Below are positions 1 through 64,000 of a stretch of DNA of 64,000 nucleotides, one piece after another. Source of the DNA: Raja brachyura. Lineage: Eukaryota. Under the pieces are notes generated by a model. It was not told the origin of the DNA, did not search any database, and was given only the letters and a program-made list of their open reading frames with translations. Location of the stretch: contig OY740792.1 of the NCBI GenBank assembly GCA_963514005.1, positions 30,566,001 to 30,630,000 on the forward strand, written 5' to 3'. Made by a program: the position numbers and the translations under genes. The first letter of the stretch is position 1. Each line of letters begins with the position of its first letter.

Positions 1-1861
1 ATATGATCAACAAATATTATTGTCCTAAATCAGCCAGGTCAATCAGTGGTGGTATCCTTGCCTCTGAACCACCACGTTGTGAATCTTTGGTCACACTCCA
101 AAGTCTTGAGCACACAAATCTAGGCCAGAATGAGATGTTAAAAACCAAAGCCCCATCTGTTCTCCCAGCTGGACAGAAAACATTCCATGGGTTTTTTATA
201 TTTGAAGCACGGGGATTTTGTCCCATTTCCATCGGTAAATCAACACTTCTAAAATAGATTATCTGTTTATTCATATTGTTTGTGAGAGCAAGCTGTGCAC
301 AATTGGTTGTTATGCTTTCTATATTTCACCAGTGACTTCAAAAAAGAATTTCATCAGTTAATTATGGGAGATCGAGAAAAGGTGAGATTGATCCCAGTGC
401 CAGGGCGTGTAGATAATTAAGTGTTTAAAGCCGTTGTGATTAAAACTCAGCTTTCAGAATGGATTCATAAAGTTATTCATTCATATGGCACATTTGACAG
501 AGCAGCATGCTTCAGCGAGCATCAAAGCTGTGTTGTCAAACAGCATTTGTTTCAGAACCGCAGATAATAGGTTGGGTATCACGATATGATGAGCATCTCC
601 GGAGTAGAGATTCATGAGTCAGAGACTCGGGGTGAGGGAATTTTAGAGATTGGGAATTAACAATGCAAGTAATATTGCTGCTTTTACAGGACAACTATAT
701 GAAGTAAAAAAATAATTGTACAGCACAGAAACTACTTCTGTGCAGTCTGTTGCATCCATCTGTACCAATCCTATTTACCCACATTACATCAATACTCTTT
801 TATGCCGTGGTAATTCAAGTGCTGGCCGGGTTTCCTCCATTCTAAGAGTCTGCCACTATAACCTAGTTTGACCGCATTGCAGGATTTGGTCAGATTCTGT
901 GTAAATAAACCAACAAGATCCTCGTGGCTGAAAAGCCAAACTATTACACTCTTTCACAATCTCAGTGACTGGATTCTTTGTAGCCCTATCTTTTTTAATA
1001 ATTTTATGCCTTAATCAAAGTTCCCATTTTCTCTCCATCTGACAAGGTGGGATAATACTTTCCTACATTGCTAGAAATAGGAGTGACAAGTAGGTTGATG
1101 TGAAGGGGTTAGTTATGATCTCTGCCATTATTATTCCGTGGAGGCCATTGGAGCCTGCTTCATTTTCAAACTTCAGTTACATTTGCATTTTGGGGACGGG
1201 TGGGGGAAGGAGTGAGTTGAGTGGCTGGGAACAAGTGGAGCCTCTTGACAATGGTAAATAATAAAAGTGGTAAATTTTACAGTCGGATATTTGATCATTT
1301 TATTAATATGTGAGGATTTTAACACATAGGTAATAGGGAGCGTGTTGAATGTGCATGGGCGTGTTGTTAACTATGCAGATGAAGAATTCACCAGCTTCAG
1401 AATCCATGTACCAGGGTGTTATTAAATGATCTTATTGAGCTAACCAATTTTTCTGCCTCTTGTATAATGGCAGCGTGGTGTAGCTCAAAGCTTCCCTCTT
1501 TCTCTTCATTCAATAAAGCTTTGCTTTGGTATAAAAATAAGTTTGGATTTGTTTTTGATGTAATCTGATAAAAGGGTGTTAGTCTTCATCAAAACTCATT
1601 AGCAAGTAAGGACTTCTTACAAACAGATGTCAAGTAAATACATTTCTGGAAAAAAAAATTATTCCTCTTTTTGTAGTTCATATATTGTCAAGCTGGTTTA
1701 TTCTTTAAGTTGGTGAATGTCAGCAAGTGTGTCATCTCTCTTCCAAGCATACTCTTACTCCAAAAGACATCCATACATTGTAATAGCTATATTGAATTCA
1801 GCTTTTTCATCTTGTATCATTTTGAATATGCTCTCAGTTTTAGAAGAAAACTTTATCCATC

Positions 1862-1966
1862 CAGTCTGAAGAAAGGTCTCAACCCGAAACTTCACCCATT
1901 CCTTCTCTCCAGAGATGTTGCCTGTCCCGCTGAGTGGCCTGTCTCCAGCTTTTTGTGTCTATCTTT
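1862..1966 (+). mobile_element. Solo PLE pseudo-LTR fragment
   Basis: ctgaagaaaggtctcaacccgaaacttcacccattccttctctccagagatg..., a diverged family member. Confidence 0.75.
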
Positions 1967-3182
1967 AGAAAATGTAATCTCTTTTTGCCTTGACTTTTTT
2001 TTCTGATTGACAACCTCTAAATTAACTTTTGGTGTAAACATTATCTTTATGAAAAGTGGCATTAAGATACATTTGGTAAATGCATTTGCTAGAGAGAATC
2101 TCCAGTAGTTGCTAATAGTGGCCTGAATTGTAGAGTGTTTTTTGGCATGAATGGTTGGCTTTTAATCTCTGTAACTGCTGCACAGCTGATGGACGCTGTC
2201 ATTCTGACTGCATTTCGATGCCACTCTCTTCTGGGAGTTCAGCAGCGGAGCTTGAACTTTGGTAAACCTTAATGATAAACTGCAGATTCCCGATTTATTC
2301 TCAGTTCTGCTCAGTAAGTTGGGAAGCTCTGAAGCATAAACTAGTGTAGCAGCACAAAGGACCTCAAGGAGACATTTTCTGAAAATGTTTTGTTGACTTA
2401 TAAACCTTGTTTTCATGTTGTGGGTCAACAGAGAATAAGGGCAATTAACGGTGGAGAAATATAGGCCTGGAATTTACTTAGAGCCACTTTGCTATTTGTT
2501 AAACCACCATTCCCATTGAATGGTTCCTCTGCTGCAAACGTCTTGAGGGATACAGTCTTAAAGTGGGCAAATGGGATGAGTATAGATGGTTGAACAAGTT
2601 GGCATGGATGTGAGGTGACATAGGGCTCGCTTCTGTGATGTACGATTCGATGACTCAATGCCGGCTCTGATCTGATAGATTAGGCCCTGCTTGAGTGCAA
2701 GGCCTTTTGATCGCAAAACCCACAGATTCACGAATCAGTACTTTAACAGCTTCTCATAGCTTCTAAACCTGCTGTCAAGGAGCTCAGATATTTGTCAATG
2801 TGTCTGATATTCTCTGACATTAAAGAATTATGGAAACAGTGGAAATTTAACCTCTATGGCTGAATTCCACGTGTCTGGTGCCGGAGCACAGTCTGAATAG
2901 CAGTGTTGGTCAATTTTGCGGAGGTTTGGGACGTGCCTTTTACAGATTTTGTTATGGAGGAAAAAGCTTGCAGTTTTTGGCATAATTTCACACCATAATT
3001 TGTAATTGTACTACTGCTATTGGGAGTTAATTTTGCACTGCATGACATTAGTCGTGGATTTGTTATTTCTTTACTGAATGGATAATATTTGCACTAATTT
3101 CCCTGAGCTTTCAAATCTCCATATCCATAATTTATAATTTCTCAAAAAGACCTCCCTGCGCCTTCTTTCAAGCTCATCCCTA

Positions 3183-3681
3183 AGGGGCTGTCCCACGGCG
3201 GCGACCGAATTGGCAAGTTAAAAAGAGTTTGAAAAAGTGACACGTTGAGGACCTCCTTCGACTATGTAGAAGACCTCCTTCAACCTCCTTCGACTATGTT
3301 GAAGACTAGCTTCGACTAGCTTCGGGAAAACTGGTGAGTGAAGACGACCTCCTTCTATCTCCTTTGACTATGTGGAAGACTATCTACGACTACCTTTGAT
3401 TACGTATGAATAACATGCTGACCTACTTCGACTAAACCTACGAGTAAAAAAAATATAGATTTTTTTCCATGGCGATCTTTTATCACTCGCGGGCATTTTT
3501 CAGCACGTTGAAAAATACGCCACGATCTAGCTGAGGCCTCGGGTATGCGGGGAATACTCTCGAGCATGAAGGAGAGTTACAAAGACCTCCTAGGACCTCG
3601 TGTCGACCATGCTTGCGAGTATGAGTCAAGGGCAAACTCTTCTAAACTCGCCAGTTAGGTCGCCGCAGTGGGACAGCCCCT
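3183..3681. mobile_element. Non-autonomous PIF/Harbinger-type DNA transposon (MITE)
   Basis: About 50-bp imperfect TIRs AGGGGCTGTCCCAC.GCGGCGACC / GGTCGCCGCAGTGGGACAGCCCCT; flanks CTA and TTA fit a TWA-type TSD; internal tandem GACCTCCTTCGACTATG repeats. Confidence 0.8.
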
Positions 3682-5257
3682 TTACTCCTCACCCCATCCT
3701 CAATACATGGAATTCAAAATCAATCTCTTACTTTTCCAAATTACCCTCAGTCTCGCCTTGTCTCTGTAACCTCCAGTTTGATGTTCACTTCCACACCCTC
3801 TTCTCAAACTTTTATATACCCACCAATCAACTGGAGGTGAAAGTCCAATTATCTTTTCAGGCTTTCTGCTAACATGAACTCACTCTGTGTCCCTCAACCC
3901 TTTGTTTCTTTGGCGCGTATAAAAGCTGCCTTAAATCTCAACTTGTCAACTAAATGCTCAGTCACTCCTAAACCGCCTTTCTAACTCGTATAACTCGTTA
4001 AAGTATGCAAGTTGAAGATTGCATAAAAAATTAAATCATTGGTGCAGGGAAGCAAGAGCGGATAATGTTAAGCACAAAGCGTGTGTGCAAGGAACAAGGT
4101 TATCTTGCAGACGTTCAGAAAAACTGTTGGATAGTAAAAGCAACTTAAAGAAAATTTAAACCATGGCAACCACGATGGTCCGATTTGCCATTTCCTTTTC
4201 AAGCTCTTCTCATAAGCTGTGTGAGGGGAAATTGCTCGTTGAGTGCCATGGTGTGGTTAGTTTTTATCAGTGTGTTCCAACCAGGGAAATTATGCATAAA
4301 TTAATTTTGAATAGGGTTCTTGTGCCCATTTCATCTTCAACTAAATCCCAGTACAAATCAAGGTTAACGGGGGTAGCAGATATTTGAATGCTTGTTGCTC
4401 CCACCATGTGGGTCTGAAACTGGACAGTGATAAAGCAGTTTTAAAAAGGACATGGAAATGCACAGCGATCACTATGAACACAGCTCTTGTGTAACACAGC
4501 AGTTTAAAACTCTGATCTTCTATTTCCAGCTTTCACTCCCTTAACTTGCAAACAAGTGGCATTCTGCTGCTGCTCACGTACTTTGAAAATCGGTCTCTCC
4601 GCATGTCCGTTTTGTGCTTGACGGTTGAGTAATCATTGATGCAGTTTGGAAACTGGCCTTATTTCTTTTGTGGAAACTGGCCTTATTTCTTAAGCTTTAT
4701 TTAAATATTCTTCATCAAGCTGTGCAAATTTCAGAGAGAAACATTACTACAGCCTACAGGGTCTCTGTTCTTTTTAAAGTCTCATTCTGATCATGTAAGC
4801 AGACTCTCCATTTCTATGAAATATCGCAGCATTTTTCATCTCAAAGACCTGTGATTTATCCCAACAGTGCTGAAGGATATAGATGCAGTGTTATAACTCG
4901 GTCCCACCAGTTCTTCTGTATATTGTTTGAAATGCTCAATTGCAATTTTGATTTAATTGCAAACCCTTGAGTGTGGTGTACAGAATACAGCAGGAAAATC
5001 AAATATTTGACTGCCTGAGACCTAACAAAGTGATGTGCCTTAATATAAGGCAGCAAGTGGAGCATGTGTAGTATGATACCAGCCTCTCATTAAATGCAAA
5101 TACACAAGCAGCAAAATAGAGACATCTTATATTTACTTGTCAAGCCTGCAATTTAATTAGGCTTATGCATCAACTGTAGCATCCAGTAGTTAACCCGACA
5201 ATGTAAAAATGCTACAGCAGTAGATATAGTTTAATTAGAAGCTCCTAATGGTGGTAG

Positions 5258-6020
5258 TCAAGAATCAAGCGTGTTCAATCATATATACTGAAAACAGAAC
5301 AATGAACAATGCAGCAGCATAACAGATGTAAACTCATAGATAGCACAATATCATAAAAATAGCCCAATATTGGAGCAAACAAGCCCAAAACTCGGTTGCA
5401 ACCAAGAGAGTTTATTGTTTAATTGGTGATTACAGTGTTGAAGAAACTGTTTGTTGGGGAAATTGTTGGGGAAAAAGCTGTTTTTGAACCTGTAGGTCAC
5501 TGTTTTCAGACTCTTTTGCCACCTTCTTGATGGCAGGAGTGAAATGAGAGCATAGCCCGAGTGGTGTGGGTCCCTGATGATGCTGGCTGCCTTTTTGATC
5601 CAGCGCCTCCTATAGATGCCTTCAATGGCGGGGAGGTTAGTACCCATGATAGCCGGGGCAGTGCTCACCACTTTTGTAATCTCTCTCACTCCTGGGCATT
5701 TGAGTTGCCGAACCACGCTGTGATGCAACCAGTCAATATGCTCACAACCATACACCTGCAGTTCCACAGAGTATTCATCAACATACCAGGAAGTGGAGGC
5801 GCTGATGTGTTTTCTTTATGACTGGATCAATGTGCTCGGATCAGGACAGATCCTCACAGTTACCCACGCCCAGGAACTTGAATTTGTTTTCTCTCCGCCA
5901 CTGACCCATCCGCCACTGACCCATCAGTTCATAGATTCTTGACTCCCCCTCTTCTAAAGTCAACAATCAGCTCCTTGGTCTTGCTGACGTTGAGGGCAAG
6001 AATGGTGTTCTGACACCATG
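5258..6020 (-). mobile_element. Rex1/Babar-like LINE 3' fragment
   Basis: Translation contains KVVSTAPAIMGTNLPAIEGIYRRR.IKKAASIIRDPHH.GYALISLLPS...RFKNSFFP, typical of this clade's C-terminus. Confidence 0.75.
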
Positions 6021-8329
6021 CTTGTGTATAATTAAGTTTTGTTTATAATGAGGGTATTTGAAATCACTTTGTCCTTTCCTGTGCGAAACTGACATGGGGG
6101 AAAGTATATCATTAAATAAGTTAAAAATATTACAATTGCCTTTTCTGTTTCCCCTGAAATATTAACCATGGTAAATTGAGTACCAGTCAAGTAGAAACAT
6201 CATTGGATACCTAGTCTCTGACCTCTTGCAGCCACAATATTTCTGTTTGGGCCCAGTTAAGGTTTTGATCCAAGGTCACCAGTTTTCGATGATTATGGAT
6301 TTGATGATGGTAATGGCATTCAATTTCAAAGGAAGATGGTTAGATCTTCTTTTGTTGGTGATTGTTGTATGATAACATGTTACATCATTTATAGTCATTA
6401 TAGAATGTTGTCATGGTTATGATCTTCACAGATTCACAGACAAACTCCATTACAAGGAGCTGCTAAAATAACTGATCACTTTAATCCATAGTGAATATCT
6501 CCATCTCCGACAAGATGGAGAACTGGACAATAATGTCCGCATGGTTGAAGTATTGGCCACAGTAATGCATCGATAATGAGTCTTGATAAAGTGGTGACAG
6601 ATTGATGGAATCTAATTGTGGCTGCTGATTGCCCACAGTTCTTCAGATATATCCTGTTTTGAATTGCTTGATTTCATTGTAATTCTGTCCCATTCAGCAT
6701 CCGTTCCATTGTGCGGGCCACTATCTTGTATGTACTAACAGGACTTTGTCTCCACAAAAAAGATGTAATGACCAGTGTTCCTTGTACAATAGACAGAAGA
6801 GTAAAGATAAGTACCCCCCTCCCTCCCCCTTTTGATTATTTATCCACCTCAGACTCTCAGGCGTCAATAACTTGCTGAAGTTAGATGTAGCTCTTGGGGC
6901 TAAGGGAATCAAGGGATATGAGGGAAAAGCCAGAACAGGGTACTGATTTTGGATGATTTGGCATGAACATATTGAATGGCGGTGCTGGCTCAAAGGGCTG
7001 AATGGCCGACTCCTGCACCTATTTTCTATGAAGTACTTCTGACAAACTTCCCTTCTGTAGTTCTACAATCCATAGTACAATCTTTGCCATTCTGTGTTTC
7101 TGCCATGTAGTGGACAACATGCAGAAATACTGGCTCAAAAGTGGTAGGGGCTGGCAAAAGGTTTCTATCCCACTGTTCGATCCAATGTTGAGTGCTTCCA
7201 TGAGGTCCACAAGCAATGTTCATTTCCAGGGGCATTCCTTTCTAGCTGCTACTTTGTGCTTATTATGACTGTAAGATGGGACATGTAAAACTGGTAACGT
7301 ATGAGCCTCAGAGGTTGCACTGGGTTAACAAGGGGGTAACTTTGCAGGTTTGACTTCCTGGTGCCTCTTTGTTACATGAATCTAGTGACTATGTCATTGT
7401 TGGATGATTGTTGTAGTTCTACTATGTATTTCTTAGAAATTGTCATAGAAGCTGCTAGAAACGCAGTGAGAACGAGGAAATGGGTAGTGCTAATTTGGTT
7501 AAATAAAGATAATGTATAGTTAGAACTCTGTTTTTATTTTGTTTAACTGATGCAAGACTGCACGATTTATCAGAAATGATTTGACTCTGCAAAGATGCAT
7601 GCAGTATATGCTCGATCATTGAGGAAATTTAAAGCTAGAAATTGGATTAAAGGAATGAAGGGAGAGGGAGAGCGAGAGCGAGAGCTGCAGCATTGGATTA
7701 AAGCAAGAGCTTTCATGTCCTTATGATTTTAATGAAATGCCCAAGAACCAAGTGATAATAAGAAACACTCCAACTCTAGTCAGAGCGGTAGACGCAAATT
7801 CAAATTGCACTTCAGAATCATAGAGTCATACAACAAGAAGTAGGCCCTTTGACCCACTGAGTCTGCACAGCCTGTCAACTACCCATTTATACCAATCTTA
7901 CATTAGTCCTTTTTCTATTTTCCCACATTCTCAAATTCCACTTCCAACAAATTATACCTTGATAGCTAAGGGATTTAGTCAGATCACAGTGAAATACATT
8001 AAGTAAAAAGCTTATCTGAAAGGTTAAGATAAAACATCAGCAATAATACAAAACTGATTGGGTTTTCACGGAATGAAATGTGCCCAAACTGAACCTTATG
8101 TGGCATTTAAAGTTGACTTTTAATGGCCCTCTGAAGTGACCCAGCAAACTATCAAAAATGCTGTAAGAAGTTCTAATAACATGGAATGGACTCATCTGCA
8201 TAGACCTGTGCATGGTTTTAATTATGACAAAGATTTGCCCAATCCAGTGGATCTCAACATCTGGGGCCATGAGTCCGTTTGTAGCACCCTTGTCCTGTAA
8301 GTCCTAGTCCAGAGGGTTGGGCGCAAATG

Positions 8330-8856
8330 TCATAGAGTCATTCAGTGTGGAAGCAGGCCCTTCAGCCCAACTTGCCCACACGGACATACCCCATCTGCAA
8401 TCTGACTGCTTTTGGTCCATATCCCTCTAAATCTATCCTATCCATGTAACTGTCTGAATGTTTCTTAAACACTGCAATAGCACCAGCCTCAACTACCTCC
8501 TCCAGCAGCTCATTCCATACATCCACCACCCATTGTGTAAAAAAAGTTACCCCTCAGGCCACCTACTCTGGGCAAAAGACTGTGCGTATACACGATCTAT
8601 TCCTCTCATAATTTTGTGCATCTCAATAAGATCACCCCTTATCCTTCTACACGCCAAGGAATATACCCCTAGCCTGCTCTACCTCTCCCTGTAGTTCAGT
8701 CCCTCGAGTCCTGGCAACATCCCGGTAAATCTTCTCTGAACCTTTACAAGCTTGGCAACATCTTTCCTATAATATGATGACCAAAATTGAACACAACACT
8801 CTAAATGCGGCCTCACCAACATCTTGTGTAACTATAACATGACCTCCCAACTTCTA
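8330..8856 (-). mobile_element. CR1 3' fragment
   Basis: catagagtca...caggcccttcagcccaac tail and RT C-terminal remnants on the minus strand. Confidence 0.75.
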
Positions 8857-8857
8857 T

Positions 8858-9085
8858 GTGTAGGAAGAAACTGCAGATGGTGGTTTACACCTAAGATAGA
8901 CACAAAATGCTGGAGTAACTCAGCAGACAGGCAACGTCTCCGAGTAGAAGAAATGGGTGATGTTTTGGGTCGAGACTCTTCTTCAGACCCTTGAGGAAGG
9001 GGCTCAATCCGAAATGTCACCCATTCCTTCTATCCAGAGATACTGCCTATCCTACTGAGTTAACTGCAGCATTTTGTGTCTATTT
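8858..9085. mobile_element. Older fold-back PLE pseudo-LTR copy
   Basis: Same inverted-arm structure, more diverged; no clear TSD. Confidence 0.75.
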
Positions 9086-10788
9086 CCATTGTTTGCAATA
9101 TTTCCTATATTTCATCAGTGAATGCACTTCAAAATGATTGGCTCTAGAATACTTTGGAATGTCCTGAGTTTGTGAATGATGCTGCTTAGGTTCAAGGCTT
9201 CCAATGGCTTCCTAATGTGACCAAAGGTCACAAGCAATCTTTGCATCACTTTCTGTTGTGTAGCCTTTCCCACTTTCCGTGCTATCACTGATCCCTCTGT
9301 TGTATTCTTTCCTTCCCCATTACTGTTCTCTCTCTCTGCGGACAATGCTTAAATCTATTTCTATATTTATTTCACGTATTCAATAACTACAGTATTTTGA
9401 TTTTTTTGAGTTGTCAATTTTGTTTTCCAAGACAAGATTAAAATGTATGAGAGCAAAGATTCGACACCTATTAAAGTGTATTCCAAAATATATTTTCATA
9501 TCGGTGGTTTAAGGGTAAAAGTCAGGTTCTTACAACATATTGGACACCATTTTGAATGCCTGCTTGCAAGATTTTTTATTTGAATTGTACAGCTGATATA
9601 GAACAGAAAACACAAGTTAATGATAGATCGCATCTGAATAATTACTACATGTTATTTGCTCATGCTTATCTGATGTCTGTTCATCCAAAATTTGACAATA
9701 GGGACAGTGTTTGAAAATATTACAAATTAAGAGTTCAGATGTTTTCAGAAACAATACTTAATATCTGGGATCTTCCTGGTACTGGGTATACCTATTCTTC
9801 CAGACTGGTCAAACGTTGCACGTGCAGATTTCTGCCCAAGAAAGAAATACAATAATTATTTTGAACATAAGATTATAAAAGCCACAACACGACAATTCTC
9901 ATTGCATTTGATTTAATAATTTAAAAGGTGTGCTGGTTATGTTGCGAGATTGGAATTAATTTGAAGCAGGAGAGTTCAAATCCCAACATGGCTGTTTAAG
10001 GATAGCAAATTGGGATTCTGAGAAAGCAACTGGAAATGTTAAAAGTTGTTACCTATAAAAATGATCATAAATCAGTCAGATTATCAAGCCTGTTCAGTGG
10101 TCTCCCTAAAGAGTGGGAAACCTTATCCAGTTTTGCTTGCGTGTGACTTCTGATGTGGTCAGCCCTTTGCCCTCACGAGCATGGAGACACACTTTCAATT
10201 CTATCAAACCACTACAAGGAATATACTTCTTTATTAGGTCAAAATCCACGTATCATTGTGGGTGTTTCTTCAAAACATATTACAATAGTTTGAAAATAAA
10301 GCTTACCACTGCCTTCTCAAGACAGTTTGTAATGGTTACTAATTTCTGACCATATGATGAGACCTAAATTGCAGGAATACATTTGAAAACTCTTTACTAG
10401 CGTTGGGTGATGAATTTATGATCAGACTTCCAAATCGTCCTGCATCCTCTGATATTCTCCTCCATTGGATATGTACTTTTCTGTACTTTGCATTAGCTTG
10501 TTAATTCTGCCTGAAAAATACTGCATCCACTAATGCAATGCTGATTTTCATCATTCCGCATTTGCCAGTTCTGCTTTCAATTACATTAGCTGTGAGTTCT
10601 GACATTTCTGACAGCCCGCTACTTCCCTCTCCTGCCTTTAAAGACACTCATTAACATTTACTTCTGACCAAACTTTTTGTCATCCCTGTATATCTCTGAG
10701 AGATTTGGTGCAAAAGCATTTTCAATGAAGAACTGTATATTGTGGACTTTAGGATGTTAAATCAACATGCAGTGAAGAATATTGATGT

Positions 10789-11021
10789 GTAAGAAGGAAC
10801 TGCAGATGCTGGTTTACACTGAAGACAGACACAAAATGCTGGAGTAACTCAGTGGGTCAGGCAGCATCTCTGGAGAAAAGGAATAGGTGAAGTTTCGGGT
10901 TGAGACCTTTCATCAGACTGAAGAGTCTGGTGAAGAGTCTCGACCTGAAACGTCATCTATTCCTTTTTCCAGAGATGCTGCCTGACCCGCTGAGTTACTC
11001 CAGCATTTTGTGTCTATTTTC
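10789..11021. mobile_element. Fold-back (palindromic) PLE pseudo-LTR insertion
   Basis: Two inverted pseudo-LTR arms; 15-bp TSD GAAGAATATTGATGT at 10774-10788 and 11022-11036. Confidence 0.85.
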
Positions 11022-11176
11022 GAAGAATATTGATGTCTGCCTTTCTTCTTGGTAGAAGCATTAGAGACTTCCAATCCCTTCTTAGAACATTGGGGAAACA
11101 GCCTGTATAACAATGTCTCATTTTTGCCACTTTCTAAGGCTGTGTGAAATTAGGTTGCTGCACTGAATGTGTTTGA

Positions 11177-11269
11177 GAAGAAGGGTCTCGACCCGAAACG
11201 TCGCCTATCTCCTTCGCTCCTTAGATGCTGCTGCACCCGCTGAGTTTCTCCAGCTTTTTGTGTAACCCT
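11177..11269 (+). mobile_element. Young solo PLE pseudo-LTR fragment
   Basis: Matches 26861-26953; begins inside the CUGA box, so the ribozyme core is incomplete. Confidence 0.8.
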
Positions 11270-14184
11270 TGCAGATTTAATAGCTATTCTGGTTAGTTGT
11301 TGCATGTTATTACCAGAGCTGAACAGTCGGGGGCGGTATTTGTGTGCAATAAAGTCCAGTGAATGAATGTGTTTACTTTTCATACTCAAATATTACAGCA
11401 AGATATACAAAGAAAGAGCATAATATAGACCTCTTGATTTTTATGCTGCTGTGTCATAAACTACATAGTAACAGAAATAAAGCTGATAATAAGGTAGTTT
11501 ATTTTTTACTGATTAACAGCAGGTATGTTGTGTTCCATGGAAATGAAAGAATGATGGCAGCATGCAGTGAGACCATTTGCCCTGTCATATCTGTACTACC
11601 ATGCAAAAGTAATGCAGTGAATTGATATCCCATTTCTCTAAACCTGCAAATCCTTTTCTTTCAGATACTTATCCAACTCCATTTAAAACACTATCATTGA
11701 ATATGTCTTCAGCACTACCAAGACAGTGCATTCCAGACCCTGACCATTTTATTTTCTTTGTGTTTGATTTGGATCTTTGGCCAGTTGATTTCATTCCATG
11801 TACCTTAGTTTGTTGACCCTTTCACCAAGGGAACAGTTTCTCTCTATCTCCTCAATTTATAACTTTCACGACCTCAGGCCAATCCTCTGACACTACACAG
11901 TTCCCAGAAGCAACACCCCATCTTCTCCAGCCTTTCCACAGAACTAAACCCATCACTTATTTCCTGGGGATGCCCAGACAGGACATTATGAAGTATTGGT
12001 TCAGCAACAACTACAGTATTAAGCTTCAGCATAGCTACTTTGCTCTTCCCTGTAGCTCCACATATAAAGCCCAGGATCCCCAATGTGTTTTAACCAATTA
12101 ACCTGCTTTTCCACTTCCACTCAACTTTACATATATCTTATGATCTACCTGTTCTTTTACCCCCTTTTAGAATTTTGCCCTCCATTTCACTTTTCAATCC
12201 TGCTACCAAATTACAACACTTAACATTTCTTAACATCTATCCACTAATGTACCAGCATGACTCTAACCCCTTGAAGGCTCATACTATCCTCCTTGCAGGT
12301 CACTGCACCTCCAAGAAATAGCACCCAGTAAACCTGTTTAGTTATTAGTATACATTTTCAAATGTATTGGTCCTTGGACTTAGCTCAATGGAGCTCCATC
12401 TACATTACCCTCCAATTTGAAAACCCAACTTTCATTTCTACTGAGTTTCCTGTTGGTTGGACATTTTTCTATCCCTAATGCTGCATCCTTATTCCAAGGT
12501 ATTCAGTCTGATGGAGGGCTTCGCCAAAATCTTTTGGAATTTCATGTGTACTTCAACACATTTCCCTCATCAAAAAACACTATCAAGCTGGTTAGACACA
12601 CAATTTGCCAGAAATAAAGTTATCTTATACCAGACACACAATTTTGTAATATCTATTTATAAAATGTGATCTTTTGAGTTCAATTTCTGTAGTTAATGAA
12701 CTATCAGCAAGGAAATCTTAATGCAGTTGTCATATTGAGGACTGACTGCATGACATACATCTAGAGCAATGCTTTTGGTCACTGTATTGTTCTGATAAGT
12801 CAGCATGCAACTCTCCCTCAAAGCATCCTGGAGCATAAAACACTATCTCTGTGTAGTTTTCTGGTTCTCTCTAGTTCTGGTCTTGAATGCCATCCTAATT
12901 TCCACCTGTAAATGGCATATTTTCATTTCAGCTGCCTGGATCCAAAAAATTAACATCTTCCAACCTTTTACAATTCTCTTTAAAATGTACCACTTTAGTT
13001 TTGCTATAGGTCAGCTATGCAAATATTTCCTTATGTGGTTCATTCTTGTTTGTTTTATAGATACTTTTGTGAAACCCCTATAAATACAAGTTATTACATG
13101 ATTACACAAAGCATCAGCAGATTTATTTTGGAAGTCTCAGGAGTAGCGTTTTGGCATGGTGTTTTAACCTTAGAATTGTCCACAGTGGTATGTGAAATGC
13201 TGGAAATGCTCAATCTCTGCAAAGAGTAGCATTAACCTTTCAGGCTGATGATCTTTCATCAGCGTATGAATTAATATCAAAATGAAACCTCTTGAGGTGA
13301 ACGAGGTAAAAGACAAACAGAATTCTATTAGAGAGCAAAGCAGAATTTGAGATGAGCATTGGTTGTGGCAGTGTTTAAACAATAATCAGCCAACTACATA
13401 TGTACAGTAAATTTGTAATAAAAACAGAAAATGCTGCTAACACTAAGCTGGTCAGGTAGCATCGATACAAATAGAAACAAAGATACTGCTGGATAGTGGG
13501 ATTGAGAAGACTTTGTAATGGAGAGACTGGGTAGACATGTACCATATATGGAAGAGGTTCAGGAATGATGTGGTTTTATTGTTACAAACAATAATTGAGT
13601 ACATTTTAGAAATTAGCCTGAGAATTACATTACTATGGCAGGGAAATACTAATCAAGGGAAATAATTCTCATGCCAGAATTAATCCGAATTGAGATTAAA
13701 GAGAGCTGAATAGCGGGCAAATTTGTGAAGTTGCCTCTGGATTGAATCGCCACTTCTCACGCACCTTACAAATTATTAAAATACATTCTGCGGTGTAAAA
13801 GTAGTTCCTTGACATGCATCATATTTTTCATGCTTTTGTTTCCTGTTGTCAGATATTGCACAACTAACCAGTAGTTTCTCTTCAGCAGGACTCGCCGAGT
13901 GCGTCTAAATTGTATTGTCAGAGAGCCTTCACTATACTGAAACGTTAACTACGAATTTATTTGTATAGATGCTGCTCAGTGTTTTTTTTCTGTTAGCTGT
14001 TGTTTGTAGATTTTGGTTTGATTTGAAAACGTTCTGAAACCCTATAGGTTTGTTTTCAATCTTTTGGGATTGTGTTATCCTGTACTCTTACAGCGATTCG
14101 AAGGGGCGCTCCGTGTCTTTTTCACTGCACTGGATAACACTCAGTCCCATTACCCCATATCATCTGTAATGTATTCTCATACAT

Positions 14185-14397
14185 AAGATAAACACAAAAA
14201 GTTGGAGTAACTCAGCGGGTCAGACAGCATCTCTGGAGAAAAGGAATAGATGACGTTTCGAGTCGAGACCCTTCTTCAATCTGAAGCATCATCTATTCCT
14301 TTTCTCCAGAGCTGCTGTCTGACCCGCTGAGTTACTCCAGCTTGTTGTGTCTATCTATCTTAGGTTTAAACCAGCATCTGCTGTTCTATCCTACACT
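14185..14397. mobile_element. Fold-back PLE pseudo-LTR insertion
   Basis: Inverted arms; 13-bp TSD TATTCTCATACAT at 14172-14184 and 14398-14410. Confidence 0.85.
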
Positions 14398-14559
14398 TAT
14401 TCTCATACATGTTCCTTTGAAGCTTTCCCGTAAGTCATCGTGTTGCATAGTAAGCAGAGGGAAGCAAGTTGTGAGCATTCGCTTAATTGCAACCTGTGCC
14501 ATACCTGCGCCTGGATGTGGCACTATGGACGTTCCTGAGTGTGTAACTTGTGCATGAAA

Positions 14560-14864
14560 ATCAACGCCGCTGAACCTGCCCGGCCCTGACTCCGTGCGTA
14601 TATATTATGCTAATGTAGATCAGGTGAGCCAATGGACGGCGGAGCTGGCGCCGCTCTGTGCATATATTATGCTGATGAGCGTGCGGTGGGGTTTAGTGGA
14701 GGAGCGGTGGCGGGCGCTGTTTGTCACCATCACAGGGTTCTTTGTGGAGCCGTGTAGTGTTAGACGCGATCAACACTCTCTAGCTCCTAGCAATCCCTCT
14801 GTGGCGTCCGGGCAGTTACAGGCAGCAAAGCATCGTTTCTCAAGCATCTTTCTTTTGAAATAGC
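14560..14864 (+). promoter_or_regulatory. Promoter and 5' UTR of the TSC22D1 short isoform
   Basis: CpG-enriched, immediately upstream of exon 1; CCAAT at 14629-14633 lies between two copies of a TATATTATGCTRATG motif. Confidence 0.65.
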
Positions 14865-14989
14865 ATGAATGCTGAATATTATAAGTCATTGGCGATGGAG
14901 CTTGGGGTTTACCAGCTGAGGAATTTCTCGATTTCATTCCTTTCATCTTTGCTTGGAACAGAAAATGCGTCCGTGAAATTAGACAGTAG
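14865..14989 (+). CDS. TSC22D1: TSC22 domain family member 1, short isoform, coding exon 1
   Basis: ATG at 14865 gives [41 protein letters not shown], matching the recalled N-terminus of the vertebrate TSC22D1 short isoform ([30 protein letters not shown]); ends in phase 2 at donor AG|GTAAAT. Confidence 0.95.
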
Positions 14990-15645
14990 GTAAATGTCGG
15001 TGATTGCATTTTTGGAACAGTGCAAGGTCGCTTGTGTTTGAGACAGGCAGATACAGTTCAGCAAATGCTTCTTGTATTGCAACAGTCTGCGATGCTAAAG
15101 GCGGTGACAGCTTCTTCGAAGTCTGAGGCTCTTTGTGGGGAGGGGGTGCGGGAGGAGGCGAATTAGTGGGGAAAGCGATGTTTTTTAAATGTTTGATTGG
15201 TCCCGGGAGTTCCTGCTCGATTTGTGCTTCTGGAAATATTGTCGAGCAATGCAGGGAAAAATGGCTGGCGTCGTCTCACCGGCTTGTTTTTTTGCCGCAT
15301 TACAGCGGGGGACCCCGGAGTCAGCAAAAAGTGAAGATAACGGCGTTTTTGTTCAATGCTTCATCGTACACATTGATCAAAATGGGTTTAAAATCTAAAA
15401 AATACTGGGGTGGGGGGGGGGGGGGGTGGAGATCGCCGTGTTGCATACCTTGCAAGCTGCTCGCACGGAGGGGGAGGAGTGCATATAATGCATCAGATAT
15501 CACAAAAACAAAGCTATTATCGGGTTTCAATTTTACATAGGATCTTGGCAGGAGGTTGATTTGGCTGTTATTCGCCTGTTTGTTTTTTTTCCGTGCATCA
15601 TTCGAGATTGTTGCCTTAATCTTGTTTTCATGTGTTTCTTTACAG

Positions 15646-15697
15646 TTCTTCTGGTGCCAGTGTGGTAGCCATAGACAACAAGATCGAGCAAGCCATG
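15646..15697 (+). CDS. TSC22D1: TSC22D1 coding exon 2 (start of the TSC box)
   Basis: Acceptor tgtttctttacag|, 52 nt encoding (S)SSGASVVAIDNKIEQAM, donor ATG|GTAAGT; phase-compatible with both neighbouring exons. Confidence 0.97.
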
Positions 15698-16599
15698 GTA
15701 AGTGGAGCCAAAATATGTATGTGGAGAATGGTGGGTGAAGAAATACGGTATTATTTACTAATCGTACAGTAATGTCAGGGAAGGGAAAAAAACAAATCAG
15801 ATTATTTGATGAGCCCTTGAGTGCAGAATTTGAGTTTTGCGAGAGGGAGGGAAAGGGCAGTGTTTTTTGTGGGACCATGCCAAGGCAGCAGGACCAGGAG
15901 GAAGAAATAATTCCCACATCACAGGTGTAATAAAGCAGTTCTGGCATTCACTGTACGCTGTGTTAGTGTTTCCACCGCTGGTCCTCCATGTCAGAGGACA
16001 TTTATTGTTCATTGCAAAGATGCTCAAGGTGAACCTGAGGCAATGTTTTTACTTGTCCGCATCAGTCTTGTACATCATGACCCAGGGGAATAACCATCCC
16101 TGCAGTGTGAGGCTAAATGCTCGTGTTTCTAATTTCAAGCAAATGAAAATGTCATTTTCATGATTCTGAAACAAACAGATCGTTTTGATTTTGAAATACT
16201 TTACACACCTCAAACGCAAGGCTTATTTTCTTGTGCTGGTCTGTAAGTGCAGTTGATGCGCATAAGTCGTGTAATGGGGTTCTGGGCATGGCATGGAGAT
16301 CTTAGACCAGCCTGACATTTGGAACCCGGCTTGTGATGTGCTGTAGGAAGGGCAATGGGTTCTTCCTCAAATGTTTGCAGGGCTCCGGGTCTCTTTACAT
16401 TCCGGCTGTAGGAGGCGGTAGAGGGCTGATCCCGCGGGTATGAAATGTGCCAGAACATGCTAGAAGGATCCAGGCTATGATGGGGGGGGGGGGGGTGTTG
16501 TTAGGGGTAGAGGTCGGGTTACACAGATCCTCTCTCCACATATGCTGCCCGCCCCACTGAGGAGGAGCGGTATTTTCCATCTAGTTTGGTTGGACTGAG

Positions 16600-16940
16600 A
16601 GCAGGCCTGGCAGTGGGAGCCTGGCTACCTGTGCGGGGCTGGGGCTGGGGCTGCGGACGGGCAGGAGCGGGCGAGAGGCCGATGCGCCGCCACCGCCGTC
16701 TGCACCGATCTTCCGGCTGCTGCCCGAGAATCGCAAGCCTTAAACCCGAGCTATAAATAACTCCAACGTTGATTGGCCGCTGCCGATGACGCAGCGCGGC
16801 CTATGGGTTTCGGTGACGTCAGCAGTTGTCAGGAGCAGGAGGCGACGGAAGTGGGAATACGGGGCGGGCGGAGCCAGGGGTGGGCGCACCGACACTGCCG
16901 CCGGAGCGAGCGGCCGCTGGTGGTACTGCAGCAGCCCAGC
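16600..16940. promoter_or_regulatory. Intronic CpG island with promoter/enhancer motif cluster
   Basis: MEF2/TATA-like CTATAAATAA 16751-16760, ATTGG 16772-16776, TGACGCA 16787-16793, CRE TGACGTCA 16814-16821, ETS CGGAAGT 16846-16852, GC box 16861-16873. Confidence 0.7.
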
Positions 16941-17144
16941 TCATGCAACAAACGCATCTCCGACAGAACAGCTAATAACCCAAATACCTAACGTATTTGC
17001 CACAACACTAAGGTGTGTTGTAGGGCAGAGAGAGATCTGGGAGTACAAGTACATAGGTCTCTGAAATTGGCATCACAGGTTGATAGGGTGGCGAAGAAGG
17101 CGATCGATACATTGGTTATGTTACAGCTGTACAAGTAGTTGGTG

Positions 17145-17582
17145 CACTTAAGATAGGCACAAAATGCTGAAGCAATGCAGCGGGTCAGGCAGCGCCACTG
17201 GAGAAAATGCATAGGTGAAAATGCAAATGCAAGGATTCTTCGGGTCAGAATCCTTTTTGAGACTGATTGTTGGGGTGCAGGGAACTGGAAGCAAAAAAAG
17301 ACCAGGACAAATCCGGGCCAGTAACAGACCTTGATAGGCCAATTATTGATGTGATCCCAAGAGGGATACATTGTTGCGAACTATGGAACTGGTTAATTGA
17401 CTTATGGTCGATAGGGAGGGGATCGGATGTAGAAGTTACCCAAAATTAGAGAGTTCAATGTTCATACCAATGGGTTGTAAATTTTGCAAGCGAAATATGA
17501 CCTGCTGTTCCTCCCATTTGCGTGTGGCTTCCCTCTGGCAACGGAGGTGGCCCAGGACAGGAAGGTCAGTATGGGAATGGGT
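17145..17582 (-). mobile_element. Degenerate PLE 3' fragment inserted in a CR1 remnant
   Basis: Minus strand resembles the GIY-YIG C-terminus (EEQ.VIFRL) and a decayed pseudo-LTR similar to 34916-35300. Confidence 0.6.
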
Positions 17583-17589
17583 TAGTTGG

Positions 17590-18295
17590 TACACTTGGAA
17601 TACTGTAGAGTTTTGTTCAGCCTACAATTGGAAAGATGTAATTGAGCTGGAATGATTTACAAGTATGTTAATAGGATTTGAAGGCTTTAACTATAGGGAG
17701 AGATTGGCCAGACTATGAATTTTCTTTGGAGCACAGAAGGCTGATGGGTGATCTTATAGTGGTGTACAAAATCAGGAGGGGAATAGAGAGGGTGAATGTA
17801 TATAGTCTTTTACCCAGGGATGGGGAATCAATAATTAGAGGGCTCGGGTTTCAGGTGTGTGTTGGGTATATAGAAACATAGAAAATAGGTGCAGGAGTAG
17901 GCCATTCGGCCCTTCGAGCCTGCACCGCCATTCAATGTGATCATGGCTGATCATCCAACTCAGTATCCCGTACCTGCCTTCTCTCCATACCCCCTGATCC
18001 CTTTAGCCACAAGTGCCACATCTAACGCCCTCTTAAATATAGCCAATGAACTGGCCTCAACTACCTTCTGTGGCAGAGAATTCCAGAGACTCACCACTCT
18101 CATATGGAACAAGGTGTCAAGCAAAGTAGTTGAACCAGGCACAATAACAATATTTAAAAGACATTTGGACAATTACATGGTTCGTAAAGCTTTAGAGCGA
18201 TATGGGCCAAACATGGGTAAATGGGACCAGCTTAGATGGGGTATCTACTTTGGCATGAATGAGTTGGGCTGATGGGCCTTTTTCCATGCTGTATG
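17590..18295. mobile_element. Nested CR1 fragments: a plus-strand copy interrupted by a younger minus-strand copy (17870-18102)
   Basis: LEHRRLMGDLIVVYKI on +; RVVSLWNSLPQKVVEASSLAIFKRALDVAL on minus with a (TTTCTATG)-type tail. Confidence 0.8.
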
Positions 18296-18494
18296 ACGTC
18301 ACATGAAAGTAAGTTTATTGGGTGTAAGCTATAACACGGACTTTAAGCTGATGAATTCTAGGTGACACTGCTATATAATTGGTGTATTCAGCAGGTACTG
18401 ATGATTGATACATAACCCAGTATCTATCAGAAGTAGTTTCCCCTTTAACATGGTAAAACAAGCATAGCACATTGCTGCAAAGGAGAGGAGCCGC

Positions 18495-18892
18495 TGAGCA
18501 GAATCGTTTCCCCTGGAACCTAAGAGACTGAGGGGTAATCTTATGGAGGTTTATAAAATCATGATGGGCTTATGCAAGGTGAATGGTCACAGTCTTTTCC
18601 CCAGGGCAAGCGAGTCAAAAACTAGAAGGCGTAGGTTTACGGGGACAGAGCCAACGTTTAAAGGGATTTCAGGGACAACCTTTTCACGTAAGGAATGATA
18701 GGTATATGGAACAAGCTGCCAGAGGAAGTGGTAGAAATAGAGCATTTAAAAAATAAACTTAGATTTGTACATGGACAGGAAAGGTTTGGAGGGATATCAG
18801 CCAGGCACAGGCTAGCTTGGTTAGGCAACTTGTTCAGCATGGATGAAGTGCGCTGATGGACCTGTTTCCCTGCTGCATAGCTCTATGACTCC
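18495..18892 (+). mobile_element. CR1 3' fragment
   Basis: RLRGNLMEVYKIMMGL...IWNKLPEEVVE and tail ctctatgactc. Confidence 0.75.
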
Positions 18893-21045
18893 GATTCCAG
18901 AGCTCAACTAAAGCCATATGCAGTGGGAGACAGGAATTTAGCACGCTCAGTGGAATAGTGAGAAGGAATGATATTTTCAAATAGTCATATTTTGACTGCA
19001 TGTTTACAGATGTAGACCAGTGTTGAAATAATTGAAAATAGGTGTGTAGACATTAGCGAGGGTTTCAGCAGAAGATAAGCTGAAGTAGGTGCTGCTGCGC
19101 AGGTAGAGAACTTGGTTACACAGAGATAATGAGGTCAGAATCTCAGCTCTGCTTTCAACAGAACATCAAACCAAAATAGAAAGATAATGACACAGCATTA
19201 AGCTCCATTGACTTATGTCAACACCAGCCGAAAATGGAGCCTTGTCTGTTGCTCCCACTTCCCATTTCTTGATCTGAAGCCTTGTTGGTTACAATTGTTG
19301 GACCACACATTAGTTTTAAATGTGAGTAGGGGTTTGGCTTCCATCTTCCTTTCAGACAGAGTAATTTTGATGAAAATTATTTTCCTACATCTAACTAAAA
19401 CTCAATTTCTTTGAATTATCAATCATTGTTTCAAGGGACATGGGGGATCTGACTTGTTGACCAGTGTGGCAAAATCATGATTTTACATGCAGTTAAATCT
19501 CCCCTCAGCCTCCGTTATTCCAAAGAAAACGACAAGCTAGGCAGCCTCGGTTCTTAACTAAACCTCTGCAACACTGACAGGATTTCGGCACTCTCTAGCG
19601 CTACCTCAACCATCCATTGGTTGTAGCTTAACTGGTTAATACTGTCTCAACATGACCACCCTGCTCTTAAAGGCATGCATCCAAATGCCCCCTTAGCACC
19701 TTATCTAACCTGTTACCTGAAAACATTGGTGGACAAGATTCTGCCATTCCTCAAAAACAGTTTAATATCTACCATGTACTGTGCATTTTCTCACCTTGTT
19801 TCCATTGAACTCCATTTGCCATGATATGTGCACCTCAACGTCATTGGCATTTTGCTGCAGATTTTGATTTTCTTTCTTCCTGTCGAACCTGAGCCTATGG
19901 TTATGGTTCTTAACCATAGGAACTCATTTATTTTTAAATCCAAAAAATGAAAAGCAGGAGGTCTGATACTGAGTCCCACTGCATGCAATCCTTATTCAGA
20001 GGATTGGAAACTATAGTCAGGGTTGGTACTATAGGGATACAGTGCATTTGTGCTTAACAGTTTTTCCACTTGTAAAGGTTCCGGACACCTTACTATGACC
20101 TCCGTTTTCTTTCCAATACTTAACGTTTTTACTCTTAATTGACAGTGATGTTCACATCATGTGCTCTGTAAATCGGTACATAATTACCTGGAGGTGTACA
20201 TTTCTTCTGTCTCTGTGTCCTGCTTGCATCTTTACTTCATTTTATCCTGATTTGACTGCAATGCCAGTGACTGTGTGCCATAGATGTTGCTGGATGATAT
20301 CTAACCGGTGAAAACTTGGTTCCTCCACAAACGGGTGACAGTTCAAAAGCTATAACGGCACTAGGTGAAGCTGGGCGCTATTGGCAAACACGAGACGTGG
20401 CGTTGTATTTACGTGATGTTATTGAAATGGGGGCAGAAGATAAGAAATATGAGGGATTACCTAACTACAGAAGATCTTGGTTTTGGCAGATACTGGATGA
20501 AACCAATTGTGGACAATCTTCTTTAATTATCAGCTGAGAAAAGGTGTTAGAGATGATGATATGTCCGTATTTCTGTAGGCTGTAGGTAGGTTGTGAACAT
20601 TGAGGAGTGATTGTTTATATTGGTCAGAGATGCACCTTACAGTTGATGCTATTACATTGGAAAGGTTATTTAAGGCTCAAGACTCAAACAATTGAGGTGC
20701 TGGAATCTTGAGCTGAATCTGGAGATGAGGGATCTGAGACATGATGCTCAGCTTGGATAAGTTGGGCCACAGGGCCTGCTTCTAATGCTGTATGACCATG
20801 CGGATACTTGGAACAGCCTCGCTGGAAAGCATAAAATAGTTTTGCAAGGTATTACAGAGATGGTTTATGCTCAGCAGATATTAAATCAATAATATCTAGA
20901 CAAGGAAAAGTATCAAATGTGAACACAAAATACTAACAGGATGCTGTAATAAATTGCGGTTAAATAAATAAATAGATCATTTTTTTAAAGTGTGGTTTCG
21001 TGCTGTACAAAGTAATTATCTTTAATATGCATCTTTGTTTTGTAG

Positions 21046-21294
21046 GATTTGGTGAAGAGTCACTTGATGTATGCAGTGAGGGAGGAAGTGGAGGTCCTTA
21101 AGGAACAGATCAAAGAACTGGTGGAGAGGAACTCACAGCTGGAACAGGAAAACAACCTGCTGAAGACTCTGGCTAGTCCTGAGCAGTTAGCTCAGTTTCA
21201 GGCACAGCTCCAGACAACTGGCTGTTCTCCGCCAGTGTCTCAATCAGGACAGACCACTCAACCCACACCACCGAACGGCGGATCATCAGCTTAA
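21046..21294 (+). CDS. TSC22D1: TSC22D1 last coding exon (TSC box end, leucine zipper, Pro/Gln tail)
   Basis: Acceptor ctttgttttgtag|GAT; [56 protein letters not shown]...GGSSA*. KSHL and LAQFQAQLQ favour TSC22D1 over TSC22D3. Spliced CDS is 426 nt = 141 aa plus stop. Confidence 0.97.
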
Positions 21295-22693
21295 AGTCCG
21301 GGCTGCACAAACCATTGGGGCCATTGGGCTTTGCAGAGAAGAGAAATAAATCTGTCATATCAATCATCATGTAATATTTCATCGCACACCGACAATTCCT
21401 AATTGGTTACGGGAACTAGAATTGTATAAAGTCAGAAAGAAACTCTCTTCAGTTTTAAGACAGTTGTCTTAGGCTAAAGGAGTTTGCTTTGAGGGTGTGG
21501 AATGGAACCTTGTTCTCAAAGAGAGTGGTTGTATGCAAAGAGAGGAGAAGCTGTCAATGCAGCTCTGAGTGCTGGTCACCGATTATTGCTCGTGTGAGAA
21601 CGCGTGCAGTTTTATTTCATTCAGCACGCGTGTAGCTGCGTGTGCATGCGCATGTATGTGTGCACACTAATATTAACCGCTTCCTAACAAGGTTAAGGAA
21701 GACGTGGATCAGAGGCAATCAGAAAATGACTGGAGTCCGGGAGGCCGTGCCCTCCTTTACAGCTCTATAGGCCACTTTGAATTATAACTGAGCTATGAAG
21801 ACAAAACGGGAGTATGAAGACAAAGCTGAGCAGTATTTAACTCGAACTATAAAGCTGTCACCCTGGACCTTAAATTGACAAGTTTGCTTTGTTTACACTG
21901 CTTCTCCAGGATGTGGAGAGGGGTAGATTTTTCAATTTAGATGTGACTCTAAAGATCTGTGGCAATCCGAAAGATTGTTCATCTAATGTATATTGTGTAC
22001 GTAGTGTAAGTATTGTGTAATATAGAGCTGTAACTATTAGGTTGTACAGATTGAAATTTTGCCGTTCACTGATCCAATTGCATTTGGACATTTTTTATTG
22101 CTGTTGAACAGAAATGGCATTCATGAACAATTATGCTGTTCGAAGATATTGTTGGCTTGGAAGAATTTTTTGTGTAAGTTTATGGTACGTGACAGGTAAT
22201 AATAGAAAGTAAGTGGTCCACTGGTCCCATTTCTATCAAGGTAAAACAGCGGCAAACGCTACACTTTTGATGCACTGACAAAAGTTGCCTCTCAGTCAGA
22301 AATGGCACTGAGAGGTGGGTATCCCTGGGTTCCAGTGGAATTGATTCTTTGTGATGCTGTTGGCTCAGTAGTCCATTGGTCTATACTGTAGTGGTTAGTT
22401 TCCTGTAGCTTCCAGGAGCAATGGTAACAACCAGCCTGGGTATATTTGTTGCTTCTAGCTGGTTGTGAATACCTCTGAGAAAACTATTCAACGGGAGTAC
22501 AATATTTAGAACACCCACAAGAGTGTGTTTTCACAATTAAGCACTCCAGACCTGAAAAATTCTGTTAGCAGCTCTGATTTCTGCTATGAGTTTCACATTA
22601 ACAGTAATAGTGTTGCTTATGTTCTGGTGCATGTTCTGAAACAGTTGTAACACATTCAATTATACTTGACTGCTGCACAACTTCTAAACTTTC

Positions 22694-22699
22694 AATAAA
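22694..22699 (+). terminator. Probable TSC22D1 polyadenylation signal (3' UTR about 1.4 kb)
   Basis: AATAAA at the end of a repeat-free stretch following the stop codon, with T/GT-rich sequence downstream. Confidence 0.6.
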
Positions 22700-24665
22700 C
22701 TCATGTTGGTAAATAATTGACTGTTTGAATTCATTGTTTAGAGTCTTTAATTGTAAACTATAGCATCAAATGGGATCAGATTGAAGGAAATATCGTTGGT
22801 CGGAACAAACTTGCATTAATCACCATCTAAGCAGCTGAATCCTAGTTGGGATAGACACTAATGCTCAAGGATGACGATCTAGATGCCTAAACAAACCAAA
22901 CGGCAAGGCTCTCAACCAAGGATGTAGGTTCTTTTTGAGAAACAAAACTTTTTTGCGCCAAAATTGTATCACCTATGGTATTTCCTGATGGATCATATTC
23001 TGTGAACTCAAATCTGCTACTTTATATAGAAGTGATTTTGAGCTTAATCTTTCGGGGTTCTCCCAACTCGATCATTAAAGAATTAGATGGATTTAATGAT
23101 TGACGTTGAGTTTGGTCAGCAGTTGCCCCAAATTCTGATCATGTATCTTTGACCACTTCCCTTCCCAACTATCATCCACTATTTAACATATTGGCAGAGC
23201 AAGATTAATTTGAACAAATGAAACAACCAAAAGTAATACCGCAATAATACATGCGTGTTGATGCAATTACGTCAGTGTTTGAATTCTCACAGCCATTCAC
23301 AATAGAATCTATTTTTGTCTACGAAGGTCTTTACATATTGCAGAAGCCTTTTGCAAATGATAAATCCTACTCAGTCCAGCAATCAGCATTCATCAAAGTG
23401 GCATAATCTGATTATTTTTCTACACAGTACCAGAATGGAGGTTGGTGCCCTGCTCAAGTGGGAAGAGTCAGGCTTGACCCGGTCTTACCATTCAACAAGG
23501 CAACAGATTTAAAAAGCAAAAGCAAAATAAAGGCATAATTCAATAGGTTGATGACGTTAAATGTGTTTTTCTCTCCACAGAAGCTGTCTGACTTGCTGAG
23601 TGTTTCCATCACTTTTTTAAAAATTTCAGATTTCTAACATTTTTCCACATGAGTCGTCTTTCCCCTCATACAGGAGGTGATTACAAACAAGTGAACTCTG
23701 CTTCGGTGTAGGTAAAACGGACAGGGTTGTAAAGAGTAGCAAAGTCTCAAATATACTGCCAACTGTTTGCACTTTGCTTTTTTCTGTTCATAGAGTAGGG
23801 TGTTATTCAGAGTTGCAGGGCAGTTGAAAATGCCAATTTAGTTATGTCTTTAAACACGTTAAAAGAATTTAGTGAGGTCTTAAAATTGTGACCTAAAATT
23901 TAGGTGAACAGTGAATTGCTGACCTAAAGAACAATAGAAATGCTAAAGATAGGTGTGTGTCTGTTTTAGTGGGGAAGGGGGTGGGGGGGAGGGGGGCAAG
24001 GGTGGTGGAGGGGTGGAAGAGCTGGATGATGTAGCATGTGCTCCATCATAATTAACAGACATTTATCAACCAGTATTTATTGCCCTTAATTGCCTCCGGT
24101 AGTGAGCAGCTGCCTTGAACTGCTGCAGCCTCCATTAAGATTCTTTAATCTATTTCCAGGTTAGGAGGGATTAGAACATAGAGGGGAACCTGCAGATAGT
24201 GGTGTACCTATTTACTTGTTGCAGTTGTCTTTCAGTCGAGGTCATCAATGGGGGTGCAGATGAAGAAGCTTTGTCAACTTATGGTGCTGCTGGTGGATGG
24301 AGTGCATGCTTGTGCATGGCCAATCCAATCGTCAGTTTTGATTTGGTTGGTGACCGTTTGAAGTGTACTTGAATTGTAGTCACGCTGCAGAATTCCTGAT
24401 ATGCCTTGTATTTGATGGGAAGGCGTTGTAGGTTAGAAGATGAATCATCTATCGCAGGGTTTGTGAGCTGCTCTTGCAAGTGGATTCTATAGCTGGTGCA
24501 TTAAATTTAAGACGTGCTGATGACCCCTCCACCTCCTTCCCAGCACCCGACTGCCCCCAATTCCCCTTCCTGCAGCCGAGAATTGTGATAATAATGGATT
24601 GAATGTCAAGCAGGGGCAGTTGTACATTAGCCACGTGCTTTGTTGCCACTTTTCAGTCCAAGACG

Positions 24666-26150
24666 GAATGCTGTCCTGCACATACAGAGTGTTTCAATAT
24701 CAGAGGAGCTGCAAAGGGAACAGAGTATAGTCTTCATCCTGCATCACATGAAGACATTGACAAAGCAACCAAAGCTGGGACACTGCCCTGAAGAAATCCT
24801 ACAGTGATGTCCCGGGACTGAGATGATTGGACTTCCCTCACTGCAGCACTGAAGGACCTCTTGGATGAGCCTCAACTGCACGGTAATCTTTGAATGAACA
24901 CCAGTTGTTAATATTCATTATATACTGTACTAGTTAAGTGTGTATTTGCTCTCACATATGTCCGTCAGGTTTTATTTATGTTTTAAACACGTTTATTCAT
25001 AAAAAGTATATACAAGAATTTTTTTTTAAAACAATGTCGATTTCTTTGCTGTTGTTCATTCTATATTCATAGTATTATCAGGTCTGTACATTTGCAGTAT
25101 GAGCGCATTCTGTGTGCAAGGCTTCATTACCATTTAGATGGTACAAACTTCAGGTTTTGATAAGCTTTTAGCCAGGTCTTAGCCCCTCATTTCCAGTGGC
25201 AGAAGGCCCTTGCTTACATAACCTTCGCGTTGGCTGCAGAGCTTCACCGCGTCCCCCAGCATGTACGCCTACTAACAGGAATGTGCCTCTCAGCAACATT
25301 CCCTTATGGATATCTCATTGTACTGAAAGACCAACAAGTTTCAGACAGACCAAAGAGAGTCTTTCACTGTGTTGGTGAACATCCAGCAGCATTTAATGCT
25401 CGCCTTGCTATGCATCCCTGGGAACAGACCGTAGATCACAGAGTGCCTTGTTATGCAGCTGCTTTTTATTTTGAACTAGACCATTTCTCAGCTCAGGCTT
25501 CTGGCACCAAAGATCAGCCTTGTGGCCTTGTGTTTCATTCCCATGACTCAAAGCTCTCTGATATGTCTGGGTAAGATTTTGGAATACTGTATTGAATGCT
25601 CTGTCTTGAAATTCTGTGATTTTGCCGTGATACCCACGGCAAATAACAAATCTGATAATAGTGTTCATGGCTCTGGCCATAATGGAATCTCTTATCACAA
25701 CTTTCTCATTCTCTCATTCTCAGCCACTTCCCTGGCTAGCTTAGTGTTGACCGAGTATCTCTGCCCAATCTCCATCCCATCCTTAAGCCTTTGGAGTTTC
25801 ACGAGACTTCATAGATCAGGAACATGAAGCAGCACCAAATCCTGGCAATTCTGGCTCTACACCCTCCCAGCCAACGATGAAGTCTTAATCAGCGCCTGCT
25901 GCCTTCCGTTCTTCACTATCCAGGATGTCCAATATCTATTGGTAACACTAAATATGAGTCACAGTTTGAGATTTTGTGTCATATAGGCAGAAGGTGCAAA
26001 AAGACCTGCTGGAAAGAACAAAGAACTGAATGTTGTCCTGCAGGTACAGAGTGTTTCAATATCAGAGGAGCTGCAAAGGGAACAGAGTATAGTCTTCATC
26101 CTGCATCACATGAAAACATTGACAAAGCAACCAATGCTGGGACTCTGCCC
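24666..26150 (+). repeat. Dispersed 123-bp direct duplication (24666-24788 and 26028-26150)
   Basis: About 6 mismatches between copies; offset 1362 bp. Confidence 0.9.
25085..25700 (-). mobile_element. Degenerate L1/Tx1-like LINE 3' fragment
   Basis: Minus strand reads SVIYGLFPG and VKDSLWSV.NLLVFQ, motifs I recall from fish Tx1 ORF2 C-termini. Confidence 0.5.
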
Positions 26151-26858
26151 AGAGTCCTGACTGACTGACCTGACTCTGTCGAGAGTGAGAGGATTTCTGA
26201 GAAAAAGTATTCAACAAATCACTAATTATATACTCTAGGGCTTTGAAGGAAATGGCTCTGAGGTAGTTGATGCAAAGGAATCATCTTCCAAATTTCCATC
26301 AGACCTAGAATAATTTGCACATAATGGAAGATAACAAATGTTACCCACTGTTTAAGAAGAAGTGTCACATCAGGGAAGTTTCTGTAATTTAATATTGGAG
26401 ACTGGGTTGCTATATTAAAGGCAGAAATCAATAGATATCGGAAAGTCAAGGGATATGGGATCAGTGCAGAAGATTGACATTAAAAAAAATCAGCCATGAT
26501 CACATTGAATGGTGGAGCAAGTGTAAAGGGCCAAATGGCCTGCTCCTGATTACATTTCCTATGTGTAAGATTTAGATGCATCATTGTACCTTACAACATC
26601 ATGGCTGTTCTCCTGTCCTCAGAAATAAAGCTGTCTGTGGTTTACCAGGTTATATTCCTATAGATAACCCTCAATATTATTCCTAATCAATTTCAGAATT
26701 ATGCTTGTCTTCAAAGCAAAGCTACTAATAATGAGATTTTCGGTCATTTCCTTTGAAGATATCCTTTCACCAATACTTTTTTGCATATCTTTCACTCATT
26801 GTTCCTTATCTCTCCACATCACTGTTTATATCTCTCGTTTCCCTGATCCCTGACCAGT

Positions 26859-26886
26859 CTGAAGAAGGGTCTCGACCCGAAACGTC
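26859..26886 (+). ncRNA. Minimal type I hammerhead ribozyme core in the 5' pseudo-LTR
   Basis: CTGAAGA-A-GGGTC-TC-GACCC-GAAA-C-GTC: CUGANGA and GAAA boxes, stem II, palindromic ACGT helix III, GUC cleavage triplet. Helix I is only about 2 bp. Confidence 0.7.
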
Positions 26887-27999
26887 GCCTATCTCCTTCG
26901 CTCCTTAGATGCTGCTGCACCCGCTGAGTTTCTCCAGCTTTTTGTGTAACCCTCGATTCTCCAGCATCTGCAGTTCCTTCTTTAACAATTTGTCTACTCC
27001 ACTGCGATATCTCCTCAAGGTATGCCTACTTTGAAGAAGTTCTCTTCCTCCCTACGAAGACAGTTTCACAACCTCCTCTCTAACTGCTCCCCCTCTGTGA
27101 TACCCCCTTCCCTCCAACTCTACGACCACATCCTCACCCAGACTCGATACCACAGCCACATCTGCTTCCTCGGGGCCTGCCTGCGCCTCCACCTCATACC
27201 TCGTGGATTCCAGCTCCAATTCCCTGCCTCCCAGTTCGGACCCCAGCCAGACTATCGGTACCGACTGGCCATCCGCCGCCACACTGTGCAATTCTCCAAC
27301 CGGGCATTAAGATCCACCCTGGTTGCAATGCGCCGGCACCAGCAGGACCTCGCATTGGCTCTCCCGAATCTTCGGGCCTCACTCACCCAGACCTGCAACG
27401 GACCCCAACTACACTACATCCTCCGGAAGATCCACCGCTTCAATCAGCAATTAAACAGAGGTTCACCTGCACCTCCTCCAACCTCATCTACTGCATCCGT
27501 TGCTCCAGATGCCAGCTGATCTACATCGGTGAGACCAAGCGGAGGCTGGGCGATCGTTTCGCCGAACACGTCCGCTCGGTCCGCAATAACCAACCCGACC
27601 TCCCGGTGGCTCAGCACTTCAACTCCCCCTCCCACTGCGTATCCGACCTCTCGGTCCTGGGCCTCCTCCACGGCCAGAGTGATCAACACCGCAAGTTGGA
27701 GGAACAGCACCTCATATTCCGCTTGGGGAGTCTGCATCCTCTGGGCTTAAACATTGAATTTTCTTAATTCTGTTAACCCAGACTGCCTCCCCCCCACCTC
27801 TCCCTCAGCCCTCTGGCCCTGACATTCCTTCTCCATCTCCCCCCCCCCAGTCGCACTAGCTTCTCATTTTCACACCACAAACAGCTTACAATGGCCTGCT
27901 TCCTTTATCACCAATACTTTTTTGCATATCTTTCATTCATTGTTCCTTATCTCTCCACATCACTGTTTATATCTCTCGTTTCCCTGATCCCTGACCAGT

Positions 28000-28027
28000 C
28001 TGAAGAAGGGTCTCGACCCGAAACGTC
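28000..28027 (+). ncRNA. Minimal type I hammerhead ribozyme core in the 3' pseudo-LTR
   Basis: Identical to the copy at 26859-26886. Confidence 0.7.
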
Positions 28028-28717
28028 GCCTATCTCCTTCGCTCCTTAGATGCTGCTGCACCCGCTGAGTTTCTCCAGCTTTTTGTGTAACCCCCATCCT
28101 TTGAAGATATGTTGGGTATTTCCCCGAGGTGCATTGACAAGTTCATTATCATTTTCTAAGCGTGGTAAACCCAACATTCCTCAGACGTTGCTGATAATTC
28201 CTTGTAGCGTGTTAAGATCTGATTGTAAAAATGTATTAACCAGCATCTGCAGTTCTTTGATCATTTAGTACATTGGCCGAACCTACTGTGAAAGTATTGT
28301 ATTTGCTTTTACTTCGGTTTAAAATCTTTCCTACATTTTCTTAAATACATCATCTCTATCCCAGTGGCTAATTGTACCGCTGTTGTTATGCTTAATAACT
28401 CCCTTCTTGCACCTACAACAATATTTTAAGATTCAACTATTTACAGTAAATACTACAGCAACATTTACAGTATCAGCTTTGGCCGTATAACTATCATTTT
28501 TCAGCTGAGTGACGGCAAGTGTCAAACTCGTGCTTTCTGTTAACATGGGGTCTTGTATTTAGCCTCGTTACTGTAACAACATGGTCTTTACTGAGGCCTT
28601 GCACTACATAGTTCTGTCCCAGCTCTTTTATACCTGGGGTGGTGTAGAGCAAGAACGTTGCATGATTTGACACTGGATCAAGGAGGGGCAACAGTGGTGC
28701 AGCTAGTATTGGTCAAC

Positions 28718-29340
28718 CATTGTCACATGTACTGAAATACAGTGAAAACTGTTTTGTTTTGCATGCCATCCTGTCAAATCATACCATACATGAGTACAAT
28801 AGGTAGTGCTAAAGGAAAAAGAAAACACAGTGCAGACTATATTATTACACTACATAGAACGAGCAGATTCTTTAAAAAGTGTAGGTGGTGCAACGAGGCA
28901 GATTGGAAGATCAAGTATTCACCCTTGGCATATGAGAGGTCTGTTCAGTAGTCTGTAACAGTGAAGAAACTATTCTTGAATCTGGATGGTACCGGCTTTC
29001 AAACATTTGCATCTTCTGCCTGACAGGAGAGGGGAGAATGGAGAATGATTGGGGTTGAATGGTCCTTGATGGAGTTAGCCACTTTCCTGAGGCAGCCTGA
29101 AGGACTGTGGTGGACTGAACTACATCAACAGCTCTGCCATTTCTTGTGATCTTAGGCAGAGATGTTGTCAAACTAAGCTGTGATGCATCGAGAATGGATG
29201 GTTTCTACAGTGCATCTGAAGAAATTGGTAAGAGATGTTGGAAATGTGCTGAATTGGAACCCGAAGCTCTCCACTTCAGCGCAATTGATACAGATTGGAA
29301 CGTGTACACCAACCCACTTCCTGATGCTGAACCCACTGCC
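28718..29340 (-). mobile_element. Degenerate Rex1/Babar-like LINE fragment
   Basis: LTNFFRCTVETI..RCITA motif and a 3' end resembling 5258-6020. Confidence 0.6.
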
Positions 29341-29344
29341 TCGC

Positions 29345-29652
29345 ATCGTCACAGACCCAGGTTCACTCTTGGCCTTCGGCATTGAAAATGTGTAGTTTGC
29401 ATGTTCATCCTGTGACCATGTGGATTTTTGTTCGGTGCTCCGGTTTATCTCCACATCCCAAAAATGTGCTGGTTGGGAGCTTAATTGGCTACTACATCTT
29501 TCTGAATGTGTATGTGAATGGTAGAATCTGGGGTGGGGGAAGGTGGTGGGAATGGGAGAATGAAGTGGGTTAGTGCAAGATTAGTGTAAATGGATGGTTG
29601 GTAGTCTGTGTAAACCTGGTGGGCTGAAGGGTCTGTTTCTGTGCTGTCTCTT
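29345..29652 (+). mobile_element. Older V-SINE copy
   Basis: Decayed B box, V domain and gggctgaagggtctgtttctgtgctgt tail. Confidence 0.7.
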
Positions 29653-32600
29653 GTCCATGCCAAATAAGGTCCCCATCTACGTTAGTGTCATTTGCCCAAG
29701 TTTGACTCGTATCTCTCCAAATGTTCCTATCCATGTACCTGTGAAAAAGTTATGGGAAGAAATGGTAGTGCTGGGCTTTTGGTGTCTGCTCACATTTAAT
29801 CATGCCAAGGCACATGTGCAGTTCGACGTAAGACGATCCCAGAGTAAAGTCTAGGGAATGCTACAGTGATTTGTGAGAGGAATAATGAGGGGTTAAGGCA
29901 ACATAGTCATGACTGGCTATTTGCTGTCGTTTGCAAATAAACCAATTAATCTGGGATGGGCAAGGAAATGGCAGAGATCTCTGTATTCAAAAACATCAGA
30001 GAGGAAAAAGGAGGGCTGAGGTTGGGGAAGAGCTGGTTACCACGGTTGTTTGCTTTTGAGGAGTGCCTCGCAGGAAAAGGAAGGTACTGGAGAAAACGAG
30101 CTTTGAACATGGTGGGCATGAGCCGAAAGAAGTGATTAACTGAAAGGGAGGGGGGAGGTGAGGATGTTAAACTCATGGCAAAGATTCTTTTTGCAGTTGA
30201 ATGATTTCAGAGAAATTAGACTCGATTTTTGAGAATGATCTCTGCACATGTGCTTATTAAGGCATACAGAGCTGTGCTAAAGCCAGCTGGTCCACAGCCA
30301 AACATTATACGAGGTGAGTGTTCACTGTGAATGCAACTAGTCAGTCCCTACTGCACTGCTTTGTAGAGGATCTTTGGTCAACTTTGATGTAATAAATTGA
30401 CCCATTTTCTTCATTTAAATTAGAATTGCTCTGTTGTGGACATATATGCCATGGGCTGGAAAGCAACAAAGTCATGACTGACCAGTGTTAGCAGTGTATC
30501 AGCAAAGTATAATTATCAGTCTGGAGAGTTTTAAGTGAAACTGCTCAGTTATTAAGGCAATACAAAGTGCATCAGATGCAACAACATTTCAAAGCCAGTT
30601 ACATCAACTCCCTCAAAACCAAAACATTGTTTACAGTTGTGATACAGAGGAGCTGATCACTTCCATGGCCTGAAGCTGAAGGTATCTCTACGTGAGACAA
30701 ACATGTTTAATATCTGCACAGATGGGCAGGAATTGACAAGAACTGGAACAAGTGGATCAAAAGGCTTGCAAGATGAGCTTGTGAGATTTGATTTAGGATT
30801 GGTGAGACGGAAGGTAAATGACTGGGATAAAGCAAGAATTGCCGGGTTATGATATGTGCTCTAACCATTGACAAATGTTGATGCAATGGTGCACACCCTC
30901 ATCTGTACACATTGTTCATTATTAAGTTTGTATGAAATTATTTTGGTTTATCACACTGACATCAAATTACATGTAGCAGGTTTAGACCAAGTAGTAAATG
31001 GGATTAAAGAAAAGCAATTAAGGAATTCAACAAATTGGGAATAAATAAACAGAAACTAGTGGCAGCTACTACTTCTTGCGTTTGAGGCAGCAGAAATCTG
31101 CAGCAGGGTGATGCCATCCGGTTCGACATCCGTAGGTGCCCGCCCTAAAAAAGGCGCATGCTCCGGGTTGGCGCCAAGCTGCGGCGCTACTGCTGTCTCT
31201 GTTTGTTGTCGTTCGCAACAGTGAGGTCAGTTGACAGGGCTCACCACGGGGAGGTCGACAACATGAGCCCCTGCCAGCTACTAAGTTAACCAGAAGGAAA
31301 GTTAATGCCACAAGACGTGCTTGTTCATGCACACCTGATCCACTTACCTTCTATCAGCTGTCTTTCATTCCGGGCATATTTATTCTGAACAAATTTCCAG
31401 CAATGCCTATGCAAATTATTTCTAATCATTGTGAAATCGCCAGTAAATTCTAAATTTGTATTGCAAATCCTGAACACACACGATGTTGCATCTGCCATCC
31501 ACACCTTCAAACTAATCGTATGTGTCGACCTTCAGGAGAGAAGGGGAGGGATGAGCCCACCCTGGTGCTGATCTGAAGTCGGAACAGGAATTAAATTCTA
31601 GTTGGTGTTTTTAAAGTGGCCTCATCAATTTCCGATTACCCCAAGCCAACATTTAAAGGGACATAGAACTACCTTGGCAGCAGAATAAAACATCACTTAT
31701 TGAGTTACTCTCCAAGTAAAATAGGGCTTCCTTTGACTTGAGAATCAACGCTGTGTGAGATCTGCTGGTTTACAGCCTGTACCTCTGATGGTTTGCAATG
31801 GATCAATGTTGGGAGAACTCTTGGTTTGTGTTGCAGGCAGGTGTACTTGCCCGTTCAAAACAAACAATGAGAAACTACGCAGCGAAGATGATGTCAACCA
31901 GTAACATTTAGAACAAGTGACCTCAGCAAATGCATCCCCCGTCCACACAAAGCAGGCCAAACCCAGTCTTCAGTCTGAAGAATGATGGGATAAGTCAAGA
32001 GGAACCTACTCTCCAATAGTTTGCTCTTTGATTCCCAGTTTTAGTTTTGCCAGGTTCACTAGGGGTTCACTAAAGGTTGACCATCTCAGCACTTCAGTGC
32101 AGGAGTTCCTCAGGACAATGTCCTGGGCCCATCAATTGGCTGCTTCATCAATGACCTTCCTTCTATCGTTTTGGAAGTGAGGAGGCTCACTGAGCTTCAA
32201 TTACATTTGCAACTCCTCAGCAAATGAACCAGACCATGCTTGGGCATGGGCTGGTCAGTGTGCAAGCAATGTTTGCGTGTGACCAGTGAATCTGGTCTTT
32301 GATTATACAATAGAGTCAAACAGTGTGGAAACAGGCCCCTCAGCCCAACTTGGCCACACCGACCAACATGTCCCATCTACATGAGTCGTACCTGCCTATG
32401 TTTGGCCCATATCTGTCTAAACCTATCCTAATTATGTACCTGTCTAAACATTTCTTAAATGTTGCAATAGTAACTGCCTCAACTACCTGCCTAACTGTGT
32501 TAAAAATTTACCCCTCGGGTTCCTATTAAATCTTTCCCCCCTCACCTTAAACCTATGTCCTCTATTTCTCAATGTTCATAACTATCACTGGCTGCACACC

Positions 32601-32764
32601 ACCATCATCCAGGCACCATTAACCTGATATTTAGCTGGATCAGTTACATAATGAGCAAATCAGAGATTTGCCTCCTGACACTCTGAAACCTTCCCACCAT
32701 TTACAAGGCACCTCGAATGTATAATGGAATACTCTCTAAATGCTCGCTTGAGTGAAGCCTCAAC

Positions 32765-33402
32765 AGTACTGTATGTTTCAATAAGGTCCCTCCTCCTTCT
32801 AAACTCCAGTGAGTACAGGCCCAGAGTCGACAAAAGCTCATCATGGGTTAACCTACTCATTCCTGGGATTATTCTTGTAAACCTCCTCTGGACCCTCTCC
32901 AGAGCCAGCACATCCTCAGATTTGTTACCCAAATTTGTTCACAATATTCCAAATGCAGCCTTACCAGTGCCTTATGGAGACTCAGCATGATACCCCTGTT
33001 GTTTGTATACAAGCCCTCTTGAAATAAATGCTAGCATTGAGTTTGCTTTCTTTACTACCGATTCGATTTGCAGATTAACTTTTCAGGAATCCTGCACCAG
33101 CACTCCCAAGTCCCTCTGCAACTCCCATTTCTGGATTCTCTCACCATTTAGAAAATAGTCTATGCCTTTATTCCTACTACCAAAATGCATGACTCCACAC
33201 TTTGCTACACTATATTCCATCTGCCACTTCTCTGCCCACTCTCCCAACCTGTCCAAATCCTTCTGCAGAGTCCCTGCTTTCTCTACAATTCCTGCCCTTG
33301 CACCTATTTTTGTATCAACCGCAGACTTTGCCACAAAGCCTTCAATCCCCTTGTCCAAATCATTGATAAATGCAACGTGAAGAGTAGCGGCCCCAGCACC
33401 GG
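32765..33402 (-). mobile_element. CR1-type LINE reverse transcriptase fragment
   Basis: VLGPLLF..INDLD.GIEGFVAK...DTKIG...LQKDLDRLGEWAEKWQMEYSVAKCGVMHFG and DVLALERVQRRFTRIIPG. Confidence 0.9.
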
Positions 33403-34454
33403 TACTATTGAAAGCCACAGAAACAGGGCCACTTGGAGAAGGTGACCTGCTGCGCTCCACAGCATGCTCCAACAGCGAACGATTAATGCAAATCCCTGCT
33501 CCGGCATTTCCTCAACATGGTTTGGGTGTCTCCACTTTATCTGCAATTGTTGACTTTGGGAAGTGTATAGCACTCACTGGCATTGTGCATAATCTCAAAC
33601 TTTCTCTGTGCTGCCTGTTGTCCTCATGGCCAACGTGTCGGAGCTGCGATTGCCTTTGAGTTCACATCAACACTCTATGCAAACATGAAATCTAGCTGCC
33701 CAAATACAATAATATTACCTTTGCCTGGTAATGTCCTGGAAATAACTATTATGGCTTGCCAGAAAGTAAAAACTGCAAGTCATGCTTTAACAGCTATACT
33801 GCTGTTCAGCTGACTCATCCTAGAACAGCATCAGACTTGCTGAGCACCCTTGATGGGCAATAGAAAGTGCTCTGAAGACTGATGCCCTTAGATAGTTGCT
33901 TTGCCATCCCGTCTGGAGAGGATGCAGTGCCGGATTAACTGATGTGCGCTGAAGTAACAACATGGGCTGAGGCCCAATCAACAGAATGGAAAAGCTTCAA
34001 ATAACAGTTTGGTTTACAGAATTGACCTTGAAAACTTAAGGAAATAAATTTTGAACATTAGCATTCTTGACAAAAATTAATCAACAGACCTGTGTTTGCA
34101 TGGAAATGGCAAGTGAGGCACCAAGGGGTATGGGACAATGGCGTTGAATTTAAAGGCAAGCAAGCCGGGTTGACTTTCTAGATGCTGCAGTAGGGTAATT
34201 TGAGTCGGCACCACCATTTAATTAGATCACAACTACCCTGGCAGTGACTTCAACTCTTCCTTCCCATTTACCCCCAGTAACATTTTGCCCCCATGCTTAT
34301 AGAGAATTTATCTTCACTGCCCATTGATGGAGAGAGTTCCAAAGACTCTCAGTTCACTTTGAGAAATAAATTCACCTCATCACTTTCCAAAATGGGTGAC
34401 CCCCTTATTTTTAAACAGTAATCCCTATTTCTGAATTTTGACACAATGGAATCA

Positions 34455-34760
34455 CAGTTTGTACAGCACAAAACAGGCCCTTCAGCCCACTGAGTCCATG
34501 ACAACTATCAAGCACCCATTTACACCAGTGGTACACTAATCCCATTTTATTCTCCTCAACTCTCACATACACATTAGGGACAGTTTACAACGGGCAATTA
34601 GCGTACCAGGCTGCATGTCGCTGAGATGTTGAAGAAAACCCGAGCAGCCTTGGAAACCTATGCAGTCACAAGGAGAGCTTGCAAAGTTTGCACAGATGAA
34701 CCAGAGGTCAGGATTGAACCTGGATCTCTGGAGCTGGAAAGAGGAAACAACCTCCTTGCC
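34455..34760 (-). mobile_element. Older V-SINE copy
   Basis: Reverse-complement head (caggttcaatcctgacctctgg) and CR1-type tail. Confidence 0.7.
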
Positions 34761-34915
34761 ACGACCCCTCTGGATCTTTCATGCTTCGTCACATCTCACT
34801 GTTTTAATTTCCAGCAGGTACAAGCCTAGCCTGCTCAACCTTTCATCATAAAACATTATTAATGTTTAATGTTTAATGAGTCATTCCCAACTGTCACTGT
34901 TCCTAACTGTCATGT

Positions 34916-35870
34916 TTAAGAAAGAACTGCAGATGCTGGAAAAATCGAAGGTAGACAAGAATGTTGGAGAAACTCAGCGGGTGAGGCAGCATCTATGGAG
35001 CGAAGGAATAGGTGACGTTTCGGGTCGAGACCCTTCTTCAGACTGATGTGTGGGTGGGAGGGGGGGTGGGAAGAAGAAAGGAAGAGGTGGATACAGTAGG
35101 CTGTGGGAGAGCTGGGGAAGGGAAGGAAGGAGAAAGCAAGGAGTACCTGAAATTGGAGGTCAATGTTCATACAACTGGGGTGTAAACTACCCAAGTGAAA
35201 TATGAGGTGCTGCTCCTCCAATTTGCGGTAGGACTCACTCTGGCCACGGAGGAGGCCCAGGACAGAAAGGTTGTATTCGGAATGGGAGGGGGAGTTGAAG
35301 TGCTAAGCCACCGGGAGATCAGTTTGGTTAATGCGAACTGAGCGGAGGTGTTGGGCGAAGCGATCGCCGAGCCTGCACTTGGTCTCACCGATGTGGACCA
35401 GTTGACAGCTAGAACAGCGGTAGCAATGGATGAGGTTGGAGGAGGTGCAGGTGAACCTCTGCCTCACCTGGAAAGACTGCTTGGGTCCTTGGACGGAGTC
35501 GAGGGGGGAGGTAAAGTGACAAGTGTAGCATTTCCTGCGGTTGCAAGGGAAAGTACCAAGGGAGGGGGTGGTTTGGGTGGGAAGGGACAAATTGACCAAG
35601 GAGTTACGGAGGGCGCGGTCTCTGCGGAAAGCCAATAGGGGAGGAGATGGGAATGTGTGGCCAGTGGTGGATCCCGTTGGAGGTGGCGAAAATATGAGAG
35701 GATTACCTGTTGTATGTGACGGCTGGTAGGGTGGAAGGTGAGGATAAGGGGGACTCTGTCCTTGTTACGAGTGGGGGGATGGAGAGTGAGAGCAGAGCTA
35801 CGGGATATAGAGGAGACCCTGGTGAGAGCCTCATCTATAGTCGAAGAGGGGAACCCCCATTCCCTAAAGA
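34916..35870 (-). mobile_element. 5'-truncated Neptune-type Penelope-like element (RT C-terminal remnant, Cys linker, GIY-YIG, pseudo-LTR)
   Basis: AFRRDRALRNSLV...GTFPCNRRKCYTC...QRFTCTSSNLIHC...HIGETKCRLGDRF, with stops and frameshifts; hammerhead core at 35014-35041 on the minus strand. Confidence 0.88.
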
Positions 35871-37261
35871 ATGTATGTCATGTTGTCACTTGCGGGCGGA
35901 GCACCAAGGCAAATTCCTTGTATGTGAATACATGACAAATAAATGTATTCATTCATTCATTCATCCATTTAACAACACAGACAGCTATGAGTCTGCAAAA
36001 GTGGAAAATATTTTATATAGTTACCGTCACCAGTCATGGGAAAGAGATTGGAGCCATCGAGTGGGCACGCAGCTAATCACTAAAGTCACGGCTGGAACAA
36101 GATAGTTCAAGAAAGTAGAGCGAGGAGTAACCTAGCACGATTTTCAGATTATGGAAGACATTGACGGGGTTAACAAAAGAAGCTGGGAACAAAGTCGACT
36201 GATGAAGCATTATACTAAAGGAATAAATGGGAAAATTGGAACAAATGCTCTGCACAGCGGGAGTTATTATAACACGGAATGCTCTCCCACAAGCGACCAT
36301 TGAGACAAAGATTAGAACTAACATAATTTAAAAGTAAATTAGATAAGTTTTGGATAAGGGAAATTGAAAAAAATAATGTAATTAGAGTGCATTGGATTTA
36401 AGAGTCACCAGGAACACATGGATTGTATGGGGATGGCTTCAATGCTCCACACAGCCAGTATTTTGAACGTGTACAAGCCACAGGGTCTCTCGTCCTCCAG
36501 CCACACTAACTGGCAAACTTGTCCAACCTTTCGTTAAATAGAACGGGGGGCTAAGGATTTCCCGTTGTCCACAAGGAAGACTTCCTCGGTGTGGTCGTCA
36601 CCATTAAGCAGAAGGTTCTGCATTCAAGTGCAACCTAAACAGCAAGGCTAGCAGCCCCTGTAGCACTGGGCAGAGCTGCCCATCCAAGGTGCTGCCTTTC
36701 ACAGGAGGAATTAAATTGATCTTCTCCCTGCTGATTGCACAAGGTCTCATGGCACGATTTCAACAGGGAATCATGTTGGTCCCTGGTTGATATTCCTCCC
36801 TTGGTCAACATTGCCAGATCACGCTATCTGGTCATTATAGCTCTTTGCTGCTTGTGGGAACTTGCAGTGTTGAACTTGGCAGCAAGGTCTGATGCCTTTC
36901 AAAATATCAGTTGCCTCCAATACTTGCTGACAGGAAAATGAAAGACACTGACAATTGCAAGTCTTGTTTATCACAATCATCATTTATCAATTAGGTGCTC
37001 ACAAATATATTTAAACGCTGTCTCCTAAAATAAATCTGGCGATCTACTGTTTAATAATTGCACCGCACGATACTTGAACACGAACCAACTACAAGCACAC
37101 CAGAAATAACCTCAATAGAATCTTTCGATTCACTGGAAAACCTCAAGCTGATTCTAATCTATCTTCACTCTTGAGTCATACTAAACAAATGATATACAAA
37201 CGGCAATAATGCTCAGAGCCAATTTTCCTTTACTATAAAAATTGAATAAAAAAGCAAGAAC

Positions 37262-37722
37262 GAGGCTTTATATGGCACTGGTCAGACTGCATTTGTGGTA
37301 TTGCGAGCTGCTTTGTGCTCCGTATCGGAGGAGGGATGTGCTGGCATTGGAGGGGGTCTAGAGGAGGTTTACGAGGATGATCCCTAGGATGATTGGGTTC
37401 ACATATGAAGAGCGTTTGATGGCTCTGGGCCTGTGCTTACTGGAGTTTAGAAGGATAAGGGGGGGATCTCATTGAAACATACCGAATAGTGAAAGGCCTG
37501 GATAGGGCGCGTGTGGAGAGGATGTATTGTAGACCAGAGGGTACAACCTCCGAATGTACCTTCTTTCCAAAGATGAGGAGTTTCCTTTGCTAGAAGCTAG
37601 TGAATCTGTGGAATTCATTCCCATAGAAGGCAGTGGCCAAGTGCTTGGGTATTTTTGAAGTGGAGATTGGTGGAGTAGAGTCAATGGGCTGAATGGCCTA
37701 TTTCTGCTCCTATGACTTATGA
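37262..37722 (+). mobile_element. CR1-type LINE 3' fragment
   Basis: RLYMALVRLHL...DVLALEGV.RRFTRMIP, followed by the CR1 3' tail gggctgaatggccta. Confidence 0.8.
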
Positions 37723-39359
37723 ACTTACAAACATACTCACAGAATTTGCTAAAAGACCTAAACATGGTTGCAAAGAGTGACAATGCTGTTCAAAGGCTGA
37801 GTGCCTGTAATGAATGAATTGATCTGAAACCCAATTTCACCCTCTACAGATGCTGCCTGTGCTGCTGGGTATTTCCAGCTTTCTGTGCTTTTAATTTGGA
37901 GCGGATATGATTGGGTAACTCTAATGTTGCTCGAACATGCTGCCTGGGTTGCAATGTGGCCCAGATTGAATTGAAATATATACTTCACGTGTCTCTAATC
38001 CTCTAGTCCTGCACTTCTGGCGAAAATACCCAGCTGGGAAAGGTTGCCGTCCAATTTTTTTCCTGTAGATTTTGTTTCCTCCAATCTTTAAAAGTTCTGT
38101 TTGCTGAGTAACTTGCTTTGTCAGCTGGACAATTGACTATTTACTGGAAGCTCTGGAGCTATTCCCAGCCAACATCCAAAACCTTGGCTGACACAGACCT
38201 GTCAATAGTGACTTTTAAAAGTTTGCAAAAACAAAAACAATGTTATTCTAATGAGAAGAAAGCTGGTCAAATAGAATCTAAAGAAATAGTGCATAAAGTA
38301 ACAAACCAGGCATCTAATTACATCAGGACCAGCGCCAATTAGTGGCACCAAGTCTCACACAACATGTTTAACATGTTTATAATGCTTCCCTGAGAATAGT
38401 TAAATCCAGTAAAGAAAGTTCAACAGGGAACGATGCAACAGTGTGAAATCTTCCTGATTAAGCTGTAACAATGGCTTTAATCCCATATACCATGTGCCCA
38501 ATAAATGCACATGTATCAGCCTGAAATCAGGCGTGAACATCAATTGACGTCACCATAAGTCTGTAATTACAAATGGGCATATAGCTCTTGTTAAAAAGCA
38601 TTCATTCATTTGGACATAACAGGATGTTCTGCAGGGTTCATTCACATAATGGTAGGTATTTGGCACTGGACTGTATGGAGATGCCAGTCTCTACATGCTA
38701 GTCTGGGGAAGTGGAGGTCTGGGGCAAGCTGAGCAGTCACAACTCTCTAGCTAACTGGAAGCATTCTTCCCGGGCCCGTTGCCTAGCTGCTAATCTTGAC
38801 CTCGTTGGCTAATGATTTTTCATGAGGTCACCGATATCTTTCAAGAAAGCCACAGCAGCAGTGGTTGCTGAAAGGAAAAAGAGGCAGGATCAATAAATGT
38901 TACGTTGCACTGCGCTGCGACTGCTTGGAAAGAATCTCTGGCAAGAACGTGTAGAGTAATGTGACCTTGAGGGAGAGGAGGCACGAGGGTGCTGCCCAGG
39001 CTCTTCCAAACCATGCCACGCACTTCAGTGCTGAAACTGCGGAAAAACGAAGGCTGCCAGTAATTGCAGATCGGAAAGGTCTGGGTGGGAGGTGATGTCT
39101 CCAAAACTCTGGGCGGAGGCTCTTCACTAAAAGGTATCTCTGGAACCCCTGACTCAATGTCCCAGGCCCACGGTGAGTGAGTGGCTGTGGTTGCAAACAT
39201 GCTCCACTGTTTTGCAAGCAGGTTCACCTCTGAGGCACTTAGAGAATGAGTATCTCAGTGTCTAGACATTGGAGAGAGCACTCCCTTATCAGAGGTCAGC
39301 AACCTGTGGATTTGGAAGCGTCTGAGCGGCTCAGAATCTGACCAGTCAGATATCTGAAT

Positions 39360-39620
39360 GTCAGTGGAGTAACCCTTTAAGTAATGAGTAAAGCAAGCAA
39401 ACTATTGTGTGATGATGGTGTGACGTGTTGTATTGGGACTGATCCATGGTGATCATAGTGTGCAGCTTTCTGCTCCAATTTATGTTGGTGCAAGCGGAAA
39501 CATCTTGCACGAATAATGACATGGTGTGTTGTGTGCTCAATGCCAAGAAACGTTCTGGAGCACAATAGTGTGCTGGATTTGGATTAAGAACTGGGTGACC
39601 AGCCATTCCTATATTTAAAA
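39360..39620 (-). mobile_element. Possible highly decayed Harbinger (HARBI1-like) transposase C-terminus
   Basis: Frameshifted pieces WLVT-PVLNP, HTTHHVII and RCFRL in the order expected for that family. Weak. Confidence 0.25.
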
Positions 39621-40410
39621 CAGTGGCACCCACCTATTTGTTGTGCATTGCACAAACAAAACCTGGTTGTGAATTATTACAAATTCAACAACAAGCAGCT
39701 CAGTGTGAAAGACAACACTGTGTATGAACATTGCCTTCATCAAGCAGCCTCACCTGCTGGCAGCTCTCCATCACTGGGGCAGCAGTGAGGACCATTTGGC
39801 CTATTGCGCCTGCTTCACCATGGCCAAGTAAGTGTGACTGGAGGATATTTTCAACTTCTTAAAAATGTATTTTCATGATTTGGGCCTCAGTGGCAAGACC
39901 AGCATTTCTTGCCCATCACTAATGTCCTTGAGTAGGTAGTAATAAACTAGTACAGTGCTTCAGGTGAAGGTGCGGTCTCAGTGCTCGAGGACTGAGACCC
40001 AGTGACAATGGAGGGCTGATGATATGTTTTCAATTTTGGATGGTGTATGACTTGGTGACGATCTAAAAGTTGTCCATTTCCCATTTTTCCTTATGACATA
40101 GCAAGAGGCTGTTCAGTCCATCAAGTCTGTGCTGGTGCGCAGTGAAAATATAACCCTGTACCAGATTTCCCTGTAACCTATTCTTCCAACATTCCTGACA
40201 ATTCTATCACCCACACTACAATCTATTAAAGACAATTTATCAATTTTCCCTTACACCTGCTGCCCTTGTCCTCTTTGCTGGCAGAGGTTGTGCGTTAAGG
40301 GGCTGCTGGATGGGGTGCGAATCATGCAGGATGCTTTGTCCTGGATTGTGTTGAGCTCTTCAGTGTTGGAGCTGTTTTCACCACAGCAAGTGGAGAGTAT
40401 TTCATCTTGA

Positions 40411-40597
40411 TGTAGGAAGAAACTGCCGGTGCTGGGGTAACTCAGCGGGACAGGCAGGAGAGAGGCAGGTCCATCTCTGGAGAGAAGGAATGGGTGACGT
40501 TTCGGGTCGCGACCCTTCTTCAGACTAGTCAGGGGAAATGGAAACGAGAGATATAGACGGTCCCGCTGAGTTACTCCAGCATTTTGTGTCTATCTTC
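40411..40597. mobile_element. Fold-back PLE pseudo-LTR insertion
   Basis: Hammerhead core 40496-40523 on minus; short inverted arm; 14-bp TSD GTATTTCATCTTGA at 40397-40410 and 40598-40611. Confidence 0.85.
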
Positions 40598-41313
40598 GTA
40601 TTTCATCTTGACTTGTACTTTGTAAATGGTGGGGAGGCTTTTGGGTGTGAATTGACAAATCGATCACATCTGGATGTCGGTACCAGGTGATTGGTGAGTA
40701 CGTGCAGCACAATATTGTTGTCAGTGCTTCTGCATCAATGACACGATAGTGAAAGGAGGTAACTGATAGGAGCACAAAAGTCCAAAGCTCCTCTGATGTT
40801 GTAAATCTTTGGAATTATACAGGTTAGAGGCTGCACATAATATGCTCAAGATGCAAATGCATAAATAATTGGGCATGAATTGAGACAGGAATCAGGAGAC
40901 ATATGGATCAGGTGGAAAGTTGACTTTTGGTACTGGAGCTATCTAATCCTGTGTTTGTCTCAACCATTAATGGCAGCACTGAATATCCAATCGCCCACAA
41001 GTCAGCCTTGTAGCTAATGTTGGCATTGTGCCCAACTAATGAGGATGCACTATTCAACTGAACAATTTTACCATGCAGAGAGGAAAGAAGAATATTATAC
41101 TTGCACTGCCCAGCAAAATCTCCAGCTGTCTCACAATGCATGCCATCTATCTGAGGTTGAGTCACTATTGTAATGAAGGGTTCAATTCAGTACCTTGTAG
41201 CAATTTTGGATAAGCAGGTACCAATGTTTCTGAAACACATTGGTTTGCTGTGCTAGGATTCCAACCAGGGGTGAGAGATTAGCACTGCATTTACGAAGGG
41301 AAGAGATAGTCTA

Positions 41314-42030
41314 AAGGTTCAAAGGTTCAAAGGTTCTTTATTAGTCACATACACCAATTGGTGTAGTGAAATGTGTATTGCCATTGCAGCACATTATAAA
41401 AGACTACAAACATAACAATAATAAAGACATTTAAACATAAAAAATATCCCCCCACAATGGCACCCATAGTCGGGCCTGTTTTGGCCTCCGCAGTTGCCTT
41501 CCTTACCGGATCGGCCGCTTCCTTACCGGAGACCGCGGCTTCTGAAGCCAACAGACGGAGCCAACTGGTTGGAGCTCCACCACTGGGGATCTCGGCGTGA
41601 GATCCCAGGCTCCCGATGTAAAGTTCAGCGCTGCTGCCCGCGGTTGGCCGCTTCACAGACCCGTAGCTCCGCAATGTTTTTTTACCGGTGGACTCAGCAT
41701 TCCAGAGTTCCAGCGCAGTGACCCGGGCAAGGCATCGCCCACTCCCGATAGCGCTCCAGCGCTGTACCGCCGCCAAAGCCGAGGTTCCGGCCTGTCCCCT
41801 CAGGAGACGCCGCTCCAGGCCCGCTGGTAGGCCGCAAGGACGGGTCGAAGGTGCTGCCCGGAGAAAAGCCGCCTCTCCGACCAGGTAGGGACCCCGAAAG
41901 CAGTTTCCCTCTCCACATAAAAAAGACTAGAGCTCCAGAAACAAAACACTTAACTCACTAAAAGAGGTGAAAAAACGGACAGCTACCAGCTGGGCAGCCA
42001 TACCCATACAGGACGGCACTCCCTATATCG
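41314..42030 (-). mobile_element. GC/CpG-rich non-autonomous retroelement with a Rex1-like tail
   Basis: Minus-strand 3' end with palindrome ACACCAATTGGTGT, AATAAA and (GAACCTTT)n tail; no recognisable coding or tRNA similarity; possible TSD GTCTA (41309-41313, 42031-42035). Confidence 0.6.
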
Positions 42031-43811
42031 GTCTATATCCTTCAAATGGAGTCCTGCTGGAAACAGCATCACTCCTGCGGTTCTCATGTGGAAACCCTGA
42101 TGATTCAGAAGTATCCAGTCCAATTTCATGCCCAAATTTGGAAGTGGTTGTAAACCTAATGTACTCTGGGCTAAATGCACCTTTATGCTCTAAAGCTGAT
42201 GAAAGAAAGTATCTTCAAACCCTTCCAATTTCTAAATAAGCTTGCCCGGGTATGGATAATGGTGGGAGCTGAATATTTAAAAACTTTGACTAGGGTGAGA
42301 GCAGAAAGAAGATTGATTTTATTTTTGTGGGTGGGGTATGCTGGCTATGGGGAACAACATTTTCATAGTAAAATGGAGCAGACAATCTGAAAATCGTTAT
42401 CCTCCCCAACTTTCACCAGTGTAGAGAAGTTGGTAGAACACAGATAGAATCACCACAACAATGATGACATTGTGATTTCATCTGTAAACCTGGGACATTG
42501 TGCACTGACATTGAAGTCAGGCCAGATGACTTACGAATATTTACAAGGGTATGGTGTGAATCAGTGTGATAAGCCTGATAAGTGTGCTGCCTTTACTAAG
42601 TGCCATGGCAGCAATCCATATAACCACAGTTAAACCTGCTGCACTATGACTCCTGCACTTGGACAGGTGCAAGGTCAGGAAAGGTTTAGAGGGATATGGG
42701 CCACATGCGATAAATAGTGCCGGCTTAGATGGGGCATCTTAATTGGCATGGACAAGTTAAGCCAAAGCCTGTCTTCGTGCGGTATAATTCTGTGACTCAC
42801 ATGAGGAGGAAGAAGGGGTGGGGTGGGGTGAGGGGGAAGGAAGAAACTATTTCCTGTTCAGGAGCTTTTACGCTTAAACGTTAGAAATTAAACTTGTGCC
42901 ACCTTTTGTCGGGAGCACAACACATTTGCAATGCATTTTAAGAGAAGGTTGATTGTTTTGGATAAGTTCTATTGAAAGGTTGAATCTCACTCAGAAAGAA
43001 AACTAAAATGTGAACACATTTTATATCCCATCCTTTCTTGGTTTGTTTGTTCTTGGTGTGCTGTGGCATCAGTGAGTCAGGGGATTGGGAGTGGGCTTTG
43101 TTTGGGGAATGGAGCAGTGACCATCCCCAGAGACTCATTCTGTCAATACCACCCCCACGTCCAATGTTCAAACAGCCCATCCGCGGGTGACCTCCACTGC
43201 TCATTTATCAGCACTTAAATTATGGTGTGATTAAGTGATTCATTATTAGACCTTTGGAGCACACAAAATAGGAAGCCATTTGGTTCCTCAAGCCTGCCCA
43301 CCATTCAATGACTGATCTGAGTGTAACCTCAATTCCACGATCCCCTCTGTCCCCCTTTCTTACCTAGGACCTATCCCCCTGTTTTAACTATAATCTAAGG
43401 CTTTACTACCATCACACTTTGAGGAAGAGAATTCCCAAAGCTCACAACCATATGAGAGAAAGAAAAGTTGCCTAATCCCTGCTTTAAATGGGCAACCTTT
43501 TGTTCAGGAGTTTTTTCAAAATAGTGACGCTGCCTCTAGTTCTCTCACAAGACTGAATAGCATGCAAACAAAAGTTGTTCACTGCACCTCAGTACACGTG
43601 ACAATAATAAACTAAACTATAGAGGAAAATTTATCTCCACATCTGCCATGTCGGGACCCCTCAGGATCTTATGCATTTTAAAGTCTAGCCTTTCCTCATA
43701 AGGCAACCCATCCATTCCAGATATTTGTCTGGTAATCCTTCCTTGGAGTTGCAACGTATGAATGTTTTGTCTTAAATAAGAAGAGCAATGCAGTGCAGAA
43801 TACCACATATG

Positions 43812-44105
43812 CTATAGAGTTGCTGCTTTACAGAGCTTAGCGCCAGAGACCCGGGTTCGATCCTGATTATGGGTGTTGTCTGTACTGAGTTTGTACGTTC
43901 TCCCCGTGACTGCGTGGGTTTTCTCTGAGAACTTTGGTTTCTCTCCACACTCCAAAGACGTACAGGTTTGTTGGTTCATTGGTTTGCTATAAATGTAAAT
44001 AGTGATATAGGACAGTGTTAGTGTGCGGGGATCGCTGGTCGGCGTGGACTCGGTGTGCCGAAGGGCCTGTTTCCACACTGTATCTCTGTACTAAACTAAA
44101 CTAAA
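43812..44105 (+). mobile_element. tRNA-derived V-SINE (HE1-like)
   Basis: B box GGTTCGATCC, V domain gtttgtacgttctccccgtgactgcgtgggtttt, CR1-derived 3' end and (CTAAA)n tail. Confidence 0.85.
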
Positions 44106-47100
44106 GACAGACTGGGGACACCAGAAACATATTGGGGGCAGTTAAATAAGAGATACCTGGGGATGCCCTGGCTGTGCTTGGAAGAGGATGAGTAAAGCCC
44201 CATGAGAAGAACAGCATAGTAATATTGTTGGAGGAGCAATGTGTAATTGACAGCTTCAAAGATTGAAGAGAGATCAATGCACCATGGTTTCAGTGGATGC
44301 CAATTGAGTGCTAGAGTGACAAAGATTCATATTGTATTTGCTGCTGCTGAAATTGAGAGAACTTTCATGGTTAAAAATAAAATACTGGTTACTGTTGAAG
44401 GTTGGGGCATTTTGCGAGTCATTATATTTAAACCACTGCAGGAAATGTTTGTTTTTAAGTGCTTCTCAACTGAAGTGCCACATTTCTAAATATGTGTGGA
44501 AAAAAACTGTAGGAATGCTTCTACCAATGATCTAACCCAGTGCACTCATTAAATTAAACATGGATATGTTTATACTGAAAAGCACCATTAAGTATTAATA
44601 TTTTTACTTACTGGGAAACACTCAGGGCCTCTATTTCAAGACCTTTTTATGGAACAGTAGCAGGGATTTCTAATTATACCAGTTGAAGTAATCAGACGAT
44701 ACACACACACATACAGCCTTCTGCAGTGGAAATCTCTTGTGGACAATTCTGCTGGCTCTCAGATGAAATGGGGCTTTTTGTTGCTTGGAATCTGAGGCCA
44801 ACTCCCCAGCTAAAGCTGTCAGGTGCTGCATTTGACACCAAACACTGGAGGTATTTTATTATTACAAGACGACAAAGAGCACGTTACATTCAGAGAAAAA
44901 TAACACCGGCACCTGCTCCGTTTTAGAGGCTGACTCACCTGTCACTTTGCCAGACGGAGGTTCATCGAAAAGCGTTTTCTTCAAGTAGAGTTTGAAGTAA
45001 TGACCTATGTGCTGGGGAATGCAACAAAGCTAACCTATTCAGAGGCAGTGAGAAAATGAAAGAATGCAAGTTTCTGTGAATGTCTATTGGCATACTCTAA
45101 GAAATACAAAGCTGTATTCATGAAGAATAAGGAAAAAAATAAGTTCCACTACTTGGTATAAATCATATTAGTTCATCACACATGAACATTGCTGGGTCCC
45201 ATTACCCAATTAAGCAGGTATTTACCTGCATTTAGATTCACTGAATATTTTCGTTCTTAAAAAAAAATTACTACCTTTTTCATAATTTAATATTTAAAAT
45301 AGTTCATGTCTTCAAAACGGATAAGTTTTGCTACTTGTAGTTGTAAACCGTCTTCGAAGCAAGTGGATACAGCATCCATAAAAGAGAGAACAATGGGGTT
45401 TGACGAAGGCTGATTTGATTGTAACCTCAGTGCCACATTCTCCTCTTCTGCCCGTAATCTGTCTTGTTGATGCCTATTTAGAAACTATCTACAGGTGTCC
45501 CCTGCGTTGTGGCCATTGGGGCTATGGACATTCATCCTTACAGAAATCACAACTCATTACCCAAAGATTTGAGATGGAAGAAAATTCTCTCTGTGGGTAT
45601 TGTGTGAAAAAAAATAAGGGAAAGAGGAAAATGTTTAAAGGAGATTGCATGGGAAGTTTTTTACAGACAAGGTGGTGGGTGCCTGGAACGCATTGGCAGG
45701 AGTGGATGCATATATGATAGAGAAGTTTAAGTGGCTATTAGATGGGCACATGGATATGCAGAGAATGGAGGAATATGGATCATTTACAGGCAGATGAGAT
45801 TTTGTTTAGCATCATGTTCGGCACAGACACTGTGGCCTATTCCTGTGCTATATTGTTCTATGTTTCATTAACCCAACATTTTTTCAGCTCACCTTTCTTA
45901 ATGCAGGCACAGATAACACAGCTTTGCATTATGGAAGTTTGCAGTACTAGCCATATTCTAGGAATGCAACACCCACCCCCCTCTACTGTAATGCTTGGGT
46001 TGCCTGTACTGCTGGAATCTCCAATGATTTTGCTGTCGCTGCTCATTGAGGAAGGGAGCTCCAAATACTCAGAGCCCTCTATTTGAGATTCTAGCAAAGG
46101 TGGAAACAACTTGGAAGATCTTATTTCAATCAGGCTGCTTTTCAATCTTCTCAACCCCAGCAATACAAGCTCAGACCGTCCGACTTGTCTTTGTAAGACT
46201 ACTTGCCCATCAGAATGCTGTTTTGCATATATTAGCATTCCTCCTTACAAAAGGAGACCAATACTGAACATACTACTCCAGATGTACTCTCACCAGTGCC
46301 CCATATAACTGGTGTATAAAGTCCCCACGTTTGTTTTCAATTCCCCATACAATAAGCAATAATATTTTGTTAGCTTTCCTAATTGCTTGCTGCATGTGTA
46401 ACTAGCCCTCTGTGAAACATGCTCTGGAACACCAGATCCCTCTGCATCTCAGAAATCTCATTAAATGCTTTTTTTGATTTTTCATGATAAAATGGACAAT
46501 TTCCCAATAAAATGGACAATTTTCCCACATTGTTCTCCATTGCCAGTTCTTTGCGTACAAACTTCACATTTCTATCGCAACTTACTTTCCTATCTTCCTT
46601 CGTATCATCAGCAAATTTAGCTTAAAAGAAAATCAGCAAATCCTATCTGATATCTTATGAGCCAGAAAAAGCCATTTAGAACACAGAACATAGAAAAGTA
46701 CAGCACTGGAACAGGCCCTTCGGCCCACAATGTCTGTGCCAAGCATAATGCTAAGATAACGGCACATGATCCATATACCTCCATTCCCTGCATACCCTGT
46801 GCTTATCCAAAGACTCTTAAATGTCACTAATGTATCTTATATGCTATGTTTCATGTTAGCAGCCAATTTGCTATGCACTCCCAATCTGCTCCCTCTTTCA
46901 ACATGAAGTTTACCTTCTGCAATAACCTTTGATGAGGCACTTTTTCAAATGCCTTCTGGAAACTAAGCATAATACATGTAGGTGTGAGGAAGGAGTTTTA
47001 AAGGGATTTGAGAATAATATTTTACGCAGAGGGTATCTGGAACGCACTGCCAGAGGGGGTGATGGAATAAGATTCAATAATTGCATTAAAGAGACATTTA

Positions 47101-50100
47101 GACAAACATTTGAATGGGCAAGAGACAGCAGGTCAGGCCGCATCTATGAAGAAACAAACAGAGTTAACGTTTCAGGCTGATGACCCTTCATCAACATTGG
47201 CAAAGTGAGTAAACCATTGTAATTAAAGAATTGTGCTTGAAGAATAGGGGTAAGCTGAAGGGACTTGATAGGTTGAATGGGCCACCTTTGTTTATAAGGA
47301 AATATGGAATGAGCATATTCTTGTGCAATTTTGTAAGTTAGGACCAAGGCATTACTTGGTCACCATAAATTATTCTTGGAAATATATATCAGGAACTTGT
47401 GCCCATTCAGTAATGCACCCTGTTGAAGTTGCATTACCCATGGATAATAATCACTTTCCCTGCAGCTATCCATAGATTAACTGCAGTCATTGTAGGGTCT
47501 CTCACTCTATCTTGAATGACAGGTATTCCATTTAGACTCAGCCGCTACAGACTAAACCTATCAGCTGTAACATAGAAAGTGTATTTAGTTAATCAAGGCC
47601 ACTGCAGGATATCAGCCTCTTGGTCTAATCAATTCCTCCAAGGCAGTTATGCTGTTATTTAACATTTATATGTCCCAAACAATAATCTTAGGTTCTTTTT
47701 AAAGGGATTCATAGTTCTACTTGAACAGAGGCTTACCAATATCCATGTGGCATTATGTTGCAACCTCCTTGAAGTTTCTTTGAATGCTGGAAACACTCAG
47801 CAGGTCAGGCATCATCTGTGAAAAGAGAAACAGTGTTAACATTTCACGTTGATGATCTATCGGAAGCATTGGATGGTTTCTCTTTCCACAGCATTTTCTA
47901 AATACGTTATTTTGGAATTCTAGTAATAGTATTTAAAACATTAAAAAAAAATACCTTTACATTCCTTTTGTGATTAGCTATAATTCCTCTCCTTATTTTA
48001 GTTCTCCTACCAAACAGGAACAGCGTCATCATTTACCTCAACATGGCGCTTCATAATCCTCACCTCTTAACCCTCTTGGTGCCACTGAAACTAAGCCCTG
48101 GGTACTAGTTTCTCTTCACACTGTAACTACAACCTTGCTCCCTGCGACACTCCTTGAATCCTTTATGTAATATGCCATCTAAAACTAATACCACAAATTG
48201 CTTGACCAAAGAGCTTCCTTTCTTCTTATATGCTACTTTATTTGATGCAAACCTCAAGATTCCATTAAGTTTTTATTGTAATTTCTACTGTTTTTTTAAA
48301 TAATGTAACTTTATTTGAAAAGAAAATCAGGGCAAATTAAAACGGATCCTCAGAGCTGCTGATACATTCATGTCCCCCTTGTTCCTACGGTCACGGGAAG
48401 GATTTACATGTGTCAGTAGAAATCAGATGCCACATCTCCATGGATGTTTGATCAGCAACGAGGATCAGGCAGCCAGTTTAACTAGGTCTTGACAGTGACT
48501 GTGTACAAGGCTAGGCACAGCCTTCATCCCTAAAACATCCAAAGACCCAAAGCCTGAAACCGAGGAGCAGCCCCTTCAAGTAGTGAGCTGCAGTATTGGT
48601 CTAATCTGCTCAGCACTGCCAGTTTTAATGATGTGTGCCTGTAAAGCTAGGTCACCCTGCTACATTACAATGCAAACGTTTTAATTCATGTGCCACATTT
48701 TTTCTCATGGTTCTTACCAAAGCTGCAGTATTCTTAAACTGGCTAAGTTATGTATTTGTACTATTCCTCAGACGAATTCTATTCAATTGAAAAACACTTC
48801 CATTCCTCTAAAATCTGGGCTGATGTACCTTTTTGGTTATATTCATTACTGTTATATTCATTACTTCATGGAAAGAAAAATCAATGGCAAGGGTTGTGAC
48901 CACACAGTCCATGCAAATACAGGTGATGTTTTACATGCTTGCTGTCAGAACACATGAAAATCACTGAGATAAATTGGCCCATGACTTCCCAGCTTCTCCC
49001 TATATCCTTCTGAGAATACGATGCTACATTTGATATCCTCCAGGTTCCCGTAATTTTGCAATTTTATGTTGAACAATTGTAATAAGATCCCCCACTGTTT
49101 CTTCCCTGGAAATAACAGCTCTACAATAGGCTTTTGTTAGACAGTTGTAACAAGGCTGCTCAACTTACATTGCTCGAGGTGCTCAGTAAAATGAAGCTTG
49201 TACTGGGTCTGAACCAATGCATTTCTCTCACCTTTATCGGGTCAGACCCAGTGCACTACTCTCCCATGTCCCAGACTCAACCCAGTTCCCCTCCTCCCTC
49301 CCTCGCTTCTATCAGGCTCAGTCCCCTGGTCCTCCAATCCACTATCAGTCTACCCCAATGCCCTTCTCTCCCCTCTGTTGGACCACACCCATTCGTCCTT
49401 TCAATTGATTGTCATTTTTCAGTTTGTTTTACATTTTGCTCGATCTCGACTAGATCAAATGTGACTGTGTTTAAAACCAGCTCCAGAAACACGAGCACCA
49501 GTCCGAGGTTTACCTTTCTATGCTGTAGGTCTTTCCCAAGTGCTGCCCTGTCAGGGCTGCTTGACTAGATATTCATCCCAAACTGGTTGCACTAAAGCTG
49601 CTTTATAGAAGCAGCTGAGCATTCTTTACAGTTTCTGTAGTTTGGTTCTTCAGAAGTCTACCCATCATCTTTTGGAGAACAAAAGGCATACTCCATCAAT
49701 ATCTTCCACCAACATTTCATAACTGAAATATTAATCCTTTGCAGTTTACTGTGGGATGTTGCCAAACATACTGGTTCTGTCTTTCCTACATTATTGCCAA
49801 ATGTACTGGCAATAAAACACTTTGGTTCATCTAAGGTCGCTATAGACACAATATAATTAAGGCCTGTTGTTAACAAATATGTTTTTGATTATCCTCTGCA
49901 TTTCCTTTGCTGTCCTTTGTTATTGGTTAATTTTCTGTTGCCCTGATTCTTCCCGAGGGCACAGTCAACCATACCACACAACTGAATTTCAAAACCAGGT
50001 TGGCTCCTGACGTGGAGGAGGGAGGTGGGGAGGTTAATTGTACCATTGAGCAGGCTAGAGCTGTACGCTTTAGAGTTAGGAGAGGGGAATGTGATCTCAT

Positions 50101-52089
50101 TGAAATACACAAAATTCTTAAAGGGCATCATGGAGTAGATGTTTCTCTCGGCTGGGGTGACCAGAATCAAGGATCACATCTCAAAATAAGCGACTGGCTA
50201 TTTGGCAATGAGGTAAAAGAACTGTTTTTCAGTCAGGGAATTCCCTACCTAAGCCTCTACTCTGTATCTTCTAAATAGAGGTCAACAGGTTTAGGCTATT
50301 CTGGGAATTGATGGTTTAGTGCAAGAAAGAGGATCCAAGGTAAAAGATCAGCCATGTCACATTTTAAACACAAGAGACGCAGAGCTGAGAAATGCTGCAG
50401 TAAAATGTTTCATTCTGAAGATGGGTCCTGACCTGAGACGTTATCTGTCCGCGGATGCTGTCTGATCTGCTCCAGCAATTTGTTTTCAGCCACACCATTT
50501 GTTTGGCATAGTAGGAGCCAGGGGTTGAATGGTCCAGTCCTGGTTTCATCCCTAAGTTCTTATTAATATTGTGATTTATTTGAAAGGTGTGCAACTAAAC
50601 CAACTGTTAACCAAATCAGGACTCCCATTGAGTATTAACTCTTCCACTACGTTCGAAAGCAAAGCCATAAAATATACACCTTTGCCAGTTTGATCATGAT
50701 TAGGATTAGGAGAAACAGTATGTGTAAAACAGTCCTCTAGGATCCATCAGCAGTTACCATCCCTGCCTTCTATTCTCCAGTTCTTGCAATATATACAGAT
50801 TTGTCAGACCATCTTTTATATATTTTACTGATGTTATGTACCTTTCAGGTGTATAAAATCGCTAAGAGCAGAAATGAGGTGGATATTCACAAGCCCTTTC
50901 CTGGGTAGGAAAGTCTGAATTTAGAGGGCATAGATTTAAGATGAGAGACAAGTTTACCACGCAGAGGGTGGTGGGCATGTATATGAAATGAGCTGTATTC
51001 CAGAGGAAAGTGCAGAGGTGGGTACAATGACAATGTTTAAAGACTTTTAAACAAGTATATGGATTTGAAAGATTCAGAGGGATATGGGCCAAATGCAGGG
51101 AAATTGGATTAGTTAGGTTATATATCTTGGTCGTGTTGGGCTGAAGGGCACGATTCTGTGCTGTAAATCTCTAAGCACAAGACCGCAGCTAAAAGATTCC
51201 CACCACTTCTAAATTGCACCTGGATCTAATTAGTGCTTGCCTAAATTCATGCACGAGTAAAACTCAGACATTAATCGACGGGATGTATCCAGGGCAGGCT
51301 AGGCCAGTAATAAACAGCAAACAAGCTCCTCCCAAAGGGAGCATTTGACTGAGGGAAGCCAGTTTTGTGCCATGCTCACTGTAGTGTAACCTACACAGGA
51401 GCATTGCAACCAGCTAAAGGCTGTTAATAATCTGAACCTTGACCTACACTGCAGTTCACTGATAATATTAGCAATATAGTTTAGACAATGTTAACTCCGA
51501 ATAATGAGATGAGAACTTCTACACTGAACGCATTCCGCCTCTTTTGATTATGGGCAGATCTCCTAATAATCCCAACATTAGCAGCGTTTCACCTACAGTT
51601 ACAGAGTTAATTTAATTTGACCCTTATGTTAGGATTACTCACAAATAATTGGATGAGTACAGAAATCTGTAAAAGATGATGGGTAATTAATTGAATAAGT
51701 ATCACGTTTCATATAATTAAATCTTTGTAGATAAAATGCAGCATGTACAATTTAAAGCTAAATATAAATATTGGTATTGCTTTATTGTTGGTGTTAAGGT
51801 GAGAGGCAAGATGGTGATGGATGTAAGGAATGAGCTATATTCCTGACGTAGCTGCAGAGGTATAATCACAATTACAATGTTTAAAATATATTTAGACGTA
51901 CATAGATAGGAAAGGTCTTAGGATAGGATAGGAATTTAGGTGGCACAATAGTGCACCACTAGGATGCTGTCTCACAGCTGGGTTCAATCCTGATTACGAG
52001 TGCTATCCATGTGGAGTTTGTACATTCTCCCTGTGACCACGTGGGTTTTGTCTGGGTGCTCCAGTTTTACATATGAACTTGCTTCTTAG

Positions 52090-52878
52090 GATGACTTTAA
52101 TTAAAATTTAATTGGCGAAAATGTGATTATGGCCCCATACGAACCGGCAGTGTTTTTCCTGCCGATATGGGGTTCCAATTCACCGCAAACTGCAATGTTC
52201 CAATCGATCGCGTTCCACAATAACCCACTCACAAGATGATTAAAATGGCCATTAATTTATGGGAATTAAACATTAAATTCCTTCCATTTGGCCTACAAAT
52301 TCATGACAATGAGATTTAAAAATCATGTTATATTATGAATTCTTGTGTGGATGTTATTTGGACACTTAGGCTATTTAAAAATGTTAATCTTTTCTTAAGA
52401 AATGGATAGATGTTTAGATCTAGTAATTAAATTTTGTAATTAGCTCCAATTAGGTAACTAACTAATGATATACTTTAATTGCAGGTCATCCAAGTAAGAT
52501 TGTTTCATATTTGCTTCAGAATGCTTCAGTCTATAATAACTGAAAATTTAATTCAGTTCTCTTAATTTTTAAGAAATTTATGGGCTTTTAACTGTCCTCT
52601 GTCACAGCTTTTGAGTTAAGTCAATGGAAAAGCAATAGGGAACAAGATGCTAATTTCCGAGTATGAAAATGGCAATAACTTTTTTAATACTGAAGATATG
52701 AAAGTGGGGAAAAGAATGGTCGGCACGGACTGGAAGGGCCGAGAGGGCCTGTTTCCGTGCTGTAATTGTTATATGGTTATATGGAATTAGGTGTCAAATT
52801 AAACTTCTTTTTATGCTTTAACTGATGGGATAAATTGCAGACTTGATTTTTTAAATCTCAAAATGTTGTAACATTGCT
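52090..52878. repeat. AT-rich interspersed repeat-like segment carrying a short CR1/SINE tail insertion (about 52707-52784)
   Basis: Abrupt compositional shift, internal hairpin ccccatacgaaccggcag...ctgccgatatgggg, and an inserted gaagggccgagagggcctgtttccgtgctgt(TATGGTTA)n tail. Family not identified. Confidence 0.35.
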
Positions 52879-52899
52879 AATGAGTGGACTCTCCACTAG

Positions 52900-53405
52900 T
52901 CCCATGCCGATAGGATGCTCTGAGCAGTGGGTCCCCCGGGTGGTGGAGAGCCTCGGATGGAGACTTACTTCTTCACCCGCAGCGCCGGTCCCCACACAAG
53001 GGACGACAGGGCGCTGCGCTGCGCTGCGGGCCTCTCCCCGCCGTTGTCACGGTAACCAGGCTCCACCCTGGCTCCGCCCCCACAGGCGTCATGGCGACCA
53101 GACCCCGCCCCCACGCTCCGCACGCGACTCTCTCACAAGCGGCCGGCAGCTGCTGTCGAAGGGTGCGGAGCCAGGAGCCTGACGTCACCTCCGGTGGGCG
53201 GAGACACGGTCTCCCTGGCGACGCGTCTGCGGGGCGGGGCGGGGCGCTGCTCTTGTGACGTCACACGGCGGCGGCGGCAGCGGCAGGGAATCCCCGGCCC
53301 TGGTTGATGTTGCAAACTCCGCCCAGCTGCTGGCTGGGTTCTAGGGCCTGGTTGCTCGCCTCACCGCGGCCAACGGGCGATTGAGGGGATACTGCTGAAA
53401 ATGGT
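52900..53405. promoter_or_regulatory. CpG-island promoter, probably bidirectional
   Basis: High CpG density; three RFX X-box-like 14-mers (53043, 53085, 53209), two perfect CREs (53180, 53256), several GC boxes; outward-facing splice donors (minus GTAAGT at 52968, plus ATG|GTAAAT at 53404). Confidence 0.75.
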
Positions 53406-55419
53406 AAATGGGAAGGGGAATACACAGCGGGACAGGCACCATCTGTGGAGAGAGAAACAGATACAACGTTACAGGTCAATGACCCTTCATCAGAACTGCT
53501 GACACAAATTGGAGAGGTCCGATACCTGAAATAATTAAAATTATCCTTGACCATTATGGGCTCCAAGGTGCCAAGATACAACATTGAGTACACTATATCT
53601 GATTATATTAGCTTTGGTTGGAACAGTGTCAGAGGCCAAAGTTTTTTGAGGGTTGAATCAGAGAGGGTCCAAGTGAAAGTGAGAATAGGCTGGAAATTGA
53701 CAACAAAGGTGACTTCCCTCCCTCTTCCCTGCAACTTAACACATTGTGATCAGTTTATAAATTTGAAACATTTACTATTTCCACTGATGCTGCCCGACCT
53801 GCTGCACTTTTCAAAAAAATTTGGTTTAAAACTTCAAATTTCTGGCATTTGCTTTTGGGCAAGTTATCAAGGGATGAAATTAGGAAGAATGTTACGGGGT
53901 AGTGTTAGAAACTATCAATTTGCTTCTCAGGCCAGTGTTCAAAACAAATCCAGGGAATTAATAAAATTGCTGGCAAAATCATTCTACGAATACATTTCAA
54001 GAGCGCTAAAGCAATGTAATTGAATAATCAGAGATAATCCGAGTATGTCTGGGTGGTATTTAAACATGAATTCCCCTAGAATCTTGTGAATCAGTAACTC
54101 TCTCTCGGAAAACAATTGATCAATGACTGCACTAACATCGCAGTGGTGAAGGAGGTGCTGATGGAAATGAGATAATAAGCTTTGTGCTTCAGAAAACAAG
54201 TTCAAGGTCAGATGTACAGATGGTGACGTGAAATCTGGACCGCATGCCGCTGGATCAGTGAGGGTTTAACAGACTTCCCCCATGGATACGGCTATAACAT
54301 TGATCAGGGCACGATGATATAAAGTAACACAGACATTTGGCATGACCATTTCAATAGTGGTGGTGCTTTGAATTATAGCCCGCCTTAGATCTAGTACCCA
54401 CCTGGGTCAGTTCCATGATCCTATATTAACCCACATATCTAACCATACACATCAATCACATCTCAACGCAGCGGTGATTGATTTCTCTCCGTTGAAAAAC
54501 AGCCCAACGAGTACAGTCTCTGACGCAGATCACTGATCATGCTTGCTTAATTTGTGCAAATTAACCCTTTGATTACAAATCTCCTGCTTTCACCCCCCCC
54601 CCCCCCCCCCGCCACTGCTGAAGTAGTTCTGCTGATTCAGTAAATAACATAAGTGGCAGGTAAATGCAGTGGGAATGAGAAGTACAGACAATGGGAGAGG
54701 TTTGCTCTTGTCTGGAATGTGTTTCGCTGGACAGAAACTGGTATAACCCAGATATTTGACGGTGAAGGCTGGTGAAAATTTGACCTTTAATTCCCTGTTC
54801 TTGATGGGATGCCATCAGATAAGTCTGAATCTCAAAATATTTGGCATGTGGCTTCTCATAAGTATGATCAATGATAAAATTTATCCTCATTGCTTCCCCA
54901 AAATGGTACGATTTTCAGGCGATTTTCAAAGGTTTCTGGCCAGCGCTGTGTTTTTAAGTCATACTTGGAACGAAACATCTGCCTTGCAACCTTTAAATTC
55001 TAATGCTAATTTATCCCCAGGGACTGTTCGACAGGCGGACTGAAAGTCAGCCTGCATTGTTAACGGGATCACTCGGAATGGAATTACTTGATGGGAGTGA
55101 GGGATTAAGGGTGTCTCGTGTCCCATTAACGCGTGAGAGAAAGAAAGAGAATACAAAAGAGGAATAAGGTAGCTATTCCAGGGACTTTCCATTAATCAGC
55201 ATATTCAAAGTGAAAGTGTGCTAAAGTGTGCCTTTGTTTGTCTTCATTCGCACCATTGTTTTCTGTTGATGATACCCATCTGGTTTAATTCCAGAGGGTG
55301 CACCTTCTCTCTGCTATCTGACTGGCACAGAGGCTGCCTGGGCGAGGGGGCATCCGCTGAGTCCGACCCTGTCATCGGCCAGTCTCCACCCACGGAGCTT
55401 CCAACACGCAGATGGCGAT

Positions 55420-55750
55420 GTGTAAGAAAGAACGTCAGATGCTGGTTTACACCTAAGATAGACACAGATTGTTGGAGTAACTCAGCGGGTCAAGCAGCAT
55501 CTTTGGAGAAAAGGAATAGGTGACATTTCGGGTCGAGACCCTTCATCAGACGTAGTCAGGGAGGGGGACACTAGAGGTATGGGAAGGAACAGAACAAAGC
55601 AGAGCCTGCATCGATGACCGAGAACAGGTGGAGTAAACAATGGTCCATTGATGGCTGGGGACGAGGTGAAAATGAAGGAATACAAACGGTGAAATTAGCA
55701 AGAGGTCGAGGGTGGGGGAGGGACGGAGAGAGAGGGAATGTGAGAGTTAT
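55420..55750 (-). mobile_element. PLE 3' UTR and pseudo-LTR fragment
   Basis: Similar to 27770-28093 in reverse; hammerhead core with CTGATGA at 55522-55549. Confidence 0.75.
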
Positions 55751-56030
55751 CCAGAAGCATCAACCTTCCCAGGATGAGTGAAGTTTAAAGGTGAGGAACG
55801 CAGGAGTTTGTCACAGCACGGGACCTAGAGTCGGTTTGTACTTCTGACAGCTTCCCAAAAAGAGGAAAACCATGGATGCTGGCAATCTAAAATAAAAGTA
55901 GAGAATGGAAGAAGCACTCAGCAGCTCTGCAGACAGAGAATCATTGACTGATCTGGTACAGGATGTAGAGATACAGCATGAAAACAGGCATGTTGCCTCT
56001 TCACCAATCACCTATTCACACTACCTCCAT

Positions 56031-56232
56031 GCGTAGGAAGGAACTGCAGATGCTGGATTAAACCAAAGATAGACACAAAATGCTGGAGTAACTCAGCAGG
56101 ACAGGGAGCATCTCTGGAGAGAAGTAATCGTTGACGTTTCTGGTCTGACGAAGGGTCTCGACCCGAAACGTCACCCATTCCTTCTCTCCAGAGGTGCTGC
56201 TTGTCCCGCTGAGTTACTCCAGCATTTAGTGT
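56031..56232. mobile_element. Fold-back PLE pseudo-LTR copy inserted in a V-SINE
   Basis: Inverted arms; hammerhead core with CTGACGA at 56145-56172; degenerate TSD cacactacctccatg / cacacgacttctatg. Confidence 0.78.
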
Positions 56233-59025
56233 CACACGACTTCTATGTTATCCCACTTTCTCATCCACTTCCTAACCACTATCCCACTTTCTTATCCACT
56301 TCCTAGAGGCAGTTTGACAGAGGCAAATTAACCTACAAACACACACATCTTTGAGATCTTTGGGGAAACAGAGTACCTGTAGGATACACACACAGTCACA
56401 GGGTCCACAGAGACAGCACCCGAGGTCAGGATTGAACCCGGGTCTCTGGCGTTGTGAGGCAGCAACTCTACCAGCTGTGCCACTGTGCTAAAAAGGACCT
56501 CAAATGCCGACCATTTCTCTGCAGATGCTGCCCGATCTGCTGGGTGTATTCAGCATTTCCTGCTGTTACAACTGAGGATTTCTGTTTGCCCAGTATACGG
56601 TGGACACTCTCCTTCTGAGGAAATGCACCCTGCTTATCCCAATCCATTGATGTTATTCATATTATTACACTCAGTGCCCTCCAGATACAAATGTGCAGGC
56701 TGAAGCTGCTCATTTAGCTAGTACCACGTTATCAATGAATGCTCCTAATTATATGAAGCTTCGATGGATGAATTAGCATTGGCTTTCAGTCATCAATAGT
56801 GACCTTGTCTAGTTCAATCAGACCTGTGGCCTGTCAGCCCTGGAGGGTGAATTCGGTAGCAGAGTGAAAAATCCCACACTGCCCAACAACTAGATGGTGA
56901 ATGAAATTAAATATTCTGCTCTCTCCCACAAGCAGGTCCTGTGTGTTGGAGGGTACAATGTGAGGTGTAATTGTAAAGCTTAAAATTAGGAAAAATAAAA
57001 CAATTTTTCAGAATTCACTTTGTTCAGAGCGGTTAGGGATGGGCAGTAAATGTTGGCCTTGTCAGCAATGGTCATATCCCCAATAAATTAAAAAAAACTT
57101 GGAGTCCTTGGACAAAACAATCTCACATTTAGTTGCTTTTACAAATTCACATCACCAAGGTTGCTGTTAACTGCACAAAAACAAAATAATGACATCTGCA
57201 AGGAGTTTGGAGAACAATACAGAATTCAAGATCCAAATCAAATGTTTTTATTTCAATTTGGCAAAGTTTCTTGAAGTTACACAGGACATCTGTTTGAAGT
57301 TTGGCCAGCACCTTGGAAGAGACTCTCTCCTCTGTTTCCAGTCAGTAACAAATAAAAGAATTTGAACCTCCATGAAGCAACAACTTTAGAGTTGTCAAGT
57401 TATACAGCACGGAAACAGGTCCTTCGGCCCAACTTACCTATGCCGACCAAGGTGCCACCATCTACGCTAATCCCACCTGCCCGCATTTGGCCCTTATCCC
57501 TCTATTCCATCTGAGAAAAGGTCTTGACCTGGAAAGTCACCCATTCCTTCTCTCCAGAGATGCTAGTTAGGCATTTTGTGTCAATCTTCCCTCTAAACCT
57601 TTCCAATCCATGTACCTGTCCAAATGTATTTTACATGTTGATGAAGCTATGATGCTGGAGGTGTGGATAGCAGGCAATGTTGTAGTCAACAACAGTGACA
57701 CTCACTGCTGAACTAGGTAAAACAACACGAGCTTATCTCTGACAGTTCTCCCATTGGGAATTTGTGGAAAATGTTGCGAGCATTCTCCCTGGCAATACCC
57801 TTAACTCTTCAAAGTACCTTCTGGATCATAAGAAGCGATATTTGCAGAGTCCAAAGGACTGGTGTTCTACAACCCGTAGACTGTCCTGAAAATCCATCCT
57901 GAATATTTTTGAAAAATGCAAACTGCTGAAGGAACTCAGCAGGTCAGGCGGCATCCGTGGAGGGTAACGTTTCAGGTTACCTTGGACACGATGAAGGGTT
58001 CTCAGGTGAATTCATATGTGCAGATCACTCATCTAGGGATCCAGCTGGAACCTAAGCTGTTTCCATGCATTTTAGTACAGCTGCTCGATGTTTCATTCAT
58101 GGGGTAATTACATCAAACCTCAATAGTTTCTCTGTCATTACCTCACCAAAGTATTCCTCAAGGGTTGACGTGGGATGAGTGAAATGTCTTCAGGAAATAA
58201 AGGGGTGATGCAGCTGCCTCACAGTTCCAGAGGCCCAGGTTCGATCACGACCTTGGCTTCTGCCTGTGTGGAGTTTGTATGTTCCTCCTGTGACCACGTG
58301 GGTTTTCTCTGGGCGCTCTGGTTTCCTCCCACTGTCCAAAGGTTAATTGGTAGCTCAGTGGCAAAAACAAATCAAACAGTTGATGAGCATGTGACAGAGA
58401 ATGTATCACTGCAATCAGGACTGATGGAATTCCTCTGCTGGGAGCTGGCAGGGACTCAATGGGCTGAATGGCCTCTGACTAAAAATTAAGAAAAGCTAAT
58501 TCTGGCATCACTCATCTGTGGCGAGTGAGAAACAGCTAATGTTTCAAGCCGGAGGCCCCTTGTTCATAAGTTGTAGGAGCAGAATGAGGCCATTTGGCCC
58601 ATCACGCCTACTCCGCCATTCATTCATGGCTGATCTACCTATCCCTCTCAATTCAGTTTTCTTGCCTTCTCCCCATAACCCCTGAAACCATTACTAATCA
58701 AGAAACTGACAATCTCTGCCTTAAAAATATCCATTAACTTGACCTCCACAGTTGTCTGTGCCGGGAAAAAGGGAAATAGTTTCAGGGTGCAGGGAATGTC
58801 GGGGGAGGGGTGGATTGGGCAAAGGGAGATTATGATAGGGTGGCCAGGGGTGAAGTGGGGATAAGTTGTTCATGAGGAAGTGGGAAGGTGACAGAGACAT
58901 GTGATGTGTTGTACATAACGGGTCAGGGTCTGCTTTCTTCTGTGTTATCACAAATAAAATTAGGCCATGAAAAAGTTAAATATCAGGGCTTAATTTGTGT
59001 GCATATATTACTGGCTGGACCTCCC

Positions 59026-59190
59026 AAAGGAACTGCAGATGCTGGTTGAAACCGAAGATAGACACAAAAAGCTGGTGTAACTAAGCGGGACAGGCAGCAT
59101 CTCTGGAGAGAAGGAATTGGTGATGTTTCGGGTCAAGTCCCTTCTTCTGACTGCCTGGCCCGCTGAATTACTCCAGCTTTTTGTGTCTAC
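59026..59190. mobile_element. Fold-back PLE pseudo-LTR copy
   Basis: Long minus arm plus short inverted arm ending ttttgtgtctac. Confidence 0.72.
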
Positions 59191-60011
59191 CTTCCAAAAC
59201 TGACATGGTTTCACTGGAAGAATAATGGCACCATTTCAAGTGTTCTCCAGAAGAGGCAGCGGCCATTTCCTGCTCAATGTTAAAGGTGCCTGTGGTTCTT
59301 GGGGCTGGGTTTAGCAGTTGCTAAGTGATTACTAAATACTAGGTTGCTAAAGGAAAATACTTTGCAGAGCTCTCAGAAAGGGAATGCAAAACATGGTGCA
59401 ATGCTTCAGTTAAAGAACCTATGGCTTTACCTTGTACAGAAAGATATGTATGGTGATAAAATCGAAATATCCAATTGTCATTGGGAAACTTATATGAAAT
59501 AACCAGACTACTTTGCTTCTAAAGATTAGTCTACTGATGCTATTCTTTAAACTTCTTTACACCATATTTATTATTATTCTGGATCATAATCAATGTAGAA
59601 CATAGAACAGTACAGCACAGGACCTGGCCCTTCGGCCCACAATGTCCAGACTAAACATGATGCCAGGTTAAACTAGTCTGCTCTGCCTGCATGTGATCCA
59701 TATCCTTCCATGTGACTATCTAAAGGCCTCGTAACTGCCACTATTGTATCTGCCTCATCTACATCTCCTGGTCGCATGTTCTAGGCACTCACCACCTTCT
59801 GTTCTTGCCCCTTTAAACTTTACCCCTCTTACTTGAAGTTATGCCCTCCAGTATTTGACATTTCCACCCAAGGAAAAAGGTTCTGACTGTCTATCCCATC
59901 TATGCCTCTCATAATTTCATATACTGCTAGCAGGCCTCACCTCAACCTTCACCTTTCCAGAGAAAACAATCCAAGCATATCATATGACTTCTTTACCACT
60001 CTGTCTACTTT

Positions 60012-60322
60012 TTTAGTTTAAAGATATAGTGCAGAAACAGGCCCTTCGGCCCACCGAGTCCGCACCGACCAGCGATCCTCGCACATTGACACTATCCTAC
60101 ACACACTAGGGACAATTTACACATACACCAAGCCAATGAACCTACTTGCCTGCCTTGGAGTGTGGGAGGAAACTGAAGATCTCGGAGAAAACCCACGCGG
60201 TCACGGGGAGAACATAACGGACAAACTCCGTACAGACTGCACCTGTAGTCGGGATCGAACCCAGGATTCCGGCGCTGCAAGCTCTGTAAGGCAGCAACTT
60301 TACCGCTGCACCACCGTGGCTC
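60012..60322 (-). mobile_element. tRNA-derived V-SINE (HE1-like)
   Basis: A box cacggtggtgcagcggta, B box gggttcgatcc, V domain and CR1 tail on the minus strand. Confidence 0.85.
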
Positions 60323-61548
60323 CTCCATGTGTCACTTGTGCTGTCGCTCTAGGATCCAAGGGTTGGACCCCTACATCCCTTTGTACATCAATGCTGTTAG
60401 GGTTCTTGTCATTAACATTTGTAAAGGGAGAAATTTGCCACATAAAAGCCGGGCACGTCATTAGAACAGATATCAAAACTTGGAGAAAGAGGAGCAGGAG
60501 GTGGTCAAATGTCTTTCAAGCTAGCTATGCCATTCACCTCTATCCTAATTAATCTTCTACCCCACCAACCCCTTCCTGGTTTCTCCCCGAGCCCCTTGAT
60601 GCTGTTTGTGTGTAAAAATACATCTATTTCCTTGGACACACTGGCCACATCCACACTGCCTTCTGTGGCAGAGAGTTCACCATCCTCTGAGTGTAAAGGT
60701 TTCTCCTCTTCCTATTATGCCCCCCCCCCCCCCCCCCCCCTTCCAGTTCTGGATCCCCAGACAGCGGAAGCATCCTCCCTGCATGAAGCCCTGCCAGAAT
60801 TAAGAGGATCCCCTCTTAATTCTTCTAAACTCTAATGAACTCAGGCCTGGTTTAGTCAACCTCTCCTCAACTGGCAAACTTGTGGCACGAGGTACTAGCC
60901 TGGTAAACCGTTGCTGCGCTCCGTCTATGGAACGATCCTTTCTCAGGCAGAGAGGTTAGTCACACACAGTGATCTCACCAAACCATGTATAATAGTTGCA
61001 GCAAGAAATACTTGCACTCAGATCCTCGAGATATTAAGGCCAACAGACTGTTTACTCTCTTAACTACTTGCCGCTCCTGGGTGTTTGCTTTCAATGACCC
61101 CACGGGCAAAGTGCCAGGACACCCAGGTCCCACTGTACACCAACACTTCCCAATCCATCACTATTTCTATTTTACCTCACAATCATACCCAGTTTCGTAT
61201 CACTGGCAAACTCCGTAACACTATGTACATTTCCCTCATCTGAATCATTGACATATACTGACGAATAGCTGGGGCCCAGGTTCGGATGGATTCCTGTATC
61301 CACTACATCACATGGAAGGCCTGTTAATTCCTGTCCTTTGGCTAAAGGCAGAGGTTTTTTATGGTCAACTGGAAGCCAGGAGAGATTAGGGAGGGAATTC
61401 CAGAGGCAAAAACAAAGAGAGCGGTGGGGGGTACTTAGTGCGTCAGGCAGCATCTGTGGAGAGAAATGGGCAGTTGATGTTTTGTGTCGAGACCCTTCGT
61501 CTAGATTGAAAGTAGAGAGGAAGCAGCCAGTATAGAGAAAAGGGGGAT

Positions 61549-61738
61549 ACACAAAAAGCTGGAGAAACTCAGCGGGTGCAGCAGCATCTAAGGAGTGAAG
61601 GAGATAGGCGACGTTTCGGGTCGAGACCCTTCTTCAGATCTCCTTCACTCCTTAGATGCTGCTGCACCCGCTGAGTTTCTCCAGCTTTTTGTGTAACCCT
61701 CGATTCTCCAGCATCTGCAGTTCCTTCTTTAACAAAAC
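61549..61738. mobile_element. Young fold-back PLE pseudo-LTR insertion nested in an older PLE remnant
   Basis: Nearly identical to the pseudo-LTR of the 26.8 kb element; 17-bp TSD ATAGAGAAAAGGGGGAT at 61532-61548 and 61739-61755; hammerhead core 61610-61637 on minus. Confidence 0.88.
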
Positions 61739-61959
61739 ATAGAGAAAAGGGGGATGGGTTGGGACAAGGGATGGCAAGTGACAGGTGGATGCAGGTGGGG
61801 TTGACTGGCACATAATGTTCAGGTGAATGTTGTGGACTATGTTTCACAGAGGCATGGCTCAGCCCCTGCTGCCGAAGGGTCAGTCCTCCAGTCCAAAGAT
61901 TTCTCGATCCATCGCATGGATCGGATGGAGTGATCGCGTAAAACGAGAGGCGACTGCAC

Positions 61960-62132
61960 CGGCCTCCGTTTTGGGCTGAGACTCTTCTTCACATTTCTTC
62001 CAGTATGAATAAGGGTCTTGACCTGAAACATCACCCATTCCTTCAATCCAGAGATGCTGCCTGTCCGGCTGAGTTACTCCAGCACTTTGTGTCCATCTTC
62101 GGTGTAAACCAGCATCTGCAGTTCCTTCCTGC
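61960..62132 (+). mobile_element. PLE pseudo-LTR fragment
   Basis: aagggtcttgacctgaaacatcacccattcc...cagcatctgcagttccttcc. Confidence 0.7.
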
Positions 62133-62149
62133 ACAAGTTTTGAAATGGT

Positions 62150-63030
62150 AATCAGTTGATGGTACTTTCCAATTGCTGTTCCCTGCACCTGGAACATCTA
62201 TCAGTGAAGTCACCGCCCCTTCTACCTCCTTAGGGAATTCACCTCCATCATCTTGACTGCTGTCCTTCCCGCCCTAACCCCAGGCAGACGTTCGTCTAGC
62301 ACTGAAGGAGCTGCACGCTTTGCTCAACAAATACCAAATGTCATAACTCAGCACCTTTCCCGTCATTGCCCGGGACTTCAGCAGGTTTAGTTTGAGGAAG
62401 CGATTTCCAAACTACCACCACCACCACATTCCCCACGGCACCAGAGGATCAAATAATCTCGACCACTGCTACTCCAGGTTCAAAGATGCTTATCACTCTG
62501 TCCCTCACCCTCACTTTGGATAATCAGGCCCCCAGGCTGTGCACCTACTTCCTGCGTTTAGGCTGTTACTGAAGAGCGCAGCCCCAGCAGTGAGGACTGC
62601 ACGGAGCTAGTCAGAGGAATGACTCCCCGAATGCTGACCGTTGATAGACTGAGCGGTGTTCAAGGATCCAGCAATGGACCTGAACAAATGCATGGTTCCA
62701 GACTTCGTAAGAAGATCTGAGGCGGAGTGTGTTCCCACCAAGCCCACCCGAGTATTCGCCAACCAGAAGTCTTGAATGAACCAGGAGGTCCGTAATCTAC
62801 TGGGGATAAGATCACCGACATTTAAATCTGGCAACACAGGGTCACATAAGAAGTCCAGTTATGACTCGGACAAGGCTATTGGGAAAGCGTAGAGATACTT
62901 TCAGTCTAAACTGACGATCAGATGTCGAACGTTCGGCAGCTTTGGCAGGGTTTGCACTTCCTGTAAGGCAAAACCAAGTGACAGCGATGCATCATTCCTG
63001 GCCATGCTCAATACTTTCTGCACTCGCAAT
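62150..63030 (+). mobile_element. Degenerate Rex1/Babar-like LINE (APE endonuclease region)
   Basis: Fragments IAGDF, TRGSNNLDHCYS.FKDAY, PHFG.S and NQKS.MNQEVR interrupted by frameshifts. Confidence 0.65.
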
Positions 63031-64000
63031 GTCAATGGAGAGTCCCTTGAACAAACCAGCATGACGAGCTGCTGTTTGGTGACTGTCCTCCCAGTCCCAG
63101 TCCGTGTTGGAGAGGATAGGTGTGGCAACAGGGTGAACAGTGACCAGGCTAAGTGTCACATTTCATTAGGCCAACAGACAGTTGAGCCCAGGCCCATCAC
63201 TTCTCTGCGGGGTTTGCCTGTAGGAAAGACCACAGGATCTAGTTTCTAGGTTGGCGTGTGTTTGAAGCCCCACCCTTCATTGATTTGTTCATTGCCAGGG
63301 GAATGTTGGAGCGGAAAGTGAGATTACTGTCTGATACACCACTCTGTTTCATTTTGAAATTCATTTTATGCATAGAAGATCCACAATATATAAATACGAA
63401 TGTTCGGATCAACCTGCTCATAACGAATTATATTATTCCCATTACTGAACATCAGCACATCATCGGTTATCATTCATTTACAAAAGTGAGTGGAGATATT
63501 TAGTGGGGATTTAATTAAATTGCATTCAGAGACTGGATAGTCAGCTCTGTTTGTGAACCGGCATAGTATTTTATACTGTGAATGCTGGGTTTATGAATTA
63601 AATCAGGTTCTTTCCTGTTTCTCAAAGATACATTACACTCTGCCTTGATCTCATACTGTTTAGCCAACAAGGGGCAAGGCAGATGATACGCTGTTAATCC
63701 CTTAAATGCACGACACTGAAACTGAATACATTGAAGCCTTGGGGGAATCCCACTCACAGGATTTCTTCTCTGGCTGGAAATAGACCCCAGTGTAATCACA
63801 CTACAGTAAAACACCGATAATCTTCTATCTAACTATTCAGAGATTTATGGAACTGCAGATGCTGGAATATTGAGCAAACCACAAAGTGCTGGAGGCACAC
63901 AGCAGGTCAGGCAGCATCCATGAAGGGAATGCACAGGTTACGTTTTGGGTCAGAACAGACACAGGTGTGGCTACCCACATCCCGAAGACATGCGGTTCGT

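Follow-up and report, generated by a model that had tools for sequence, protein, structure and literature searches.

The locus raises the question of whether a Penelope-like element (PLE) copy that lacks its reverse transcriptase (RT) and carries a hammerhead ribozyme motif in each of two terminal repeats is an ordinary element with a deletion or a PLE turning into a retrozyme. A sequence-only reading of the window (the whole 64-kb stretch of DNA analysed) had taken it for a young RT-less derivative with a special, retrozyme-like layout. The question bears on the regeneration of PLE pseudo-LTRs (pLTRs) and the role of their hammerheads, for which circles have been proposed (PMC4209133) and cleavage has been found dispensable in vitro (PMC11167929). 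A single defective copy would matter little, and internally deleted PLE copies are already known; spread of this shortened form through the genome is the only condition under which the locus would be notable. A multi-copy, circular form would connect autonomous PLEs with animal retrozymes via internal deletion rather than pLTR amplification, and the short near-identical copies of a spreading circle-copied family would allow a direct test of pLTR regeneration from circular templates. Its present value is that of a compact 1.1-kb substrate: it contains both ribozymes and a natural tail, can readily be transcribed, and has a unique junction by which it can be followed in RNA-seq.

The insertion is a young, internally deleted PLE copy

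The features of the insertion are compiled in Table 1. The 14-bp target-site duplication (TSD), TCCTTTGAAGATAT, is exact and occurs only twice in the whole window when both strands are scanned, and by a rough estimate a match of this kind would turn up close to both ends by chance with a probability of ~1e-6. The direct repeats it encloses, which are partial-tandem pLTRs, are spaced by 1141 bp and differ solely by C/T at 26795/27936; if a 2-nt gap is allowed, they reach 26762 and 27901 (blastn, 26762-26952 vs 27901-28093, 98.4%). The insertion measures one 1141-bp unit plus ~190 bp, i.e. 1.17 units, running from 120-125 nt upstream of the first predicted cut site to 66 nt beyond the second, and PLE tails of 30-40 bp like that behind its 5′ repeat have been described (PMC8557442; PMC11167929). 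The TSD and the repeats, with their spacing and single difference, were reproduced as the sequence-only reading had given them, and its young RT-less PLE derivative was borne out. The insertion is a young, internally deleted copy of a PLE, probably of the Neptune type and probably from a skate.

Table 1. Features of the insertion, with positions in the window
Feature	Positions	Strand	Basis
5′ TSD copy, 14 bp	26749..26762	.	exact match to 28097-28110
5′ junction bases; repeat continues upstream with 2-nt gap	26763..26766	+	blastn
5′ pLTR, the upstream, 5′-truncated copy of the element 3′ end	26767..26952	+	186 nt, one mismatch to 3′ copy
Predicted minimal type I hammerhead 1 (C3 at 26859; predicted cut after 26886)	26857..26888	+	motif; architecture as in PMC4209133
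PLE tail, 36 nt, after 5′ repeat only	26953..26988	+	same-family insertion (61638-61735) stops at same point
Remaining 5′ leader; terminal AAG/GTATG putatively splice-donor-like, overlapping the start codon	26989..27021	+	sequence
PLE N-terminal domain, 143 uninterrupted codons	27022..27450	+	alignment to relatives
Deletion junction, ~3 nt microhomology inferred from relatives' residues	27448..27453	+	alignment to relatives
GIY-YIG endonuclease remnant with CCHH residues	27450..27767	+	Pfam, relatives
Endonuclease-remnant stretch complementary to hammerhead core and cut site (26879-26891)	27547..27560	+	predicted pairing
3′ UTR, pyrimidine-rich, non-duplicated part	27777..27907	+	sequence
3′ pLTR, without tail; terminates 66 nt beyond predicted cut site	27908..28093	+	repeat comparison
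Predicted minimal type I hammerhead 2, same sequence as hammerhead 1; predicted cut after 28027	27998..28029	+	motif
3-nt filler, 3′ junction	28094..28096	+	sequence
3′ TSD copy, 14 bp	28097..28110	.	exact match to 5′ copy

The deletion leaves two coding remnants on either side of the junction

A profile of three full-length relatives matched the copy at positions 2-125 and 778-880 of 882, with nothing at 126-777. At least ~650 codons are missing, comprising the whole RT, as had been claimed, and with it the thumb and the CX2-5CxxC linker found in Neptune and Nematis. An older copy at 35 kb, alignable from 27456 onward, has thumb and linker upstream, and the linker was found by a strict pattern in 11 of the 38 endonuclease (EN) matches and in all three full-length relatives. 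The linker of these relatives, together with Neptune and Poseidon being the vertebrate clades, points to a Neptune placement of the RT-less copy, which is a defective, non-autonomous derivative and cannot move alone. The junction lies at ~27448-27453, within the wider range 27425-27480 given earlier. Splicing as the cause of the deletion was judged unlikely; it needs a parental GT directly after the N-side breakpoint, a weak donor.

On the 5′ side, the reported ORF of ~143 codons was confirmed; from its ATG at 27022 it aligns from residue 1 with chondrichthyan PLE N-termini (P0002, 56%), and it is cut ~15-20 residues short of the end of the conserved block. The N-terminal domain gave no Pfam match and no usable ESM Atlas match. 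Past the junction translation would proceed in the wrong frame until a stop at 27517-27519, for a total of 165 aa, and this truncated peptide is at most what the copy could produce. On the 3′ side, the remnant matched Pfam GIY-YIG under the cut-off (E 4e-4, 21 bits against 22.6) and Leucoraja erinacea P0069 at 86%; Y13, C17, C20, Y24, G26, R35, H55, E84 and N100 are common to all eight aligned sequences, and H39 is present in this copy. The EN frame has no ATG between 27084 and 27767, and its stop at 27765-27767 probably falls three codons early, as the closest relative, P0069, continues Q-F-C to an end corresponding to 27774-27776 and the DNA here still reads F-C-stop behind the stop. Of the earlier description of an uninterrupted, intact but out-of-frame EN, the conserved residues and the frame relation stood, but "intact" overstates a remnant with no ATG, a lost linker and a probable early stop. 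The PLE coding remnants total ~750 nt, and since both are free of frameshifts, the deleted form has not drifted long.

The hammerheads are of the minimal type and are predicted to cleave poorly

The two repeats share an identical core, CTGAAGA-A-GGGT-CTCG-ACCC-GAAACGTC, in which the GUC ends at 26886 and 28027, in agreement with the cleavage positions inferred before. The predicted motifs show the hallmarks of minimal type I hammerheads (extra base 9/10.1, G10.1-C11.1, palindromic 15.2-16.2; PMC4209133); in hammerhead 1 an extra A stands ahead of a 4-bp helix II, loop III is absent and an ACGU palindrome lies at 26882-26885. By motif, such hammerheads could work only as dimers, as previously suggested, to which we add a helix I of only 2 bp (U.G and G-C) and the lack of loop III. 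Rfam returned 0 matches of any kind in the window at the gathering score and no hammerhead over the element at E<=10, so that the assignment depends on the motif together with PMC4209133; two lncRNA matches over the element (E<=10) were dismissed as chance, and an apparent 4-bp helix I in the copy at 8986 was set aside because its upstream bases derive from an adjoining inverted arm. Even in dimeric form, minimal PLE hammerheads show weak cleavage (PMC4209133), and PLE hammerhead function has been called unclear (PMC8557442). For Anolis PAc, the sole PLE so tested, hammerhead cleavage was not needed for insertion in vitro, and RNA-seq revealed no ends at the cut site (PMC11167929).

The double hammerhead, proposed to form in cis in a read-through transcript, proved unfavourable on folding with ViennaRNA, which modelled no tertiary contacts or Mg and was run with no positive control: the inter-copy helix III had a pair probability of ~0, and the forced structure cost ~29 kcal/mol. 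The antisense stretch in the EN remnant was predicted to pair in this RNA with hammerhead 1 at 0.89 and with hammerhead 2 at 0.09, by which the first cleavage site would be masked. Out of 1000 shuffles each, the count was 1 for a 17-nt core picked after seeing the fold, 54 for the complete motif and 407 in the older 35-kb copy, so the pairing is not claimed as conserved. The 1141-nt circle would be 38% C and 47% paired (z -1.5 vs 40 shuffles, with no retrozyme control folded). As modelled, the hammerheads probably cleave poorly in this RNA.

The PLE family was recently active nearby

Two same-family insertions in the window show that the PLE family was recently active nearby; one lies at 11177-11269 (100%), and the other, at 61542-61735, is inverted-plus-direct and has a 17-bp TSD. 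TSDs of 9-17 bp were found at five of eight insertions tested. Among four young 3′ ends, three stop ~62-67 nt beyond the cut site and one at +102, the tail end, a pattern consistent with RT initiation at two internal positions, as described for Anolis PAc (PMC11167929). The +61 ends of older copies were excluded from the true ends, since these alignments break off at the point of family divergence. No end at the cut site was seen in 22 pLTR alignments; two of the 22 pLTR arms (14293 and 61638) start 2 and 4 nt after the predicted site, which hints at occasional copying of cleaved RNA.

Searches for further copies of the junction

Within the 64-kb window, a tiny sample, blastn found no second copy of the junction. 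The junction was likewise absent from the 106 retrieved proteins (68 N-terminal representatives and 38 EN matches), only three of which matched for the two domains separately, each being a full-length protein that contains RT motifs. None of three exact protein look-ups for the junction product succeeded, and a protein search for it gave one match among 42 candidates of near length and, in a longer search, one among 169, with no junction copy in either. The nearest N-terminus in these sets does not exceed 75%; because the parent family of the host is not in them, their silence on the junction is uninformative. Two singletons among the 68 N-terminal matches, P0030 and P0047, join the N-terminus to EN or linker sequence without RT, so that RT-less joins may recur, though these could be gene-model artefacts. 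The papers listed in literature searches contained no description of this skate unit, one search being swamped by hammerhead-shark papers.

Comparison with known PLEs and retrozymes

The copy resembles Neptune-type EN+ PLEs (PMC8557442; PMC4209133) in its partial-tandem pLTRs with minimal type I hammerheads, variable TSD, optional 30-40-nt tail, N-terminal domain and GIY-YIG with CCHH; these relatives have the RT, thumb and CX2-5CxxC linker, whereas the present copy is without them and its EN lacks a start codon and lies out of frame. The pLTR-tail-ORF-pLTR order is the canonical PLE arrangement (PMC8557442; PMC2377424), and two hammerhead-bearing pLTRs are standard parts of its normal layout, hammerheads in both pLTRs having been described for PLEs generally together with a circle model (PMC4209133). 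Deleted copies are also in print, and the claim of a special retrozyme-like layout was not sustained. The Adineta Pen2 derivative on scaffold 304 is flanked by a TSD and pLTRs and has a microhomology-mediated internal deletion (PMC3846280), and a transcribed Chlamys-3_cRei copy has lost 2.84 kb internally (PMC8557442). Both are pLTR-bounded with a large ORF deletion, as here; the Pen2 derivative shares the TSD, and the Chlamys-3 copy presumably retains its promoter. They come from other clades and hosts, however, and the skate copy has direct repeats, hammerheads in both and a join that falls where the EN domain begins.

Non-autonomous PLEs have been reported as well, namely Chlamydomonas MRC1 (PMC8557442) and the short Penelopes of Heliconiini (10.1101/596502), which likewise have no RT, form pLTRs and need a partner RT, but are multi-copy families, whereas one copy was found here in 64 kb; it keeps the pLTR cis ends and also 5′ coding sequence. 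Animal non-LTR retrozymes (PMC7229834; 10.64898/2026.07.22.740005) share the direct-repeat type I hammerheads, the lack of RT and PLE-related pLTR sequence, and have been argued to descend from PLE pLTRs (10.64898/2026.07.22.740005). They are short non-coding tandem arrays of ~300 bp (51-972 bp in the 2026 survey under a 1000-bp period cap), in contrast to 1141 bp, 1.17 units and coding remnants here. Their canonical type I hammerhead has a helix I of ~6 bp and a loop-loop contact (PMC7229834), unlike the minimal motif here, although the survey admitted minimal motifs too (10.64898/2026.07.22.740005). Retrozyme circles are highly self-paired and have been shown by northern blot (PMC7229834), whereas the circle predicted here would be 47% paired. 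Of the retrozyme features looked for, i.e. a tandem array, a canonical hammerhead, a short non-coding unit and a highly self-paired circle, none was found. Plant LTR retrozymes (10.64898/2026.07.22.740005; PMC7229834) also have two hammerhead direct repeats, an RT-less body of similar size and a TSD, but with type III hammerheads, Gypsy-type PBS/PPT and a 4-bp TSD in place of minimal type I motifs, a 14-bp TSD and a PLE origin.

Origin of the copy

The explanation we favour, with modest confidence, is a defective one-off or low-copy insertion of ordinary layout with one internal deletion of ~2-2.5 kb, an outcome that the sequence-only reading had rightly left open. It is supported by the lack of a second junction in 64 kb, the missing EN ATG and probable early stop, the frameshift-free remnants, the canonical layout, the recent family activity, the precedents (PMC3846280; PMC8557442) and the lack of retrozyme features. 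The RT-endonuclease of a full-length relative would have nicked the target, and reverse transcription would have started inside the RNA ~66 nt downstream of a hammerhead cut site, copied back through the EN region, the N-terminal region and the leader, and continued for ~190 nt within another copy of the 3′ end; the 14-bp duplication would be the result. The deletion would quite likely have arisen by a jump at short microhomology, in the donor or during copying, and less plausibly by later DNA repair; the EN frame would be carried along untranslated and owe its openness to the youth of the copy. Against this one-off origin, a short RNA is copied end to end more easily than one of 3-4 kb, so that non-autonomous families would be expected to leave copies running the full length from pLTR to pLTR; moreover, pLTRs alone suffice for mobilisation in trans (PMC3846280), non-autonomous PLEs exist, pLTR arms begin at +2 and +4, and the folding penalty lacks a positive control. 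The main rival is membership in a young multi-copy non-autonomous family comparable to MRC1, for which a Neptune RT would copy uncleaved tandem or read-through RNA in trans by internal priming, with the hammerheads playing little or no part; we regard this as somewhat unlikely. The complete pLTR-tail-body-pLTR unit with a clean TSD, the recent activity in the window, the presumed readier completion of short templates, the sufficiency of pLTRs in trans (PMC3846280), the reported non-autonomous PLEs (PMC8557442; 10.1101/596502), the use of uncleaved RNA as main template in vitro (PMC11167929) and the possibly artefactual P0030 and P0047 would suit such a family, but no second junction copy lies in the window and the nearly undecayed coding remnants allow only a very recent one. 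In addition, the 3′ end is without the tail and downstream leader, which in PAc contain the priming region (PMC11167929), so that by this cross-clade inference the locus may be a poor donor unless circularised.

A circle would rejoin the 3′ UTR to tail and leader. In the model of the sequence-only reading, an in-cis double hammerhead releases a 1141-nt monomer whose circle is copied for more than one round by a Neptune RT, giving the unit plus ~190 nt and a PLE-retrozyme intermediate; we consider this improbable. Both cores are intact with the ACGU palindrome, the insertion ends exclude a cleaved linear monomer as template and fit a circle, two pLTR arms begin at +2 and +4, and animal retrozymes have been argued to derive from PLE pLTRs, but an uncleaved tandem transcript explains the same ends. 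The 2-bp helix I with its U.G, the near-zero inter-copy pairing and the ~29 kcal/mol penalty (no positive control), the predicted masking of the first cut site and the moderate pairing of the circle, unlike retrozyme circles (PMC7229834), speak against it, as do the weak dimer cleavage of minimal PLE hammerheads (PMC4209133), the single Xenopus dimer cleaved out of nine (10.64898/2026.07.22.740005) and PAc, with no need for cleavage and no ends at its cut site (PMC11167929). The fuller version, a spreading non-autonomous skate Neptune family copied from this circle with coding remnants kept and an antisense-gated ribozyme, i.e. a PLE turning retrozyme, is given an equally small chance; such an antisense switch, if true, would explain why the EN region was retained. 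It is very improbable that the remnants were kept for a product, either the 165-aa peptide poisoning full-length dimers or a -1 frameshift fusing N-terminus and EN. The P-element KP repressor is a model for a truncated peptide that poisons dimers of the full-length protein. The junction A TTA AAC, which we take to be one base off a slippery-type heptamer, is followed by a weak 5-bp hairpin. The intact ATG and 143 codons cover most of the conserved N-terminal block, and helix 27-173 of the PAc N-terminus, from another clade, is predicted to dimerise (PMC11167929). Youth alone, however, accounts for the open frames, the EN has a probable early stop, most of the heptamer belongs to the I-K-Q coding sequence of the family itself, the hairpin begins just 1 nt downstream, and an ORF that starts further upstream, with the ATG at 26909, overlaps out of frame.

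Structure of the deleted element

The Penelope-like element (PLE) copy on the forward strand at 26749-28110, hereafter the deleted element, lies within an exact 14-bp target-site duplication (TSD) and carries near-identical 186-bp pseudo-LTRs (pLTRs) with identical hammerhead cores, as the sequence-only reading had described. No further occurrence of the duplicated sequence was found on either strand of the window, and the pLTRs differ solely at 26795/27936, a divergence of 0.5% (95% interval 0.01-3.0%). The proposed N-terminal PLE ORF was likewise recovered: from an ATG at 27022, its 143 codons match chondrichthyan proteins in alignments that start at residue 1 (56% identity to the retrieved database protein P0002; 74% across 74 residues to P0001 of Amblyraja radiata), after which the frame falls out of register and stops at 27517-27519. 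The top-scoring protein matches of the element point to a probable skate as host. A donor-like AAG/GTATG overlaps the start codon (within 27017-27025), and the pyrimidine tracts (Table) lie directly 5′ of helix I, as an intron end does in D. virilis according to PMC4209133. A putative splice from 27020 to 27998 would take out both coding remnants; a GT...AG stretch also spans the 3′ UTR of the 35-kb copy, an older PLE.

Coordinates of the deleted element and of related features in the window
Feature	Position	Remark
TSD, 14 bp	26749-26762 and 28097-28110	exact repeat
pLTRs, 186-bp direct repeats	26767-26952 and 27908-28093	spacing 1141 bp
Hammerhead cores, same in both pLTRs	GUC ending at 26886 and 28027	
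Pyrimidine tract ending CAG, both pLTRs	26820-26857, 27961-27998	
Upstream ATG in pLTR, 41-codon ORF	26909-27034	out of frame; overlaps main start codon
35-kb copy, minus strand	34908-35884	5′-truncated; RT thumb, CX4CxxC linker, decayed endonuclease, 3′ UTR, hammerhead, tail, 9-bp TSD
Solo fragment of same young family, 93 bp	11177-11269	100% identical to 26861-26953
Same-family insertion	61532-61755	inverted pLTR arm 61542-61638; direct arm with tail 61638-61735
Older pLTR scraps, often inverted pairs	8850-9090, 10774-11036, 14172-14410, 40430-40598, 55417-55580, 56029-56235, 59027-59197, 61967-62139	TSDs of 15 bp (10.9-kb one) and 13 bp (14.2-kb one)
Older endonuclease-end fragment and other interspersed repeat pairs	17441-17567; 24663-24791 with 26025-26153; 43815-44115 with 59996-60302	window self-comparison

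The full-length relatives P0052, P0068 and P0099 join the same N-terminus to RT motifs, a CX2-5CxxC linker and an endonuclease (EN). Against an 882-position profile built from these three proteins, the deleted element matched at positions 2-125 and 778-880 and nowhere between, so that about 650 codons are missing and the suggested loss of the whole RT is borne out; since the Pro/Ser/Thr-rich spacer is longer in chondrichthyan relatives, the deletion can reasonably be put at 2-2.5 kb. The 35-kb copy, which keeps thumb and linker and is 83% identical to the deleted element over the endonuclease, aligns with it from 27456, which places the junction at about 27448-27453. The relatives' residues, used instead of parent DNA (F or Y beyond the N-side breakpoint, mostly I preceding K/R-Q on the other side), imply a junction microhomology of ~3 nt. 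Within 27450-27475 the junction reads A TTA AAC, one base from a slippery-type heptamer, with a weak 5-bp hairpin close behind; a -1 shift there would connect the N-terminus to the endonuclease.

The second frame holds a GIY-YIG domain (Pfam E 4e-4, slightly below the cut-off) that is 86% identical to P0069 of Leucoraja erinacea. Of the endonuclease earlier read as intact and out of frame, the conserved residues are there and the frame is indeed shifted; its intactness did not hold. No in-frame ATG was found across 27084-27767, the linker is lost, and a stop at 27765-27767 stands where P0069 reads Q-F-C (the DNA beyond it still reads F-C-stop), so this is a remnant and not a retained gene. Open frames are expected in so young a copy; a functional product, either truncated and acting by analogy with the KP repressor or frameshifted, is very improbable.

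One-off copy or family

The deleted element has the layout usual for PLEs. These elements form pseudo-LTRs as partial tandems, one end of which may carry a tail of 30-40 bp (PMC8557442, PMC2377424), and PLEs in general are described as having minimal hammerheads in both pLTRs, with dimer architecture, low activity and a circle model (PMC4209133; likewise a review, PMC6765202). The hammerhead motif is common in the 64-kb window, with 20 cores within 7 substitutions, 9 of them with intact catalytic boxes. The same-family solo fragment is without the first two core bases, and no TSD was found at it; the 61542-61735 insertion has a 17-bp TSD (copies at 61532 and 61739).

The deleted element is a young PLE copy, probably of Neptune type, with an internal deletion, and is most likely, at somewhat better than even confidence, a one-off or low-copy defective insertion; this and the other probabilities are judgements, not computed. 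The main rival, a multi-copy non-autonomous PLE family copied from uncleaved RNA, is appreciably less likely, and there is precedent for either outcome. In Adineta, a copy with pLTRs and a 10-bp TSD on its flanks underwent microhomology-mediated deletion, many copies being disabled likewise, and pLTRs are reported to be enough for mobilisation in trans (PMC3846280); a transcribed Chlamys-3 copy has a 2.84-kb deletion and MRC1 is non-autonomous (PMC8557442), and butterflies have short non-autonomous Penelopes (10.1101/596502). No second junction copy was found in the 64-kb window, and the literature searched gave no published account of this unit. The junction was also absent from 106 retrieved proteins, and 0 of 3 exact protein look-ups succeeded; this is no evidence either way because nothing in those sets is closer than 75% to the N-terminus. 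The singletons P0030 and P0047, in which the same N-terminus adjoins endonuclease or linker sequence and RT is lacking, may be gene-model artefacts. With P0051, P0077, P0080, P0088, P0091 and P0101, they are database proteins joining distant PLE ORF parts (N-terminus to endonuclease or mid-RT; RT to endonuclease), reflecting true internal deletions or else artefacts of gene modelling. The deleted element adds another member to a kind already known, and would gain in interest if a circular form that spreads were shown.

Ribozyme cleavage and the copying template

A ribozyme-made circle as the route of copying is improbable, at about one-third the weight of the family reading. The hammerhead has an extra A, a 4-bp helix II, an ACGU palindrome and no loop III, and can therefore act solely as a dimer; its helix I comprises two pairs, U.G and G-C. 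In the predicted fold of the read-through RNA 26767-28093, inter-copy helix III had a probability of about 0 and a forced double hammerhead cost about 29 kcal/mol, which is weak evidence against the dimer since the model leaves out Mg and tertiary contacts and was run with no positive control. The first core with its cut site (26879-26891) was predicted 0.89 paired with 27547-27560 in the EN remnant. This antisense complementarity, reached in 1/1000 shuffles for the window picked after the fact and 54/1000 for the whole motif, and absent in the 35-kb copy, may be chance. Two differences between the deleted element and the older family of the 35-kb copy, a silent substitution in an Arg codon and an A-to-G right after the cut, both strengthen the pairing; the latter also weakens helix I.

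Among the four young 3′ ends, three lie about 62-67 nt beyond the cut site and the fourth at +102, the tail end, positions that fit two internal RT start sites, as in Anolis PAc. For PAc, PMC11167929 reports two such sites, hammerhead mutants without effect on insertion, unprocessed RNA as the principal template and an absence of RNA-seq reads ending at the cut site; PAc is of the Poseidon clade, and we infer by analogy that its results may carry over to Neptune. None of the 22 pLTR alignments in the window ended at the cut site. In favour of cleavage, two pLTR arms start 2 and 4 nt past it; the direct arm at 61638-61735 begins 4 nt past. The deleted element reaches 120-125 nt ahead of the first cut site and 66 nt beyond the second, which excludes a cleaved linear monomer as template; an uncleaved tandem RNA can have served, and so can a circle.

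The predicted 1141-nt circle (38% C) is 47% paired, with a z of -1.5 against 40 shuffles, in contrast to the high self-pairing described for retrozyme circles (PMC7229834). Animal retrozymes are reported as short non-coding tandem arrays, argued to derive from PLE pLTRs, with units of 51-972 bp and 1 of the 9 tested dimers cleaving, in a 2026 preprint survey whose 1000-bp period cap would miss a 1141-bp unit (10.64898/2026.07.22.740005). Because the deleted element departs from retrozymes in array, size, coding, canonical hammerhead and fold, it should not be filed as one, and the earlier designation as a retrozyme-like unit gives way to an ordinary PLE layout; it could work like a retrozyme, provided that its RNA circularises.
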